Shown: positions 1 through 64,000 of the stretch, piece after piece
Position numbering within the stretch: the stretch's first letter is position 1
Layout of the letters: every line of letters begins with the position of its first letter
Assembly (NCBI RefSeq): GCF_963676685.1
Contig: NC_092346.1
Coordinates: forward strand, 25,916,001 to 25,980,000
Origin: Mytilus edulis
Taxonomy: Eukaryota
DNA length: 64,000 nt
Direction: 5' to 3'
Made by a program: the position numbers and the translations under genes
Notes under the pieces: generated by a model
What the model was told of the DNA's origin: nothing
Seen by the model: the letters and a program-made list of their open reading frames with translations, nothing else
Databases searched by the model: none

Positions 1-176
1 TAATTGGGATTATAAAATATAAACAATAGAGAATAATAGAGAAATTAACAAAGAATATAGAAAAATGGTTTAAAGAATAAAGAAATGACTGATCTTTATA
101 GTATATTGTTTCAATTTTTACAAAAGTCTCGAATTCACCAAAAATAGTGATCTTCATCTGTACATTATCATTTCAG

Positions 177-3100
177 TACCACTGCCATGTATGGTATCTG
201 ACTGGAATGAATGGTCTGCACCTGATGCCACTGGAACTTCCTTCAGATATAGATCTGTCACCAGACCACCAATCAACATGGACGGAGAATGCCCACCATT
301 GATTCAAGCCAAGAAAGGTTGGTTTTTTATTTATTAGATCTAGATGAATTCTAATTCTAAATTGTTCTTTTACTATATTTATACTTCTTAAAACTTTTAA
401 ACAATTATAGAAACATATAAACAAGTTTTACAATCAACAATGATGAATTTGAAGCGTATAACAAAAAGAACCCCAAACCTGCATTTTTCAACTACATAAT
501 AAACAAAGCTATACTGAGATATATAATCACTTATTATAAATCTATTTTACCATTTCAGTCAAACTTCCATGTATTGTGTCTGACTGGAGCACATGGTCAT
601 CACCTGATGCTACAGGCTCTTCATTCAGATGGAGATTCGTCACCAGACCATCAATAAACGGAGGACAAGAATGCCCAGACCTTATACAAGGAAGAAAGGG
701 TATGTTTATTAGATATGTGCAAATAGTCTTGTCATGGGTGTGGTTGTTCTGATTTTTAAAGTTGTACAAAGATTGTAAGGATATGCAAAATAAATTAGAA
801 CATAAATACACAAAAGGTTACTGTATAAAAAAGAAGATGTGGTATGCTTGCCAATGAGACAACTATCCACAAAAGACCAAAATGACACAGACATCAACAA
901 CTATAGGTCACTGTACGGCCTTCAACAATGAGCAAAGCCCATAACGCAAAGTCAGCTATAAAAGGCCCCGATAGGACAATGTAAAACAATTCAAACGAGA
1001 AAACTAATGGCCGTGACTTGATTGTAAGTATTTCTCCTTACCTTTTTAAATTACCTGTTCCTCAATGAAATATTGTACAGTGGTCGCAATGTCATTGTGT
1101 TTCTTTTGCCATTTCAGTACCATTGCCATTGATTGTTTCTGACTGGAACACATGGTCTGCAGCTGATGCAACAGGAAGCTCTTTCAGATGGAGATTCGTC
1201 ACAAGACCAGCAATTAACAAGGATGAACCAATTCCAGAACTCATTGAAGCCAAGAAAAGTAATACATAAATCTCATTATATAGCTTTTTATGTTATAATG
1301 AAATAACAGAACTTTAGGATGAAGAATATAAATGAAAGTGTTTGCAATACTCTAGGTTATGTCAAGTTCCTTAAGGGATTTTGTGTCTTGAATTCTTGAA
1401 ACATGTTCTCACTTTTTTATCTATTTATCTAATATTTCTAAATAAGGGTAATCTATTACTTTCTTTGCTTTCTTACTTTGTTCTTATTCTTACAGATGCC
1501 TTTATTAACCCATCTTTTTTTAAAGCATTGTGGTAAAAACTATATATTTTCATTTCAGTACCACTGCCATGTATGGTATCTGACTGGAATGAATGGTCTG
1601 CATCTGATGCCACTGGAACTTCCTTCAGATATAGATCTGTCACAAGACCACCAATCAACATGGACGGAGAATGCCCACCATTGATCCAAGCCAAGAAAGG
1701 TTGGCATTCTTCCATTTATTGTACTGCATGTTAACTGATTATGACTATAGTAACTGTAGATGTGAATTCAAACCAATTATCTCCCCTTTAATATATTTGA
1801 TCTAGGTTATGCCCCTTTAGAGCAGTGTTCTAGAACTGTGTAAAATTTCACAGTCGTGGACATTCTCCTTTCATATTATTTGAAGGACTATATATGTTCT
1901 TGAACACTGCTTGGAGGGACACAACCTTGATTAAACATATCCAAGGGGAGATAATCAATTTACTTACTTTAATATTGAAATATTTTGCTTATGTTTTGTA
2001 AAGCATAATTCCTCCAAAACTGTGAGAGTCATATTGATAAAACTTTACACAGTTTACCTGAGGATGTATTATCCTTGCCCTACATGGTAAACAGGAAGCT
2101 GTCTCAAAGAGGACTGTAAAAAAAATCTAATTTTCCTTTTATGTAAATTTTTACAGATCTAGTCTTTTATACTTTAAATATACTAATAAATTCACAGGGA
2201 AAGGGTATCAAACACATACCATTCTATTAAATAACTTGTACATTATTACTTACTTTCAGTCAAACTTCCATGTATTGTTACCGACTGGAATGAATGGTCT
2301 GCACCTGATGCTACTGGATCTTCATTCAGATGGAGATTTGTCACCAGACCATCAATTAATGGAGGACAAGAATGTCCAGATCTCATCCAGGGCAAGAAGG
2401 GTATGTTTATTATGAAAAAATATTTTCTCAAAGTTATCAATCATTATTAATTCACTGGTTATCAGAATTTTATATTTAATATAACATCTTAAAGTATGAA
2501 ACTAATTTTCAAGTGCAAAATGCTAAAATCATTAGGTTTAATTTACATAAAACATCTGGGTCTTTGCATACTACTACATAGGTAATGGGTGCAGTACCAA
2601 TCAATAGCCAGACAAAAGAAAATTACATGCTATCTCTTCAAAATAATTTGCTATGGTATCAAATTGTTTATCTTGTCATTACAGTACCACTACCACTTAT
2701 TGTGGGTCCATGGAACACATGGTCTGCTTCTGATGCCACAGGAAGCTCTTTCAGATGGAGATATGTATTGCGACCAGCAATTAACAAAGATGAACCAATT
2801 CCAGAACTCATTGAAGCTAGAAAAGGTAAACAAACCTAGTTATACCTATTGGTTTTTCCTTTGAAGTATATATTATATGTAGAGAAAGTTGTCAGGTATA
2901 TATCAAACAATTATTTCTGTGACTGCATTAAGATGCTTTTCTTCAGATAACTTAACTAATCTGTAATAAATTCCATTTTCATGCCTTATATATCATGTTC
3001 TGTTTTTACAACTCTAGATTCTACTGAAGAGAAAAGGTTCCACTAGGTCATTGTATACAAAGTTTTATCTAGCCTATGTTCAGTTTAAAACAGCTACGTT

Positions 3101-6100
3101 TATGAAAACAGCATTACTTTTTACAGTACTAAAACTCAAAACAAATTTTCAACTTTAATAAACCCAGTATTTTCATACATTTTTTCATAATATTAGCAAT
3201 TGGTTTTTTTTCAGTCAAACTGCCATGTATTGTAACTGACTGGAATGAATGGTCCGCAGCTGATGCTACTGGCTCCTCATTCAGATGGAGATTTGTTACC
3301 AGACCATCAATTAATGGTGGAGCTGAATGTCCAGATCTCATCCAGGGCAAACGAAGTATGCTTTTTTCAAAATATAACTGTGTTAATACTTGGTTCAAAG
3401 ATTAAAAAAAAACACATTAACAAAAAATTCTGAACTCCAGGCTTAATTAATAAAAAGCCTGGTACATTTTACCAAAAATGTTTCCTAAAGCAATATTGTC
3501 TTCAACCCTGTACAAGCAAACAATAACTCTCATAAAGTTTTGAAATGGAAGTTACTATGTGTTTTATTTATATTATAAACAAATGATTATTTTTTAGTTC
3601 CACTGCCATGTCTTGTCAGTGAATGGGTTGAATGGACTGCACCTGATGCTACAGGAACAACATTCAGATACAGATTTGTCACCAGACCACCAATCAACAT
3701 GAAGGGAGAATGTCCACCACTTATACAGGGCAAGAAGAGTAAGTAGACTATTTTTTATCTCAATTTTCAGGGAATGTTGTTTAAATTTTAAATGACTATA
3801 GCATTATCTTTTTCTTTGCTTATATACCACACACATTCTATTTTAAGATATTGATAAATAACTAAGATTTTACACTCATAACATTGCTTTGAATGTGACA
3901 CATTGACCAAATCAAAGTTTGTAACTGCTTGGATAAAGAGAAATTTGAAGTTGCATAGCTTCTTCAATTTAATGTTATATAGCTTCTTGAATTAAAAGTT
4001 ACTGGATAAAAAGGGAGATAATTCAACGTACTTTGCTCATTGCAGTTCCACTGCCATGTTTGGTCTCTGATTGGACCACCTGGTCAGCACCAGATTCAAC
4101 TGGAACATCATTCAGTTATAGAATGGTAACCAGACCAGCAATTAATGGTGGAAAAGAATGTCCAGAACTCATCAGATCTAAGAAAAGTAAGATTTTTTTC
4201 TTACAAAGATAAGAAATAAAGTTTCAGTGAAATTTTAACTGAATTTAATTCAGTAATAATTTAAGTACTCTGAAACAAATTTCCTGTTATATCAGTGCTT
4301 TAGTATTTGCTATTTTAATGTTTTAAATTTTAAATTTTCAAAAGTGGCAACAGTTTTGTATTTCCCAGTAAGATATTTCATCTTATCCATACTCTGAACA
4401 TTTGTTCTTACTCCTCAATTATGTGCCCTTAGCAAAGAATCAGCAAATAACATTTTTAAAATCTTCAGTTTGTCCGGCTAGGGAACAAACCAGTGACTTC
4501 CAACACCTGAGGCAAGCAAACCACAATTGAGACACCATGTTGTATGTTTGAAGCCATTTTGACATATATTTTAATCATGTGTTAAATCTTTCAGTACCAC
4601 TGCCATGTCTTGTCTCTGACTGGACTGAATGGTCAGGTCTTGATGCCACAGGAACATCATTTAGATACAGAATGGTAACCAGACCACCAATCAACATGGA
4701 TGGAGAATGTCCACCATTGATACAAGCCAAGAAAGGTATGTTGTTTAATTTTTCTTTTTATTCATGTATTTCTGACAAAATGTAAAACCGGCTTATAATT
4801 TGTTAATAACAGACATTCTACAGTTGAATGGGAGTGTGGTTTTTGGAAAAGTTGGTTAATATTAAATATTAAATGACTTCCATGCTCTACATTTATTGAA
4901 GACTTCATGATTTTATTTTTGTATTATTTTTGCAGAACCACTGCCATGTCTGGTTTCTGACTGGACTGCATGGACCTCACCAGACTCAACCGGAACTTCA
5001 TACAGTATCAGAATGGTAACCAGACCTGCAATTAATGGAGGAAAAGAATGTCCAGAACTCATCAGATCTAAGAAATGTTAGTTTTTATATTCAAGTTTTA
5101 AATTCCTGACATTACTATGTATGTTAGTACCAACCAAAAATATATCTCTATTGAGTCTGAATATGTTAAAGTTATTAGTAAATACGCAAAATTAATATTC
5201 CATAATTCAAAAAAGCAGAAAATATATACCCACAAAGAACAGTACACCCAGAGAAATCTTAAAGCAATCTTGTGTATCATGTTACCAATCATACTATGAG
5301 GGGGCCTCTTTTATTTTTTTTTTATTGTTTTGCAGTAAGTCTGCCATGTATTGTCAGCGATTGGACAGCATGGAGTGCACCTGATACCACTGGAACAATC
5401 TATAGATTCAGAATGATGACCAGACCTTCACTCAATGGTGGTGCAGAATGTCCAGACTTGTTACAATCCAAAAAAGGTATGATTTTAGATAAGGGTTTCA
5501 TGCCAGACCCTCATGGGTAGTCAAGGTCATTAAAAAAAAAATTGCTTTAAAAAACATGTTCAATAAATTTCCCTTGATAGAAACTAGTAAACATTTATTG
5601 TTGAAAATTATATCTCTAAAAAAAACTGTTTCGTATAGTTTTTGTAAGAAATTTGCATTTTTGTGGATATTTGATCTAATGTATGTATAAATACATTTTT
5701 ATATATAAAATGGGTACTTTTTTAGCATTTAAATTTGTTTTTCCCATGTACCCAAGAAATCAATGAAAATTGGTAACCAACAAATGAATCCACTTTAACT
5801 GTTTTTCTTTAAATAATCTGCAAGACTCAGTCTGATTAAATGGTTTTTATTTTTACAGTAAAATTACCATGTATTGTAACTGACTGGAATGTATGGACTG
5901 CTGTTGATGCCACCGGAGTCTCCTACAGATACAGATATATTGTCCGACCAGCACTTAATGATGGCGCTGAATGTCCACCACTTATACAGTCCAAGAAAGG
6001 TGAGAGTTGTGTCACTGATGATTGTGGGTCAATGTATGTGGAAAGGGGGGGTCAGAGTAATATGTCTTAGTTTGGTAACTTTTTTTCTTGTGCAATGGGA

Positions 6101-9100
6101 CCATATGAAGTAGCTAGAAATGGTTAAAAGTTGTTTTTTTTTAAACCAAATCCAGTTTGTATGGTAACTATAACATAACATTGTAATTTTTTGTTTTAAG
6201 AGCACAGATACATTTTTTTGCAATTGAATTATAATGAACCAAGTGAAATAACAGTAGGACTAAAATCTAGTACACCTTGTCATCAAATTTCTAATTTTGA
6301 CATTTTCTTCTTCTTTTAGTACCACTACCATGTATTGTTAGTGAATGGACAGCATGGACATTGCCAGACCAAACTGGAACAAGATATAGGTACAGAATGA
6401 TGCAGAGACCACCACTCAATGGAGGAAAAGAATGTCCAGATCTTGTACAAATGCAGAAAGGTAGATATATATACATGTATATTCATATAAAGGGACAGGT
6501 TTTAAATTGTTCATGCTCCATGAAAATACAGTGACAATTTTTTTTTCAAGTGTGCACCATACATGTGTACCTCCCGACTTGGAGTACAATAATCCTGTTT
6601 TCAGGGGTCTCCTCCCGTCCTCCCGTTTAGGAGGGGAAAAAAACGTGTATGAAATATTTTATAAATGAAAATGTTCAGCGCCATATAATTTGTTAGGTAG
6701 TACTACGGGTGTAACTGAGTTAAATTTTACCTGTAAATCAAAGAGGATGTATATTTATATGGCTTCACTTGACAGCTTGGGTGTCAAATATACTGGTAAT
6801 CAACAATGTTTACCTTTAGCAAACTGCCGATGTGTAATAAAAACTGTGTATTGGAAGATAATTGAAATCGATTTTGGTTACTTCCCTTTGATTTATCCTG
6901 TTTTAAGTTATTTTTCTTTAAATAAGTTAATTTTTAAGAAGAATACAAAGGATATATATTTTAATCAAATAGTCATAAAAGGATGGTAATTAAATGATTT
7001 TAAATGTCGTGGGACAAATAACTAACATAAATTTAAAAATTATTTGAGGAATATAGACTTCTTTCCAGCTTAAATTGAAATTTATATAAAAAATCTGACA
7101 TTTGTGTACAGGTTGTCAATTATTTAATCACTTATTTGTGAATTTTACCTGCCTTAGAAGTATAGGCAGTCAACAACATAAATCTTAAAAAATAAAAAAC
7201 TAATGAGAGACAGACTCTTCTCATATTTTTTTTTTAATAAAGTGAAATAATTCAAATAGAAAGGGTACAATGATACTATAAACATATTGCATCCTGATGG
7301 AAAGTTGGAAAAAAACACTCTTTTTAAAGACAATTTCTATATCAAACGATTACATGATTACATTTACGACAAAATTTATGTTGATAAAAAACCTCCTGAT
7401 CAAAATTTCCCAATCTCCTGATCTGAGTTTCACAGTCCATCACATGTATGGTGCACAGTATGTCGATCCTTGATACTCGCACATTATACTAATGAAAAAT
7501 TGTTTTTGTCCTATATGTCTGTTAAAAGGAAACTTTTTCAAACAAAATTATTCATCTGGAATATTAATGCATGGAAACAGAACAGAATTAACTCAAAAAA
7601 TTAGAAGTTGTGCACTTCCTTTACTATTTAGTTTTGATCAGATTGATTTCGTATGTTTTTTATAACAAATTATAGATTTTGACTTTTCTGCATAAGTAGA
7701 AATTTGTCAATTCAAAATGGCATTATGTTTACATGCAAATTAGATAAAAACCTTGACAAGAGTTGCTTCATTACTCATACAGTTTTGTTTTTTATTATTA
7801 AATGCAGATCAGATTTTTTTTTTCTTTTATAACATAAACAGAAGTAGGAAGGGGAGAAATATATACTCATGTTAAAAATAACCTTGATTATTATTATTTT
7901 TGCAGTACCACTTCCATGTATTGTAAGTGACTGGACAGAATGGAGTTCACCTGATGCCACCGGAACATCTTACAGAAATAGAATGGTACTCAGACCTCCA
8001 CTTAATGTTGATGGAGAATGTCCACCACTTCTACAATCCAGGAAAAGTAAGCTTTTATTGAATATGATTTTCACAAGTTTGAGTAAAGAATTTTTTTTAT
8101 TTTTTTTTTTAAAGTAATAGGGTCAGAGAATGAGCATTACATTCACAAAAAAAAACAAAATATTAAATTTATTGTTTTACTTTTTCCTTTCAAAACGAAC
8201 AAAATAGATATTCTTTCACTGTAGAAATGATCCAGCCTCATACATGTAATGAATGTGTGTTTTGAATTGAACTCTTATTTACATGGCCTCCATTTTGATC
8301 GAAAACACACATTGTAAGTTCTTATCCCAGTCTTGACAGTAGAAAATGTATATTCAATACAAAATCCAAAGATATTTGGTTATTTTAGGTTAAATTGTGA
8401 AATATGAAATGCTACAAAAGAACAGTTTTTTCGATTCTATTAATAAGACTTGTCACCATTTACATTTGTATCAACATGTATTATACATGTTTTTTGAAAG
8501 TTGAAAATTCACTGACATGTATGTGAGAAATCATGACCAATTGTATTATTTTCAGTCAAACTCCCATGTATTGTTTCTGAATGGACCGAATGGTCTAAAC
8601 CAGATCCACAAGGAACCAGAACCAGAACTAGAGGTGTAGTAAGACCAGCATTAAATGGCGGACAAGAATGTCCAGAATTGATCCAGAGAGACAAAGGTGG
8701 GCATCTTATGTTAACTATTAGTGTAAAATGTGTTTGATATAAGGTTGATTGTTAGGAAATACAATTATCATAATAGATGGGGAAAAAACTGATTTTTACA
8801 GCAGATTCAAAGAAACTTAAAATGTGTATCTATATTCAAACCTTGATTTTTCTTGATTATTAAGTTAAACAAGCTTTTGCAACAATACAATTCTTCTACA
8901 GTGGATTCAATTGTTATTATTTGTAGAATACTAATTTTCTTGTTATCATTATTTTAGAACTAAAAGGTAATAATATATAAATATACAACAAACTTTTACA
9001 TCTTTTATAGTTGAGGTAGACTGTGTAGTATCTGAATGGGGAGTATGGAATTATGCAAACTCTGATGGAATTAGTAAACGAGAGAGAACTGTGATAATAC

Positions 9101-12100
9101 AACCACAAAATGGTGCTGGCAATTGTCCACCATTAGAAGAAACCAGAAAGGGTTAGTATTAGAAACATGCTTAACTATGTTTTGGACAAAAATCCCCTTC
9201 AAAACTTTATTGTATTGCTTTGATGACTTCTACAGAACTCGATAATAGGTCATACAGCTAAATTGTATTAGTGTGTACCTAATACAGTAAATTTAAGTTT
9301 GCTTTTTAAACCATAAGTTCTCCATTAACTATTGTAAATATAAAATACCTGTCAACCTATTGGGACCTATCCAAAGATTTTATAAGCTAGTAGTAAAAGA
9401 TTTAGTAAACAAGGATACTAGGAATCTTATGGTTCACCTTGCGAGTTTAGAGGATATAATCCTTAATCCTTGGGTACTTATTAAAATTGTTTGAGGATTT
9501 TTTAAGAAGTGGTGAACCACAATTTTCAATACATGTATTTCAATTTTTTAACAAAAGAGCTCATTTCCTACAGGCTTGTATGCAAAAAAATACCAAGTAT
9601 CAACAAAACACACTATTTTTATTGAATACATGAAAATTTGTATAGAGAAAAAGTACTATTCCAAGGTAATTATAAATGAATGTTGATTTGGGGTATAAAT
9701 TAGTTAGACAGCATCATAACATCAAAAATAACCAAAAGATATCTAAAAGGCAACAAACCCTCTTCAACAAATATGTCAATATGTAATTATGCCCCTTCAT
9801 TTTCAGTATCAAGAGACTGTGTTGTAACAGAATGGACTTTGTGGACTGCACCAAATCGTGGTGGCAGATCAGAGAGAACAAGAGATGTACAGGTTGCACC
9901 ACTTCATGGTGGAAAACAATGTCCACCACTCAAAGAAACCAGACGAGGTAAAAAGATGTAATAATACATTGTTTCTTGCAACAAAGTAAATACAGAGTGT
10001 TTTTATGTCTGTCTGTCTATCAATGTATTAATAAGAATATTTTTATGAATAAAGACAAATAGAAAAATAGACATTCCGTTGTCCCCAAAAGATAACAGAG
10101 AGGGAGATTGAATAATTCAGATCCCATTTGTTAGCATGATAAATATGGATGATCAAATTAATGCCTCAATTCTTGGTTGTCCAGATATACATTGCCACTA
10201 GTACTTTGCTTTACTGTAATGATAAGAATGGCTTCAAATTAATCAATATGGGCCTCAAATGAGTTTATGACGCTCTTTTTTAATAGCTTATATTCAAAAG
10301 TATACTTGAGAAGTTTGATTGGTTAATAGATTAAAAGGTCATTTCTCAAAAAATATTTTCTGACAAGAAAATGCTATAGTACTTTGGTATAAATCATTTT
10401 TATTTTATTCTTACAACTTATTTTTTTTTTATTTGTTGTAGTTGATCAACCATGTGTTGTAAGTGAATGGTCATACTGGTCCACACCAGACTCTAATGGA
10501 GTTTCAAGAAGAACAAGAGAAGTCCTGAGAGCAACTGTTGGTGAAGGTCAAGGTTGTCCAGATCTCCAAGAAACAAAACAAGGTAAACTTCACTTCTGAT
10601 TATATATGCCTACTGAAATTTATTCCTATTGTTAATTTGCAGTACTTGATTTCAATTTTCTGTCTATAACTTGATGGTAGGGATAGAGAGAATGGCCAAT
10701 TATTAGCCAATAATGGAAAAATACAAAACTTGCCTTAACTTATTGATTAATGGAGGGTACAAAAAGTGAATCAATCTTTAGGTAATTGTTAAACTTTCTA
10801 GTGGGGAGATTTTTAATTGTTTTTTTTTTAAATTTACTGGAAAGTGCCATCAAACAATCATTAAAATTGAGTTCTATTTTTTGTAGTTGATCAACCATGT
10901 ATTGTAAGTGAATGGTCATACTGGTCAACACCAAACAATAATGGAATTTCACAAAGAACAAGAACTGTCCTCCGAGCAGCTGTTGGTAATGGTAAACCAT
11001 GTCCAGAGCTTGAGGAAACAAAGGAGGGTAAGTTAAATTTTACAGTAAGATGTATCCCAGAAGACTACATGAAGTCTATTGGTTGTCATTGGTTGCCATC
11101 TTTCATAAATGTTTTTGTCCCATGCACAATGTGATAACCAGAGCAGATCAATTATGTTTAGGAGTTAAGCCTATTGGAAGTAGAAGTTATATGTGAAATA
11201 AATTTACTAAATTAAACGATACTTACCTTGGTTAAAGTTGAAGTTTAATTTGAATTCTATGTAGTCATAGAATCACTGAAGTGATCAGATGAGAAGCACT
11301 GCGCAACCGCAACCTCAGTCTTTAAAGATACAAATTTTTTGATGATAAAGCCAAGTGGTACTCTACCAATAGCATATATATATAAGCCCTATCAACTACA
11401 CAGCTGTAGGGAGGGTGGTGGCATCTGATCACTTCAGTGATTCTATGACTACATAGAATTCAAATTAAACTTCAACTTTAACCAAGGTAAGTATCGTTTA
11501 ATTTAGTAATTCTATTACGTCATATCACTTCCGCCATCAGATGAGATTTTAAAGCACACTCAAAAAATTTTCAATAGTAACTTTTATATATATAAATGTA
11601 AACAAATCAGTTATTCAACACATTTACATCAAAACTATTAGAATTTATAATTCTCTTGTTATAGAAAGTTGCAAAAGTATTCACATTTGTCCAACCCGCT
11701 TTACTCATGATATCAGCTAAAGAAACATTGTACAGTTTAGCTTTAGACGTAGCTGCAGATCTCACTGAATGAGCACTAAATAGTCGAGTGTCTATACCCG
11801 ATTTTTGCAAAACTACTTTAATCCAACGGGAAATAGTGCTACAAGTAACTGCTTTATGCGGCTTAATGTAACTGATAAGCAACTGCTTAGTGTGAACACG
11901 CAAAATTTTAGTACGTTTAATGTATTCTTTCAAAACAGTATATACACACAACCTCCTATCTGGAGGAAAAGCTCTCAGTTTGACATCTGGATTCTTATAT
12001 CCTGGTCTAGACTGTTTTAATAAAACATCTAAATGAAAAACAAATTCATCCCTCAATTTTTCCATACAGTCAACACTTAAAAACTTCAGTGTTTGTACAC

Positions 12101-15100
12101 GAGTAGCATTTGTTAATGCTATCAACATAACGAGCTTCAACGTTACTTCTTGTAAAGTTAACATATTTACAGGTGAAAGCTTTCTCAAGTAGTTCAAAAC
12201 TAATGATACATCCCATACACAAATGTTCTTAGATTTTGTAGGTCTAAGATTATAAACTCCTTTCATGAATCTGACTACTAAAGGATGTGCTCCTACAAGG
12301 ACATTATCTATCACTAAACCTAGTGCAGAAAGAGCAGATCTTGCTGTATTTATGGAACTGTAGCCAAGACCATTTTCATATAAAATAGTCAAATAATCAA
12401 GCACTATATTTATAGAAATTTGAACTTCACTAATTTTCCTTTCACGACAGTAAGAAAACCACTTTTTGACAAATACTTTGTACTGTTTTTTAGTGCTTTT
12501 TCTCCAAGAGCATAACATGATGCTGGCAGTTTTTGTCGAAATTCCTCTGTCAATAAACTGTTTCCTGATACATGACATATCATTAGATTCAATGTTTTGT
12601 TCAATGGATGGACAGTGTCTTTGTAAGGAAGAGTCAGTAGATCTTTCCTTGCTATAACCAGTATGGGTGTATCGATTAACATCTGCATCACCAGAGTAAA
12701 CCATGCTTGAGTCGGCCATAACGGCGCTACTAAAATAACTGTTGTCTTGTCTTTCAAGATCTTCTGTACACATCTGCCTAGTAAACTGAAAGGAGGAAAT
12801 AAATAGCATTTAAAGTCACTCCAGTCTATAGAAAAAGCATCTATAAAACTAGCATCAGGGTCAGGTTTCCATGAACAAAACCTTTTCAATTGTGAGTTTA
12901 GGCGAGATGCAAATAAATCAATTTGGGGGTCACCCCACAGTTCACATATATCACAAAAAATGTCTTTGTTTAACTGCCATTCAACTTGATCATTGAACTT
13001 TCTAGATTCAGCATCAGCAATAGTATTTTCAGTTCCAGCAATGTGGCTAGCAGTGAGCCACACATTGTGTTTCTTTGCCCAAAACCAAATAGATTTTGCA
13101 ATAGTGTTACAACATATTGACTTAATTCCACCCATTTTATTGACATAGCTTACTGCTGTAGTATTGTCAGTTAATATTTTCACATGTGTAAAACATTTTA
13201 ATTGAGATTCAAATGATTTCAAACCATACAAAATTGCTAGTAATTCTAAATAATTTATATGATATTTTTGTTCATCAGGGGTCCATCTACCTCCTGTTTT
13301 GTTGTCAATAAGTACTGCTCCCCAGCCAGAGAGTGAAGCATCAGTTTGTAAAATAATTTGTGGATTAACTCTGTCCAAAACTCTGGACTGTGTATAAATA
13401 TTACATGACCACCAAATAATTTCTTTTTTCATTTTATCAGTTATTTCCATATTGACATCAAAATTGCCCTTAGCCATCTTTAAGGCATGTATTTTTTCTA
13501 TTTCAATATCTCTATAATACAGTTGACCATAATCAACAGCAGAAAAACTTGAGATTATCAAGCCTATATAACTAGCAACTTCTCTTTATTTTAGAGATTT
13601 GTTTTGAAAGTAATTTTTGACTTTCTTCATGTATCATTTCTTTTTTGTCTAGTGTTAAAGTGACAATCATTTTTTCAGAGTCTATCAAAAACCCTAAAAA
13701 TTGAATTTTCTTTGTAGGTATAAGAACAGATTTTTTCTCATGTACTATGAATCCCAAATCAGATACCAATTTCACAGTATCTTGGATATTTAGACTACAC
13801 TCTGCAATTGTATCGCCTATCAATAAAGAATCATCAATATAACCTATATTGATATGACCTGATCTGCGGAGTGTAGCATATACCACTTTCATAAGTTTTG
13901 TGAATAAACGTGGTGCACTTGCCAACCCATTTGGTAAGCAAGTATATTGATAAATAGAACCTTTCCAAATAAATCTCAAATATTTTTGATATTGCTCATC
14001 AATGGGCACTGAATAATAAGCATGGCGCAGATCGACACTAGCCATGTAACAGTTTTGTTTTATCAAATGCAATGCCATTTCAAAAGTGTCCATTTTAAAA
14101 TGGTGATACTCTACATGTTCATTTAACTTTTTTAAATTTAGTATCATCCGATATTCACCATTCTTTTTTGGTGTCACAAATATTGGTGAAATATATTCTC
14201 CTTCAATAGATTTTACCTTTTCAATTACTTTAATATTCAGTAAATTTTGAATTTCTGCATCTATTATTCTAGTATTATTATCATTTGCTACTATGTTTCT
14301 ATTTTGCTTGATTTTGAATAGGATGTATACCATCAATAAACTCAATGGGACATTTATGAGCAATATCTAAAATATTACTGTCTGAAGTAATTTCTTCCCA
14401 TTTATTTATATAATTTTTCAATCTACCTGCTACAAAATTTATACTCACAACATCAGGTTTTAATATCTGTATTTGTTGTGAGTCCACCTGGAGTTTTTTG
14501 ATTCTCCAGTCTTATCTGAGCCTGCACGAGATGCTCTACCACGGCCGATACCTCTACCACGGCCTGTGCCTCTACCAGAGATCCTAAAATACCAAGGTCT
14601 ACGACCGCCTCTATTAAAGCCACTGTTGAAACCACCCCTTCCTCGGATTTTATTTGATATTCTACTACACTTGCCAATATCATCAACAGTTTTGACCACA
14701 TCACCACCAAATAGGTTTTTATCATAAGGGACTGTAGCATTCAGCAAATGTCCATATTCACCAATGATATCATACTTCATGAGAGTTCTTCTCATCAAGC
14801 ATACTAATCTGTTAGCATGCCCCATCAGAGCGAGTGAATCCATACAGTCGTCTAACATATTACTATGCTCAGTACACTCCTCTTTCTCTAACATTAAATC
14901 TAGTTTATTAATAACTTTAGCCATGACAGTAGCTGTCTTCACAACTACAGACTGAATAGTTTTCATTTTGTTATCGACTGTTTTAGTCTCGGGACTTAAA
15001 ATATCCCAAATAACCTGGTCAGTTTGAACAGTAACGAGACCGTCACAATTTTGTGGTCTCTGAAGTTTCTCATCTTTCATGAGATCTGAAAATCTCTCAG

Positions 15101-18100
15101 AAGAAATCCCATTTCTAAAAATATCAGTTATATTATTAGCCAACTGTTCATTAATAGATGGTGCATACTTTTCACCAGACCTAAATTTTTTGCTCATGCT
15201 AGCAAATCTTGTCTCTTCACAAGAGTCAGATTTTTGTTTCTTACTAGGGGGTTCATCCCTTTTTTCATTATCTGCTTGGACCTCGTCACAAGCGTCATCA
15301 TAACAATCAGACTCGTTTTGATTTTCATCATCATATTGATATTCATCATCATAAAGAGCGTCTATTCTCTTGTGCATGTCATCAACCCTACTGTTGGTTT
15401 TTACTTGTTCAGATCTTATCTGCTTCAATATATCTAGCATTTCATTGTTATTATTAGCGTCACCACTGACACTACTAGTACTAGACTTTGCTTTAGAAGT
15501 GGACGGCGTACTCGAGGAAGGGGGCTTACCCTGAGCAGCAGACTTGGACGAAGCCTTGGAAGTTTTCGACCTTGTTTTAGCCTCCTTTGGTTTATCAAAG
15601 AGTAAAGCATCTTCATCCTCTAATCTTAAATAGTCATCGTCTACACTTGATGCCTTCTTATCAGGCGTTTTCTCTGATTTCTTATCACGAGACTGTATCA
15701 TGGCGTCCGCCATATTTGTTTACAGAATAGTAATCTCAAACCCACACGAGAATGAAAATAATTTCTATAAAAAATTATAAACCAGATTTAATCACATTAA
15801 ATCTTCAATAAATTTATTAATTGACTTCCTCGAAGTCATATAATTAAATAACAAATCAATTTTCAAGGTTGCAATACGAGGTTACTAACACACGTCAGTC
15901 CTCAACGAAAGTTGACAGTACACTGAGGTTGCGGTTGCGCAGTGCTTCTCATCTGATGGCGGAAGTGATATGACGTAATAGAATTTATTTATCTCATGCC
16001 TACATTTCTTGTAGGACATTCATAAATAAAAGTCGTTGCCCTTGGACAGATATTTATAAGTGCATTGGTAGGATACACTGAAATGCTGTTCTTTTATACA
16101 ATGTTTTTTTTTATCTTAAATCAAGCTGTTAGTTTTGTCTATTGTATTGTTTCACATTTTAACAGGTGCTTTTAGACAGAAATATATATAATATTGGTTT
16201 TGTTCATAAACTTAGGTCCTCCACCATGTATTATACATGACTTAATTTGGGAGATTAAAAGTAAGGTATAAAAAAATCAAGAAATCAAAAACATGGAGCT
16301 ACAACTTATTACATCCTTCACTCTTGGTTGCATTACAAAAAGAGACTGACACATATAAAAGTTACATTGATAACAAAGAGTTTTGGAATAAACAAACTTT
16401 GCATACTCAGATATACAACTTATATATGTCATTGTCCATCATACCACATTTCCATATTTTATACTAAATCAAGTTTATTATACATATGTTAGTAGCAGGT
16501 GCTTAAATTTATGAACCATGCAAAAAGGATAAATTCCTTTATAAAAGACATAAAATTACAAGAAACAAAAAAGCTTTGCTCAATGAACCATTCAAGAATA
16601 GTTTTGCATTAAAATATTTTATTGTTTTTGAGGAAATATATTTTTCATATGGCTTTGTTCATTTAACCAAGTCAGAAAAATTACTAATTGATTTTGAGGT
16701 ATTGAACTTTTCAAGGCATTATTTTTTTGTAATGCCAGATGTGGCAATTCTAAATTAACCTGCTGTATATTGCTGGAATAATAAAAAAAAGTATCCACTT
16801 TTTGTTTACACTATGATTGTGCCTTTAGGTCACTTATATTTTTTCAAATGTTTATCTTTAGTTGGAATTGACTGTGTAATGGGTCAATGGACAAATTGGT
16901 CAGAGATGATTGAAGGAGGTCTAGTAACAAGATCTAGAAGAATAATGAAGAAAGGAAACCAATATGGAGAACCATGTGGAGAAACTGCAGAATCCAAAAA
17001 ACGTATGTATTAATTGACCATAGGAAAATTTATTTACTAAAACAAATTTGAGTTATATGATATTTGCCACACAGTAACAAATAAAAAATATCATTAAATG
17101 TGAGACATAATTAGTATTTCAACCACTTTCACATAATTATTTATATATTACTGATAATAGTATTAAAGAGAGGATGAAGATTTAAATCAAGTATAAAACA
17201 TAAACTTTAAGCATGGAAAAATATGTTGTTTTACAATGGGCACAATACATGTGTTAATCAATTTGCTTTGTCAGTCAATTTGTATTCTCAAAAGCTGTTT
17301 AAGGATGTTATCAAAATCACAAGCTTAATAAAATAAAATTGAGAATGGAAATGGGGAATGTGTTAAAGAGAAAACAACCCAGAACAGAAAAAAGCTCAAG
17401 GTTACCAATGGGTTTGCAACACAGCAAGAAAATCATGAGAACTGTTCTGAATTTGTAGTAAAAAGAAGACAGAACAAAAATAGCAACAACAAAAATCTGA
17501 ATTTACGTAGTAGTTAAAATATATATGTGATTTACTAATTTTGCAATTGTAATTTGTAATAAAACATTTAGATTAAAATTGTAATGCTTCAACTGTTATT
17601 TATTTTCTAATATAGTTAAGATTGACTGTGTTGTACTTGAATGGGGAGCATGGACTGTAAATTCCATCACTGGTACTTCAACCAGAAGGAGGGCAATCAA
17701 ACAGGTTGAATTGAACGGAGGAAAACCATGTCCAAAAACATTTGAAACAGAAGAAGGTAAGGATCACTTACACTTAATTGATCACAATTAACTAGCTGAA
17801 AATTTTTGAATTTTCAAAACACTTGAAGGATTTTCTACCCCGGGATTAGATGTCCTTAGCTGTATTTGGAATATTGGGTCCTCAATGTTCTTGAAAAGAA
17901 GAAGGCTTACATAGGCTTTGCCTGTTGCTATATCCAATTCAATTTATTTGTTTTTAAAACATAAACTAATTTAAACGTAGTTCTGGCCAAATTAAATGAT
18001 TTTCCGATTTTACATTGCTGTCACAATCTTTTTATTCAGGTCGGATTTTTTTCAAGAATATTAACTACTACATGATTAATCAATGAAGGATTTGAGACTA

Positions 18101-20390
18101 TTTAAAAATTCTACAATTTGCTGATTTCCATCTTGACAAATATGAGATGCATCAGAAAAAATCTTATTATCAATCCCTTTATTTGCATTGCAGTTTCTAT
18201 CGATTGTGAAGTAGGAAACTGGGGATCATGGGGAGCAGCTCATCCTAAGACTGGCATGAGTGAGAGAACAAGGAAAGTAATCAAAAATCCAAAGAATGGA
18301 GGCAAAGATTGTCCAGAACTTATTGAGAGAAAGAGAGGTTTGTAATCAACACTCTGAAAAAATTCTTCATTACTATTTTTCATACAAAAGCATAAATAAG
18401 CAAACAATCATTTAACACCTTTTTAAAACAACACAACATATGTCATGCTATGTTGTTAATAACAAAAAAACATTTAAAATCAAAACACCTTATTGATTTT
18501 TAAACATCTAATTTATTTTAAAAACTAACTATATAATGCAAACTAATTAAATTTGATTAGATTTTTATATTTGCACCTCCTGTAACTTGTGAACCCTGGT
18601 GATATGAGTCACATGACTTGTTATTTTTAATATTACATTTTTGGGGAAGAATGAAAAGCATCCTTTGTTTCTTATACTTACATGGTATATTACTAAGATA
18701 AAAGGAATCTAATAATATGTTTTTTTCTATAATTAGTTAAGATTGACTGCCGTGTTGGACATTGGGAAGAATGGAGTGAACCATTTGGATTTGGAACAAG
18801 AACAAGAACAAGACGAGTCACACAGCCACCAGCAAATGGTGGTGACAGATGTCCAGATTTAGAACAAGAGGCTCCAGCAGGTATGTTAATTCTTCTTTGT
18901 TTGTAACTAGTTATATATATTTAAGACATACACAAAAAAAGGATTTTTTTCGCCCTTTCATTCCTTAATTGTATTTTGCTTCAGGCAAGTTAATACTATT
19001 TCAGGGGAGATAACTATATTTGCAATAATAAATGTTCTCATTGCTTTGTTACAAGTTCAAATGCCTTAAAAATATAGTAGTGATGTATCTTCACTAGACT
19101 TAAAATTTGATGATTGTGAAGAATATGCATCCTAATGAGTTAAGAAACAAATATTTGGTCCTTTTAAATTGAAACCTCATTTTCTTTCAAATGTATGGTA
19201 AACTGATTTTTTAGTCTATAAAAACTTTCTTATTTTACAGAAATTACTCCTGAGAAAACAGCAGAACACATTATCAAACACTTCATCCGAGGATATAATG
19301 GATCAAGAGATATAATGGTCATCGTAGATTCCTCTGGAAGTATAGGATTAAATTATTTCAAGAAATCTCTTGAAGACTTATACAATCTGTTGTCATACAT
19401 GTGTCCATCACCCGAACCTTACCAACCAAGACAGGGTCAAGGCTACAATCAACTTGGTATGATCCAATTCTCTACTGATGTACAAGACATATTCCACTTT
19501 GGCGAACACAAGAAACTTGCTGATATAAAGAATGCCATTACAAGTACTCCGTATATGGGTGCCACAACATGTACCAGCAAAGCATTGGAACATGTAGCAA
19601 ACAACCATATGCCAAAGGGTAAGTCAAGTTTTTTTTATTGATAAACTTCATGATAATGTCATTTTTTAAGGACCTTGCTGTGCTTAACAAAAAGCATTGT
19701 TCTTTTATAATTACAATTGGGCAATTTTGTTCTATGTTGCAGTTTGAATTCAATTTAAACTTATATATAAAAAAAAAATGTATCACATTGTTCAAGTGGA
19801 GTTTGAAGAAGTGCAACTAATTGAAAAAACTATTCTACCCATACAATGGCAGCGATTTGCTTTCTCTTTCCTGTGAGTATCACAATGATAGAACACATAC
19901 TAATCAGGAACATTAAAATTAGATTAAAAAAAAGTTTTACTTAGATATGGAAATCTTAAAATTTAAAAAAAAAATGAATTAAAATCACGAGTATGTTTTT
20001 AAGGTACATGTAGTATCAATCATAGCACAATATCAGTCATTTGAATCTTTTTTATAAACTTGAACATTATATCATCCTTTATGTATTTTACTTGCAGCAA
20101 GACCAGGTGTCAAGAAACAGATCTTGTTGTTGACAGATGGTTTATACAACTGTAACAAGAAGGAAGTGACTGAAAGATTCGCAAAGGACTTACAAAAAAT
20201 GGGTGAAGTGTATGGAATGATGATCGGTATCCAAGGACAACAAGGAAAGGATCTATTGTCTGGATTGGTTTCACAACCATTGAAAGACCATCTGTACTCA
20301 TCCAGAGACTATAGAGAGTTTTCAGACCTTGTGCGTATCATAAAGAATATTCTGATTAGCACGGGTATGAAGTGTACTTCATTTAACTAA
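177..20390 (+). CDS. 5'-partial multi-exon gene: at least 24 tandem reduced (two-Cys) TSR-like repeats followed by a C-terminal VWA domain; probably a secreted structural/adhesive matrix protein
   Basis: AG/GT-bounded phase 1-1 exons of 141 nt: 177-317, 559-699, 1118-1258, 1559-1699, 2260-2400, 2685-2825, 3215-3355, 3598-3738, 4046-4186, 4595-4735, 4936-5076, 5336-5476, 5859-5999, 6320-6460, 7906-8046, 8556-8696, 9011-9151, 9807-9947, 10442-10582, 10887-11027, 16862-17002, 17616-17756; of 144 nt: 18194-18337, 18737-18880; then VWA exons 19241-19618 and 20098-20390 (TAA). Repeats read C-x-V-S-D/E-W-x-x-W...R-x-R...P-x-N-G-G-x-x-C-P-x-L (F-spondin-type TSR pattern). Secreted/adhesive role is inference. 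Confidence 0.9.
825..1012 (+). repeat. Interspersed repeat family A (aagatgtggtatg...gccaatgagacaact); class uncertain
   Basis: Related copies at about 23575-23738(-), 26205-26310(+), 44281-44545(+) and 61135-61270(-). Confidence 0.7.
6558..7450. mobile_element. Non-autonomous TIR DNA transposon, hAT-like, apparent 6-bp TSD
   Basis: Ends CATACATGTG / CACATGTATG, flanked by GTGCAC at 6552-6557 and 7451-7456; repeated subterminal CTCCCG/CTCCTG motifs at both ends; no credible ORF. Confidence 0.7.
11422..11546. repeat. DIRS internal complementary region (ICR)
   Basis: 11422-11509 is a perfect 88-bp reverse complement of 11204-11291; 11508-11546 is a perfect 39-bp reverse complement of 15947-15985. 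Confidence 0.95.
11607..12809 (-). CDS. DIRS tyrosine recombinase
   Basis: Uninterrupted ORF with catalytic R (ATRV), K (LLKQSR), H-x-x-R (AHSVRS), W (AGW) and Y (FATFY); overlaps the MT region in another frame. True start codon uncertain. Confidence 0.93.
   Translation of the reverse strand: MLFISSFQFTRQMCTEDLERQDNSYFSSAVMADSSMVYSGDADVNRYTHTGYSKERSTDSSLQRHCPSIEQNIESNDMSCIRKQFIDRGISTKTASIMLCSWRKSTKKQYKVFVKKWFSYCRERKISEVQISINIVLDYLTILYENGLGYSSINTARSALSALGLVIDNVLVGAHPLVVRFMKGVYNLRPTKSKNICVWDVSLVLNYLRKLSPVNMLTLQEVTLKLVMLIALTNATRVQTLKFLSVDCMEKLRDEFVFHLDVLLKQSRPGYKNPDVKLRAFPPDRRLCVYTVLKEYIKRTKILRVHTKQLLISYIKPHKAVTCSTISRWIKVVLQKSGIDTRLFSAHSVRSAATSKAKLYNVSLADIMSKAGWTNVNTFATFYNKRIINSNSFDVNVLNN
12410..13575 (-). 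CDS. DIRS pol, RNase H and DNA adenine-methyltransferase-like part
   Basis: RNase H motifs QTDAS.GWG, HINYLELLAI, TDN, ADAESR; MT-like motifs DLFASRLN, DAFSIDW, YLFPPF, APLWPTQAWF. Continues the RT in a different frame. Confidence 0.9.
13572..14487 (-). CDS. DIRS pol, reverse transcriptase part (frameshifted near 14300 and 13580)
   Basis: N-terminal AGRL..W...T.D..IL in frame 14299-14487; RT motifs SPIFVTPKK, RMILNLK, VDLRHAY, LPNGLASAP, YIDD, FLG in frame 13572-14363. Confidence 0.9.
14460..15713 (-). CDS. DIRS ORF1 (gag-like), 417 aa
   Basis: Uninterrupted ATG ORF at the element 5' end; low-complexity N-terminus, RPQNC-type core, LFG motif and RG-rich C-terminus; overlaps the start of pol. 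Confidence 0.8.
   Translation of the reverse strand: MADAMIQSRDKKSEKTPDKKASSVDDDYLRLEDEDALLFDKPKEAKTRSKTSKASSKSAAQGKPPSSSTPSTSKAKSSTSSVSGDANNNNEMLDILKQIRSEQVKTNSRVDDMHKRIDALYDDEYQYDDENQNESDCYDDACDEVQADNEKRDEPPSKKQKSDSCEETRFASMSKKFRSGEKYAPSINEQLANNITDIFRNGISSERFSDLMKDEKLQRPQNCDGLVTVQTDQVIWDILSPETKTVDNKMKTIQSVVVKTATVMAKVINKLDLMLEKEECTEHSNMLDDCMDSLALMGHANRLVCLMRRTLMKYDIIGEYGHLLNATVPYDKNLFGGDVVKTVDDIGKCSRISNKIRGRGGFNSGFNRGGRRPWYFRISGRGTGRGRGIGRGRASRAGSDKTGESKNSRWTHNKYRY
19241..20390 (+). CDS. Two terminal exons encoding the VWA domain of the TSR-array gene
   Basis: Exon 19241-19618 reads ...RDIMVIVDSSGSIG...GMIQFST...YMGATTCTSKAL; exon 20098-20390 reads ARPGVKKQILLLTDG...MKCTSFN*. MIDAS DxSxS, Thr and Asp positions all present; exon phases (1/1) compatible. 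Confidence 0.9.
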
Positions 20391-20420
20391 TCATTTCACA
20401 TTTTATGTATTGTTTTACCT

Positions 20421-20426
20421 AATAAA
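20421..20426 (+). terminator. Probable polyadenylation signal of the TSR/VWA gene
   Basis: AATAAA 30 nt after the stop codon, followed by a GT-rich tract (ttgttattggttgtttt). Confidence 0.6.
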
Positions 20427-20639
20427 AGAGAAGGATATATTGTTATTGGTTGTTTTATTGATTGTTGCAGGATTCATATGACACCTGAAAGAGGGACAAA
20501 AAATAAGGAGTTATCTTATCTTTAATAAGTTTGCTTAATTAAGGTTTCAACCACTCAGGTTAATTAGATTTTAGAATTATTTTTGCTGTATTATTTAAGG
20601 CCTTTTGGTAATTTTTGCGCTAAATGTTTTTATATGTAC

Positions 20640-20840
20640 ATGAGCAACACAACAGATGCCACATGTGGAGCAGGATCTTTTAACCTTCTGGAGCACATGT
20701 AATTGTTGCTCAGTTTTCTGTGTTGTGTTTTGTATGCTATTGTTTGTCTTTTGGTTGGTTTTTTTTCGTTTTTTAGCATGGCATTGTCAGTTCTTTTTTG
20801 ACTTATGTTTGATTACTCCTCTTGGTATATTTCACCAGTC
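20640..20840 (+). mobile_element. Short copy of the 3' tail of the Penelope-like element
   Basis: gccacatgtggagcaggatct...ggagcac...ttagcatggcattgtcagtt matches 55915-56140; further copies at about 21026-21160(-) and 38975-39210(-). Confidence 0.75.
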
Positions 20841-21820
20841 TTCTATACCAAGACACTCTTAAAAAATTGCTGGATGTTAGTAAAGAGACCTAAAAAAAAA
20901 AAAGGCTGTAGGATCTTAAAAAAAAAGAAAGATGTTGTAAACTGGTACAGTTACCATTAGAATGTGCTGTTCTCATGTATAATAAAACTTAATGCTGGTA
21001 GCTGATACAGGGACAGACACCATTGAAAGAGGGATGAAAGATACCAGACGGACATTCAAACTCATAAATCAAAAATAAATTGACAATGCCATGGCTAAAA
21101 AAAAAAAGACAAACAGACAAAAGATAGTACACAAAACACAACATAGAAAAACACAACCGACAATAAAAACTGGAGGTGCTGTTTCCAAGTTACAGAGACT
21201 ATACAACTTAATGCTGTACACTGAACTGATACAGGGACATTAAGATTGTTCAATCTTTGGATAGACACCATTAAAAAAATAAATTTCATGTACAGAGTCC
21301 ATAAAACGTAATGCTGTAAACAGATTCAGGGACATTAAGATTGTTCTATCTTTGGACAGACACCCTTAAAATTTGTTGTTTACATGTATGGAAACCATAA
21401 CATAGCCACTACAAGTTCACCAAAATGTGCAATGTACTGGTGTAGAGACCATAAAAATGGATATTATATACTGGCGTGAAGACCACAAATGTCTAGAATA
21501 ACTCCATTGAAAAAAATGTGCATGTACAACAACAATAAGATTTGCTGAATACTGGATTAAAGACTTTCCAGCTGCTATATTCTTAGTATAGGGACGCTAA
21601 TAGTTTATTATACTAGTACAGATGTGAAGGCATCAATAAACCATGAACTGTCAATGCAGGGTCCATGATTTCTCTCCTGTCATCATAGCTCTAGTGTCCT
21701 AAAGCCTGAAGTGTCTTTAAACCTCAATCAGTCAAAAGGGTTTTAGTTGTATTTATACCATATTGAACATGACCTTTAATGAAGGTCAAGTATTATTATT
21801 TGGACCTAGTTCCAACATTA

Positions 21821-22940
21821 AACAAGTGTGCACACATAAACTCAGCACAGATGATCCATTTAAATGTGATCAAGGTCAGATAAACCATGCATGACAGACA
21901 TATTCACCTTACAATCATTCTATACACCAAATATAGTGGGCCATTTGCTTATAGAACTTGAAAAATGGGTAAAACCACCAAAACTTAACATTGAACAATG
22001 AACCATTGAAATGAGTTTAATGTCATTTGAACCAAATCTGACAGACATGTACCCATTACAATCATTCCATACCAAATACGATCGACATATTGCTTACAGT
22101 ATTTGATAAACTGATGAAACCATGAAAACTTAACATTCTCCAATGAACAATGAAAATGCTGTCAAGGTCATATGTACCCTGTCATATGTAAACACCTTGC
22201 AATTTTCCATTTACAAAAATTCAGTGGCCCTATTGCTTAAAGTATCTGAGAAAAAAACACCAAATATAGCTGACCTAGATGAAAAACTGCTAAAACACAA
22301 AAACCAAACATTGACCAATGAACTATAAAAATTAAATCAAGGCCAGATGATATATACAAACAAGATCGACATGTACACCATGCAATCATTCCGTACACCA
22401 AATATAGTTGACCCTGCTAACCAGAATTGAAAACACACTTAACAAAAAAATGATATACCATGAAAATGAAGTCAGTGTCAGATGATATCTGCAAGACTAA
22501 TATACTACCCTTTAAATACAATCATTCAATACACCTCCTGATTATAGAGTCTGAGAAATGAACCTAATTACATAACTTTAATCTTGGTCACTGATCTATG
22601 AAAGAATCTTGAGGTCAAGAGAACCTTAACTGATGGACATGTGGACATTGCAAGGAACCCATACACCAAATATAGTTCTCATATTACTAATATTTAAAGT
22701 GTAAAATTCACATAACATAAAACTATATTTTTTCCAAGCAGTCACTGAACCATGAAAATAAGGTCAAAGATAATGGATATATGACAGACAGAAACTTCAT
22801 AGCATTAGGTATCTGCATATAAGGTATAAAGCATCAATGTCTTCTACTGTCATGTAATATAATGCTTTCTGCAAATAGTTTTCTTCTCAGCCGCAATTTG
22901 TAATTCCTATGTCAGGCATTCTGCAACATTTGTCGCTCTC
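21821..22940 (-). mobile_element. Degenerate element with an internal ~140-bp tandem array (probably an old HINE)
   Basis: Recurring diverged unit (aaggtca...caatcattc..tacaccaaatatagt...ccatgaaaatga) repeated about 7 times; termini decayed. Confidence 0.5.
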
Positions 22941-23735
22941 TAATCTGTCAATTCATGTATTTGGCATTTTCTCGGACTGTTCATGATGTCTTTACACTAC
23001 ATCCATTGGATGTTGGATGTGAACTCGACTGATTGATATTTTAGTCTAAGATACATTTCTTTTATTAGTTGTTTTTGGCTTCAAAATAGATGTCAGTAAC
23101 TATGAGTATTCCCAGTTCTGTACTTGGTGTCTCTTTGCTGTTGCGATGTACAAATGTCACGTCCACTCTGTGTTTTGTTTTTGTATCCATCTAGTGATTT
23201 GAGTCTTTTTCAACATTAATTATAGCTTGTCTTATGCTGTACTGTAACCCCAATGTCCCAGTTTCCAGGAGGGTTGATGCCTTCAAACTAGCTTAATCTG
23301 ACAACAATGTATAAGTGCCTGTCCCAAGTCAAGAGTCTGTAATTGATTGGTTATTGGGTTTTTTTATTGCTGTTTTTTCATATTTGTTTTATGTTTCTTG
23401 TTTTGCATTGTTTGTCCTTATGCTGTACCATTACACCACTGTCCCATGTTAGGGGTTTGGCGTCAAAAAACTAGTTTAACCCTGCCTTATGCCTGTCCTG
23501 AATCAAGAGCTTGTAATTCAGTGTTTGTTGTTTGTTGCTGTGTTACATATTTGTTTTTCGTATGTTAATTTGTTCAGAAATGAGGCTGTCAGTTTTCTCG
23601 TTTGTATTGTTTTACATTTGTTATTTCTGCCCTTTATAGCTGACTATGCAGAATGTGTATACTCATTGTTGAAAACCGTAACTTAGTCTCTTTTTGAGAG
23701 TTGTCTCATTGGCAATCAGACCACATCTTCTTTTT

Positions 23736-24290
23736 ATAAAATTGAGAATGGAAATGGGGAATGTGCCAAAGAGACAACAACCCGACCATAGAAAAAAACA
23801 ACAACAGAAGGTCACCAACAGGTCTTCAATGTAGCGAGAAATTCCCGCACCCGGAGGCGTCCTTCAACTGGCCCCTAAACAAATATATACTAGTTCAGTG
23901 ATAATGAACGCCATACTAATTTCCAAATTGTACACAAGAAACTAAAATTAAAATAATACAAGACTAACAAAGGCCAGGGGCTCCTGACTTGGGACAGGCG
24001 CAAAAATGCGGCGGGGTTAAACATGTTTGTGAGATCTCAACCCTCCCCCTATACCTCTAGCCAATGTAGAAAGTAAACGCATAACAATTTGCACATTAAA
24101 ATTCAGTTTAAGAGAAGTCCGAGTCTGATGTCAGAAGATGTAACCAAAGAAAATAAACAAAATGACAATAATACATAAATAACAACAGACTACTAGCAGT
24201 TAACTGACATGCCAACTCCAGACTTCAATTAAACTGACTGAAAGATTATGATTTCATCATATGAACATCAGGCACAATCCTTCCCGTTAT
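23736..24290 (+). repeat. Interspersed repeat family B (ataaaattgagaatggaaatggggaatgtg...); class uncertain
   Basis: Shorter copies at about 17334-17432(+), 48176-48292(+) and 38040-38095(-). Confidence 0.7.
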
Positions 24291-25346
24291 ATTTACAATC
24301 CTATTAGGCTTTAATTCCACTTCATTGATAATAATTCAAAAAATATCTATAGAGATTGTTACACTAAATGCCATGCAAAAGATGATGAATAGTATTAATT
24401 TTTAAATTGCTAAAAATTGTCCAAATTTAAGTTTTTGAATCATTTTATCTTAAATTGTGCATAATTTGAATTATTCAAAGTTTTCTTTGATTTAATCTCT
24501 AAAATACTTAAGGGAAATATTCTTTAAGCTCAAATTAAAAGAGATAAGATTAATATCTCAAAAAAGATCAATGATTTTTAGATTTTAAGCTCAAATAAAG
24601 GGAGATAAGATTAATATCTCCAAAAAAAATAATTATTTTAAATTATCTCCCATGGAAACTTCTGAGAAGGTATAGTTCTCCTACTCTTGAATATTCAGTA
24701 TTGACTGCTGTTTTTAGAAGTAAATATCACACAGTAACTGCATAAACATTACTTTACATTATGATCTTATGAAGTAAATTTGTTTGTAGATTTCCATTAT
24801 AGAAAAGAAAACAAATGAAGTATACAGTGTATTAAAATAAGAATATCGATACTAGAAAAAAAACCAAGACATTTTGAATGATTTCACATTAGAAAAAGAT
24901 TAAACACTTTTACAAGATATATGTCTCCTTGTTTATTAAGCAAAAAGGAAAGATTTAAAGGACACATGCTTTATAACTAATATGGCAATCAACAATAAAA
25001 AACTGAGTGTGAAAAACAATTCACATTGCATTCTTAATAATATTACCACAGACATGACAGAGACAGGAAAATACTTCTGTCAGATTTTTTTTTATAACAG
25101 TAATGTCTTTCAATGTGACATCCAAATCTTTAAAATTATTCTTGTTTACTGCAATATTTCAAATTTTCCATTCTACATTTTTTTTTCTTTTTTTTTTTAA
25201 ATGTTTAACATTCATGATACTAACAAAACATTGCATTGTAGTTTTATGATACATTCACAATAGTTAAACTATGAAAAAAACAAGGTGATGAGTACAAAGC
25301 TGTCTAAATATCATTTTTTGTTCTCTCAATGTCAGCCATTAGGATT

Positions 25347-27180
25347 TCAAGAACTGTCTTTATGATCTAACAAAGCCGATCGGATTCCAATTTTCTGTAA
25401 TTCATCCACAAGTTCCCCATTTTTGTGCATCTCCACCAACACATCAGAACCTCCTATGAATTCACCATTTAAATAAACCTGGGGTATGGTTGGCCAGTTA
25501 CTGTATTCTTTTATTCCTGGAATAAAAAAAAGATTAAAAGTTTAAAACCATACATATCATTTTGCATATAGTTATGTTAGTTTGATGTCCTGGCAACCAA
25601 TCACAGACTTTCTGAGACAACTTAACTAGTCTTTTTTTAACAACTAACTCATATGTTCCTGCATATCTTTTTTATGACTAGAAAAGATCTTTGATATTAT
25701 TGTTGGGTAAGGTCAAAAGAGCTACATGTATAATCTGACAAATAAAGATGAGTGGGTCTGTCCTAACATAAGCATGATAAAAATTAAAACCAAAGAAAAT
25801 CAAAGTGATGATCATGGTAATTATTTAAAGTTTGCCAAAAGATCAAAGACATTGCCACAAAACCCATACACATTGTAAAACTGTATACTTGAGTAACATG
25901 ACGGACTATGATAATTATAGGTTTCTCTGTATGTTAAGATACCAGACTTCTTTAACTTTCACATCTAAAAGAACGGATTTTTGCTGCTTTCATGTCTTTT
26001 GTGGTAGAGCAGTATATATAAGGTACAAATGTATTTATATTATACATGTTTATATACATGTACTTTGGATATTATTTCGAAAGCAGTTCAGCATTCTTAT
26101 TCATTATACATGTAATACTGCATCTGAAGTATTATACATGTATATATGTCATACATGTATGTATTAGAGCAATCTTTTTTTTCTGTATATTATATTTAAA
26201 GATGTAGGAAGATGTGGTATGAGTGCCAATGAAACAACTCTCAATCAAAAATAACAATTTATAAAAGTTACCCATTATAGGTCAAGGTATGGCCGTTAAC
26301 ACAGAGCATTACAAGAATAAATTCCTAGGAACCCTCAAATCATATTTCTCTATTTTCTTATAAAATGTATAGAATGAAGTTCTGTTTAGAATCATTGCTT
26401 TTGTGAGATTTTTTTTTAATGAAACTTCAAGATAAAGAGGTATTTCAATCTTTCTGTCACTCTGACTTTGTGTTAATAAAAATAGTTGTAAAAATGCGAA
26501 CCAACATGACCAAGCTAAAGTGTTGTTTTATTTGACTCTATCCTTCTGTCCTGGTATCAGTTAACATTAGTACGAGATGAAGTAGTGTGAGATTTCGATT
26601 GTTGTCGTAGTAAAGCGTAGTAAAACACTACTGGTCCTTGAATAACTTACTTTATTTTTTTATCAATTTTAATTGTTGCATAAGAATGTAATACAAAAAT
26701 TCTAAATTATTGTTAAAATCTTCTTCTTCTTCTTCTTCTTTTGTTACAGAAAACCATAAACGTACTGATGTTTACTTTCCGGCGTATGCCTGGTAAATGT
26801 TTTTTTAATAAATTTTAATTTATGTGAATAATTTTTGTCAAAACATAAATTAACAAAATATTTCTTGTTTAAAGTTGTTTTTGGTCATATATTTTCGTAT
26901 TTTCAAATATACCTTGTCTCAAACTTTCGTCTTGAAGAACATTATGTGCTTTAAATTCAACACCATGCATATTTAGACACTGCACTGCCAATCTGCTAAA
27001 GCCACACATGGGCTGATCAGGGGTGCCCTTCATGAATAAAACAACTTTTTTGTCTTTGACAAGACCGTCAATGTGTTCTTTGCTTCCAGCATTTTGTGAA
27101 TAATATGCAAGAAGACGACAATATGTTGACCTGTTCTCAGTATTCAACAAGGACACTGTAGATCGTAGTAGTCTATTCAT
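25347..27180 (-). CDS. GLRX5: Glutaredoxin-related protein 5, mitochondrial (monothiol CGFS glutaredoxin), 145 aa
   Basis: Exon 1 27180-26913 (MNRLLRS...[17 protein letters not shown]...LRQ) and exon 2 25516-25347 ([25 protein letters not shown]...[10 protein letters not shown]). GT-AG phase-1 intron; Arg/Leu/Ser-rich N-terminus resembles a mitochondrial presequence. Confidence 0.96.
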
Positions 27181-27301
27181 CTTCAAGCTTATGCAAGGAA
27201 AACTAATTTTAGCAAGTTCTTTTTATTCTTTCGGCACCCTACAAAGATTTCAAAGATAAATCCCGAGAGTCCATGAAAGCGGTTCCGGTGTACACGAAAA
27301 C
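27181..27301. promoter_or_regulatory. Putative bidirectional promoter between GLRX5 and the ankyrin-GH20 gene
   Basis: Divergent ATGs at 27180(-) and 27302(+); ETS-like CCGGAA on the minus strand at 27283-27288. Confidence 0.65.
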
Positions 27302-30300
27302 ATGACAGAAAAGTTAGAAATAATTCAACAACTTCACATAGCTGTAGAAAATGACAGAACAGATATTTTACGAGCTTTTATATCAACAATAGAGCAAAGT
27401 ATGCATGTTATGATAATCGTCAGAGGGTGGATTCAAAAGTTCTAACATAGCACCAAAATTGTTCTAAAAATTATAACAAACTTTTTTTATAGGTCCAATT
27501 GTAATTTGTGTTTCCTAACTTGGAAAGCTACATTTTTTGCTCTGAGTTAATGAGCAGTGTTCCAGCTAGGCCGTTTTCAGAGGGCGCGGCGCCCGCCCTT
27601 TTTGGAGTGGCGCCCTGTGCCCTTTTTACAGTTTCCAGGGCGCCCTGCCTTTTTTTGAAGATCGATTGCATATTAATTTGCGTATTGATATGATACGCTA
27701 ATTACTAAATTTTACCTGGGGAAAAGATTATGACTTTGTTTACCACCCCCAGCTAATCTATGGTTACAACTGGTGTCATAATCTGTTGTTATAGGTAATC
27801 CGTTTATCGGATGGGTCATTAATGATCATCAACATTAATTCGTTCAAATAGAATCGGTCAGTCGGCAATTATCTTTGAAGAAATGTGCATACAACAACTT
27901 GGGCACAATTTGTGATGTTTACCGTAGTTTCATGGAAGAAACGTAATGACAGAAAGTTGGAAAACCATACACCTTATCACTATTTGTCCGCCATTGCTGG
28001 ATATCACACAGGTTCCCGTAAAATGTTGACGTCATAAAACAAAATATCTGACGCCACAATGGAAAAGTGATTGTTGTTGACGTCAAAAGTTCAAGCGGCC
28101 GGGTCAGCCGGGATTAGCGATAAGGTGTATTATAAACTGGTTGAAGACATTGTTTTACTTGTTTTCTGTAAAATAAACAGAAAATTCAGACGTATTTGTC
28201 ATTGACTGCCTTCATTTTTGATACGAAAATAACAAAATCGGCCACCATATTGTGATCATATTTACATCATATTTACGTACTGTTTATAATCCTCCAAAGA
28301 AGGAGCACACCCGAATATAGAAAGATAACTCAATCTGATTTTTTTCCTAGCATTGAGTAACCCATTTACATATTCTAAAATGTGTCTCCAAACATGTACT
28401 TCTTGCTTAAGAATATATATGTTTAGGTATTTATTTTGAGTTATGGGAAAAGTTAAAGAGGGTCTTAGTAGCAGTGTTGGTAGGGTGCCTTGGTCATCTT
28501 TTTTCTGTATTCTTTATTTTTGATACTATTTTTCACTGTTGCTTTATATCCTAAAATTGTGAATTTACTGAGCACAGCTGTTTTGTGCAGTATTGCCATC
28601 AAGCACAGCAGGGGAAGAAAGGTGAAACTGGTAAAATGTGGTAGACCATAGAAACAGTATGAAACTGATCTCCTTTCAAAACATACTGCATATAAAGTTC
28701 AACTGTGCCAAGCAATGATAAAAAAACTTGTGTGACAAGCTGCTTGACAAGTTTTTCAGCCTTAAAAGTAGAAAGATAGAGTTCTATATGGGCTAAAGAT
28801 GTTGTTCTTGTATAACCTGTGATTCAACGAATAAACACAAATGTTTGATTAACATCTTTTATTAAAATATGCCCTTTTCATATTATCATATCGCGCGTTA
28901 AATGCCCTTTTTCAGGATTGGCACCCTGCCCTTTTGAAAACCTAGCTGGAACACTGATGAGGATTCAAAGCCGATATGTCAGTCACAATGCTTAAATGTA
29001 TGTAATTAGGTCACAGCAGGAACATATATATATTGACCGGACTTGACACTACCAAATAATTTGCAGCCGATTTTATTGTCAGGTCATAGTTAATAAAGAT
29101 ACAATACTGAATCAGACATGTGTTAAAACATACTCGCTATTATCCTAATAATTTCTGATAATATCAATAAAATGTATTTCAAACTAGTTTGATAGTGATT
29201 GCAGTGTATCAAACTTGTATTCTGTCACTTCAAATTTGTTAAAATCACATTCATTTAATCACAGAATGGTAAAGAGAGCATACAGGGTCAAAATAAAATT
29301 GCTTGGATTGCATTCCCAAATTTACAAACCATTATTAAACACTTCACATCAAATAAATCAAACTAATTTTGGTCATTTTATATGACAAAGTATATCTACT
29401 TTATGATAAAACTTGTACAATTTATATACGATTAGAATTATGTGGTTAATTTATTGAGCAGTTCCGATAGTTATTCAGTCGGACGCTTCCAAAATCCATC
29501 AATTTCGCCAAGTCTGGGAGTCAGAAATTTTATCAATTTTATACTGAAAAGCGTATCAGATTAATTTCTTGTTTAAAGATTTAATGTTCCCAGGTTACAG
29601 CTACATTTGTACCTTCCAATTGTCCAAAAAGTAATTGATGATAAAGGCAGCGTTTTCACCACAAAATTTAACCTGTGCATCCGAGAAAGTATTATGGCAT
29701 GGACATGATGGATGAACCCAAATACGTAAAATTTATATGCAATTTATACTTCAGAAAAATTGAAACCTTCCTCAAGTTTTATGTGTATTTTTTTCTAGTC
29801 TGCATAGTCTTTTAGATGGTTAAAAAGATATAAACACTTGCATTTCAATTGATTCTGTCTACCATTTTTAATCGCCTATTGTTTGCAGACATCTTCATGT
29901 ACATGTAATATGTCTATTGTCCTGTATCGTCTATATATTTAATGTTTATCAATACAATTCACTCTATTTATTATTACAATATGTAGAGGGTAGTTCTGAA
30001 ACATCTTTCCCAACCGGTCCAACAATTTACAGAAAAGAGCGACGATTTACAGAAAAGAACCGAAAAGAGCATACATATAAATTATTATTTAATATATATA
30101 CACCAATTTTTCCCCCTCGTAATAAAGGAATGTATAGTTCAAATTTATTTTGAACGTTTATAGGGATATGTAGACTTACAAAAAAAGTTAGATTTCCCTG
30201 AATCAGATTAAGGCATTTAAATATTTAATAAAAAAATCAAAGCGTCATTTTCTTGCTTTAGAAAATAGAATTGTAAAAAACATTTGAATAAAATTTCAAT

Positions 30301-33300
30301 TCCTGCTACATGTAAACCATGGCAGACTTTAAGATGTTCCTGGTTCCTTTCAATTTCTTAATTCAATTTACGGTATAAAACGTTGGGCTACATGTGAATA
30401 AAAGGAGATAAATCAATAAAAAAAAATACATCATTATCTACATATTATAAATGTTGTGCACATCACAGTCATTTCATTTCATATTTCAGGAAATATAGAT
30501 AAATGAATAGCGCACCCGCTTTCGGTATAATTGATAACTGTTTACTCTTTTATAGGTATAGATTAAAGGGTGTGAAAAAGTTAATGGCCTGTTGATTTCT
30601 AATAATTTTATCTTATAAACCATTTAAAACAGCTATGTACATTAGCGAAACGATGTCAGATGGTGATAAAATAAATGTTGGCCTGTGCTAGTATATGTAT
30701 CTATTGAGAAACTTGTGCATGGAGATAGCGGGACTTTTCCTTGAAGAATTCAAATCCTTGACAGGTTTAATGTGTCAAAGTAACAATTAATGTGTTTTCA
30801 TTTAACATGTAAGATCAGGGTAGGAATGGGGGTACCTTAATGACGTATAATGGTAAAAATTCTAACCAAAGACGTTAACGATAATTTTTAGTGAATGACG
30901 ATAACATGTACACTTTCTTTTAGACGATAAAAAAATCAGCTGAATTTGACAAATCACGCTATTTTTACCCAAAAATAACGGTAACGATAATTATTTAAGA
31001 CATCGGACGAATCACGGTAAAAAATTATACATTTGACGCTTACGGTAGCCGAAAATGACCGTTTGACGCCTGACGGTAAAGGGCATTACCTCCCTCATGT
31101 AATACACAAACACAAAAAAAAGAACGAAATATTCGTATTTATTCAATAACTACTGTAAAGTTTTCCGTCACGATATTTTGTTTTATTTTGTTTTTTGTCT
31201 GATTGTACGAATGTCCGTGTTATTATATATTCACTGATGAATTGAATATATATACACATTCCAAAAAAATATATATAAGGAACTGTTGTAATGTTCGAAA
31301 TGAATTAGCGACAGAGATTGGACAAAATAATGACACTTAGCTTATAAATACAATTAACGTAGAACGATTGTTTGACAGTAATGAATAAATATCTTATATG
31401 TTCTTGTCTGTTCTATGTTTTCTATTCCATAAGTTAGGCATCCGACCCTACCTATAATTTTTCACATGTACAGTAAGTTATTATATGCAGTCCTGTCGCA
31501 GTATAAGGTTTAAAAACCTAATGATAAACTTTTGTCAAAAATATCCTTTCATTTTTAATAGACTTAAATAATTTGCAATTTGCTAATTTTCTTCGATTAC
31601 AAAAAACGTTGATCTCCTTTTCGGTTCTTTTCGGTCCTTTTCGGTTCTTTTTGGTCCTTTTTGGTCCTTTTTGGTTCTTTTCTGTAAATCGTCGCTCTTT
31701 TCTGTAAGTTGTCGAACCCTTCCCAACTTTTTATTTTTTTTTGCAGGAACAATTAAAATACACATAAAAATCTGTTCAGTTTTTTTATATTTTGAAAAAT
31801 GTACTTAAATTTTATTCATCGTGGTCCAGCCATGCCTTAAAATGTTTCACAGGTTTTTCTATACTCAGAGTATAATTCAGGGTGTAAAATATACAGCCAT
31901 ATTTGAAGAAATGTTATGATGAACCTTAACCATTTATTTCTGTCCTCGGGTCATCTGGTATAACTCATTCATGAAAAACAACTCAAGATTTGTCAATATC
32001 ATTGGATTTTTCATTTTTTGTCTTGCCTTCATGTTGAATAATATTTGATAAATTTCTGTGAATTTTCAATTTATGTAGCAAAAATTAGGTATTTGATTTT
32101 TTTTTTAAATTTGAGGATGTAATTATCATTTTCATAAATTTTCAATTAAGAACATGAATGGAAAGTTTAAAACTTATTATATATTTATGATTTATATATA
32201 ATTATTATTTACAATTTATTTTAGATGATGACCATCATCAGGTGATATCAAATGTACTGAACAATTGTTACCATGACGATGGCACATTACTTCATGTTGC
32301 TTCAAAGGTAATTTATTTAGTAATGCTGTCAAGGTATATTTGTTTCTTCTAACAGAAGTTCCCCTGGAACCTTTGATATAAACAATACAATAATATCTGT
32401 CCACTTAGAACTTCTGTTTCATGACAACACTATGTAAATCTTACTTCTCCGATATTATTACATTGTATTATCATGTAACCTTTAAGGGTTTGACTTAGAA
32501 AAAAGTTTTGGATTGATGAATTATTCGTGTAATGTTGTCAAAGTAATCAAGTAATCAAGCTTAGGGCTGTTTCTAGGGAATTATATTGTGAAATAACAGA
32601 TGATTTCTGAAATGATTATTTGCCATTAAATATGAAATAAGAAAATCATCTATGATTGTCAATGAAAAAAATACCTTACAACATCGTCCAATTGAAGTGA
32701 ATACGAGAAACTATAGGTCACAGTACAGTCTTTAACTATCAGAAACAAAACTTTGCCATATAGTCATAAAACCAACAGCCTGATCTATGACAAAATAATT
32801 AATCAAAACAAGATATGCCCTTTTCAACAAGCAATAAGTACAAGCTCTAGGACTAGAAACTTTTACATGATATTTCAAGATGGAAGAAAAAATAAGGATA
32901 AACAAAATTCTCTAATCTAAATGGCTGATATTTTTCTAGTCACAAATTTGCATTATATATATGATTTATAAAAAAAAGATAAGATAAAGGAATTTTGATT
33001 TAAAATCTGACTCTTCCAAAACAAATCATGAGAAAAGTATGCTTGTGTCTAGAGAATAAGAGTTGAAAAAGATTTTGTCAGACTACAAGTTCATTTTTAA
33101 AACAAATGTTTAATGAGATCATGTCAAGTTACAAAATACATTTAAATTTGAATTACAGCTAGGAAAGATAGATGTAGTTAGGACCTTATTGTCATCTGGA
33201 AGTGATCCTGGTATCCACAACTCCTATGGTAAAACAGCAGTGGACTTAGCAGCAACACATAATATTACAAAAGTCTTTAATGAAGAACTGTTACAAGCTG

Positions 33301-36300
33301 CAGCACAGTCTAAGTATATAAACAATTTAACTTTAAATCCTGAACAATATTCAAGCAAGGCAATCCATTAAGGTGGTACATAACACTACAGAGAGAGAAC
33401 TCTGTAAAAATTAGCTAAACTTTTAATCACATTGTATTGTTAAGGAAATATTAAGCTTCGCAATGACCATAATAAGTGTTTGTCAAACTGCTATATATGG
33501 AATCATTTTTTCCAATAATGTATCTGGTTCAAGATTTTGAGATTTTGATATTTTTGTTAAACACGTCAAAGGGTCGAAGTAAATATTTTGTCAAAATTTT
33601 ATGAAAATTAAACAAATTAATTTTAGTCAAGGTGTTTGGTACCACCTTAAATTGTATTTTATATGCACATTTGTCTGTTTGTACATAGTAAATTTTATTC
33701 ATGATCATGATGTCATGTAAAAAAACAAAAATTGTTCTTGTGGAATTGGAAACAATTCTGAGGTAAAGTCTTCAGGAGCTACATATCTTTAAACAATGTT
33801 GATTTTATTATTTAAATTTTTGATATCTCTCTTGTCTCTTTTATAAAACGTAAACTTAACTAACCCGTTGCTAGATTTTTTTTTATTACAAATGTAGTAT
33901 GTTGTAATTGTTTCAGTGTTGGGAGAATTTGTCAGTTACTTGCAGCAGGAGTAGATGTAAATTTGTACGACAGTGAAGAAAGTAAAAGTACTCCTCTTCA
34001 CTGGGCTGCATCATTTGCAAACAGGGATATCATCCAGTGTTTATGTGGTGAGTTTTGAGCTTAGTTTAAGGACAAATGAAATATATTGCATTAGCTTTGT
34101 TTATAATGCCACCAAGTGGCATTATGTTTTGCAGTCTGTGCACCCGTCCGCTTGTTTGTAAGTTTGTTTGACTTCAGGTAAAAGTTTTTGGTCAAGTAAG
34201 TTTTTGATGAAGTTTAAGTACAATCAACTTGAAACTTAGTTCACATGTTCCCTTTTATATGATCTTTCTAATTAGAGTTTAGAAAATGATAGTGTGAGTA
34301 GGGTATGTGTGTATTATCGACACATTTTTGTTTTAACTTAAAATTTACAAGCTATTTGAAGGATTAAGGATTTTCATGAACTACATGACTATTTGCTAAC
34401 CACAAATATATTTTCAATAATAAAATATCCATGAAATTACAATTTTCCATGGAATAAATTGATATTTCTTACTATGTTTATCAGATATTCTGAGTGTTTT
34501 TTATGTTTGCTAGACTACTTAATTAAAAATGTTATTGTCTGCTTAAAATAGCTAAATATTTCATATGTCTTCATAGCAAGAGGTGCTGATGTGAACCAGA
34601 TAAACAGTCAAGGTTACACTCCATTACATGATGCCATTAAGAGAGGAGATGTTGAGGTCATCACAGAGTTATTGGCATATGGTGCTGATTCATCACTTAA
34701 TGTCACAGCTGGGTAAGTCACAATGGCAACAACTAATCTTTTCAATTTTTCATGTATGGCGTATGCATTGAAAACCACATTTTGTGTGAAAAAAAGAAAA
34801 CTATACCATAATATGCTCTCAGATAAGACAAGAACAAATGGTGTCATCTGACTCGTTTTTTTGCTACACAATAAACTAGGGAAATTCACAACACATTCTA
34901 TTATAAAAGTTACTTAATCTTGAGTTATATTGGAATCAATTCTCATTAATTGCTTTATTTGTACAGTCTAACCAAGAAAGACTTCTTGCAGGAAACTATA
35001 CTATTTAGATGGGTATTTTAAAAAGTTAGTTGTATTTACAGTAAATATCATTATGACGTCATATATAAAACACACCTGATTCAACCAGTTATTTAAAATT
35101 CTTTGGATTGTCTATTACAGCAAAGATGAGGGGAAAACGTGCAAAGATCTAGCTGGAACTAGGAAAGAAATAATCCATGCCTTAGACAATCCTCCACCAC
35201 TTATAAATATAGAAGAAGAATTTGGTAAATTGCCAGTCTTATGATTTTATGCAAATTGAATTTCTTATTTTTTTAATTGAAATAAACTATATCTATTGAG
35301 AAACCTACAACACACAAAAAAAAGCTAAAACAGAAAAGTTAGCAATTGTGTTGGATTTTTTTTTCATCTATTACATGTAACTTTAGCACCAAGACAGTGA
35401 AAGTTGATTATAATTGTCATTTCTGTACAGAATGTTACAAGAGGGGATACCTATTGCATTTCAACTGATTTTAATCCATGCATTTTAGTTTCAAGCTGAT
35501 TACAAGACTCGTTCATCCTTAACTTTGAAGTTTTTATAATGTAAAAAGATATATATTTTTTTTTGAGATTATGTGTACAAGTAACCATTTTTTTAAATTT
35601 TTGTCATTTCTGCAGATTTAGGAAAGCTGTCTTTGAAAACTGACATTGGAGCTAGTACCGAAACAATAGGAATGAATGGAACAGCAGCTAATGGATCAGA
35701 ACCAGGATCTCCTGAACTTAAAACTCCTACATTTATGGTAGGTACTGCAGATAGCCATGATTGGATGAAGATTGATTGAATGGACAATACAAACTTAAAT
35801 TGGGAGCATACCAGTTAAAACTTAAATGGGTTTTGAAAAATTAAATTTTCAATTTCAATGACTAAAGAATTATATATGTCATATAATGAAACTGAACAGA
35901 AGATTAAATTAATTTTTGCTTTATACCTGCATAGTTTTTGTTTTAAACCTTAAAAATTCTTTGTTTAGCTCTTTTAAGATAGCATCAAAATATATTGACC
36001 CTATAAAAAAAATGCTTGACACATGAAAGATTTCTTGTATTTTATGGAAAATAATGATGGGAAGTTGTCAACATATTATCTGGTAATTAAATATGAAGAC
36101 AAATTAAATCACTGTTACTTTGAAAGGTTACATAAATTATAGAAATGTTTTTAATTTTCCAGAAAACTGTATCATTTGATGACATGATCCAGCCACCACA
36201 CCCTGTTGTTACTGAAGAGAAACTAAGCTTGTTATGGCCACAACCACAGAGCATGCTGCAGCAAGAAACAAAACCTTTTGTCATCCGTCATCACCTTCCT

Positions 36301-39300
36301 GTATATGTCTCAGGGGGACCAGCTGAAAGTAAGAAACCAGCTTATTTTCAATTTTTCAAATGAAAGCCTCATTCCTTGCTTCAGTGAGAAACAATACACA
36401 GTTATAAAATTACAGTGAAATAATTTAACTGACTATTTCTACAGTTATATATGTAGTAAGGAAACAAATTAACATCAATACAAACTGTCAATCATTGAAT
36501 ATTGAAACCTGTTTTTGAAAAATTCTCGTATCTTGGATATTCATTTTCATATTTATCTATGTAAATTAAAAACTCAATTAGCAAAAAAGTGCAAATTTTC
36601 AAAGAGTTCTTTTTGAACCCTTTACTGAATAATTACATGTTATAAAATGAATTTTTTACCCAAACAAGTGATTTGATATCTACACAGATTCAACAAAAGT
36701 ACCTACGCACAAAATCTTGATCTGCAATGAAATTCTCGTATCTTGGATCTTCATTTTCATATTTATCTATGTAAATTAAAAACTCAATTAGCAAAAAAGT
36801 GCAAATTTTCAAAGAGTTCTTTTTGAACGCTTTACTGAATAATTACATGTTATAAAATGAATTTTTAACCCAAACAAGTGATCTGAAATCTACAAAGATT
36901 CAACAAAAGTACCTACACACAAAATCTTGATCTGCAATGAGAATTATTATCATTTTAGATTCCATACAAGTAATGAAGATTGTAAAGATGAGAAAACCTA
37001 GTTTTACATCATTGGGTTTAAATGTGTCAATCAACCTCCTGAGTAGTCTGAGTGATACAAGAGTACCACATCTACAATGTCATGTCAATAACAGATTGTG
37101 TCCAGGACATGGGTTGTACAAACTAACCATATCTCAAGGACAGGTCAGTGCTGGAAAGGTCAAATTTTAGGAAATGTACAAACTCATAATATCTCAAGGA
37201 CAGGTTAGTTCCTGAAAGGTCAAATGTCAGGAAATGTACACAAATTATCTATATCACAAGGTAATTGTAAGACTAAAAACTGCATTACAAATATCATTTA
37301 TTATACTCCAGGGTTCAAAGGTTGCAACAAAGGTTTTAAAATAACCATGTTAGAGCTTAACAGCCATTAACGGTTATAAAACTGTATCTAAAGACAAGTT
37401 TTACTGGTTTCAGGCTGAAACATTAAAATTTTACAGTCTTAAGGTTTTCAAGCTAAAATAGAATATTAAACACATCTGAAGGATCCAAATTATACTTAAT
37501 GTTCTGTGTACTATTTTTTTCAGATAAAAATGTTATGTAGTGATTACAGCAGTTTACATTGTGCCATATCTACCGTGTATCAGCTGATGTCATTGTACAA
37601 AGAAAATGAGGAAATAATTATACCTGGACTATTGGTAAGTATTTCATAACTCAGTAACTATTGGTGGGATTGTTAAATATAATGATAAGATGGTTATACA
37701 AGATATCATTAGTTTGTTGTTGTTTTTTTAAAATTCTATATCCTTTTGAGAGCATAGTACAATGATAAGGATAATTATATCTAGTTCTCCCATGTTAAAA
37801 TGTAAGATTTCATGTTTCCTATCAAAAGTGAGCATGTTGGAGATTTTCAGTAAAAACATTATAGGTGTCAAAAAAGGGCATACTTTGTTCTGATAAGTAA
37901 TAAAATATCCTTATTTAAAGCTTACATTTGAATTGTAACTAAAACGATGAACAACAATGAAATCTAGCATGACTTGAAATGAAATTAATTGAGAAAATTT
38001 AGTTATTTTCTCTCTGTATTAATGACCTTGGCTGTTTTCTGCTCTTTGTTCTGGTTGTTGTCTCTTTGACACATTCCCAATTTTCAATTTTATTAAAGAT
38101 CATGAAGATTTATAGAAAATAAAACAAGACAGAACCAGTGACTGTGAGGTGTCTATAGTTTCAAGACATATTTGTATTTTTTCTTTCTTCTTTAGATTGA
38201 TGATTGGCCTGACCTACACTACAGAGGAGTTCTGTTTGATGCTTCACAAGGACGATTACCTAACTTTGTAAGGTTTTTTTTATACTGTGGATTCATTATT
38301 ATTCGTTGGATACCAATTTTCGTGGATTTCGTGGGCACAGTCAAACCACGAAATTAAATATTCAACGAATGATAATTTTTCTATAGGTTTGTATGCAGAC
38401 TTTAGCAAAACCACGAAATTAAATATCCACGAATATGCAAGTTTTTCTTAATCCACGAAAATTGGTACCCACGAAAATAAATGAATCCACAGTACTTAAT
38501 AATTTATTCTCATCATTCTAAAAGGAACTTAAGGCTACATGATTTATTTAACAGTTTTAAAAATCATCTTTATTTGCTGAAAGATTTATAAAATGGTCAG
38601 ACACAAGATTTACCTATGAGGTCTCTTTAAATCATTTAATTAAAGCAATATGAATAATAAAGCATGCTAATATAATGTTTATGAATTACAATTTTTAACC
38701 TATAACTTCATAGGAATCTTTTCTCAGAGTAATCACTGCTTGAAATTCTTATTAACCTATTAAAAGATAAAAAAATTTATACCTTGATATGCTTTTACAG
38801 GAAACTCTGAAGAGAATGATAGACACCTTAGTAGGACTTAAAATCAATATGGTAAGGTCAATTACAAATGCACTTATCTGTATTACTGAAGACCCAAATA
38901 CTAAATATAAACCTACTTATCTCCACATATACTTTATTTTGCATTCAGCAATTTTAGCCACCTTTGCAATAGCACGTCAAAAGATACCAGAGGGACATTC
39001 AAACTCATATGTCTATTCTAAACTAAACAGACACACCATGTCTAAAAAAAAGGAAAAGACCAATAGACAAACAATAGTAAATAAAACTCAACATAGTAAA
39101 CTATAGACTGATCAGCACAAACCCCACCAAAAACTGGGGGTGATCTCAGATGCTACGTAAGGGTAAGCAGATCCTGCTCCACATGTGGCATCCTTTGTGT
39201 TGCTCATGTTATTATTAACTGGGTAATGCATGTAATTAGGGTACAGTTATGACATTAGGAACATATTCATCTTCATCTGTGTAATCAATAATTTATATTC

Positions 39301-42300
39301 CTGATTATCTTAATTCTTGACGAATTTTTATAAAGGAAGATCAAATGTTTAATCTACTCATGAAATTAAATTGTTCATGAAAATATGTTAGTTTGGAGCA
39401 TTAAAAAACAACAAGGATATATAAGGAATGTATTTATATTGAAAAATTTATACTTCTTTTGTAGGTTCAGTTGTTTTGTAGGTTTTTGAAGACACAAGGT
39501 TGGCAATTAGGATATTCCAAAAGGTACATTTATATTCTATAGTTTAGAAAAAAAACATTTTTCCATTAGTCTTGTTAGGGATTATTTCAAAACCATTCAA
39601 CATAAGAAGAGAGAAAAAAGAATTTATGTATAAGAAAACAAATTCAGTACAATTAATTTATGATATACTTAAGTGTACCATATGATATTTATCTGTGGGA
39701 TTGAAACTACCAATACAAATAAGTCCTTTTGAAGTGTAATTTTGGGTTGCTGTCTCAGTTTTATTCACTCATACCTATCTTTTTCTATTTACAGTGAAAT
39801 AATGGATTTGGTAGACCATTGTTCTGATCTGGGTATACAGTTAGTTCCTGTTTTAGAGGTGGCGCCACAGGTCCAGTTTGATGAACTTGATGATATATAC
39901 TCAACTATTGAAGATTTTATGACTTGTTTTACAGATAGCCAGTAAGTTTGCCTTGCAGGATAGAGTTTAAGCTACTTATATCTATCAAGCAACTATCTTT
40001 TCTGTGAAAACTTAGTTAAACGCAATCTAAACACACGAGATACAATGAATATGCCTTCCTCCTTCATTCATCTCTTACCTGCTGATATTTTATTTTATTT
40101 AATCACCACTGAGATTTGATCAAATTCTTTTTGAACATTTGATGAATTTATTGGATTTTAAATTTTAAATGAAGAAGAGAAAAAGAGAGAATTTAGAAAC
40201 TTTTGTATTTTATTATTTCTAGAGATTGCAAAAAATAATACATACATTTGACATACTATAATTATACAATGATATGATAAATTAATTATGTTGTGTATAT
40301 TATGTTTTAGGTTTGTGAGTTTAGGTCCACGATTGAGTAGTTTTGTGATTGATACAGAAAATAATGTGTTAGATGTGACTGACGCTGTGAAACTTTTACC
40401 TCTACGCCATAACCAAATTCTCAATATATGTGGTTATCCATTACATGGGATGGACTCTGAACTGTTAATCCACCTGCCACCAGATGTTGTCATTAGTGAA
40501 TATGGTATACAGGTATGGCAAATTGTAATCTATGATGTTGAATTGACTTTTTTTCTAGAGTGAAAAAGAAACAAATGGATATCATGACATAAGTATAAAC
40601 AGAAAGGAGTCGGTCCGGTAAGGACCGATTTCGGCCTCAAATTTCTGGTTCATCTGACGAAAGATTTTGACCACTTTTTATACGACCGCAAAATTTGAAA
40701 AATTTTTCGTCGTATATTGCTATCACGTTGGCGTCGGCGTCGTCGTCGTCGTCCGGCGTCCGAATACTTTTAGTTTTCGCACTCTAACTTTAGTAAAAGT
40801 GAATGGAAATCTATGAAATTTTAACACAAGGTTTATGACCACAAAAGGAAGGTTGGTATTGATTTTGGGAGTTTTGGTCCCAACATTTTAGGAATTAGGG
40901 GCCAAAAAGGGCCCAAATAAGCATTTTCTTGGTTTTCGCACTATAACTTTAGTTTAAGTTAATAGAAATCTATGAAATTTTGACACAAGGTTTATGACCA
41001 CAAAAGAACGGTTGGGATTGATTTTGGGAGTTTAGGTTTCAACAGTTTAGGAATTAGGGGCCAAAAAAGGGCCCAAATAAGCATTATTCTTGGTTTTCGC
41101 ACTATAACTTTAGTTTAAGTTAATAGAAATCTATGAAATTTTGACACAAGGTTTATGACCACAAAAGAACGGTTGGGATTGATTTTGGGAGTTTAGGTTT
41201 CAACAGTTTAGGAATTAGGGGCCAAAAAAGGGCCCAAATAAGCATTATTCTTGGTTTTCGCACAATAACTTTAGTTTAAGTAAATAGAAATCAATGAAAT
41301 TTAAACACAATGTTAATGACTACAAAAGGAAGGTTGGTATTGATTTTGGGAGTTTAGGTCCCAACAGTTTAGGAATTAGGGGCCAAAAAGGGACCCAAAT
41401 AAGCATTTTTCTTGGTTTTCGCACCATAACGTTAGTATAAGTAAATAGAAATCTATGAAATTTAAACACAAGGTTTATGACCATAAAAGGAAGGTTGGTA
41501 TTGATTTTGGGAGTTTTGGTCCCAACAGAATAAGGGGCCCAAAGGGTCCAAAATTAAACTTTGTTTGATTTCATTAAAATTGAATAATTGGGGTTCTTTG
41601 ATATGCCGAATCTAACTGTCATGACTGTGTATGTAGATTCTTAACTTTTGGTCCCGTTTTCAAATTGGTCTACATTAAGGTCCAAAGGGTCCAAAATTAA
41701 ACTTAGTTTGATTTTGACAAAAAATGAATCAGTTAGGTTCTTTGATATGCTGAATCTAAAAATGTACTTAGATTCTTGATTATTGGCCCAGTTTTCAAGT
41801 TGGTCCAAAATTAAACTTTGTTTGATTTCATCAAAAATTGAATAAATGGGGTTCTTTGATATACCAAATCTAACTGTGTATGTAGATTCTTCATTTTTGG
41901 TCCTGTTTTCAAATTGGTCTACACTAAAGTCCAAAGGGTCCAAAATTAAACTTAGTCTGATTTCAACAAAAATTGAAATCTTGGGGTTCTTTGATATGCT
42001 GAATCCAAAAATGTACTTAGATTTTTTATTATGGGCCCAGTTTTCAAGTTGGTCCAAATCAGGATCTAAAATTATTATATTAAGTATTGTGCAATAGCAA
42101 GTCTTTTCAATTGCACAGTATTGCGCAATGGCAAGAAATATCTAATTGCACAATATTGTGAAATAGCAAATTTTTTTTTAATTAGAGTTATCTTTCTTTG
42201 TCCAGAATAGTAAGCAAGAAATATCTAATTGCAAAATATTGTGCAATAGCAAGATTTTTTTTTAATTGGAGTTATCTTTCTTTGTCCAGAATCAACTTAA

Positions 42301-45300
42301 ATCTTTGTTATATACAATATACAATGTATATTCACTTTTTACTACCAACTGATAAATTATAATAAATAACATTCAGTGATAACAAGCAGTTTTTTTTACA
42401 TCTTAATATTTTATGATGTATTTAAATGAGTAGTTATTGTTGCAAACTCCATTAGAAATTTTAATTGAGATTAGTTTTGGAATAAGGGAAAGGGGGATGT
42501 GATTAAAAAAATTGGGTTCAATTTTTCTCATTTGAAATTTCATAAATAAAAAAGAAAATTTCTTCAAACATTTTTATGCCCCACCTACGATAGTAGAGGG
42601 GCATTATGTTTTCTGGTCTGTGTGTCCGTCCGTCCGTCCGTCTGTCCGTCCGTTCGTCCGTCCGTCTGTCCCGCTTCAGGTTAAAGTTTTTGGTCAAGGT
42701 AGTTTTTGATGAAGTTTAAGTCCAATCGACTTCAAACTTAGTACACATGTCCCCTATGATATGATCTTTCTAATTTTAATGCCAAATTAGAGTTTTTACC
42801 CCAATTTCACGGTCCACTGAACATGGAAAATGACAGTGCGAGTGGGGCATTCGTGTACTGAGGACACATTCTTGTTTTGAGAGGATTGATATTCAACAGC
42901 ATAGTGAATTGCTCTAAGAGAAAACAAAAATTTTAAGTTCATTAGAACACATTCATTCTGTGTCAGAAACCTATGCTGTGTCAACTATTTAATCACAATC
43001 CAAATTTAGAGCTGAATCCAGCTTGAATGTTGTGTCCATACTTGCCCCAACCGTTCAGGGTTCAACCTCTGCGGTCGTATAAAGCTACGCCCTGCGGAGC
43101 ATCTGGTTAAACACTTTAGTGATTATTTCATTTCAATCAATTAGTTTATTTGAAAGATTTTGACTGAATTAGTCATTAAAAACAATCCGATTCAAGCTCA
43201 AATATGAAAAATCTACCAAGTATGCCGAAAAATGTCACTTTTCAGATGTTTTTTTGTCAAAAATGAAGTGGCCCTATCCGTGTTTATCCTCAACCTTTAT
43301 ATAAGTTATGTATTATCATCAAATACAACTTACATTTCAAGATTAAGGATGAACATGAATGTGGTGCGGTCACTTTCGTTTTACACGAAAACCGTCTAAA
43401 ATTTAACTAAAATGCTAGAAAAGTGAAGATTTCAGTAATTTAGAATGACTTAATGGTGCTAGTACCCGATATATGTGCATTGTATTGCCAAAAACAGGCC
43501 ATATGTATGTAGCAGAAGCATTCTTCTGTCCAATTAATAACTAAAAGTTTCCATTTTAACAATTTTGTAAAACTGCTAAATTTTGGGGCTAAAAAGGGGT
43601 CTTACTGGACCTTTCGGTATGCACAAGGTTTTCAGAATGTCCTGTCTTGATGCTGAATGTTTGAATATTTAGGCAAAATAGATTATTTAAGTGTTTCTTA
43701 AAGACGAGTAGCAAGTAACTAAAATTGTAAAAAATAAAAAGAAATAAAACTTTGGAATTTATAGAATAAGTTTACCTAGAATGACAAAAGAAATATAACA
43801 GGTTTGTTAACTAGCACAGTCTATTAATTATCCCAGAAACTGTAAAAACCATTAACTGGATATCTGGTATTTTTATTTTGTAGGCTGATTATGATTTCCA
43901 GAGATTTTGCTCACCATTGTCCAGTCATGGGTAAGATTATACTTTCAAATGAAACCATGAATCTTGGAAGTACAGGCATCTTAATTTATTCTTTTTAGTT
44001 TTGTTTTTGTTATCTGTGTTTTTATTGTTTTGAATTTAAGCTGTTTATTAACATGCTTGCATTGAGTGTACTTTGCTTACTGATGTAAGTCTTTTGACTT
44101 ATTTGGTGTTCATTTTATGTTTTATCTTTTGTTGTAAAAGTTGAAAATATAGTTAAAAGAGATCACCAAAGATTTGCTTTTTCAAATACAAAAAATAAAT
44201 ATTGTCAAACCAAACTCAGATAAAATATCAATCTTTTCAAATTTACCTGAAATAACAGAAATCAGGCTAAGTTCAAAAAAATATAAGAAGATGTGATATG
44301 AGTGCCAATGAGACAACTCTCTATTCAAGTCACAATTAGTAAAAGTAAACCATTATAGGTAAAAATACAGCCTTCAAAATGAAGCCTTGGCTCACACTGA
44401 ACAGCAAGCTATAAAGGGCCAAAAAAATGACAAGTGTTAAACCATTCAAACAGGTAACCAACGGTCAAATCTATATAAAAGTCAAGAAATAAAAAACACT
44501 TATGAATCACATCATCAAACGACAAACACTGAACATCTGATTACTGACAAAGTGTGAATTTATAAACTTAGGTTACCACATATTTTCAACAAAAGTTATT
44601 TATTTTTTCTTAAGACTTTTATTTTATACTTTCAGGATTAGTTATATAATGTGTCCAGGAACTTCAGCATGGAACAGGTAAGGCACATATAATAGAATGT
44701 TATGAAAAAGAATTCCCTTACTTTATGCAGAATTTTTGGCAACTGGTCTTGTTAAGTTTAATTTGTGCTAATCTGTTTAATCTGTTTAAAAAGTTAATAA
44801 CTGTTAAAGTTTAAAAAGGTAAATGAAACTTTGGTAACATTTCCAGCCTATGTTGTCGTAAAGTCTTCCAAAGTTGTGATTTATGCAAACTTTTATAATA
44901 CTGTAGAAACATTAACTATAGTGGGGTTAAAATTTCGTGGTTTTGTCTCTATATAAGATTTTATTGTAATTTAATAATGTGGTTTCCATTAAATTGAAGT
45001 GATTAAATATGTAGGTTAAAGTTTCATTATGGTTTTAATTTTGTGGATATATTCTTTTCATGAAATATTCAAACTACAATCATCTATGAAAATTTCTGCT
45101 TTTACAGTATTATTGAATTTGTTCTTAAAAAAATTAATTCAATGGAACATATTTTCTTTACTTGTATCATATTTTACCAGTACACGTACCACAAATAATG
45201 ACGAGCATTATTACACACCAACTTTTATGCATAGATATGAAATAAAGTCCTACAAAATTAGCAATATTTTAGTAACAGGGTTAACATCATACATAATAAA

Positions 45301-48300
45301 GAAAACACATTATTTTATATTTCAGTTTAGCAGGTTGTCCTGAAGCAGCTATAAATAACATTTTTAGCGCTGTAAAATGTGGGGATGCCCATGGTGCCCT
45401 AGGGGCAATAGTCTGCAACTGGTCTGGTAAAGGACATTTAACACATTTACCATTTGCCTGGCCTGGCATACTTGTACTTGCCGGATTAGCATGGAATTCT
45501 GATTGTCACCAGGTAAATATATTAAACCTAAAAACCCTAGCTAGCCTTGTTCTTTATTATTTGAAGCCTGTTTATCTCAAATGACCATGTGAGCATTTGA
45601 TGGAAAATCTTTATAAATTGAAGGACCAAATTTGGAAATTTCCTCAATGTTTATATAGATCTATATAAATATTTAATTTTGAGTATTTTTTAAAGGCCAT
45701 CATTAGATTCCTTTTTGAAAGTATTCCTGAAATAATTTTAAAATATTTTCAATCTTTTTTTTGAAAAAAAATGTTATGAAAATTCTGAATGAAAGTAGAG
45801 GGTCTTCAAAATGAATACCAGTAATCAAATTTCTTCTAAGAATTGAATTCTCTTGCAGTAATTACTGACTTAGTGGTATAAATTTGCAAATTATGTTTCA
45901 CTATTATTGATATTAAACTTTTTATGTGTAAATTTTAAACATTGAATTGAAATATTTTCAGGATTATTTATATAGCAATCTTGGGGAGCTTTTAAATCGT
46001 CACATTTTTAAGGACACCACAAATACTATTGGTCATGTGATTGTAGAACTTGGTCGAGCAGAAACATATCTTATACGTTGTTGTAGAGGACAAGCAGGTA
46101 ATTATCAAAATTATTATGCATCTTGAGATTGATTTTTTTTTTTCAAAAGAAATATAAAAGTTTAGTTAAAATGAGAAACATTGCATTCTCTTCAATGGTT
46201 TCAGTGTTGTGTGAGCATTATTTATTTCCAGAGCTAATTTTAAAGATTTGGGTGATTTTGCTGCATTTTGTTCATCTTTGAATAAAATGGATATTAAATG
46301 AAATAAACTATGGTGTAGAAATTATACAATAAAGGTAAGAGTTGCAAATAAATGTGATCACATTTAAATTTTCAGAGTTAATTTATTTTTTACATGATAA
46401 AATGTTAATCTTTTCTAGGAGGAGATAGTCAGAAATTACCAGATGAACATGGATCAACATTATTTCAATTCTTCTTTAATCCTGATGCAGTGCCTATAGA
46501 ACATTTGACACCTGAGGCCTTACAGGTAATTATCTCCCTTGATGATTTTATTTTGCTGCAGTTGTCTCCCCTTTTGGTTTGAATTTTAATCCTGATGCAA
46601 TACCTATAGAACATTCAACACCAGAGGCCTTACAGGTAATTATCTCCCTTGGTCATAAATATTCATCTTTTTTTTATTCTGTAGTTGTCTCCCCTTTTGT
46701 TTTGAATTTCAACTCTGTTGTGGTGCCAATATTGCTCTCATGTAATTAATTCCTTATCTTATTTATTAGAAGATTTTTTTTAGGTATTATATTCATTTCT
46801 TTTTTTAATTTACATGAAAGAAAGTGGTACTCCTTTTGTGTTTAAGTATTTATTTTTTGTTAGACTTTTTCAACCATTTTAAACAGCTGAACTTGTAATG
46901 CATCTGAGTTATTTCCCTTGAACATAAGTTCTCAGAAGTAAAGACAGCTTGTCAGTTTCATATTAATTTTGAGTCCGTTAACATCCATTCAAATGAATCT
47001 TCAGCTAGACTCTCAATTTGATAGAAATACTGAATTTATATAGAAGACAATTAGAAAGAAAGAAAGTTTAAAGACTTCATTTGAATTTTAATTTTCTTAC
47101 CACACCTTTTCAGTTTCTTCCATTCATTAGTAGTAGAACCAAATAATTTGAATTAAAAAACATATCCATTTGAGCTCATATTGTTTGTTGCTGTACAAGT
47201 AAAATGCAGTTTTTTTGAACATGTGATTAATAGTATGATTCATATACATGTATATATTTTTCATGTGCATGGTAAATTTTGTTGGTTATTTGGTGAATCT
47301 TTTTTTTCCAGAGAAGTGTCCGTCATTTGAAGAAATGTCAACAAGAAGTGCTCAAAATAAATTTAACCTGTAAAGACGGTGAACATATAAAAAAGGAATT
47401 GAGTCTAACCTGTGATCTTATGATATTTTCTGCAAGGTAAGAAAGGATTTTAAGTATATCCACTTCAATTTTTAATATTTCCTGGTAAAAATACTTAAAA
47501 TAGTCGGTAGTATCTAGGTAAATGTAGGTTAGTTTGTTCTGATTTTTATGCCCCACCTACGATAGTAGAGGGGCATTATGTTTTCTGGTCTGTGTGTCCG
47601 TTCGTCTGTCCGTCTGTTCGTCCGTTTGTCCTGCTTCAGGTTAAAGTTTTTGGTCAAGGTAGTTTTTGATGAAGTTGAAGTCCAATTGACTTCAAACTTG
47701 GTACACATGTTCCCTTAATATGATCTTTCTAATTTTAATGCCAAATTAGAGATTTTACTCGAATTTCACGGTCCACTGAACATAGAAAATGATAGTGGGA
47801 GTGGGGCATTCGTGTCCTGAGGACACATTCTTGTTATGCTTGGATTCAGTTTGCATCATATAATACATAAAAAAGATAACAGGAATAACCATGATACAGG
47901 ACAGTACAACTGACCACATCAACTACTAAAACCTAACAACCAACTTCTCCAGAAAAATGGAGGTTCAAAAAATTGCAACGAAACAAATAATATAAAATTG
48001 ATATTACATTTATGACAAAGCATTAAAGATTACATTGAGATTTTATGATCTGATTACAAATCAACAATACAGTTATATTTAGCAATGGAATGTTTGCTCT
48101 TGTCACTTGATATTTATTTATCGCTTTACCATTTAATGACTCAATGTATCCAAGTGTGTATTGAAAATAAATATTAATAAACTTGAAAATGGAAATGGGG
48201 AATGTGTCAAAGAGACAACAATTGTCCATAGAGCAGACAACAGTCGAAGGCCACCGATGGGTCTTAAATGCAGTGAGAAACTCCCGCACACACAGGAGTA

Positions 48301-48944
48301 CTATTTCACTTTATATTTCTTTTTCATTGTAGAATTTGTAAATCCTTGTTACTGGCTGGTAAGAACCCAATGGCTGGACATGCTGGTTATGCTGTAGTTA
48401 ACCTAGGGGTCAGTAATCTTCCAGCTACAGTCAAAACAGATCTGGCGAATAGGTTAGTAGTCTACAGTGAAACCTGGCTGTTTCTGGAAATGCAGGTTAA
48501 GAACCGAGCAGATAATATTCAGCTGTTTACTATTTGTCTAGAAAGCAGTCAATTGTACAGAGATTGTAGAAAATAAAACTTTTTGAAAATTAAATGCTGT
48601 TCTAATCATAATAATTAAATTTATCGCATCACATCATATTATTTTAATTGATTATTTACTTTGTGATCAAATTTGAATGTGTGCAAATATAATTAAATTT
48701 AAAAAAAACATGTGCATTGTATGGTCAAATATTTGAGTGTAATTTATCCAGTAATTTTGATTGCAGGTTATTGGAGTTAATGGAACCATACAAAGAAGTA
48801 TGGCACAAGAGATATGTAGTTAACGTAGGTTTGTCGGAGTCAGTAGGAAAGTTACAGAATGTGTTTAAACTATTGGTACCAGGGAGTGATTCAGAAGGTC
48901 TTATGACACAGCAAAACCATGACGACCAAGTTCAACATGTGTGA
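27302..48944 (+). CDS. Ankyrin-repeat + GH20 (hexosaminidase D/GcnA-like) domain protein, ~920 aa, probably catalytically inactive
   Basis: 23 phase-compatible GT-AG exons, 2763 nt in total: 27302-27398, 32225-32307, 33159-33313, 33917-34047, 34577-34712, 35121-35224, 35616-35737, 36163-36328, 36959-37143, 37524-37634, 38196-38267, 38801-38851, 39465-39523, 39795-39941, 40311-40512, 43884-43930, 44636-44677, 45326-45512, 45962-46097, 46419-46525, 47312-47436, 48333-48452, 48767-48944. Ankyrin motifs GTLLHVAS, GKTAVDLA, STPLHWAA, GYTPLHDA. GH20-like motifs LWPQPQ, IDDWPDLHYRGVLFD, LKINMVQLF, GIQLVP, CPGTSAWNS, NWSGKGH, AGLAWN. Confidence 0.88.
27555..28956. mobile_element. Non-autonomous hAT-like DNA transposon with 5-bp TSD, in intron 1 of the ankyrin-GH20 gene
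   Basis: Perfect 16-bp TIR CAGTGTTCCAGCTAGG (27555-27570 / 28941-28956); ATGAG at 27550-27554 and 28957-28961; repeated subterminal GCCC motifs. Confidence 0.85.
27970..28127. mobile_element. ~160-bp MITE nested in the hAT-like element
   Basis: Inverted ends CACCTTATCACTA / TAGCGATAAGGTG (1 mismatch), flanked by TA on both sides. Confidence 0.75.
30015..31719. mobile_element. Non-autonomous TIR element with 8-bp TSD and subterminal tandem repeats
   Basis: ~50-bp inverted ends (ttacagaaaagagcgacgatttacagaaaagaacc); TTCCCAAC at 30007-30014 and 31720-31727; (TTTT(C/T)GGT(C/T)C)n array at 31618-31680. Confidence 0.8.
33372..33646. mobile_element. MITE with TTAA TSD and GG termini (Kolobok-like)
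   Basis: TTAA|GGTGGTAC ... GTACCACC|TTAA. Confidence 0.75.
36521..36940. repeat. 210-bp intronic tandem duplication
   Basis: Units start at 36521 and 36731 (aattctcgtatcttggat...) with few substitutions; ends just upstream of the exon 9 acceptor. Confidence 0.9.
38283..38494. mobile_element. TA-flanked MITE (Tc1/mariner-like)
   Basis: TACTGTGGATTCATT / AATGAATCCACAGTA inverted ends and internal CCACGAA repeats; diverged relatives at 49718-49926 and about 44899-45110. Confidence 0.85.
40675..43108 (+). mobile_element. Helentron-associated non-autonomous element (HINE) carrying internal satellite-like arrays
   Basis: T-tract insertion site; subterminal IR TTATACGACCGCA / TGCGGTCGTATAA; (GTC)n microsatellite; about five ~160-bp tandem units at 40770-41540 plus a second array at 41540-42070; 3' stem-loop gctacgc-cct-gcggagc. 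Confidence 0.85.
42571..42875 (+). mobile_element. Short HINE nested in the larger HINE
   Basis: TTTTTATGCCCCAC start, internal inverted GGGGCAT, (GTCC)n microsatellite, 3' GTGGGGCAT plus hairpin gtgtactgaggacac; near-identical to 47543-47835. Confidence 0.85.
47543..47835 (+). mobile_element. Short HINE, second copy
   Basis: Same structure as 42571-42875; a decayed third copy lies at about 34095-34330. Confidence 0.85.
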
Positions 48945-50368
48945 TATAGGCAGTTTCTTAGCAACAAAACCATGAAGGTCAAAAGTCAGCATTTCTCAAC
49001 CAGGGAATAGAATCAAATCAGAAAAATTCCAATTTTCGATTTAAGAAATTTGTAGTATTTTCTAAAGTTTATACAAAAATGTTGTGATTGGTTCAAAAAG
49101 TCCATAAACAATTTATTGATATTCATCCAATTATTCAACTTCTTATTTTTAATTTTGGGAACCAACAAGGAAATTAACCATAGTCCTTTTGATCCTAAAC
49201 TGCAAATTGTTGCAGAATTTTAGAGGGCGAGGACAAATGTTTTGGGTGTGGTATTTAAGAGGTAAAAAAATGAGGATGTGGGATATAGGGGGTTAAAACG
49301 TTGGGATGTGGGATTAATAAAGATTGATTAAAATCTAATTGATTTGCAGGGGTTTCTGGATTTTCAGATAAGTTACAAGATTTTTTTGTCATTTCGCAGC
49401 TTAGTTATGTTAAGTATTGATCAAGGAAACTGAATATTGGTAGTTTCATTCAACAATAAACTGTTAAAGATCAATCCTAACTTGTATATTTTATTTGGCC
49501 TTTTTTTGGTTTATTTTACATTATGTATTTAGTCTTCCATTTGTACAGTTTTTAAGTTATTTAGGTTGAAAGAATTAGTTTAGTTGCTTGGTCTAATTCA
49601 TAGAAAGTCTAGTATCAGGTGCTTAATAATTAATATATTTATTTAGGGTTTTATTAGTTGTTTTATTTGGTTGTTTTTTTTATTTATAAAATCCTGGTAA
49701 CATTTTTTTAACAAACGTACTGTGAATTTACTATTATTTGTTTCATACCATTTTTTGTGGAGCTTGTGGGTTTATCTACCGGAATATATATATCTATATA
49801 TGGATGAACCATAAAATTAAATATTCAACGAATCCCAAATTGCCTATAGGCTTGTTTGCCATACTGCGAGATTAAGTTTTCTTTAATCCACAAAAATCGG
49901 TTCCCACAAAAAAAAAATTCACAGTAGTGTGTTAACAAAAATTACTTGGTTTCCAGTATCTGTATTAATTTCTGTATGTACCTGAAACAAGGATATATAA
50001 ACAAACCATTGGCTGTGAATTGTAATGCTTTTGTTTTGCTGAATATTATCAAATTTTATTATTCATTTAAGTTGTTTACAAAAGAAGTCCAATAAATACA
50101 TTGCAAGTTGTAGAGATTTTTTTATTTGTTAATGATATTATTTTGTTATACATTTGTTACTTTTTTGTATATTTTTTATTGCTTATATTTTAACGAGGGA
50201 CTATATTGTTATGGATGAGTATATTGAAATATAGTGTTATATGGTCATGTCTAATGGGTAATCTGATTTAATTGTAAAACTGAAATGACAATCAACAAAA
50301 GTCATGAGAGCATTGCATCATTATGATTTTTAAACCAACATATTTTGCATTAAGCTCAGATGTATTAA

Positions 50369-50932
50369 GGGGGCTTGCGGGTCTAAATCCATTTTTTTAA
50401 TTTAATATAGGATTTCTCTATATTTTTCTATAAACGAAATTTATCTTATACTTAAAAGAAAAATGAAATAAAAAAATGGGGTCACCGTTCATTTGCGCTC
50501 ACAATCTGCCTAGGAAAGAAGCATACATTTTTGTTAATGTCCTTTTTTTCTGTTTAACTAATAGGAGAAATATCGGTAATATCGAAATAAAAAAGGAACT
50601 AAATTACAGAAATCGCTTAAATTTTACAATTATTTAGTTTATGTACAGCTTATTCGAAAACAACAATAAAAAACATAGGTCACCGATGAGTTAAAAAAGA
50701 TATTTCAATTTTAATGCCAAAAAATGGCATTTTTACACCAAAGGGAGATAATTTGGAGCTTTTTCAATGATATCAACATTTTAAAAGTCAGCTGGGGCCA
50801 AAACGAATTGATTTTTTGGAATGATTTTTGGATCATATAATAAACTAACAACTACTAAAGGTATTAAAAAAAAATTGTAAGGAAAAATTAAAGTTTAATT
50901 TTTTTCGGAAAATCTTATACCGGCGAGCCTCC
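50369..50932. mobile_element. Non-autonomous element with TTAA TSD (Kolobok-like)
   Basis: TTAA|GGGGGCTTGCGGGT ... ACCGGCGAGCCTCC|TTAA imperfect TIRs. Confidence 0.75.
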
Positions 50933-51687
50933 TTAAGTATGCAGTTTTGCTTTGTTTTCTTGTTTCCATTGAGATATTGAAATTTCATATTACAAACAAA
51001 AATATTGTCAATTTTTTATTGCACTAAAGAAGCCTGCATTGGCATCAATGGGTTTCATAATTAGAAATAGATAGATAAACCGACTTTTTGAGTCTCTAGA
51101 TTAAAATTGTGTAAGATATCCTTAGATAGTTAAATATGCACAAACATTCATTATTTCTTTAAAACCACATTCGAAAACAACAATAAAAAACATAGGTCAC
51201 CGATGAGTTAAAAAAGATATTTCAATTTTAATGCCAAAAAATGGCATTTTTACACCAAAGGGAGATAATTTGGAGCTTTTTCAATGATATCAACATTTTA
51301 AAAGTCAGCTGGGGCCAAAACGAATTGATTTTTTGGAATGATTTTTGGATCATATAATAAACTAACAACTACTAAAGGTATTAAAAAAAAATTGTAAGGA
51401 AAAATTAAAGTTTAATTTTTTTCGGAAAATCTTATACCGGCGAGCCTCCTTAAGTATGCAGTTTTGCTTTGTTTTCTTGTTTCCATTGAGATATTGAAAT
51501 TTCATATTACAAACAAAAATATTGTCAATTTTTTATTGCACTAAAGAAGCCTGAATTGGCATCAATGGGTTTCATAATTAGAAATAGATAGATAAACCGA
51601 CTTTTTGAGTCTCTAGATTAAAATTGTGTAAGATATCCTTAGATAGTTAAATATGCACAAACATTCATTATTTCTTTAAAACCACAT
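50652..51687. repeat. 517-bp near-perfect tandem duplication
   Basis: Units start at 50652 and 51169 (attcgaaaacaacaat...); one substitution noticed (cctgcatt vs cctgaatt). Confidence 0.9.
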
Positions 51688-51927
51688 AAATAAATGAATT
51701 CACAGTATACATTTATATTAGCAATATTCAGCTTTAACTTGTCAATAAATATTTAATAGCAGGCACATCACTTTTATATGACTTCAAATATTTGACCATG
51801 TATTTTTAGTCACAAAGATACTTCAATAAACTATGTAACCGTTGCACTAGATCTGTGTGTGTGTATTTCCACATAATGATATATAAGGCAACAAAATCTG
51901 CTGTTAATCAAAATTCTGCTCAATTTA

Positions 51928-52072
51928 CAGGGGGGGGGGGGGGGTTCCGGGGGTTGGAACCCCCTCTTTTTTTTGGCCGATCAATGCATTTGAATGGGAG
52001 CGTATAGTTGGAACCCCCCCTTTACTCTGGGTTGGGAATCCCCCCTTTTTTAAATGGCTGGATCCGCCCCTG
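51928..52072. mobile_element. GC-rich MITE remnant
   Basis: Starts CAGGGG, ends CTGGATCCGCCCCTG; internal GGAACCCC repeats; left TIR partly lost. Confidence 0.55.
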
Positions 52073-54285
52073 ATTTGAGATACGATATATACAAAACATG
52101 AGGATATGTTTGAAATAGTTTATTGACTGAAAATTTAGAAAATGCTTGTTTACAAAATTTGTACTTGAATGTATTATCTTGTTCACTTAATGCACTATAA
52201 AGTTGATCTAAGTGACTGTCCTAACCAATCCAATAGCTATTTTAAAAATAAAAACATCATCAATTTTTTATTCATATTTTCATGTAATAATCAAAAATTC
52301 TTTCTTTTTAGGTGTGGATAATTATTACTTTTCTTCATTAAGACTTTTACAAAATGCATGTAAAGAATTTACAAATTGGAATATCATTGAAAGAAGTTTC
52401 TATTTCATGCACAGGATTATTTATGAATCAACCCTTATTTGTGTCTCCTATTTATTTGTATTGTAGTACTGAAATGTTATGTATTAATGTTGTCATTTGA
52501 ATGTTATATTTAACATTGCCATTAAAGCGGGAGGTTTGGCATGCCACAAAACCAGGTTCAACCCACCATTTTTTTCTTTAAAAAATGTCCTGAACCAAGT
52601 CAGGAATATGGCCATTGTTATATTATAGAATGTTTCTGTGTGTGTTACATTTAAACATTGTGTTTCTGCTGTGTCGTTTGTTTCCTCTTATATTTGAGTG
52701 TGAATTCACATTACAATAAGACGTGTCACGGTATTTTTCTATCCCGAATTCATGTATTTAGTTTTGATGTTATATTTGTTATTCTCATCGGATTTTGTCT
52801 AATGCTTAGTTCGTTTCTGTGTGTGTTACATTTTAATGTTGTGTCGTTGTTCTCCTCTTTATATTTAATGTGTTTCCCTCAGTTTTAGTTTGTAACCTGG
52901 ATTTGTTTTTTCTATCGATTTATGAGTTTCCAACAGCGGTATACTACTGTTGCCTTTGTTTATGAGTAAGCAAATCAAATAAGAAAAATAAATTTGATGT
53001 GATGTAAGAAAAGAAAATTTGTTAGAAATCCATATGCTAGGTGATGTTTGTTATAAGTAGTTTTTTGAGATGTCACAAATAAGGGTTGATACTTTGGTAT
53101 TCATAAATAATCCTGTGCATTTAATATTACTTACTATAGCATATAATGCATAAGAATATATGTTAATTTGTATTCAAATTATCATTGGGAATATATTCTA
53201 TGAATACATTTAAAAATAGTTGTTTACGTTGCAAAACTATGGTTCATTCAAATAAATAGATAACACTTGGAAAATGATATTTTTTATTTATACATGAGAT
53301 AAATTTTTTATTTATACATGAGATAAAATGAAGTGGTAGTAAGCAATTTTAAGCAGCCATATGGCCTACAACAATGAGAAAAAACCCATACCACATAATT
53401 GTCTATAAAAGGTCCTGACATGAAAAATTTGAAATAATTTGTATCCTTTTATTTGCTATCGCTTGAATGTTATACACAACTGGGTACTATACACAGCTAC
53501 GTACGGTAGTCAAATAAATTTGACAATTACTAAAGATGTGCTTCATATTCATTGGATTGTATATAAAAAATGCACAAGTTCACCTTGCACAGTTTTCTGA
53601 AATAACCTTCATAACGTATGCTTGAAACAAAAGTTTGGAAAGTCAAAAATATGTATTTTGATAACTAATTCTATGGCAGATCCCATTCCATGCGTGCTCA
53701 GCTGCTTTAGTTATTATGAGACATATATGGAGTGTTACAATGTATTACTTAAATATCAACCAATTAAGACTGGCCAAAAAGATAAAGCCATGTTGCTGAA
53801 AGTGGTAAGCAACAACAAGCAAACAAAGTATTGAATAGAAAGTATACTACCACTGGTACTGTTAAATAACCATACATACACATATTTCATTTTGAACGAG
53901 AAAGTTCGGTACGACCTTATCTGTCATGCTTCATTCCCAGATGATAAATGTATAAGATGTGTAGTCTATTTAAAGATCCTAAAACTCTGTAATTTTGATA
54001 CTACTTTGAGGCAATTTTTATGAAAGGTCTATTGCTACAATGGTTTTTACCACATTTTTCAGCCATAGAAGCTTTATGAATTGTCTCAATTAATGTTAAA
54101 AAATGACAGATATTTAACCAATTTATAATATTAAGCTATTACGTTTACCAGTACTTTTATTAGAAGGATATAGACCATTATCTTACTTTCTTGGAATATA
54201 ATTGGTTTATAGTGAACATTACGGAAATGTGGGAGTGGTTTATTTTAAAAGGTTAGTAGTAGCTTGCAGTGACTTTCTTTAAAAC

Positions 54286-54758
54286 TATATGGTCCGAGAC
54301 CACAATTGTCGTCCCTTGATTTTCGTTGTCCACGAATAGTCCCTAGTGTTGACAGTGGGTTACTTGCCATTAATTTGTATACCCCTTCCAAATTTTTTTC
54401 ATCATGTTTAATGCATCAAATTGCAAGTAGGGGAGGGGGGGGGGGGGGGGGAATTACACTGTACAAAAATTTGGGTCCAGAATTTTAATGGAAAGTAGTG
54501 ATTTGGTCCAGCTGAAAAAGGTTGAAAAATTAGCACTTTGGAAGCTGTCAAAAGATTTCAAGACGCCCTAAACATAAAATTGTCCATATTTTGAGTTAGA
54601 GCCGATGAAGTTTTCTATAATTTTGATATAATTTGTCCCAAAAGTAGTACAACACACTGTAAAAATTTCATTGAGAAAGCGCAGGTGGGATTTTTTTAAT
54701 TTTCATTTATGTTCTAAAAGAAATGCACTACGAAATAATTGTGGTCTCGGACCATATA
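54286..54758. mobile_element. ~470-bp MITE
   Basis: Perfect 22-bp inverted ends TATATGGTCCGAGACCACAATT / AATTGTGGTCTCGGACCATATA (includes the probable TA/TATA target). Confidence 0.85.
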
Positions 54759-55278
54759 CATTTGTACTAGTGCCTGTATATACATAAAAGGTTCATCATA
54801 ACAAACGGACAAATATGGTTGTATTTACATGCCAAAAACTCCTCTGAGACTTACCTGTCCAGTTGGAAAAGTTTTTTAATGCCTGGCATCCACTAGATAT
54901 ATAAAAGTTAAATGCATTTTATGTTTCAGAAAGATAAAATCTCTTTTCGATATTAATGGGCATTTTTTTTTCTTCATGCATAAGGTGTGAAAATTAACTA
55001 AGTTGTGGTACAACTTTGAGATGCTCCCTAAGGTAAAAACTTTTGACTTGCATATAAACTTAACTATTTCTTCTGGCATTGTCAAACTGTCACTCTATTG
55101 TAATTTACAAAGATTCTGAAATATTTGCTACTGGTCATAAAACAAAAAATAATAAATCCATAGAAATAGTGAAGCAGTCAACCTGATAAGCGTATAAAAC
55201 CCATGCTAAGAGAGCATGTTGACTGAAATTTTTAATTATAAATACTGAGTTTAGAACTGTCAGATGAGTATATGAAGG

Positions 55279-56142
55279 TTGTTTCTTTATTATTATGAGG
55301 CTGACTTCATGCAGGCACTTCTTAGGAAGAAAGATAAAAAGTTAGCAATATCCTTTAACTCTACTTTTCGCTATATAGATGATGTTCTTTCACTAAATAA
55401 TTCAAAATTTGGTGACTATGTGGAATGCATCTATCCAATCGAGCTAGAGATAAAGGATACTACAGATACAGTTACGTCGGCCTCATATCTTGACTTACAT
55501 CTAGAAATTGACAATGAGGGTCGGTTGAAAACAAAACTTTACGACAAAAGAGATGATTTCAGCTTTCCAATTGTGAACTTTCCATTTCTAAGTAGCAACA
55601 TTCCAGCAGCACCTGCATACGGGGTATATATCTCCCAGTTGATACGATATTCCCGTGCTTGCATTTCCTATCATGATTTTCTTGATAGAGGGTTGCTGCT
55701 CACAAGGAAGCTATTAAACCAAGAGTTCCAAATGGTGAAGTTGAAATCATCCCTTCGTAAATTTTACGGACGCCATCACGAGTTGGTTGACCGTTATGGA
55801 ATAACCGTTTAACAAATGATATCGGATATGTTCCCTACATCGTAACTACAATCCCCTTCCCTTTCATGAATGTAACCTACCGAATTAGACCATTTACAGG
55901 ATTTGTTATCACATAAGCAACACGACGGGTGCCGCATGTGGAGCAGGATCTGCTTACCCTTCCGGAGCACCTGAGATCACTCCTAGTTTTTTGGTGGGGT
56001 TCGTGTTGTTTATTCTTTAGTTTTCTATGTTGTGTCGTGTGTGCTGTTGTTTGTTTGTCTTTTTCATTTTTAGCCGTGGCGTTGTCAGTTTGTTTAAGAT
56101 TTATGAGTTTGACTGTCCCTTTGGTATCTTTCGTCCCTCTTT
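55279..56142 (+). mobile_element. 5'-truncated Penelope-like retroelement (RT C-terminal half plus 3' UTR), probably Naiad-type
   Basis: LFLYYYE...FRYIDD...SYLDL...TKLYDKRDDF...SNIP...YGVYISQLIRY are PLE RT/thumb motifs. The ORF stops at 55812 with no GIY-YIG domain after it. The 3' tail recurs elsewhere in the window. Clade assignment is inference. Confidence 0.8.
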
Positions 56143-56240
56143 TACTTTTAATGCCTTCTGTTGGTCACTGTAACTGAACAAAATATCTTTCTCTTTCCAA
56201 CAACTATTCTTTCTAGCTGCAGTCCATATCTTTAGACAAC

Positions 56241-56912
56241 TTTTTGTCGAGCCTTCGACTTTAGTCGAAAAGGCGATACTAAGCGATTTTACAATTCGGC
56301 GGCGGCGGCTGCGGCCACAAATATTCACTCTGTGGTTAAAGTTTTTGAAATTTTAATAACTTTCTTAAACTATACTGGATTTCTACCAAACTTGGACAGA
56401 AGCTTGTTTATGATCATAAGAAAGTATCCAGAAGAAAATTTTGTAAAAATAAATTTCCATTTTTCCGTATTTTACTTATAAATGGACTTAGTTTTTTTGC
56501 CAGAAACAAAACATTCACTCTATGGTTTAAGTTTTTAAAATTTTTATAATGTTCTTAAACTATCCTGGATTTCTACCAAACTTGGACAAAAGCTTGTTTC
56601 TGATCATGTTAAGATATTATTCAGAAGTAAATTTTGTAAAAAAAAAAAAAAACACTTTTTCCGTATTTTACTTATAAAATTGAGAATGGACTTAACAGTT
56701 AACATTACATACAGTCTGCAGTTAAAGTTTACAAAACATTTATTAGATTCATAAACTATCCTGGATTTGTATTTTCCAAACTTGGAAGCTTCTTTCAATC
56801 AAAAGACAGTATCGAGAGGGATATTTTTATTGATGTTTTCCTCATTTTTGTTGAGTCTGCGATTAACAGCAAAAGTAGGCGAGACACTGGGTTCCGCGGA
56901 ACCCTTACGAAT
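56241..56912 (+). mobile_element. HINE with ~190-bp internal tandem repeats
   Basis: T-tract flanks, 5' hairpin ttcgactttagtcgaa, (GGC)n microsatellite, 2-3 tandem units, perfect 3' palindrome GGGTTCCGCGGAACCC at 56889-56904. Confidence 0.8.
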
Positions 56913-57695
56913 TTTTTGTTCAATATTTTCTGATTTTTTTTTTTAAATACTTGCCACTGAACATTATGTCAGACAAGTTTTGCACTACTACGAAGGATAG
57001 GTTTCTGGTTGTAATTATATTATTAGGTATTAATGTGTTGCATGCATATTGCAAACAAACTAAGTTCTAAATGCTAGGGTTTTTTGTACATTTGTCCTAA
57101 CTTTTCATACCTCAGGGCTTCATTTGCTACAGGAAGTACTTTAGTATTGCTTGTCAATCTGAACAGATTTATGACTTCGTCATATAAAACAGTCTAAAAA
57201 TTGCATGACATAGTCCAATACGGAAATATAAACATCAACAAATTTTAGGACCATACAAATTCATATCTGCATGTATAGCAATATGTCTATATAAACTAAA
57301 TCTATTGGATGTGGACTGCTTTGTATTTTCATTTGTTATTATTTATTTATAAGTTTTCAAAGGCTTTGAACTTGTTTCAGTAGCTACGAGTTTTCACCGA
57401 CTGGTGCTTTGTGTCTTTTGAGGTTTTTTGTTAGTAGTATTTTTGTGTTACATGCCAAGTTCTATAAGACCATCAAAAAGAAAGAAAAACTTCAGTATCA
57501 CAACTATATATGCCATTGTATTGTCTCTTGTACCGCAGCTTGAATGAAATCATATTCTTGTTGAATATATAATGCAGAAATATTCCACAAAATTAATGAC
57601 AGTAAAATCTGATATCCTAGTATTTAAGTTATAAAATCATATTTGGAATCGCAGCAGCATTTATATATGTGTGTTATCCTTTGCATTTACCCAAC

Positions 57696-60222
57696 AAGGA
57701 AAACATTAATAGTAACGTTACGCACGCTGTTCCTACAACCCCTAGGATTTGTAACACAATCTTCGAAATTTCCTCCGCAAAACAAAATAAAAATGTTAGC
57801 AAACACGAACCACTATAAAACAAATTCAATATATGTTTTAAATTATGTTTTTATAGCTCTTGATCATATACTAAGTAATATCTAGTATATTTGAGGATTA
57901 AAATAACAAAGCTATGTGAAAAAAACGGATGTCCAACGTTACATTTATGAAAAACTGTTTTGACTCTTATGTATAGTGATCATATTTCTTATTCTCTGAT
58001 CTTCCGGAAACTTGGCAGGAACAACGGTATGTGTCGGTTCTTTGTGGCGTTAAAGCCGTAATTTTGCCAAATTTCATTTGACTCGGTGGCCGCATATTAA
58101 GCTTGAATAAGAAAAATGTCCAACGACGTTTTTCGGTAACTTAACGACTGAAAGTGAATTTTATAAGTAGATATAGCGAAAAACGAATAAAAAGAGTAAG
58201 ACAATAACAACATCTACCAAAAGTACAAATATTTACCTCATTGTTCGTGAGTTCAAATATTGCAGATTTTATAAAATCTTCTCTACACAGTCGTTTTTCA
58301 AGCGGTAGCCATTTTGTCCAAGTTGATATTTCATTTTTCAAAGCAGTTAACGCGTATTTTTTAACTGATATTTCAATAAGTTATTTATAATTGATCAAAA
58401 CAAAAGTTAGATACACGAAGAGTACAAAATGCCAAAATTCTTTTCTTATTAACTACATATTTGGGTCTTTAAGGAATAAATTTTTTCAACACATTACAAA
58501 ACGGTAGCCATTTTGTCCAAACGTCGAAAAATCCGAAAAACGCTAATTTCCGACGTTACATGTCCTAAAGTTTCAATTAAATGTTCATGATAATTAAAAC
58601 AAATCGTTTGATGAAATTTGGAAAAAGATGTTGATGGCTGCCGATAAAAAAGAATAGTGCATGTTGCTACATGTATAGACTCCGACCGGGACATAGATTC
58701 GACACAGGTTAAATTTTGCAATTTTTATTGGTCGTTTATAGCTTTTATCGATTTATTTAAAAGAATCGTGAAAAGGGAAATTAAATCGCATTACATGAAC
58801 TTCGTTCAACTTTTGCAAAGACAAATTGGAAACACCAAGACAATCCTCTAAATGTAAAATGCGAATTTTAATTTATGTTGCGGAAGGACTGCGAAATAGA
58901 TCTTTTAAAGTAGTCTCTTCAGTAAGGTGTATTCACCAATTATATTAAAAGACTTAATACAAGTTCACGGAATGTTTTACCTTGCAATTTGTCCTGCTAT
59001 TCATGTTATAACTGAAAGTTATTCCTATACTACATGTACTAGCAAAGCCGGAACTTTTCGTCGATATTAACTTGTGCATGAAATTGAGGTAATTGAAAGA
59101 CAAACCCAAAACAGCGACGAAAACCGTTTCATTGAATTAATAAAACCCGGGATTGTATTATCCGTTTTTACGGACAAATCAAGAGTAGATTACTTTATTT
59201 TAAAATGTATATCAGAAGTTAAACAATTTAAGCAAGCAACTTTAAAAGACTTGGAAAATAATTCTCAAGCCAAGATTTAAGAAATTGAAGGGGTGTATTT
59301 CGACAAATTATGTGCTAAGAAAAATACAATTCTATTCAAATTAATCAAGGTTTAACATGTTTCGATTTGCTTGCAGAGTGTCAGATATATTTGTATTGGG
59401 GTTGAATTAAGATATAAAATTTTACAATAATAGATGATATGCACCATGAAAGTTAAACATGCTATGATAAAAGTTTTGCACATTATTTATGGAAACCGTA
59501 TACATGTACTTCCGTCCAATTTTTCCTTCCTACATTATTTGCGACAGTAAGCACTGCATTTTTAGGTAAAATAACTTAAAAGGTAAACATTATTAAATCG
59601 ATTTCCACAACTTGAAGTAATTTATGATAAAATGATATCACAAAAAGAACAGAACCAGAATCAACCAACAACATATAAAAAAAACGAATAAAACTTGCAA
59701 AAATTAATCAAAGTCAAAAACCCTCTTTGACGCCGTATTTTTAGTGTAACGTCGTGTTGTAGGAACATCGTGCACAACGTTAGTGCGTGTTTCCAATATA
59801 AGGTAACACGATACCGAATGGCATATCTTCCGATTTCCAAAATTTTTGGCATACGTCTACTTTAAATCGAGTTACATCGGAATATGTAATAAAAAATGGG
59901 GGTCACCATTTTTGTTTTTTTGTAATTTTCATAGGAAAACGTCAATTTTGGCGACAAATTTACTTAGGTATATAGGGGAAATGCCTTTTTTTCAGCTTAC
60001 CTTTTTAGATTTTCGAATGGATGGCTATTTTCTTATATACGGAGAAAAACAAAAAACTAACATAATATCCAGGATTGCATAGTGAATCCATACACGTATA
60101 GAAACTCATATGTCACCATCCTTGTTTTTGAAATAAATGGCTTCAAAGTTGATCGATAGGCCTAAAACTTGACCAAAAACGTGTGACGTTATGGTGTACG
60201 GAATATAACGTTATTCCTTCTC
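57696..60222. mobile_element. Possible decayed DNA transposon
   Basis: aacgttacgcacgctgttcctacaac (about 57714-57739) is inverted at about 59756-59781 with 3 mismatches; CpG-rich relative to flanks; broken coding-like stretch at 58860-59400. Ends and TSD unresolved. Confidence 0.35.
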
Positions 60223-61737
60223 AGAGAAATGGAGAGACAAATATGTGTCGGGATCTGAATGAGTATATTTTATTTTCATTTCCCCTGTCGACTGTCGTAA
60301 AGTTCCTAGTAATTCAATATAAAATTCTACTGAATCAAATATAATTTTATTTCATCCTGTACAAGGAATTTCACTCATATGAATTAATATTAATATCGTC
60401 TGATTTTCACATCAAACGAGCATATACTTGAAACTTGCGTGAACAGGTTCCATGTGAATCTCAATTTATGATAATAGTTCATGCATAAATCACCGGAATT
60501 TTTTACACGTTAAGTTCACGTAAATATTTGAAATAAAATTATTTAAATAATATCTTTGTTCTAAAATTTGATTAAAACAATAAAAAGTACCTTCAGATTT
60601 ACGTGAAAATTAAATGAAACATTTCACGTGAGATTCATCCGAATTACTGATTTTTAACTCCATCATATTAGACAATGGTGGCATCATCACTGCATCCCGT
60701 GATGCAGAAATATAGTTTTTTTACAAATTTGATTCATTTAACAGTTTTTTAATTACTCGGTTTGATGGTTGTTTAACGTTCAGTGGCAAATAGTTCATGC
60801 ATGCTCGGGACGATACAATACAGTTTTGAAAACAGTTGTTTATAAAAGGCACATTTGATGCATCACTCAAAAAAGATCAATAATTCTGTTATTTGTGAAA
60901 ATAATGAGGAAAAATAATGATCCTGATAAAATACACATTACAAAAAATAAAATAACAAAACTCCAAGAAAAATTCAAAACGAAAAAATCCCTTATCAAAT
61001 GACGAAATCAAAAGCTGAAAAACATCAAAAGAATGAAAAACAGCTGTCATATTCTTGACTTGGTACATACAATACATGTAATTTTTATGTTACAATAAAT
61101 GGTAGCAATATCTAACGTTATAAGTTACACGGCGACTTTTATAGCTGTTTATCCGTTATGGGCTTTTCTCGTGGTTGAAGGCCGTATGGTGACTTATAGT
61201 GGTAAATTTCAGTTTCAGCGGTCTCTGGTAAAGAGTTGGTCTCATTGGCTATCATACCACATCTTCTTAATAATCTTAGCCAATCAAGATTTGAGTTGAG
61301 AGCACTTGCCACGTTTGAGAATAACTTGTATTTCGTTCCAGATGATTTGCATCTTACGCGAGTCTATTTTGTGTCTTCCCTTTATACATGATTCCATTTT
61401 GACTTCTCATTTAATATAAAAAAAAACATGTCAATCAGGGATAAAAATAACGAAAATTTAACATAATACAAAAAACAGTGATAGAATATAGAAAATTTTA
61501 AATAAAACAAAATAAAATTTATAAAACTACAGCTTTTTCCTGTCGTTTGTCACAAGAAAACATTCGAAAAAATGCCTGAATGTTTGCTGTAACTGTGTTT
61601 TTCTTTCCGCCATTGGTGGTATTTATTATATCAATGTTTTCCTCCTTAACATCCACACTTTGAGATTCTTTCTCCATTTCATCTATATTTTTCTCTTCTC
61701 CTTTCTTTGTTTTGTTTTTCTTCGTTCCGTCTATAGC

Positions 61738-61846
61738 TTGTGTTTCCTTCTTCTCTTGATCATTCTTATTTTCTGTTTCTTTCTTTGTTGTGTTTCCTTC
61801 TTCTCTTGATCATTCTTATTTTCTGTTTCTTTCTTTGTTGTGTTTT
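61738..61846. repeat. 50-bp tandem repeat in a pyrimidine-rich tract
   Basis: tgtttccttcttctcttgatcattcttattttctgtttctttctttgttg occurs at 61741 and 61791. Confidence 0.9.
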
Positions 61847-62225
61847 TCTTTATATCATTCTGTTTTCCCTTTTCCATCATTGTTTCTTCTTTCCATTATT
61901 TACACCTTCTTTCTCCATTTTCTTCTTTTCTGTAAAACGCAGGTTTAAAAATCAAATACGTTCATGAAAGTTTAAAATTAAATAAGTTCATGAAAGTTTA
62001 AAATTAAATAAGTTCATGAAAGTTCAAATCATAATATAAAAACTAGAAGTGTTGTTATGTTGCAACGTAACAGTTATTTATTAAAGACTAAAGAACAAAA
62101 AAGGTTTTTTATTGCATTGAAATTTATAAATATAAATACAAATATAATTATAACTTGTCGTTGAACTCAAAATGATGATCGATGAAAAATCTGCTGATTC
62201 ATATCGTATCATTTTTATTTCTGAC

Positions 62226-62342
62226 TAGCTGCAGAACCGTAGCTCTAATAGGTCCTTATGTTATTTGTTGACTATTTGAGGACCATATCCGCAAATAGTC
62301 AAAAAATAACATAAGGACCCAAGAGCTACGGTTCCGCAGCTA
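62226..62342. mobile_element. 117-bp foldback hairpin MITE
   Basis: ~55-bp arms nearly fully complementary; flanked by ATTTCTGAC (62217-62225) and ATTTCTGAT (62343-62351). Confidence 0.8.
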
Positions 62343-62355
62343 ATTTCTGATTATC

Positions 62356-63793
62356 TTATTTATTTATTTATTAATGAAATGCACATTTATACCCCTGGGG
62401 GTTGAAGGCATATACAAACAATACAATACAATATACACAATATAAAAATTAACATATCAAACATCATATATAAAGTGGTAAAACAGTAATATTTATGCAG
62501 GCGTTGTGTCCACTCCCCTCAGTGCAAATGACTTTTTAATGAACGGAACAGTAAGCTGCATAATATCAAATGAAGATAGAATTAATTGTAATTTATCTGT
62601 TTCAGACAAATTAAAGTATTCTGGACATATATTATTTATATCTTTTTCAAGCTGATTACGTAAAGATTTATTAATTTTACATTTTAAGAAAAAGTGGGTT
62701 TCATCTTCAACCGCATTTAAATTACAATGTTTACATATTCTATTTTCTCTTTGAATTCTTTTATATCTACCCCTCTCTATTTCCAAGAAATGGTCACTTA
62801 CTCGCATTTTACATAATAATTTTCTATTTTCAAAACTATTTTTAGAAATGTATTTGTCTATTTCATATTTTGTTTTTATTTTACTGTACAAGAATATTTT
62901 ACTGGTTTCATTAGTTAATTTTAATTTTTCAAAGAAAATATTTTCAAAGCTATCTTTAAGTTCTTTTTTAATATTTTTTGAGAATGACCTCTTCTCTTGT
63001 TTATAGTTTATATCCTGAATTTTATTTATGTCTAATTTATTTACATTGGCTATATTTTCTACATATGAAAACCATGAAAATATACCGTTAGTGCTAAGCC
63101 ATTTAGATAAACAAAATGCATCATATAATAAAGGGTTATTTTCATCACTAGAAATTCTTGCTAAGTACTTCAATGATTGTACTTTAATAAAGACATCTAT
63201 GGGATACTGAGCTAGTTCTGCTCTTGCAGCTATATTGACAGATTGTTTACTAAGCCCAAGTATATATTTGCAAAATTTTAAATGTGTCTTCTCCACTTGG
63301 CTACTATCAATCATTGATAAAATATCAAATTTACTCATGTCCTTAATTTGAGCTCGTTTTTCAGCTCTTATTATTTTTTCATAAAAATCCATATACCAAA
63401 TTTCAGAGTTATACATAAGAATAGGTTTAACTAGTGATTCGAACAATTTTTTGTATACTTTTATAGACACATTTTCTAAAGGAGAAAGATACTTAAAAAT
63501 AGAAAACAAAACTTTAGTACCTTTCTTAGCCAACTCAGTGTGTGATGAAGTCAATTTCCCAGATGCTTCAATTATATTTCCAAGATATTTATATTTTAAA
63601 ACTTTTTCTAGTTTGTCACCATTTAAGTAAAAATCATATTTATTATATAAAATGTTTTTCTGTTGAAAGACCATTATCTTAGTTTTTTGTGTATTTATTG
63701 TGAGCTGCCACTTATTACAATAAAAATTTAGTTTATTTATAGAGTTCTGTAAACCTTCAGGAGTTTCAGATAATAACAAAATGTCATCTGCAA
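62356..63793 (-). mobile_element. 5'-truncated non-LTR retrotransposon (RTE-X-like LINE); ORF remnant 62493-63790 uninterrupted
   Basis: Begins at the RT motif (F)ADD, then LQ..IN..KTK, YKYLG, ARAELAQYP and C-terminal H.LEIE.GRY...C..C...EDE.HF..KC; (TAAA)n tail at 62356-62375; candidate TSD ATTATC at 62350-62355 and 63794-63799. Clade call is from motif recall. Confidence 0.88.
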
Positions 63794-64000
63794 ATTATCA
63801 CTATGCTGATGCTCTGTGAAAAAAATTAAAAAAATTGACTTACCATTATATTTGCCATTGTTAGTGTCATGTCCAAGGCAGAATATAAAATGAAACGCAT
63901 GCAATAATTGCTTTTCAATACTTTGTGCAAAAGAACGCCATGCTTACTGCACTGTGACAAAATTTCAAATGACGTAATGCAGCCTGTGATGTCAAGTGTG

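Follow-up and report, generated by a model that had tools for sequence, protein, structure and literature searches.

The closest described system is the byssal TSP-1 of the pearl oyster Pinctada fucata (pfu_aug1.0_532.1_65503.t1; Liu et al. 2015, PMC4597212). As reported in the section and supplement of that paper used here, TSP-1 consists of a signal peptide, a Gly/Ser-rich tract, 24 TSRs and a VWA domain with MIDAS, is represented by seven peptides in the byssus and is ~48,000-fold enriched in the foot. The same parts describe a Ca-dependent extensibility of the P. fucata byssus and already remark on the likeness of the repeats to complement TSRs. Counted by eye, the printed sequence holds about 31 modules, of which the majority carry two Cys, a small number three, and none is Cys-free; the section and supplement examined carry no remark on the two-Cys nature of these modules. 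Canonical TSRs, according to excerpts of PMC9198472, comprise 50-60 aa with six Cys and a CxxS/TC fucosylation site, and C-mannosylation at WxxW is described, in an excerpt of PMC6954052, to raise the melting point of the UNC-5 TSR by 9 degrees.

The window analysed here is a stretch of 64,000 nucleotides from Mytilus edulis (G000:C3:25916001-25980000), and it contains the spliced, polyadenylated 3′ end of a real, expressed gene. With a probability of about 0.6 we read this gene as encoding a secreted chain of 7,799 aa with 149 modules and a VWA domain, which follows the TSP-1 design and is likely a structural fibre or matrix protein of the mussel foot. It is very probably a member of the bivalve byssal TSP-1 family (signal, Gly-rich tract, short TSR array, VWA). 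While this design has been known since 2015, new features are an array enlarged five-fold, Cys-free modules interspersed among the two-Cys ones and a silk-like tract.

Compared with the parts of the P. fucata report named above, both proteins share the order of parts, tandem modules of about 47 aa with mostly two Cys (C-x4-WxxW-x2-PD-x2-G..RxR..P-x-NGG-x2-CP), a linker before the VWA (TPKQTAEH in P. fucata, TPEKTAEH in the mussel) and a C-terminal VWA with DxSxS. They differ in module number (149 in the mussel vs. 24 reported, or ~31 by eye), in mass (~861 vs. 192 kDa) and in module consensus (VPLPC vs. VPIDC), and only the mussel gene has 21 Cys-free modules and a 475-aa GPGGPF tract inside the array. 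Unlike that of TSP-1, the host byssus of the mussel gene is collagen-based.

Short TSR modules of the window and their predicted fold

A total of 24 TSR-module exons lie at positions 177-18880 of the window, 22 of 141 nt and two of 144 nt, all of them in phase 1-1 with AG/GT ends and an open frame. An earlier sequence-only reading had proposed at least 24 single-exon modules capped by a MIDAS-intact VWA, and both parts hold: the 24 exons are spliced in RNA, and all MIDAS residues are present in the sequence. Modules 126-141 of the gene are found at 177..8696 (16 exons of 141 nt), the more divergent modules 142-145 at 9011..11027 and modules 146-149 at 16862..18880. These are followed by the linker TPEKTAEH with the first half of the VWA, including DSSGS and the MIDAS Thr (GATTCT), at 19241..19618, by the second half with LLTDG and the stop codon at 20098..20390, and by a 3′ UTR with AATAAA at 20391..20445, where RNA ends at ~20432-20445, with poly(A) in one contig. 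All these features are located on the plus strand, as is the intron at 1..176 linking the window to the upstream part of the gene.

As a control for chance, the exon pattern was counted on both strands: positions 1-20400 of the plus strand yielded 25 candidate acceptors, to be set against the 24 exons, while there were none on the minus strand, none in the remaining 43.6 kb and none in each of 20 shuffles, which rules out a chance pattern. Two micro-exon candidates (8958-8966 and 16217-16261) were rejected, as the listed RNA joints skip them. Inside exon 9807-9947 the reads of one run (X24) diverge sharply, with 133 reads continuing differently at 9844, which suggests that module 143 varies between alleles or sister species.

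Two Cys are present in 22 of the 24 modules and none in the two others, encoded by exons 1118-1258 and 2685-2825, in agreement with the proposed maximum of two per module. WxxW occurs in all 24 modules and CxxS/TC in none; the motif counts bear out that the fucosylation site was lost while WxxW was kept. In two respects the sequence-only reading was too general. RxR, said to be kept together with WxxW, is present in 22 of 24 modules and absent from the exons at 4046 and 4936, and the PDATG-like loop is less widespread than claimed (PD[AS][TS]G in 7 and Dx[TS]G in 15 of the 24).

The Pfam profile TSP1_spondin (PF19028) was matched by all nine modules scanned over profile positions ~1-45 of 52 (E 1.6e-10 to 0.036), with only one of the nine passing the Pfam cut-off. 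AlphaFold2, applied to the alignment of the 24 modules, predicted one module with a pLDDT of 92.9. With this predicted module as query, all Foldseek E-values exceeded 0.001; TSR-bearing complement chains occupy the first four rows (TMq 0.81-0.85, rmsd 1.1-1.6 over 46 residues), and the closest solved folds are the TSRs of complement C6/C8/C9. In VIA-align the TSRs of C5b8, thrombospondin-1 and MIC2 rank first (Z 5.1-6.1), and all of the first 18 rows are chains that bear a TSR or resemble one. ESM Atlas returned generic TSR and VWA clusters, a Cys-free module scoring 0.90-0.93 to TSR clusters, which is a lead only. Profile and predicted structure together support the spondin-type (group 2) TSR fold that had been proposed. 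In an alignment with the TSR of complement C9, the two retained Cys fall on Cys 1 and 4 of that module, a pair which may correspond to the 1-4 disulfide of group 2 TSRs.

With the group 2 TSRs of F-spondin, R-spondin and complement C6-C9 the mussel modules share the Trp/Arg ladder, WxxW and the predicted fold; they differ in length (47 instead of 50-60 aa), in having two or no Cys instead of six and in the absence of the POFUT2 site. According to the predicted fold, the module would be a spondin-type TSR from which the cysteine-rich cap is missing both at the CxxxC loop and at the C-terminal tail, while the Trp/Arg ladder and one Cys pair are retained. C-mannose, a modification itself predicted from WxxW, may help to stabilise it. 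A canonical six-Cys TSR protein (SCO-spondin, hemicentin, THSD7) is ruled out by the Cys counts.

Extent and transcription of the gene

The modules of the window form the last fifth of the gene, and the same array runs 85 kb further upstream. After 99 kb upstream of the window had been added, with overlaps that agree, a profile search of the joined 163-kb stretch, which is free of N, revealed 149 modules on the plus strand and one weak unrelated match besides. The gene model comprises 155 coding exons over 105.6 kb in a single frame and encodes 7,799 aa (~861 kDa). All internal junctions are AG/GT and in phase 1, without stop or frame break; one donor site was reset by hand. The upstream part is located at G000:C3:25830833-25915740 (L009-L017, plus strand), and splice sites and phase suggest that these 85 kb reside in one mRNA with the VWA.

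The encoded chain opens with a signal-peptide-like start and a short tract of Ala, Gly and Tyr; six modules, a GPGGPF-rich tract of 475 aa and a further 143 modules follow, and the VWA forms the C-terminus. The first coding exon (L017:3833-4241, ATG at G000:C3:25830833) encodes 18 signal-peptide-like aa, an Ala/Gly/Ser/Tyr/His tract and module 1, and a TATA-like box with a putative non-coding exon is found at L017:~1975-2043. Judged from hydrophobicity, the leader has a hydrophobic core from residue 3 (KD11 2.5) followed by the Ala/Gly/Ser/Tyr tract, and no transmembrane-like window was found. Modules 2-6, including three 3-Cys modules, lie between the first coding exon and the Gly/Pro tract, which is encoded by four exons between modules 6 and 7 (L016:4717-7334; 475 aa, 42% Gly, 22% Pro, 35 GPGG units). 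At the end of this tract (L016:7161-7334) a lone CxxC (aa 815 and 818 of the model) is accompanied by two nearby N-glycosylation sequons; the CxxC and the three 3-Cys modules could form inter-chain links near the N-terminus. Modules 7-125, on the plus strand upstream of the window, hold 19 of the 21 Cys-free modules. The upstream exons and signal peptide that had been sought for the array were found in the form of 125 more modules, the Gly/Pro tract and a gene start with a signal-peptide-like leader. The VWA matches PF00092 (E 4.7e-14), with the MIDAS residues DSSGS at 7606, T7686 and D7716 of the model. Tyr makes up 2.4% of the model, and the modules contain 10% Pro with two to three linker residues.

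Two Cys are found in 125 of the 149 modules, no Cys in 21 and three Cys in 3; no module has exactly one Cys or more than three. WxxW is present in 148 of the 149; WxxWxxW and the POFUT2 site C-x-x-S/T-C are present in none. In the Cys-free class position 4 is always Leu, position 38 is always Thr or Ile and a KDE loop is always present; the class is confined to modules 74-131 and never occupies two consecutive positions. All 21 members lose both Cys, and since they probably have one shared origin, this joint loss counts as one event. Within modules 73-130 the lag-2 identity (0.80) exceeds the lag-1 identity (0.68), and therefore the array likely grew by duplication of mixed pairs and triplets. 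Between directly duplicated blocks the identity, introns included, amounts to 78-92%, and 128 of the 149 modules have distinct protein sequences. For 93 nearest-neighbour pairs among the 140 modules of 141 nt, dN/dS is ~0.19. Open frame, spliced RNA and purifying dN/dS rule out a pseudogene.

Four RNA runs from four studies were mapped to positions 1000-20700 of the window. A total of 62 joints was found; the 15 listed are all GT..AG and match the model, and 14 of these are crossed by X24 (raw reads, recorded as RNA-seq). Run X9 provides one contig of 2,587 nt, the longest RNA piece mapped on the gene, which extends from exon 5336 to poly(A) at 20445. X9 also contains a joint whose translation fits the model only at modules 49-51, which lie ~46 kb upstream, as well as joints between non-adjacent look-alike exons, which may reflect exon skipping or mis-mapping. 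Contig depth was 923 in X9 vs. 4-23 in X1 and X6, depth being a poor measure and the tissues being coded. The VWA exon was also found in at least 20 runs from nine studies, listed without tissue label and none of them listed as RNA.

The intron at 11028-16861 (5.8 kb), which is spliced out in RNA, harbours a DIRS-type retrotransposon on the minus strand (11197..15985) that is not part of the protein. The element has near-perfect inverted repeats at both ends, four open ORFs and little RNA depth. Its ORFs, all on the minus strand, are gag-like (14460-15719, labelled by position and without relevant Pfam match), RT (13572-14366), RNase H and methyltransferase-like (12410-13585, methyltransferase match below the Pfam cut-off) and tyrosine recombinase (11607-12809, match below the Pfam cut-off), so that gag, RT/RNase H/methyltransferase, tyrosine recombinase and inverted terminal repeats of the DIRS1 type are all present. 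A high-copy short repeat lies in an intron at 17330-17380. A monothiol (CGFS) glutaredoxin exon (26869-27222) lies 6.5 kb downstream on the minus strand, opposite to that of the gene. Further features are a retroelement RT fragment (62493-63794, minus strand, Pfam RVT_1) and two ORFs of repeat-derived look without Pfam match (55276-55812, plus strand; 41641-42141, minus strand).

Relatives, paralogues and alternative readings

The homologue set, into which the VWA exon of the window was also searched, contained 295 proteins, 292 of them with a module match; 278 with adjacent repeats were scored and 14 without were left out. The median number of Cys per repeat was at least six in 238 of the scored proteins, 4-5.5 in 39 and two in a single one, and the largest array among them had at most 56 modules. 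The two-Cys exception, P0070 (Pinctada imbricata FSP39_013591, KAK3106142.1; 471 aa), combines a related VWA with six two-Cys modules, and none of its five periods exceeds two Cys. Its identity to the query module (60%) is the highest among the 120 matches listed, and the start of its VWA is 50% identical over 78 aa to the mussel VWA; the protein is uncharacterised, and its model differs in that the N-terminal leader and the central part of the VWA are missing. A single-sequence fold of P0070 for tandem geometry reached a pLDDT of 36 and was unusable. Arrays of four-Cys TSRs of 46-51 aa also occur in P0057, P0086, P0113, P0271 and further proteins, most of them metagenomic and without a name; these arrays represent an intermediate and probably independent shortening of the TSR fold.

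Two further likenesses concern single parts of the chain. Flagelliform silk and elastin-like proteins carry GPGGX tracts, and the mussel tract, GPGG-rich with 64% Gly+Pro, resembles these in composition only. Mytilus PTMP1, likened by description only, is also a byssal matrix VWA protein, with two VWA domains and without a TSR array.

As to identity with an already characterised protein, the family was described in 2015, and for the mussel gene itself no description was found. The literature covered, which leaves out most subscription papers, yielded no description of the 149-module mussel gene or of two-Cys/Cys-free TSR arrays; the M. coruscus byssus proteome and the P. maxima byssus study cited in PMC12817120 may list fragments. 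Homologue and exhaustive profile searches, which have length limits and do not contain P. fucata TSP-1 itself, showed no Mytilus record of the gene or of its paralogue at C3:101.9 Mb among the matches listed. No such gene appeared in the available text or a supplement term search of a M. galloprovincialis byssogenesis study (PMC12607631), and by term search thrombospondin is absent from the main text of a M. coruscus foot paper (PMC13198611).

An mfp-3 cluster in the same genome, with 17 matches (best E of 1.2e-23) against 0 of 14 controls, marks a byssate mytilid; a review offered no mfp-4 motif as an additional marker. A paralogue on the minus strand at G000:C3:101935049-101962015 (L019-L022) combines 22 short TSRs with a MIDAS VWA; with its VPIDC consensus and ~1,350 aa expected it is near P. 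fucata TSP-1 in size, and it may be the true orthologue of that protein; no start exon was located for it. Seven PLPC-type modules were seen at G000:C10:4944600-4993862 (L026-L031, minus strand) in two groups 40 kb apart; no VWA was found near them in 100 kb, and ORFs of C1q-like appearance (by eye) lie between the groups. Six VWA loci are present on C7 at 51.28-51.46 Mb and 64.30-64.32 Mb (L002-L005, L007, L008), and three of these show, within loci of 3 kb, a signal-like leader, one two-Cys TSR and a VWA, the minimal form of the family. Among the candidates scored (150 of 195 and 150 of 190), no further arrays were detected in the genome.

In another mytilid, Perna viridis, the gene pvir_s00068g139 is foot-specific, with 759 TPM vs. 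0.05-0.42 in six other tissues (PMC7971044, Table S4). According to the parts of that paper used here, it encodes at least 2,303 aa with a THSD7B-like best match at 23%, was assigned no function by the authors, and lies on a scaffold with DEX1 and TMED genes eight apart. In the mussel genome the sole DEX1 match and the TMED pair are 150 kb apart on C3 at 8.6-8.8 Mb, 17 Mb from the array gene; PYCR matches are on C5 and C12, not C3, and K2P, with 110 matches, some near both C3 candidates, does not discriminate. The markers agree at contig level only; this large TSR gene, known by description and not by sequence, may be the orthologue of the mussel gene. By homology to the Pinctada byssal TSP-1, the fibre or adhesive role that had been proposed appears likely, and a function of the mussel gene in foot or byssus is the reading we favour, with some reserve.

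The same protein might instead have a structural matrix or mucus role in a different tissue or at a different stage, such as gill, mantle edge, ligament or the larval thread, with the paralogue at C3:101.9 Mb as the byssal form; we regard this as rather unlikely. The low Tyr content is in its favour, 2.4% being low for a DOPA adhesive. The paralogue is indeed nearer to P. fucata TSP-1 in size and consensus, but the Perna foot gene, as far as described, exceeds with its minimum length the size expected of the paralogue, and the sole characterised family member found is byssal (PMC4597212, parts named above). Likewise, the occurrence of the VWA exon in unlabelled runs of nine studies would suit a wider distribution, whereas contig depth, though a poor measure, varies ~40- to 240-fold between runs, as for a tissue-restricted gene.

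Less likely again is that the 7,799-aa model overstates the product, owing to several genes, heavy alternative splicing or an assembly-inflated array. Tandem arrays are difficult to assemble, yet the 163-kb stretch lacks N, its 155 exons show no stop or frame break, and duplicated blocks with their introns are 78-92% and not ~100% identical, with 128 of 149 modules distinct. The mapped RNA reaches no further than 2,587 nt in one piece, and the X9 joints of look-alike exons, if not mis-mapped, would fit skipping. A properdin- or complement-like immune or pattern-binding haemolymph protein, with the array providing avidity, is highly improbable, since the likeness to complement C6/C8/C9 TSRs, also noted in the parts of Liu et al. 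used here (PMC4597212), is a generic one of fold, the model has no MACPF, lectin or protease domain, its modules are homogenised under purifying selection and not diversified, and an elastomer-like tract is present.

Proposed mechanics of the chain

For a structural protein of the foot, a tentative mechanism of lock and hidden length can be outlined, which we consider possible but not probable. All mechanical figures are geometric estimates from assumed lengths, with 0.365 nm per residue and 4-5 nm per module. The protein would be secreted by foot glands, and its modules would stack into a semi-rigid rod of 0.6-0.75 µm. The C4-C38 disulfide would lock 128 modules against unfolding; because the 4-38 bond would carry the load past 34 of the 47 residues, a two-Cys module would extend by only 0.1-1.1 nm. 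The sequence-only reading had suggested that fewer disulfides permit force-induced unfolding, an idea that the ~0-1 nm per module left by this bond would not support. With the single disulfide as a lock, the idea would therefore be reversed for most modules, and stretch would be confined to chosen positions. Each Cys-free module would release ~12-13 nm, giving ~260 nm of hidden length for 21 modules, and the GPGGPF tract would add ~170 nm of contour and supply stretch together with the Cys-free modules. Complete disulfide reduction would free ~1.8-2.0 µm in all. The VWA would bind collagen or another chain via a divalent metal, in line with the Ca-dependent extensibility of the P. fucata byssus.

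A more far-reaching and doubtful view is that Mytilus has a second, non-collagen fibre system derived from a pearl-oyster-type byssus. Its unit would be a 0.86-MDa titin-like filament with a locked rod, Cys-free sacrificial length at every second or third position, a GPGGPF spring and a VWA anchor, and reduction would let each chain lengthen by a further ~1.6 µm, which might act as a redox switch when threads are formed or released.

The 47-aa module is a minimal-looking TSR, small enough for easy expression, and it offers a natural pair of two-Cys and no-Cys forms for tests of disulfide, folding and hidden length; the extensibility model of the family is now directly testable. Among tough, self-healing wet materials the mussel byssus serves as a leading model, and its properties are mostly attributed to collagens and small DOPA proteins. 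With a giant TSP-1 homologue in a mytilid, two fibre chemistries would be linked, and a component would be named that would escape both short-read assembly and gel-based proteomics.

Follow-up and report, generated by a model that had tools for sequence, protein, structure and literature searches.

What is left for a hexosaminidase fold to do once its catalytic residues are gone? This question is raised by a forward-strand gene (coding span 27302..48944) in the 64,000-nucleotide window of Mytilus edulis DNA analysed here. An earlier note had described it as a clean 23-exon reading frame of about 920 aa that joins ankyrin repeats to a catalytically dead GH20 fold, i.e., a candidate cytosolic pseudoenzyme that would sense HexNAc. 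Sequence and model support this description up to its last point. The product is an intact ankyrin-GH20 fusion without the catalytic pair; that it serves in the cytosol as a scaffold without enzymatic activity, with proteins and not HexNAc as ligands, is our favoured reading, at a probability of roughly 0.6.

Joined from the sequence, the 23 exons yield 920 codons plus a stop with 0 internal stops, and all introns are GT-AG. The coding exons, like all features given below, lie on the + strand: 27302-27398, 32225-32307, 33159-33313, 33917-34047, 34577-34712 and 35121-35224 (exons 1-6); 35616-35737, 36163-36328, 36959-37143, 37524-37634, 38196-38267 and 38801-38851 (exons 7-12); 39465-39523, 39795-39941, 40311-40512, 43884-43930, 44636-44677 and 45326-45512 (exons 13-18); 45962-46097, 46419-46525, 47312-47436, 48333-48452 and 48767-48944 (exons 19-23). 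The product shows 0 differences to Mytilus edulis XP_071159297.1, which confirms the reading frame noted earlier.

Transcript support was taken from exon spacing in contigs of runs whose RNA nature is guessed, none being on record as RNA. In one contig, the gap between exon 9 and exon 15 measures 443 letters, exactly the sum expected from the model; in a contig of a second run, the gap between exon 19 and exon 23 is 351 letters, again equal to the model. The read pile is dominated by intron repeats and exon depth is low, i.e., the support concerns spacing and not individual junctions. Contigs continue past exon 23 and read starts cluster at 50172 and 50199, which marks 48945..50200 as the likely 3' untranslated region. 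Since this transcript-like spacing fits the model, there is no space for a missed exon. That is, an overlooked exon supplying HxGxDE, the caveat attached to the original description, is ruled out by the base-exact contig spacing and by six other Mytilus records that share the length of 920 aa. Exon 15 holds the strand-4 segment, and most of the shortened loop before it falls within exon 14. A decaying pseudogene is likewise ruled out by the absence of stops and by the barrel, which has changed less than the rest of the protein among Mytilus species: M. californianus differs at 2/266 barrel residues vs. 30/654 elsewhere (Fisher p 0.002).

The N-terminal part (aa 1 to ~225; exons 1-6, 27302..35224) is an ankyrin array of five to six helix pairs according to Pfam (Ank_2, E 3.6e-26) and predicted secondary structure, in line with the about five repeats first seen. 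It is followed by a linker (aa 233-286; 35616..36210, i.e., exon 7 and the start of exon 8) that is predicted to be disordered (pLDDT <50) and shows a mean conservation of 0.29 vs. 0.49-0.56 in the rest of the protein. GH20 domain 2 (aa ~295-434; 36217..38207) is identified by HH-align and by a Glyco_hydro_20b match at aa 300-434 (E 0.002), which is under the Pfam cut-off in the mussel and over it in orthologues. The GH20-type (beta/alpha)8 barrel without catalytic residues (aa 435 to ~700; 38208..45512) rests on eight strands, fold searches and profile alignment, and a C-terminal helical bundle as in GcnA/GH20C (aa ~700-905; 45962..48944) on the model and fold search. Of the Pfam expectations for this protein, Ank_2 and, below cut-off, Glyco_hydro_20b thus held, while the catalytic domain Glyco_hydro_20 gave no match in the mussel protein; orthologues from Tegillarca, Antedon, coral and choanoflagellates do pass the cut-off for it.

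The model covers the whole fold with high confidence (pLDDT 88.9) and places domain 2 ahead of the eight-stranded barrel. Profile alignment to an intact prokaryotic family gave probability 100 and E 8e-102 over 573 columns, and matches in the ESM Atlas were confined to GH20 clusters and an arthropod cluster of the family itself. Of the GH20 landmarks read from the sequence, LWPQPQ lies at 36232, IDDWPDLHYRGVLFD at 38196 and AGLAWN at 45480, while exon junctions interrupt YKLTISQGQI and CPGTSAWNS. A crude hydropathy test agrees with the N-terminus not resembling a signal peptide (best 12-residue mean 0.83); by the same test, means of at least 2.0 occur in 1/74 family rows.

Among known structures, streptococcal GH20C (PDB 5ac5, 5a6b) and GcnA (2epk, 2epn) rank first in each of the two fold searches (Foldseek E 8.7e-18; Z 23-24, rmsd 3.5-4.1, ~490 aligned; best match GH20C with Z 24.3, rmsd 4.0, 494 aligned) and share domain 2, barrel and helical bundle with the mussel protein at 12-14% identity. 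In contrast to it, they are without ankyrins and carry D222-E223 and a full -1 subsite. The GH20 subfamily 1 enzyme HEX-2 of T. suis (8qk1) shares barrel and helix bundle (Z 22.8, rmsd 4.0, 362 aligned), its match beginning at the barrel (model residue 436). HEX-2 and human HEXD, the latter being nucleocytoplasmic (PMC11308363), differ in that they are active enzymes with HxGxDE for which ankyrins are not described.

After strand 4, where active GH20 enzymes carry H/N-x-G-x-D-E, the mussel protein reads S-L-G-P-R-L. The segment FVSLGPRL lies at 40312-40335, and within it SLGPRL (40318..40335) replaces HxGxDE, with R547 at the Asp slot and L548 at the Glu slot by alignment and profile; a helix is predicted from P546. 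At the end of strand 3, VPVLEVAPQV (39844-39873) includes the stretch PVLEVAPQV (39847..39873), where the alignment places the lost G-H motif, and the loop that follows is shortened by ~35 residues. Both replacements and the short loop had been proposed from the letters, and alignment and profile bear them out. The loss also extends across invertebrate orthologues: 0/62 bilaterian-type rows have D/E at either slot, 59/62 have Leu at the Glu slot, and the D-E pair is absent in 5/5 non-bilaterian animal rows. Judged by alignment, the catalytic pair is missing from all animal relatives examined. In Rhopilema both slots hold Asp, although the Gly and the four aromatics are absent; we count this Asp pair against the scaffold reading. 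An alternative acid pair near strand 4 was rejected, as D554 is present in only 26/62 rows and position 556 is variable.

Close relatives keep the motif. HxGxDE is found in 111/114 ankyrin-less homologues, [HN]VGLDE in 7/7 ankyrin-bearing matches of two homologue searches, and the motif is retained by 7/8 ankyrin-bearing choanoflagellate-clade proteins, with coral and sponge proteins intermediate. HxGxDE is therefore the rule among the neighbours. In a tree built on the core alone, with ankyrins and trait loops left out and HEXD not included, the animal proteins fall into a single clade with those of choanoflagellates (support 98/96), and the animal stem is long (0.65). The proteins of S. rosetta (PTSG_02041) and M. 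brevicollis (MONBRDRAFT_28983), in the sister clade of the animal proteins, share the whole architecture but differ in retaining [HN]VGLDE and the pocket residues, from which motifs their activity would follow; we found no study of them in the literature. Beyond holozoans, the nearest relatives that are intact come from prokaryotes (36-48% identity to the choanoflagellate query) and from Physarum (one protein). From sponges the family spans to nematodes, insects, molluscs and amphioxus, while no vertebrate or dipteran names occur among the named matches of the non-exhaustive homologue searches. On this sequence evidence, the family is an old one with choanoflagellate members that look catalytically intact, a point absent from the earlier note.

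A hint as to whether the barrel may still read sugar comes from the contacts of GH20C, where Arg94 binds O3, Trp266 lines the acetamido pocket, Tyr308 binds the carbonyl and Asp375 O4/O6 (PMC11308363). Among the 62 bilaterian-type rows, the Trp266 position is Cys in 55 (mussel C580) and the Arg94 position is Arg in only 7 (mussel Q448). With positions mapped by motif order and strand position and not by residue-level GH20C alignment, Tyr308 (by motif spacing) is kept in only 4/62 (mussel I606) and Asp375 is replaced by Gly in 51/62 (mussel G671), while the ring-side Trp373 and Trp339 are retained as W669 in 56/62 and W635 in 54/62. Both states meet in the strand-8 loop W669-S-G671 (45420..45428, by alignment). 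The Trp306 position holds Tyr or Phe in 57/62 (mussel Y604), and the slot of the N2-binding Asp is without an acid. In short, the pocket has lost its polar contacts and one of its Trp and retains two Trp and one aromatic. The retained aromatics and the strong conservation of the barrel would fit a reader in the cytosol that recognises HexNAc, O-GlcNAc or free chito-oligosaccharides, its dead barrel binding the sugar while the ankyrins relay the signal, and chitinase-like pseudoglycosidases do bind chito-oligosaccharides (PMC7828330). HexNAc sensing is nevertheless weak, because most HexNAc-recognising residues have been lost along with the catalytic pair; it does not stand as the leading function and we consider such a reader unlikely.

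Further pocket residues invite other readings. R450 is conserved in 57/62 rows near Q448 and might partly substitute for the lost Arg94 contact, as Lys66 of T. suis HEX-2 stands in for Arg94 (PMC11308363). Position 512 is acidic in 62/62 rows (mussel E512, 39856-39858). That half of the pocket rim (W635, W669, R450, acid 512) is still conserved counts against the scaffold reading, as does the strand-7 loop, the most conserved top loop (0.75). Another reading is a repurposed enzyme or small-molecule receptor with a new ligand bound via the bilaterian-fixed R450, R477, D/E512, C580, C641 and H674, given a basic residue at 477 in 52/62 rows, Cys580 in 55/62, Cys641 in 44/62, and bilaterian-conserved positions mostly unlike the active type. 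Substrate-assisted GH20 catalysis, however, cannot run on a single acid; ordinary GH20s also have Asp at the 512 position (PEIDxPGH), which may be structural, and few of the new residues are common to the sponge and cnidarian rows. We regard this repurposing as quite improbable. Little credence is likewise given to the idea that the protein, itself non-catalytic, would pair through the helical bundle with an active HexD-like or O-GlcNAcase-like hexosaminidase and regulate or position it. GcnA/GH20C enzymes dimerise via this bundle (their domain 3), which the mussel bundle matches, and pseudoenzymes often regulate active relatives, but an exon-by-exon search of the mussel genome, scoring best candidates only, found no close active paralogue. 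Exon 18 has a single match in that genome, which holds other GH20 genes including one with intact HFGGDE; the 2 of 5 other GH20 matches that were read are both chitobiase-type.

Returning to the scaffold reading, conservation outside the barrel is consistent with protein binding. From choanoflagellates to bilaterians, the ankyrin residues R19 (69/73), D21 (68/73), D65 (70/73), R68 (70/73), W141 (71/73) and R178 (69/73) are kept; together with D130 they form the conserved non-core set. The bundle motif T857-D-L-A-N861 (48436..48450) accompanies the ankyrin fusion by row counts: TDxAN occurs in 70/74 fusion-family rows vs. 3/114 ankyrin-less homologues, and D858 is invariant across the 74 rows. 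This co-occurrence amounts to about one event because the rows are kin. Top and bottom barrel loops show no clear contrast in conservation (means 0.34-0.75 vs. 0.39-0.75).

We therewith propose the following course. The ancestor would have been a cytosolic hexosaminidase whose ankyrins tethered it to a partner; animals may have retained tether and fold while the pocket was dismantled stepwise. The Glu would have gone first, with Trp266 and the long loop still present in coral and sponge; in bilaterians the loop was presumably deleted and the slots became Pro-Arg-Leu. Judged from alignment and predicted secondary structure only, Leu548 may close the emptied pocket together with a salt bridge between Arg477 and Glu512. 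The ankyrin array and Trp301 could combine with the TDxAN motif of the bundle into one binding unit. A wider picture is conceivable, which we hold tentatively and with considerable doubt: an undescribed eukaryotic GH20 lineage apart from HEXA/B and HEXD. Its cytosolic, ankyrin-tethered hexosaminidase, present in the common ancestor of choanoflagellates and animals, would have turned pseudoenzyme on the animal stem, with corals and sponges still carrying intermediates. The remodelled pocket would today recognise a motif, sugar-mimicking or O-GlcNAc-related, on a conserved partner and connect HexNAc metabolism in the cytosol with invertebrate signalling.

Pseudoglycosidases are already known as a kind. 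YKL-39 (GH18) and Klotho (GH1), both extracellular, likewise keep a glycosidase barrel after loss of catalysis; they belong to other GH families, whereas the mussel protein, its catalytic residues lost as in chitinase-like pseudoglycosidases, adds an ankyrin fusion and has largely lost the recognition residues. Klotho binds sugar-mimicking protein motifs (PMC7828330). Natural grades can be followed across the family, from choanoflagellates, whose enzyme looks intact, via half-dismantled pockets (coral, sponge) to the deleted loop with Pro-Arg-Leu (bilaterians), such that the rise of a pseudoenzyme close to the animal origin is testable with three recombinant proteins. No published study of the ankyrin-GH20 family was found in the literature, although supplements, outside the search, could list orthologues; the main text of PMC2492878 has 0 occurrences of 'ankyrin'. 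Wide retention without such a study hints at an unrecognised conserved cytosolic complex. Some orthologues are filed under tankyrase, which combines five clusters of ankyrin repeats with SAM and PARP domains; the mussel protein, with about five to six repeats and no SAM or PARP Pfam match, does not have this make-up. The database names 'beta-N-acetylhexosaminidase' and 'tankyrase-1' are misleading for ankyrin-GH20 proteins.

The ankyrin-GH20 gene (27302-48944, forward strand) was called from sequence as 23 exons with boundaries set at AG/GT, and its spliced translation comprises 920 residues with a single terminal stop. Exon 18, which has a single match in the M. edulis genome, was used as query to identify Mytilus records. 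XP_071159297.1 (M. edulis) shows 0/920 differences from our exon-built model, and five further Mytilus records show 3 to 32. The stop-free translation and this identity confirm the 23-exon ORF of ~920 aa proposed in the earlier note. A contig from sequencing run X1, presumed to be RNA, carries exons 9 and 15 with a gap of 443 letters, i.e., exactly the modelled exon sum; in run X14, exons 19 and 23 lie 351 letters apart, in agreement with the model. A missed exon bearing HxGxDE is therefore ruled out for the transcripts behind these contigs. Intron 15 harbors a high-copy repeat block (window ~40590-43650) with internal tandem units of ~130 bases and very deep read coverage in all four runs compared.

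Pfam identifies the ankyrin repeats and, with a weak score, GH20 domain 2. The AlphaFold2 model (input of 49 sequences; mean pLDDT 88.9, pTM 0.71) shows an ankyrin array of five to six helix pairs, a disordered linker (residues 233-286) followed by GH20 domain 2, eight barrel strands (439-445, 471-478, 506-513, 541-544, 576-580, 599-605, 625-631, 663-668) and a helical bundle. Both fold searches are topped by GH20C and GcnA (E 8.7e-18; Z 24.3, rmsd 4.0, 494 aligned), and T. suis HEX-2 reaches Z 22.8. The proposed ankyrin plus GH20 architecture thus holds. The protein belongs to the GH20 fold lineage, yet it does not pass for an active hexosaminidase. Its N-terminus is not hydrophobic, in agreement with the note, which saw no signal-peptide-like N-terminus; a 12-residue mean hydropathy of 2.0 is reached by only 1/74 family rows. 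Together with the ankyrins, this N-terminus leads us to infer a cytosolic protein.

Next, we studied the catalytic site. A profile alignment of the family to 25 intact ankyrin-less homologues (573 columns, probability 100) sets G-x-D-E onto G545-P546-R547-L548, and a predicted helix begins at residue 546. Among the 74 full-length rows of the family alignment, where rows without species name were classified as bilaterian-type from sequence and tree, 0/62 bilaterian-type rows carry an acid at the Asp or Glu slot, i.e., the loss of the catalytic pair claimed earlier is borne out, and Leu occupies the Glu slot in 59/62. The P509-G545 segment is 34-42 residues long in these 62 rows vs. 69-74 in 5/6 choanoflagellate rows; the Monosiga record, which looks gapped, has 35. 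In the five non-bilaterian rows, the two slots hold D-L in coral, S-A in one further row, D-Q in Sycon, P-N in Oscarella and D-D in Rhopilema, which lacks both the Gly and the aromatics; 4/5 of these rows retain the Trp266 equivalent. Given established GH20 chemistry, these sequences make it very probable that canonical activity has been lost.

The search with the family core returned 57 proteins, and a profile of the core matched 31/140 further representatives. Named family matches include mollusc, nemertean, priapulid, chelicerate, insect, springtail, copepod, centipede, nematode, crinoid, amphioxus, coral and jellyfish members as well as two sponges. Ankyrin-bearing relatives are found in Salpingoeca, Monosiga, Hartaetosiga, Barroeca and Diaphanoeca; ankyrin-less ones are mainly prokaryotic or environmental proteins, with one from Physarum. 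An IQ-TREE tree of 36 selected rows and 518 core columns (ankyrins and loops 3 and 4 excluded; rows that were long or partial, among them those of nematodes, Oscarella and Rhopilema, omitted), with the root placed by choice on one environmental protein, supports choanoflagellates (100/99), bilaterians (100/99), animals (100/100, stem length 0.65) and choanoflagellates plus animals as one group (98/96). The omitted rows fall within animals in a FastTree of 114 rows (six partial rows removed). Outside the choanoflagellate-animal clade, we observe P0307, which comes from a eukaryotic transcriptome and combines ankyrins with an intact NVGLDE; the fusion may predate holozoans.

Within two homologue searches, [HN]VGLDE is kept in 7/7 ankyrin-bearing and 111/114 ankyrin-less matches. 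Diaphanoeca reads G-F-G-E at the motif, and two more choanoflagellate-clade proteins are also without the Asp-Glu pair, which suggests an independent decay outside animals; the pair was thus likely lost repeatedly in the family. Among the database matches, P0279, P0086 and P0087 are the choanoflagellate-clade members without the full pair. Our literature search, mainly covering main texts outside subscription journals, returned no paper on the ankyrin-GH20 family, and a term search of the main text of a GH20 phylogeny (PMC2492878) gave no mention of ankyrin. The pseudoenzyme family is real and conserved, and it has apparently not been described so far.

The -1 subsite of GH20C is described as R94, D222, E223, W266, W306, Y308, W373 and D375, with W339 near C6 (PMC11308363, in part). 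Alignments to solved GH20s anchor the sites of Arg, Asp-Glu, Trp266 and Trp306: Arg is found in 7/62 bilaterian-type rows, Trp266 is replaced by Cys in 55/62, and Trp306 by Tyr or Phe in 57/62. The remaining positions, mapped via motif order and strand, show Tyr308 in 4/62 and Gly for Asp375 in 51/62, while Trp373 (56/62) and Trp339 (54/62) are kept. By sequence, polar contacts and one acetamido-pocket wall are missing, which disfavors the HexNAc sensing suggested earlier. On the other hand, R450 near the lost Arg is conserved in 57/62 and position 512 is acidic in 62/62, both counting against a reading without sugar binding. We regard a HexNAc reader as unlikely, and still less probable are a repurposed pocket or a regulator of an active glycosidase.

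We favor a protein scaffold, with a probability of roughly 0.6. Here, the dead barrel would act as a pseudoglycosidase of the Klotho type, i.e., as a binding protein. Klotho is described as an inactive glycosidase barrel that binds protein (PMC7828330, in part); the dead barrel is common to both, and protein binding is proposed for the mussel protein. Between our model and M. californianus, 2/266 barrel positions differ vs. 30/654 elsewhere (p 0.002); M. coruscus (3 vs. 23 differences, p 0.049) is no independent test beside it. Charged and aromatic ankyrin residues are common to choanoflagellates through bilaterians, and W301 and D858 are invariant across 74 rows. T[DE]xAN occurs in 70/74 fusion-family rows vs. 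3/114 ankyrin-less homologues, two of which belong to the choanoflagellate clade. We infer a putative binding unit of ankyrins and bundle that is older than the catalytic loss.

The mussel genome carries other GH20 genes, one with HFGGDE. These include chitobiase-type genes with long exons at L004 2070-3011 (forward strand; PEIDMPGH and HFGGDE intact) and L001 1435-1983 (reverse strand). Within the window, a glutaredoxin first exon (26869-27180, reverse strand; Pfam E 1.2e-9, CGFS motif), which we take to resemble mitochondrial GLRX5, lies head-to-head with the ankyrin-GH20 gene. Their start codons are ~122 bases apart, and this layout suggests a shared promoter. An exon with a von Willebrand factor A domain is located at 19222-19641 (forward strand; Pfam E 4e-14). 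A DIRS-like retrotransposon (11607-15719, reverse strand) has long open frames for a gag-like product, a reverse transcriptase, an RNase H that also gives a weak methyltransferase-like match, and a tyrosine recombinase. Two open frames, identified by eye, are putative non-LTR reverse transcriptase fragments (55276-55812, forward strand; 62493-63794, reverse strand).
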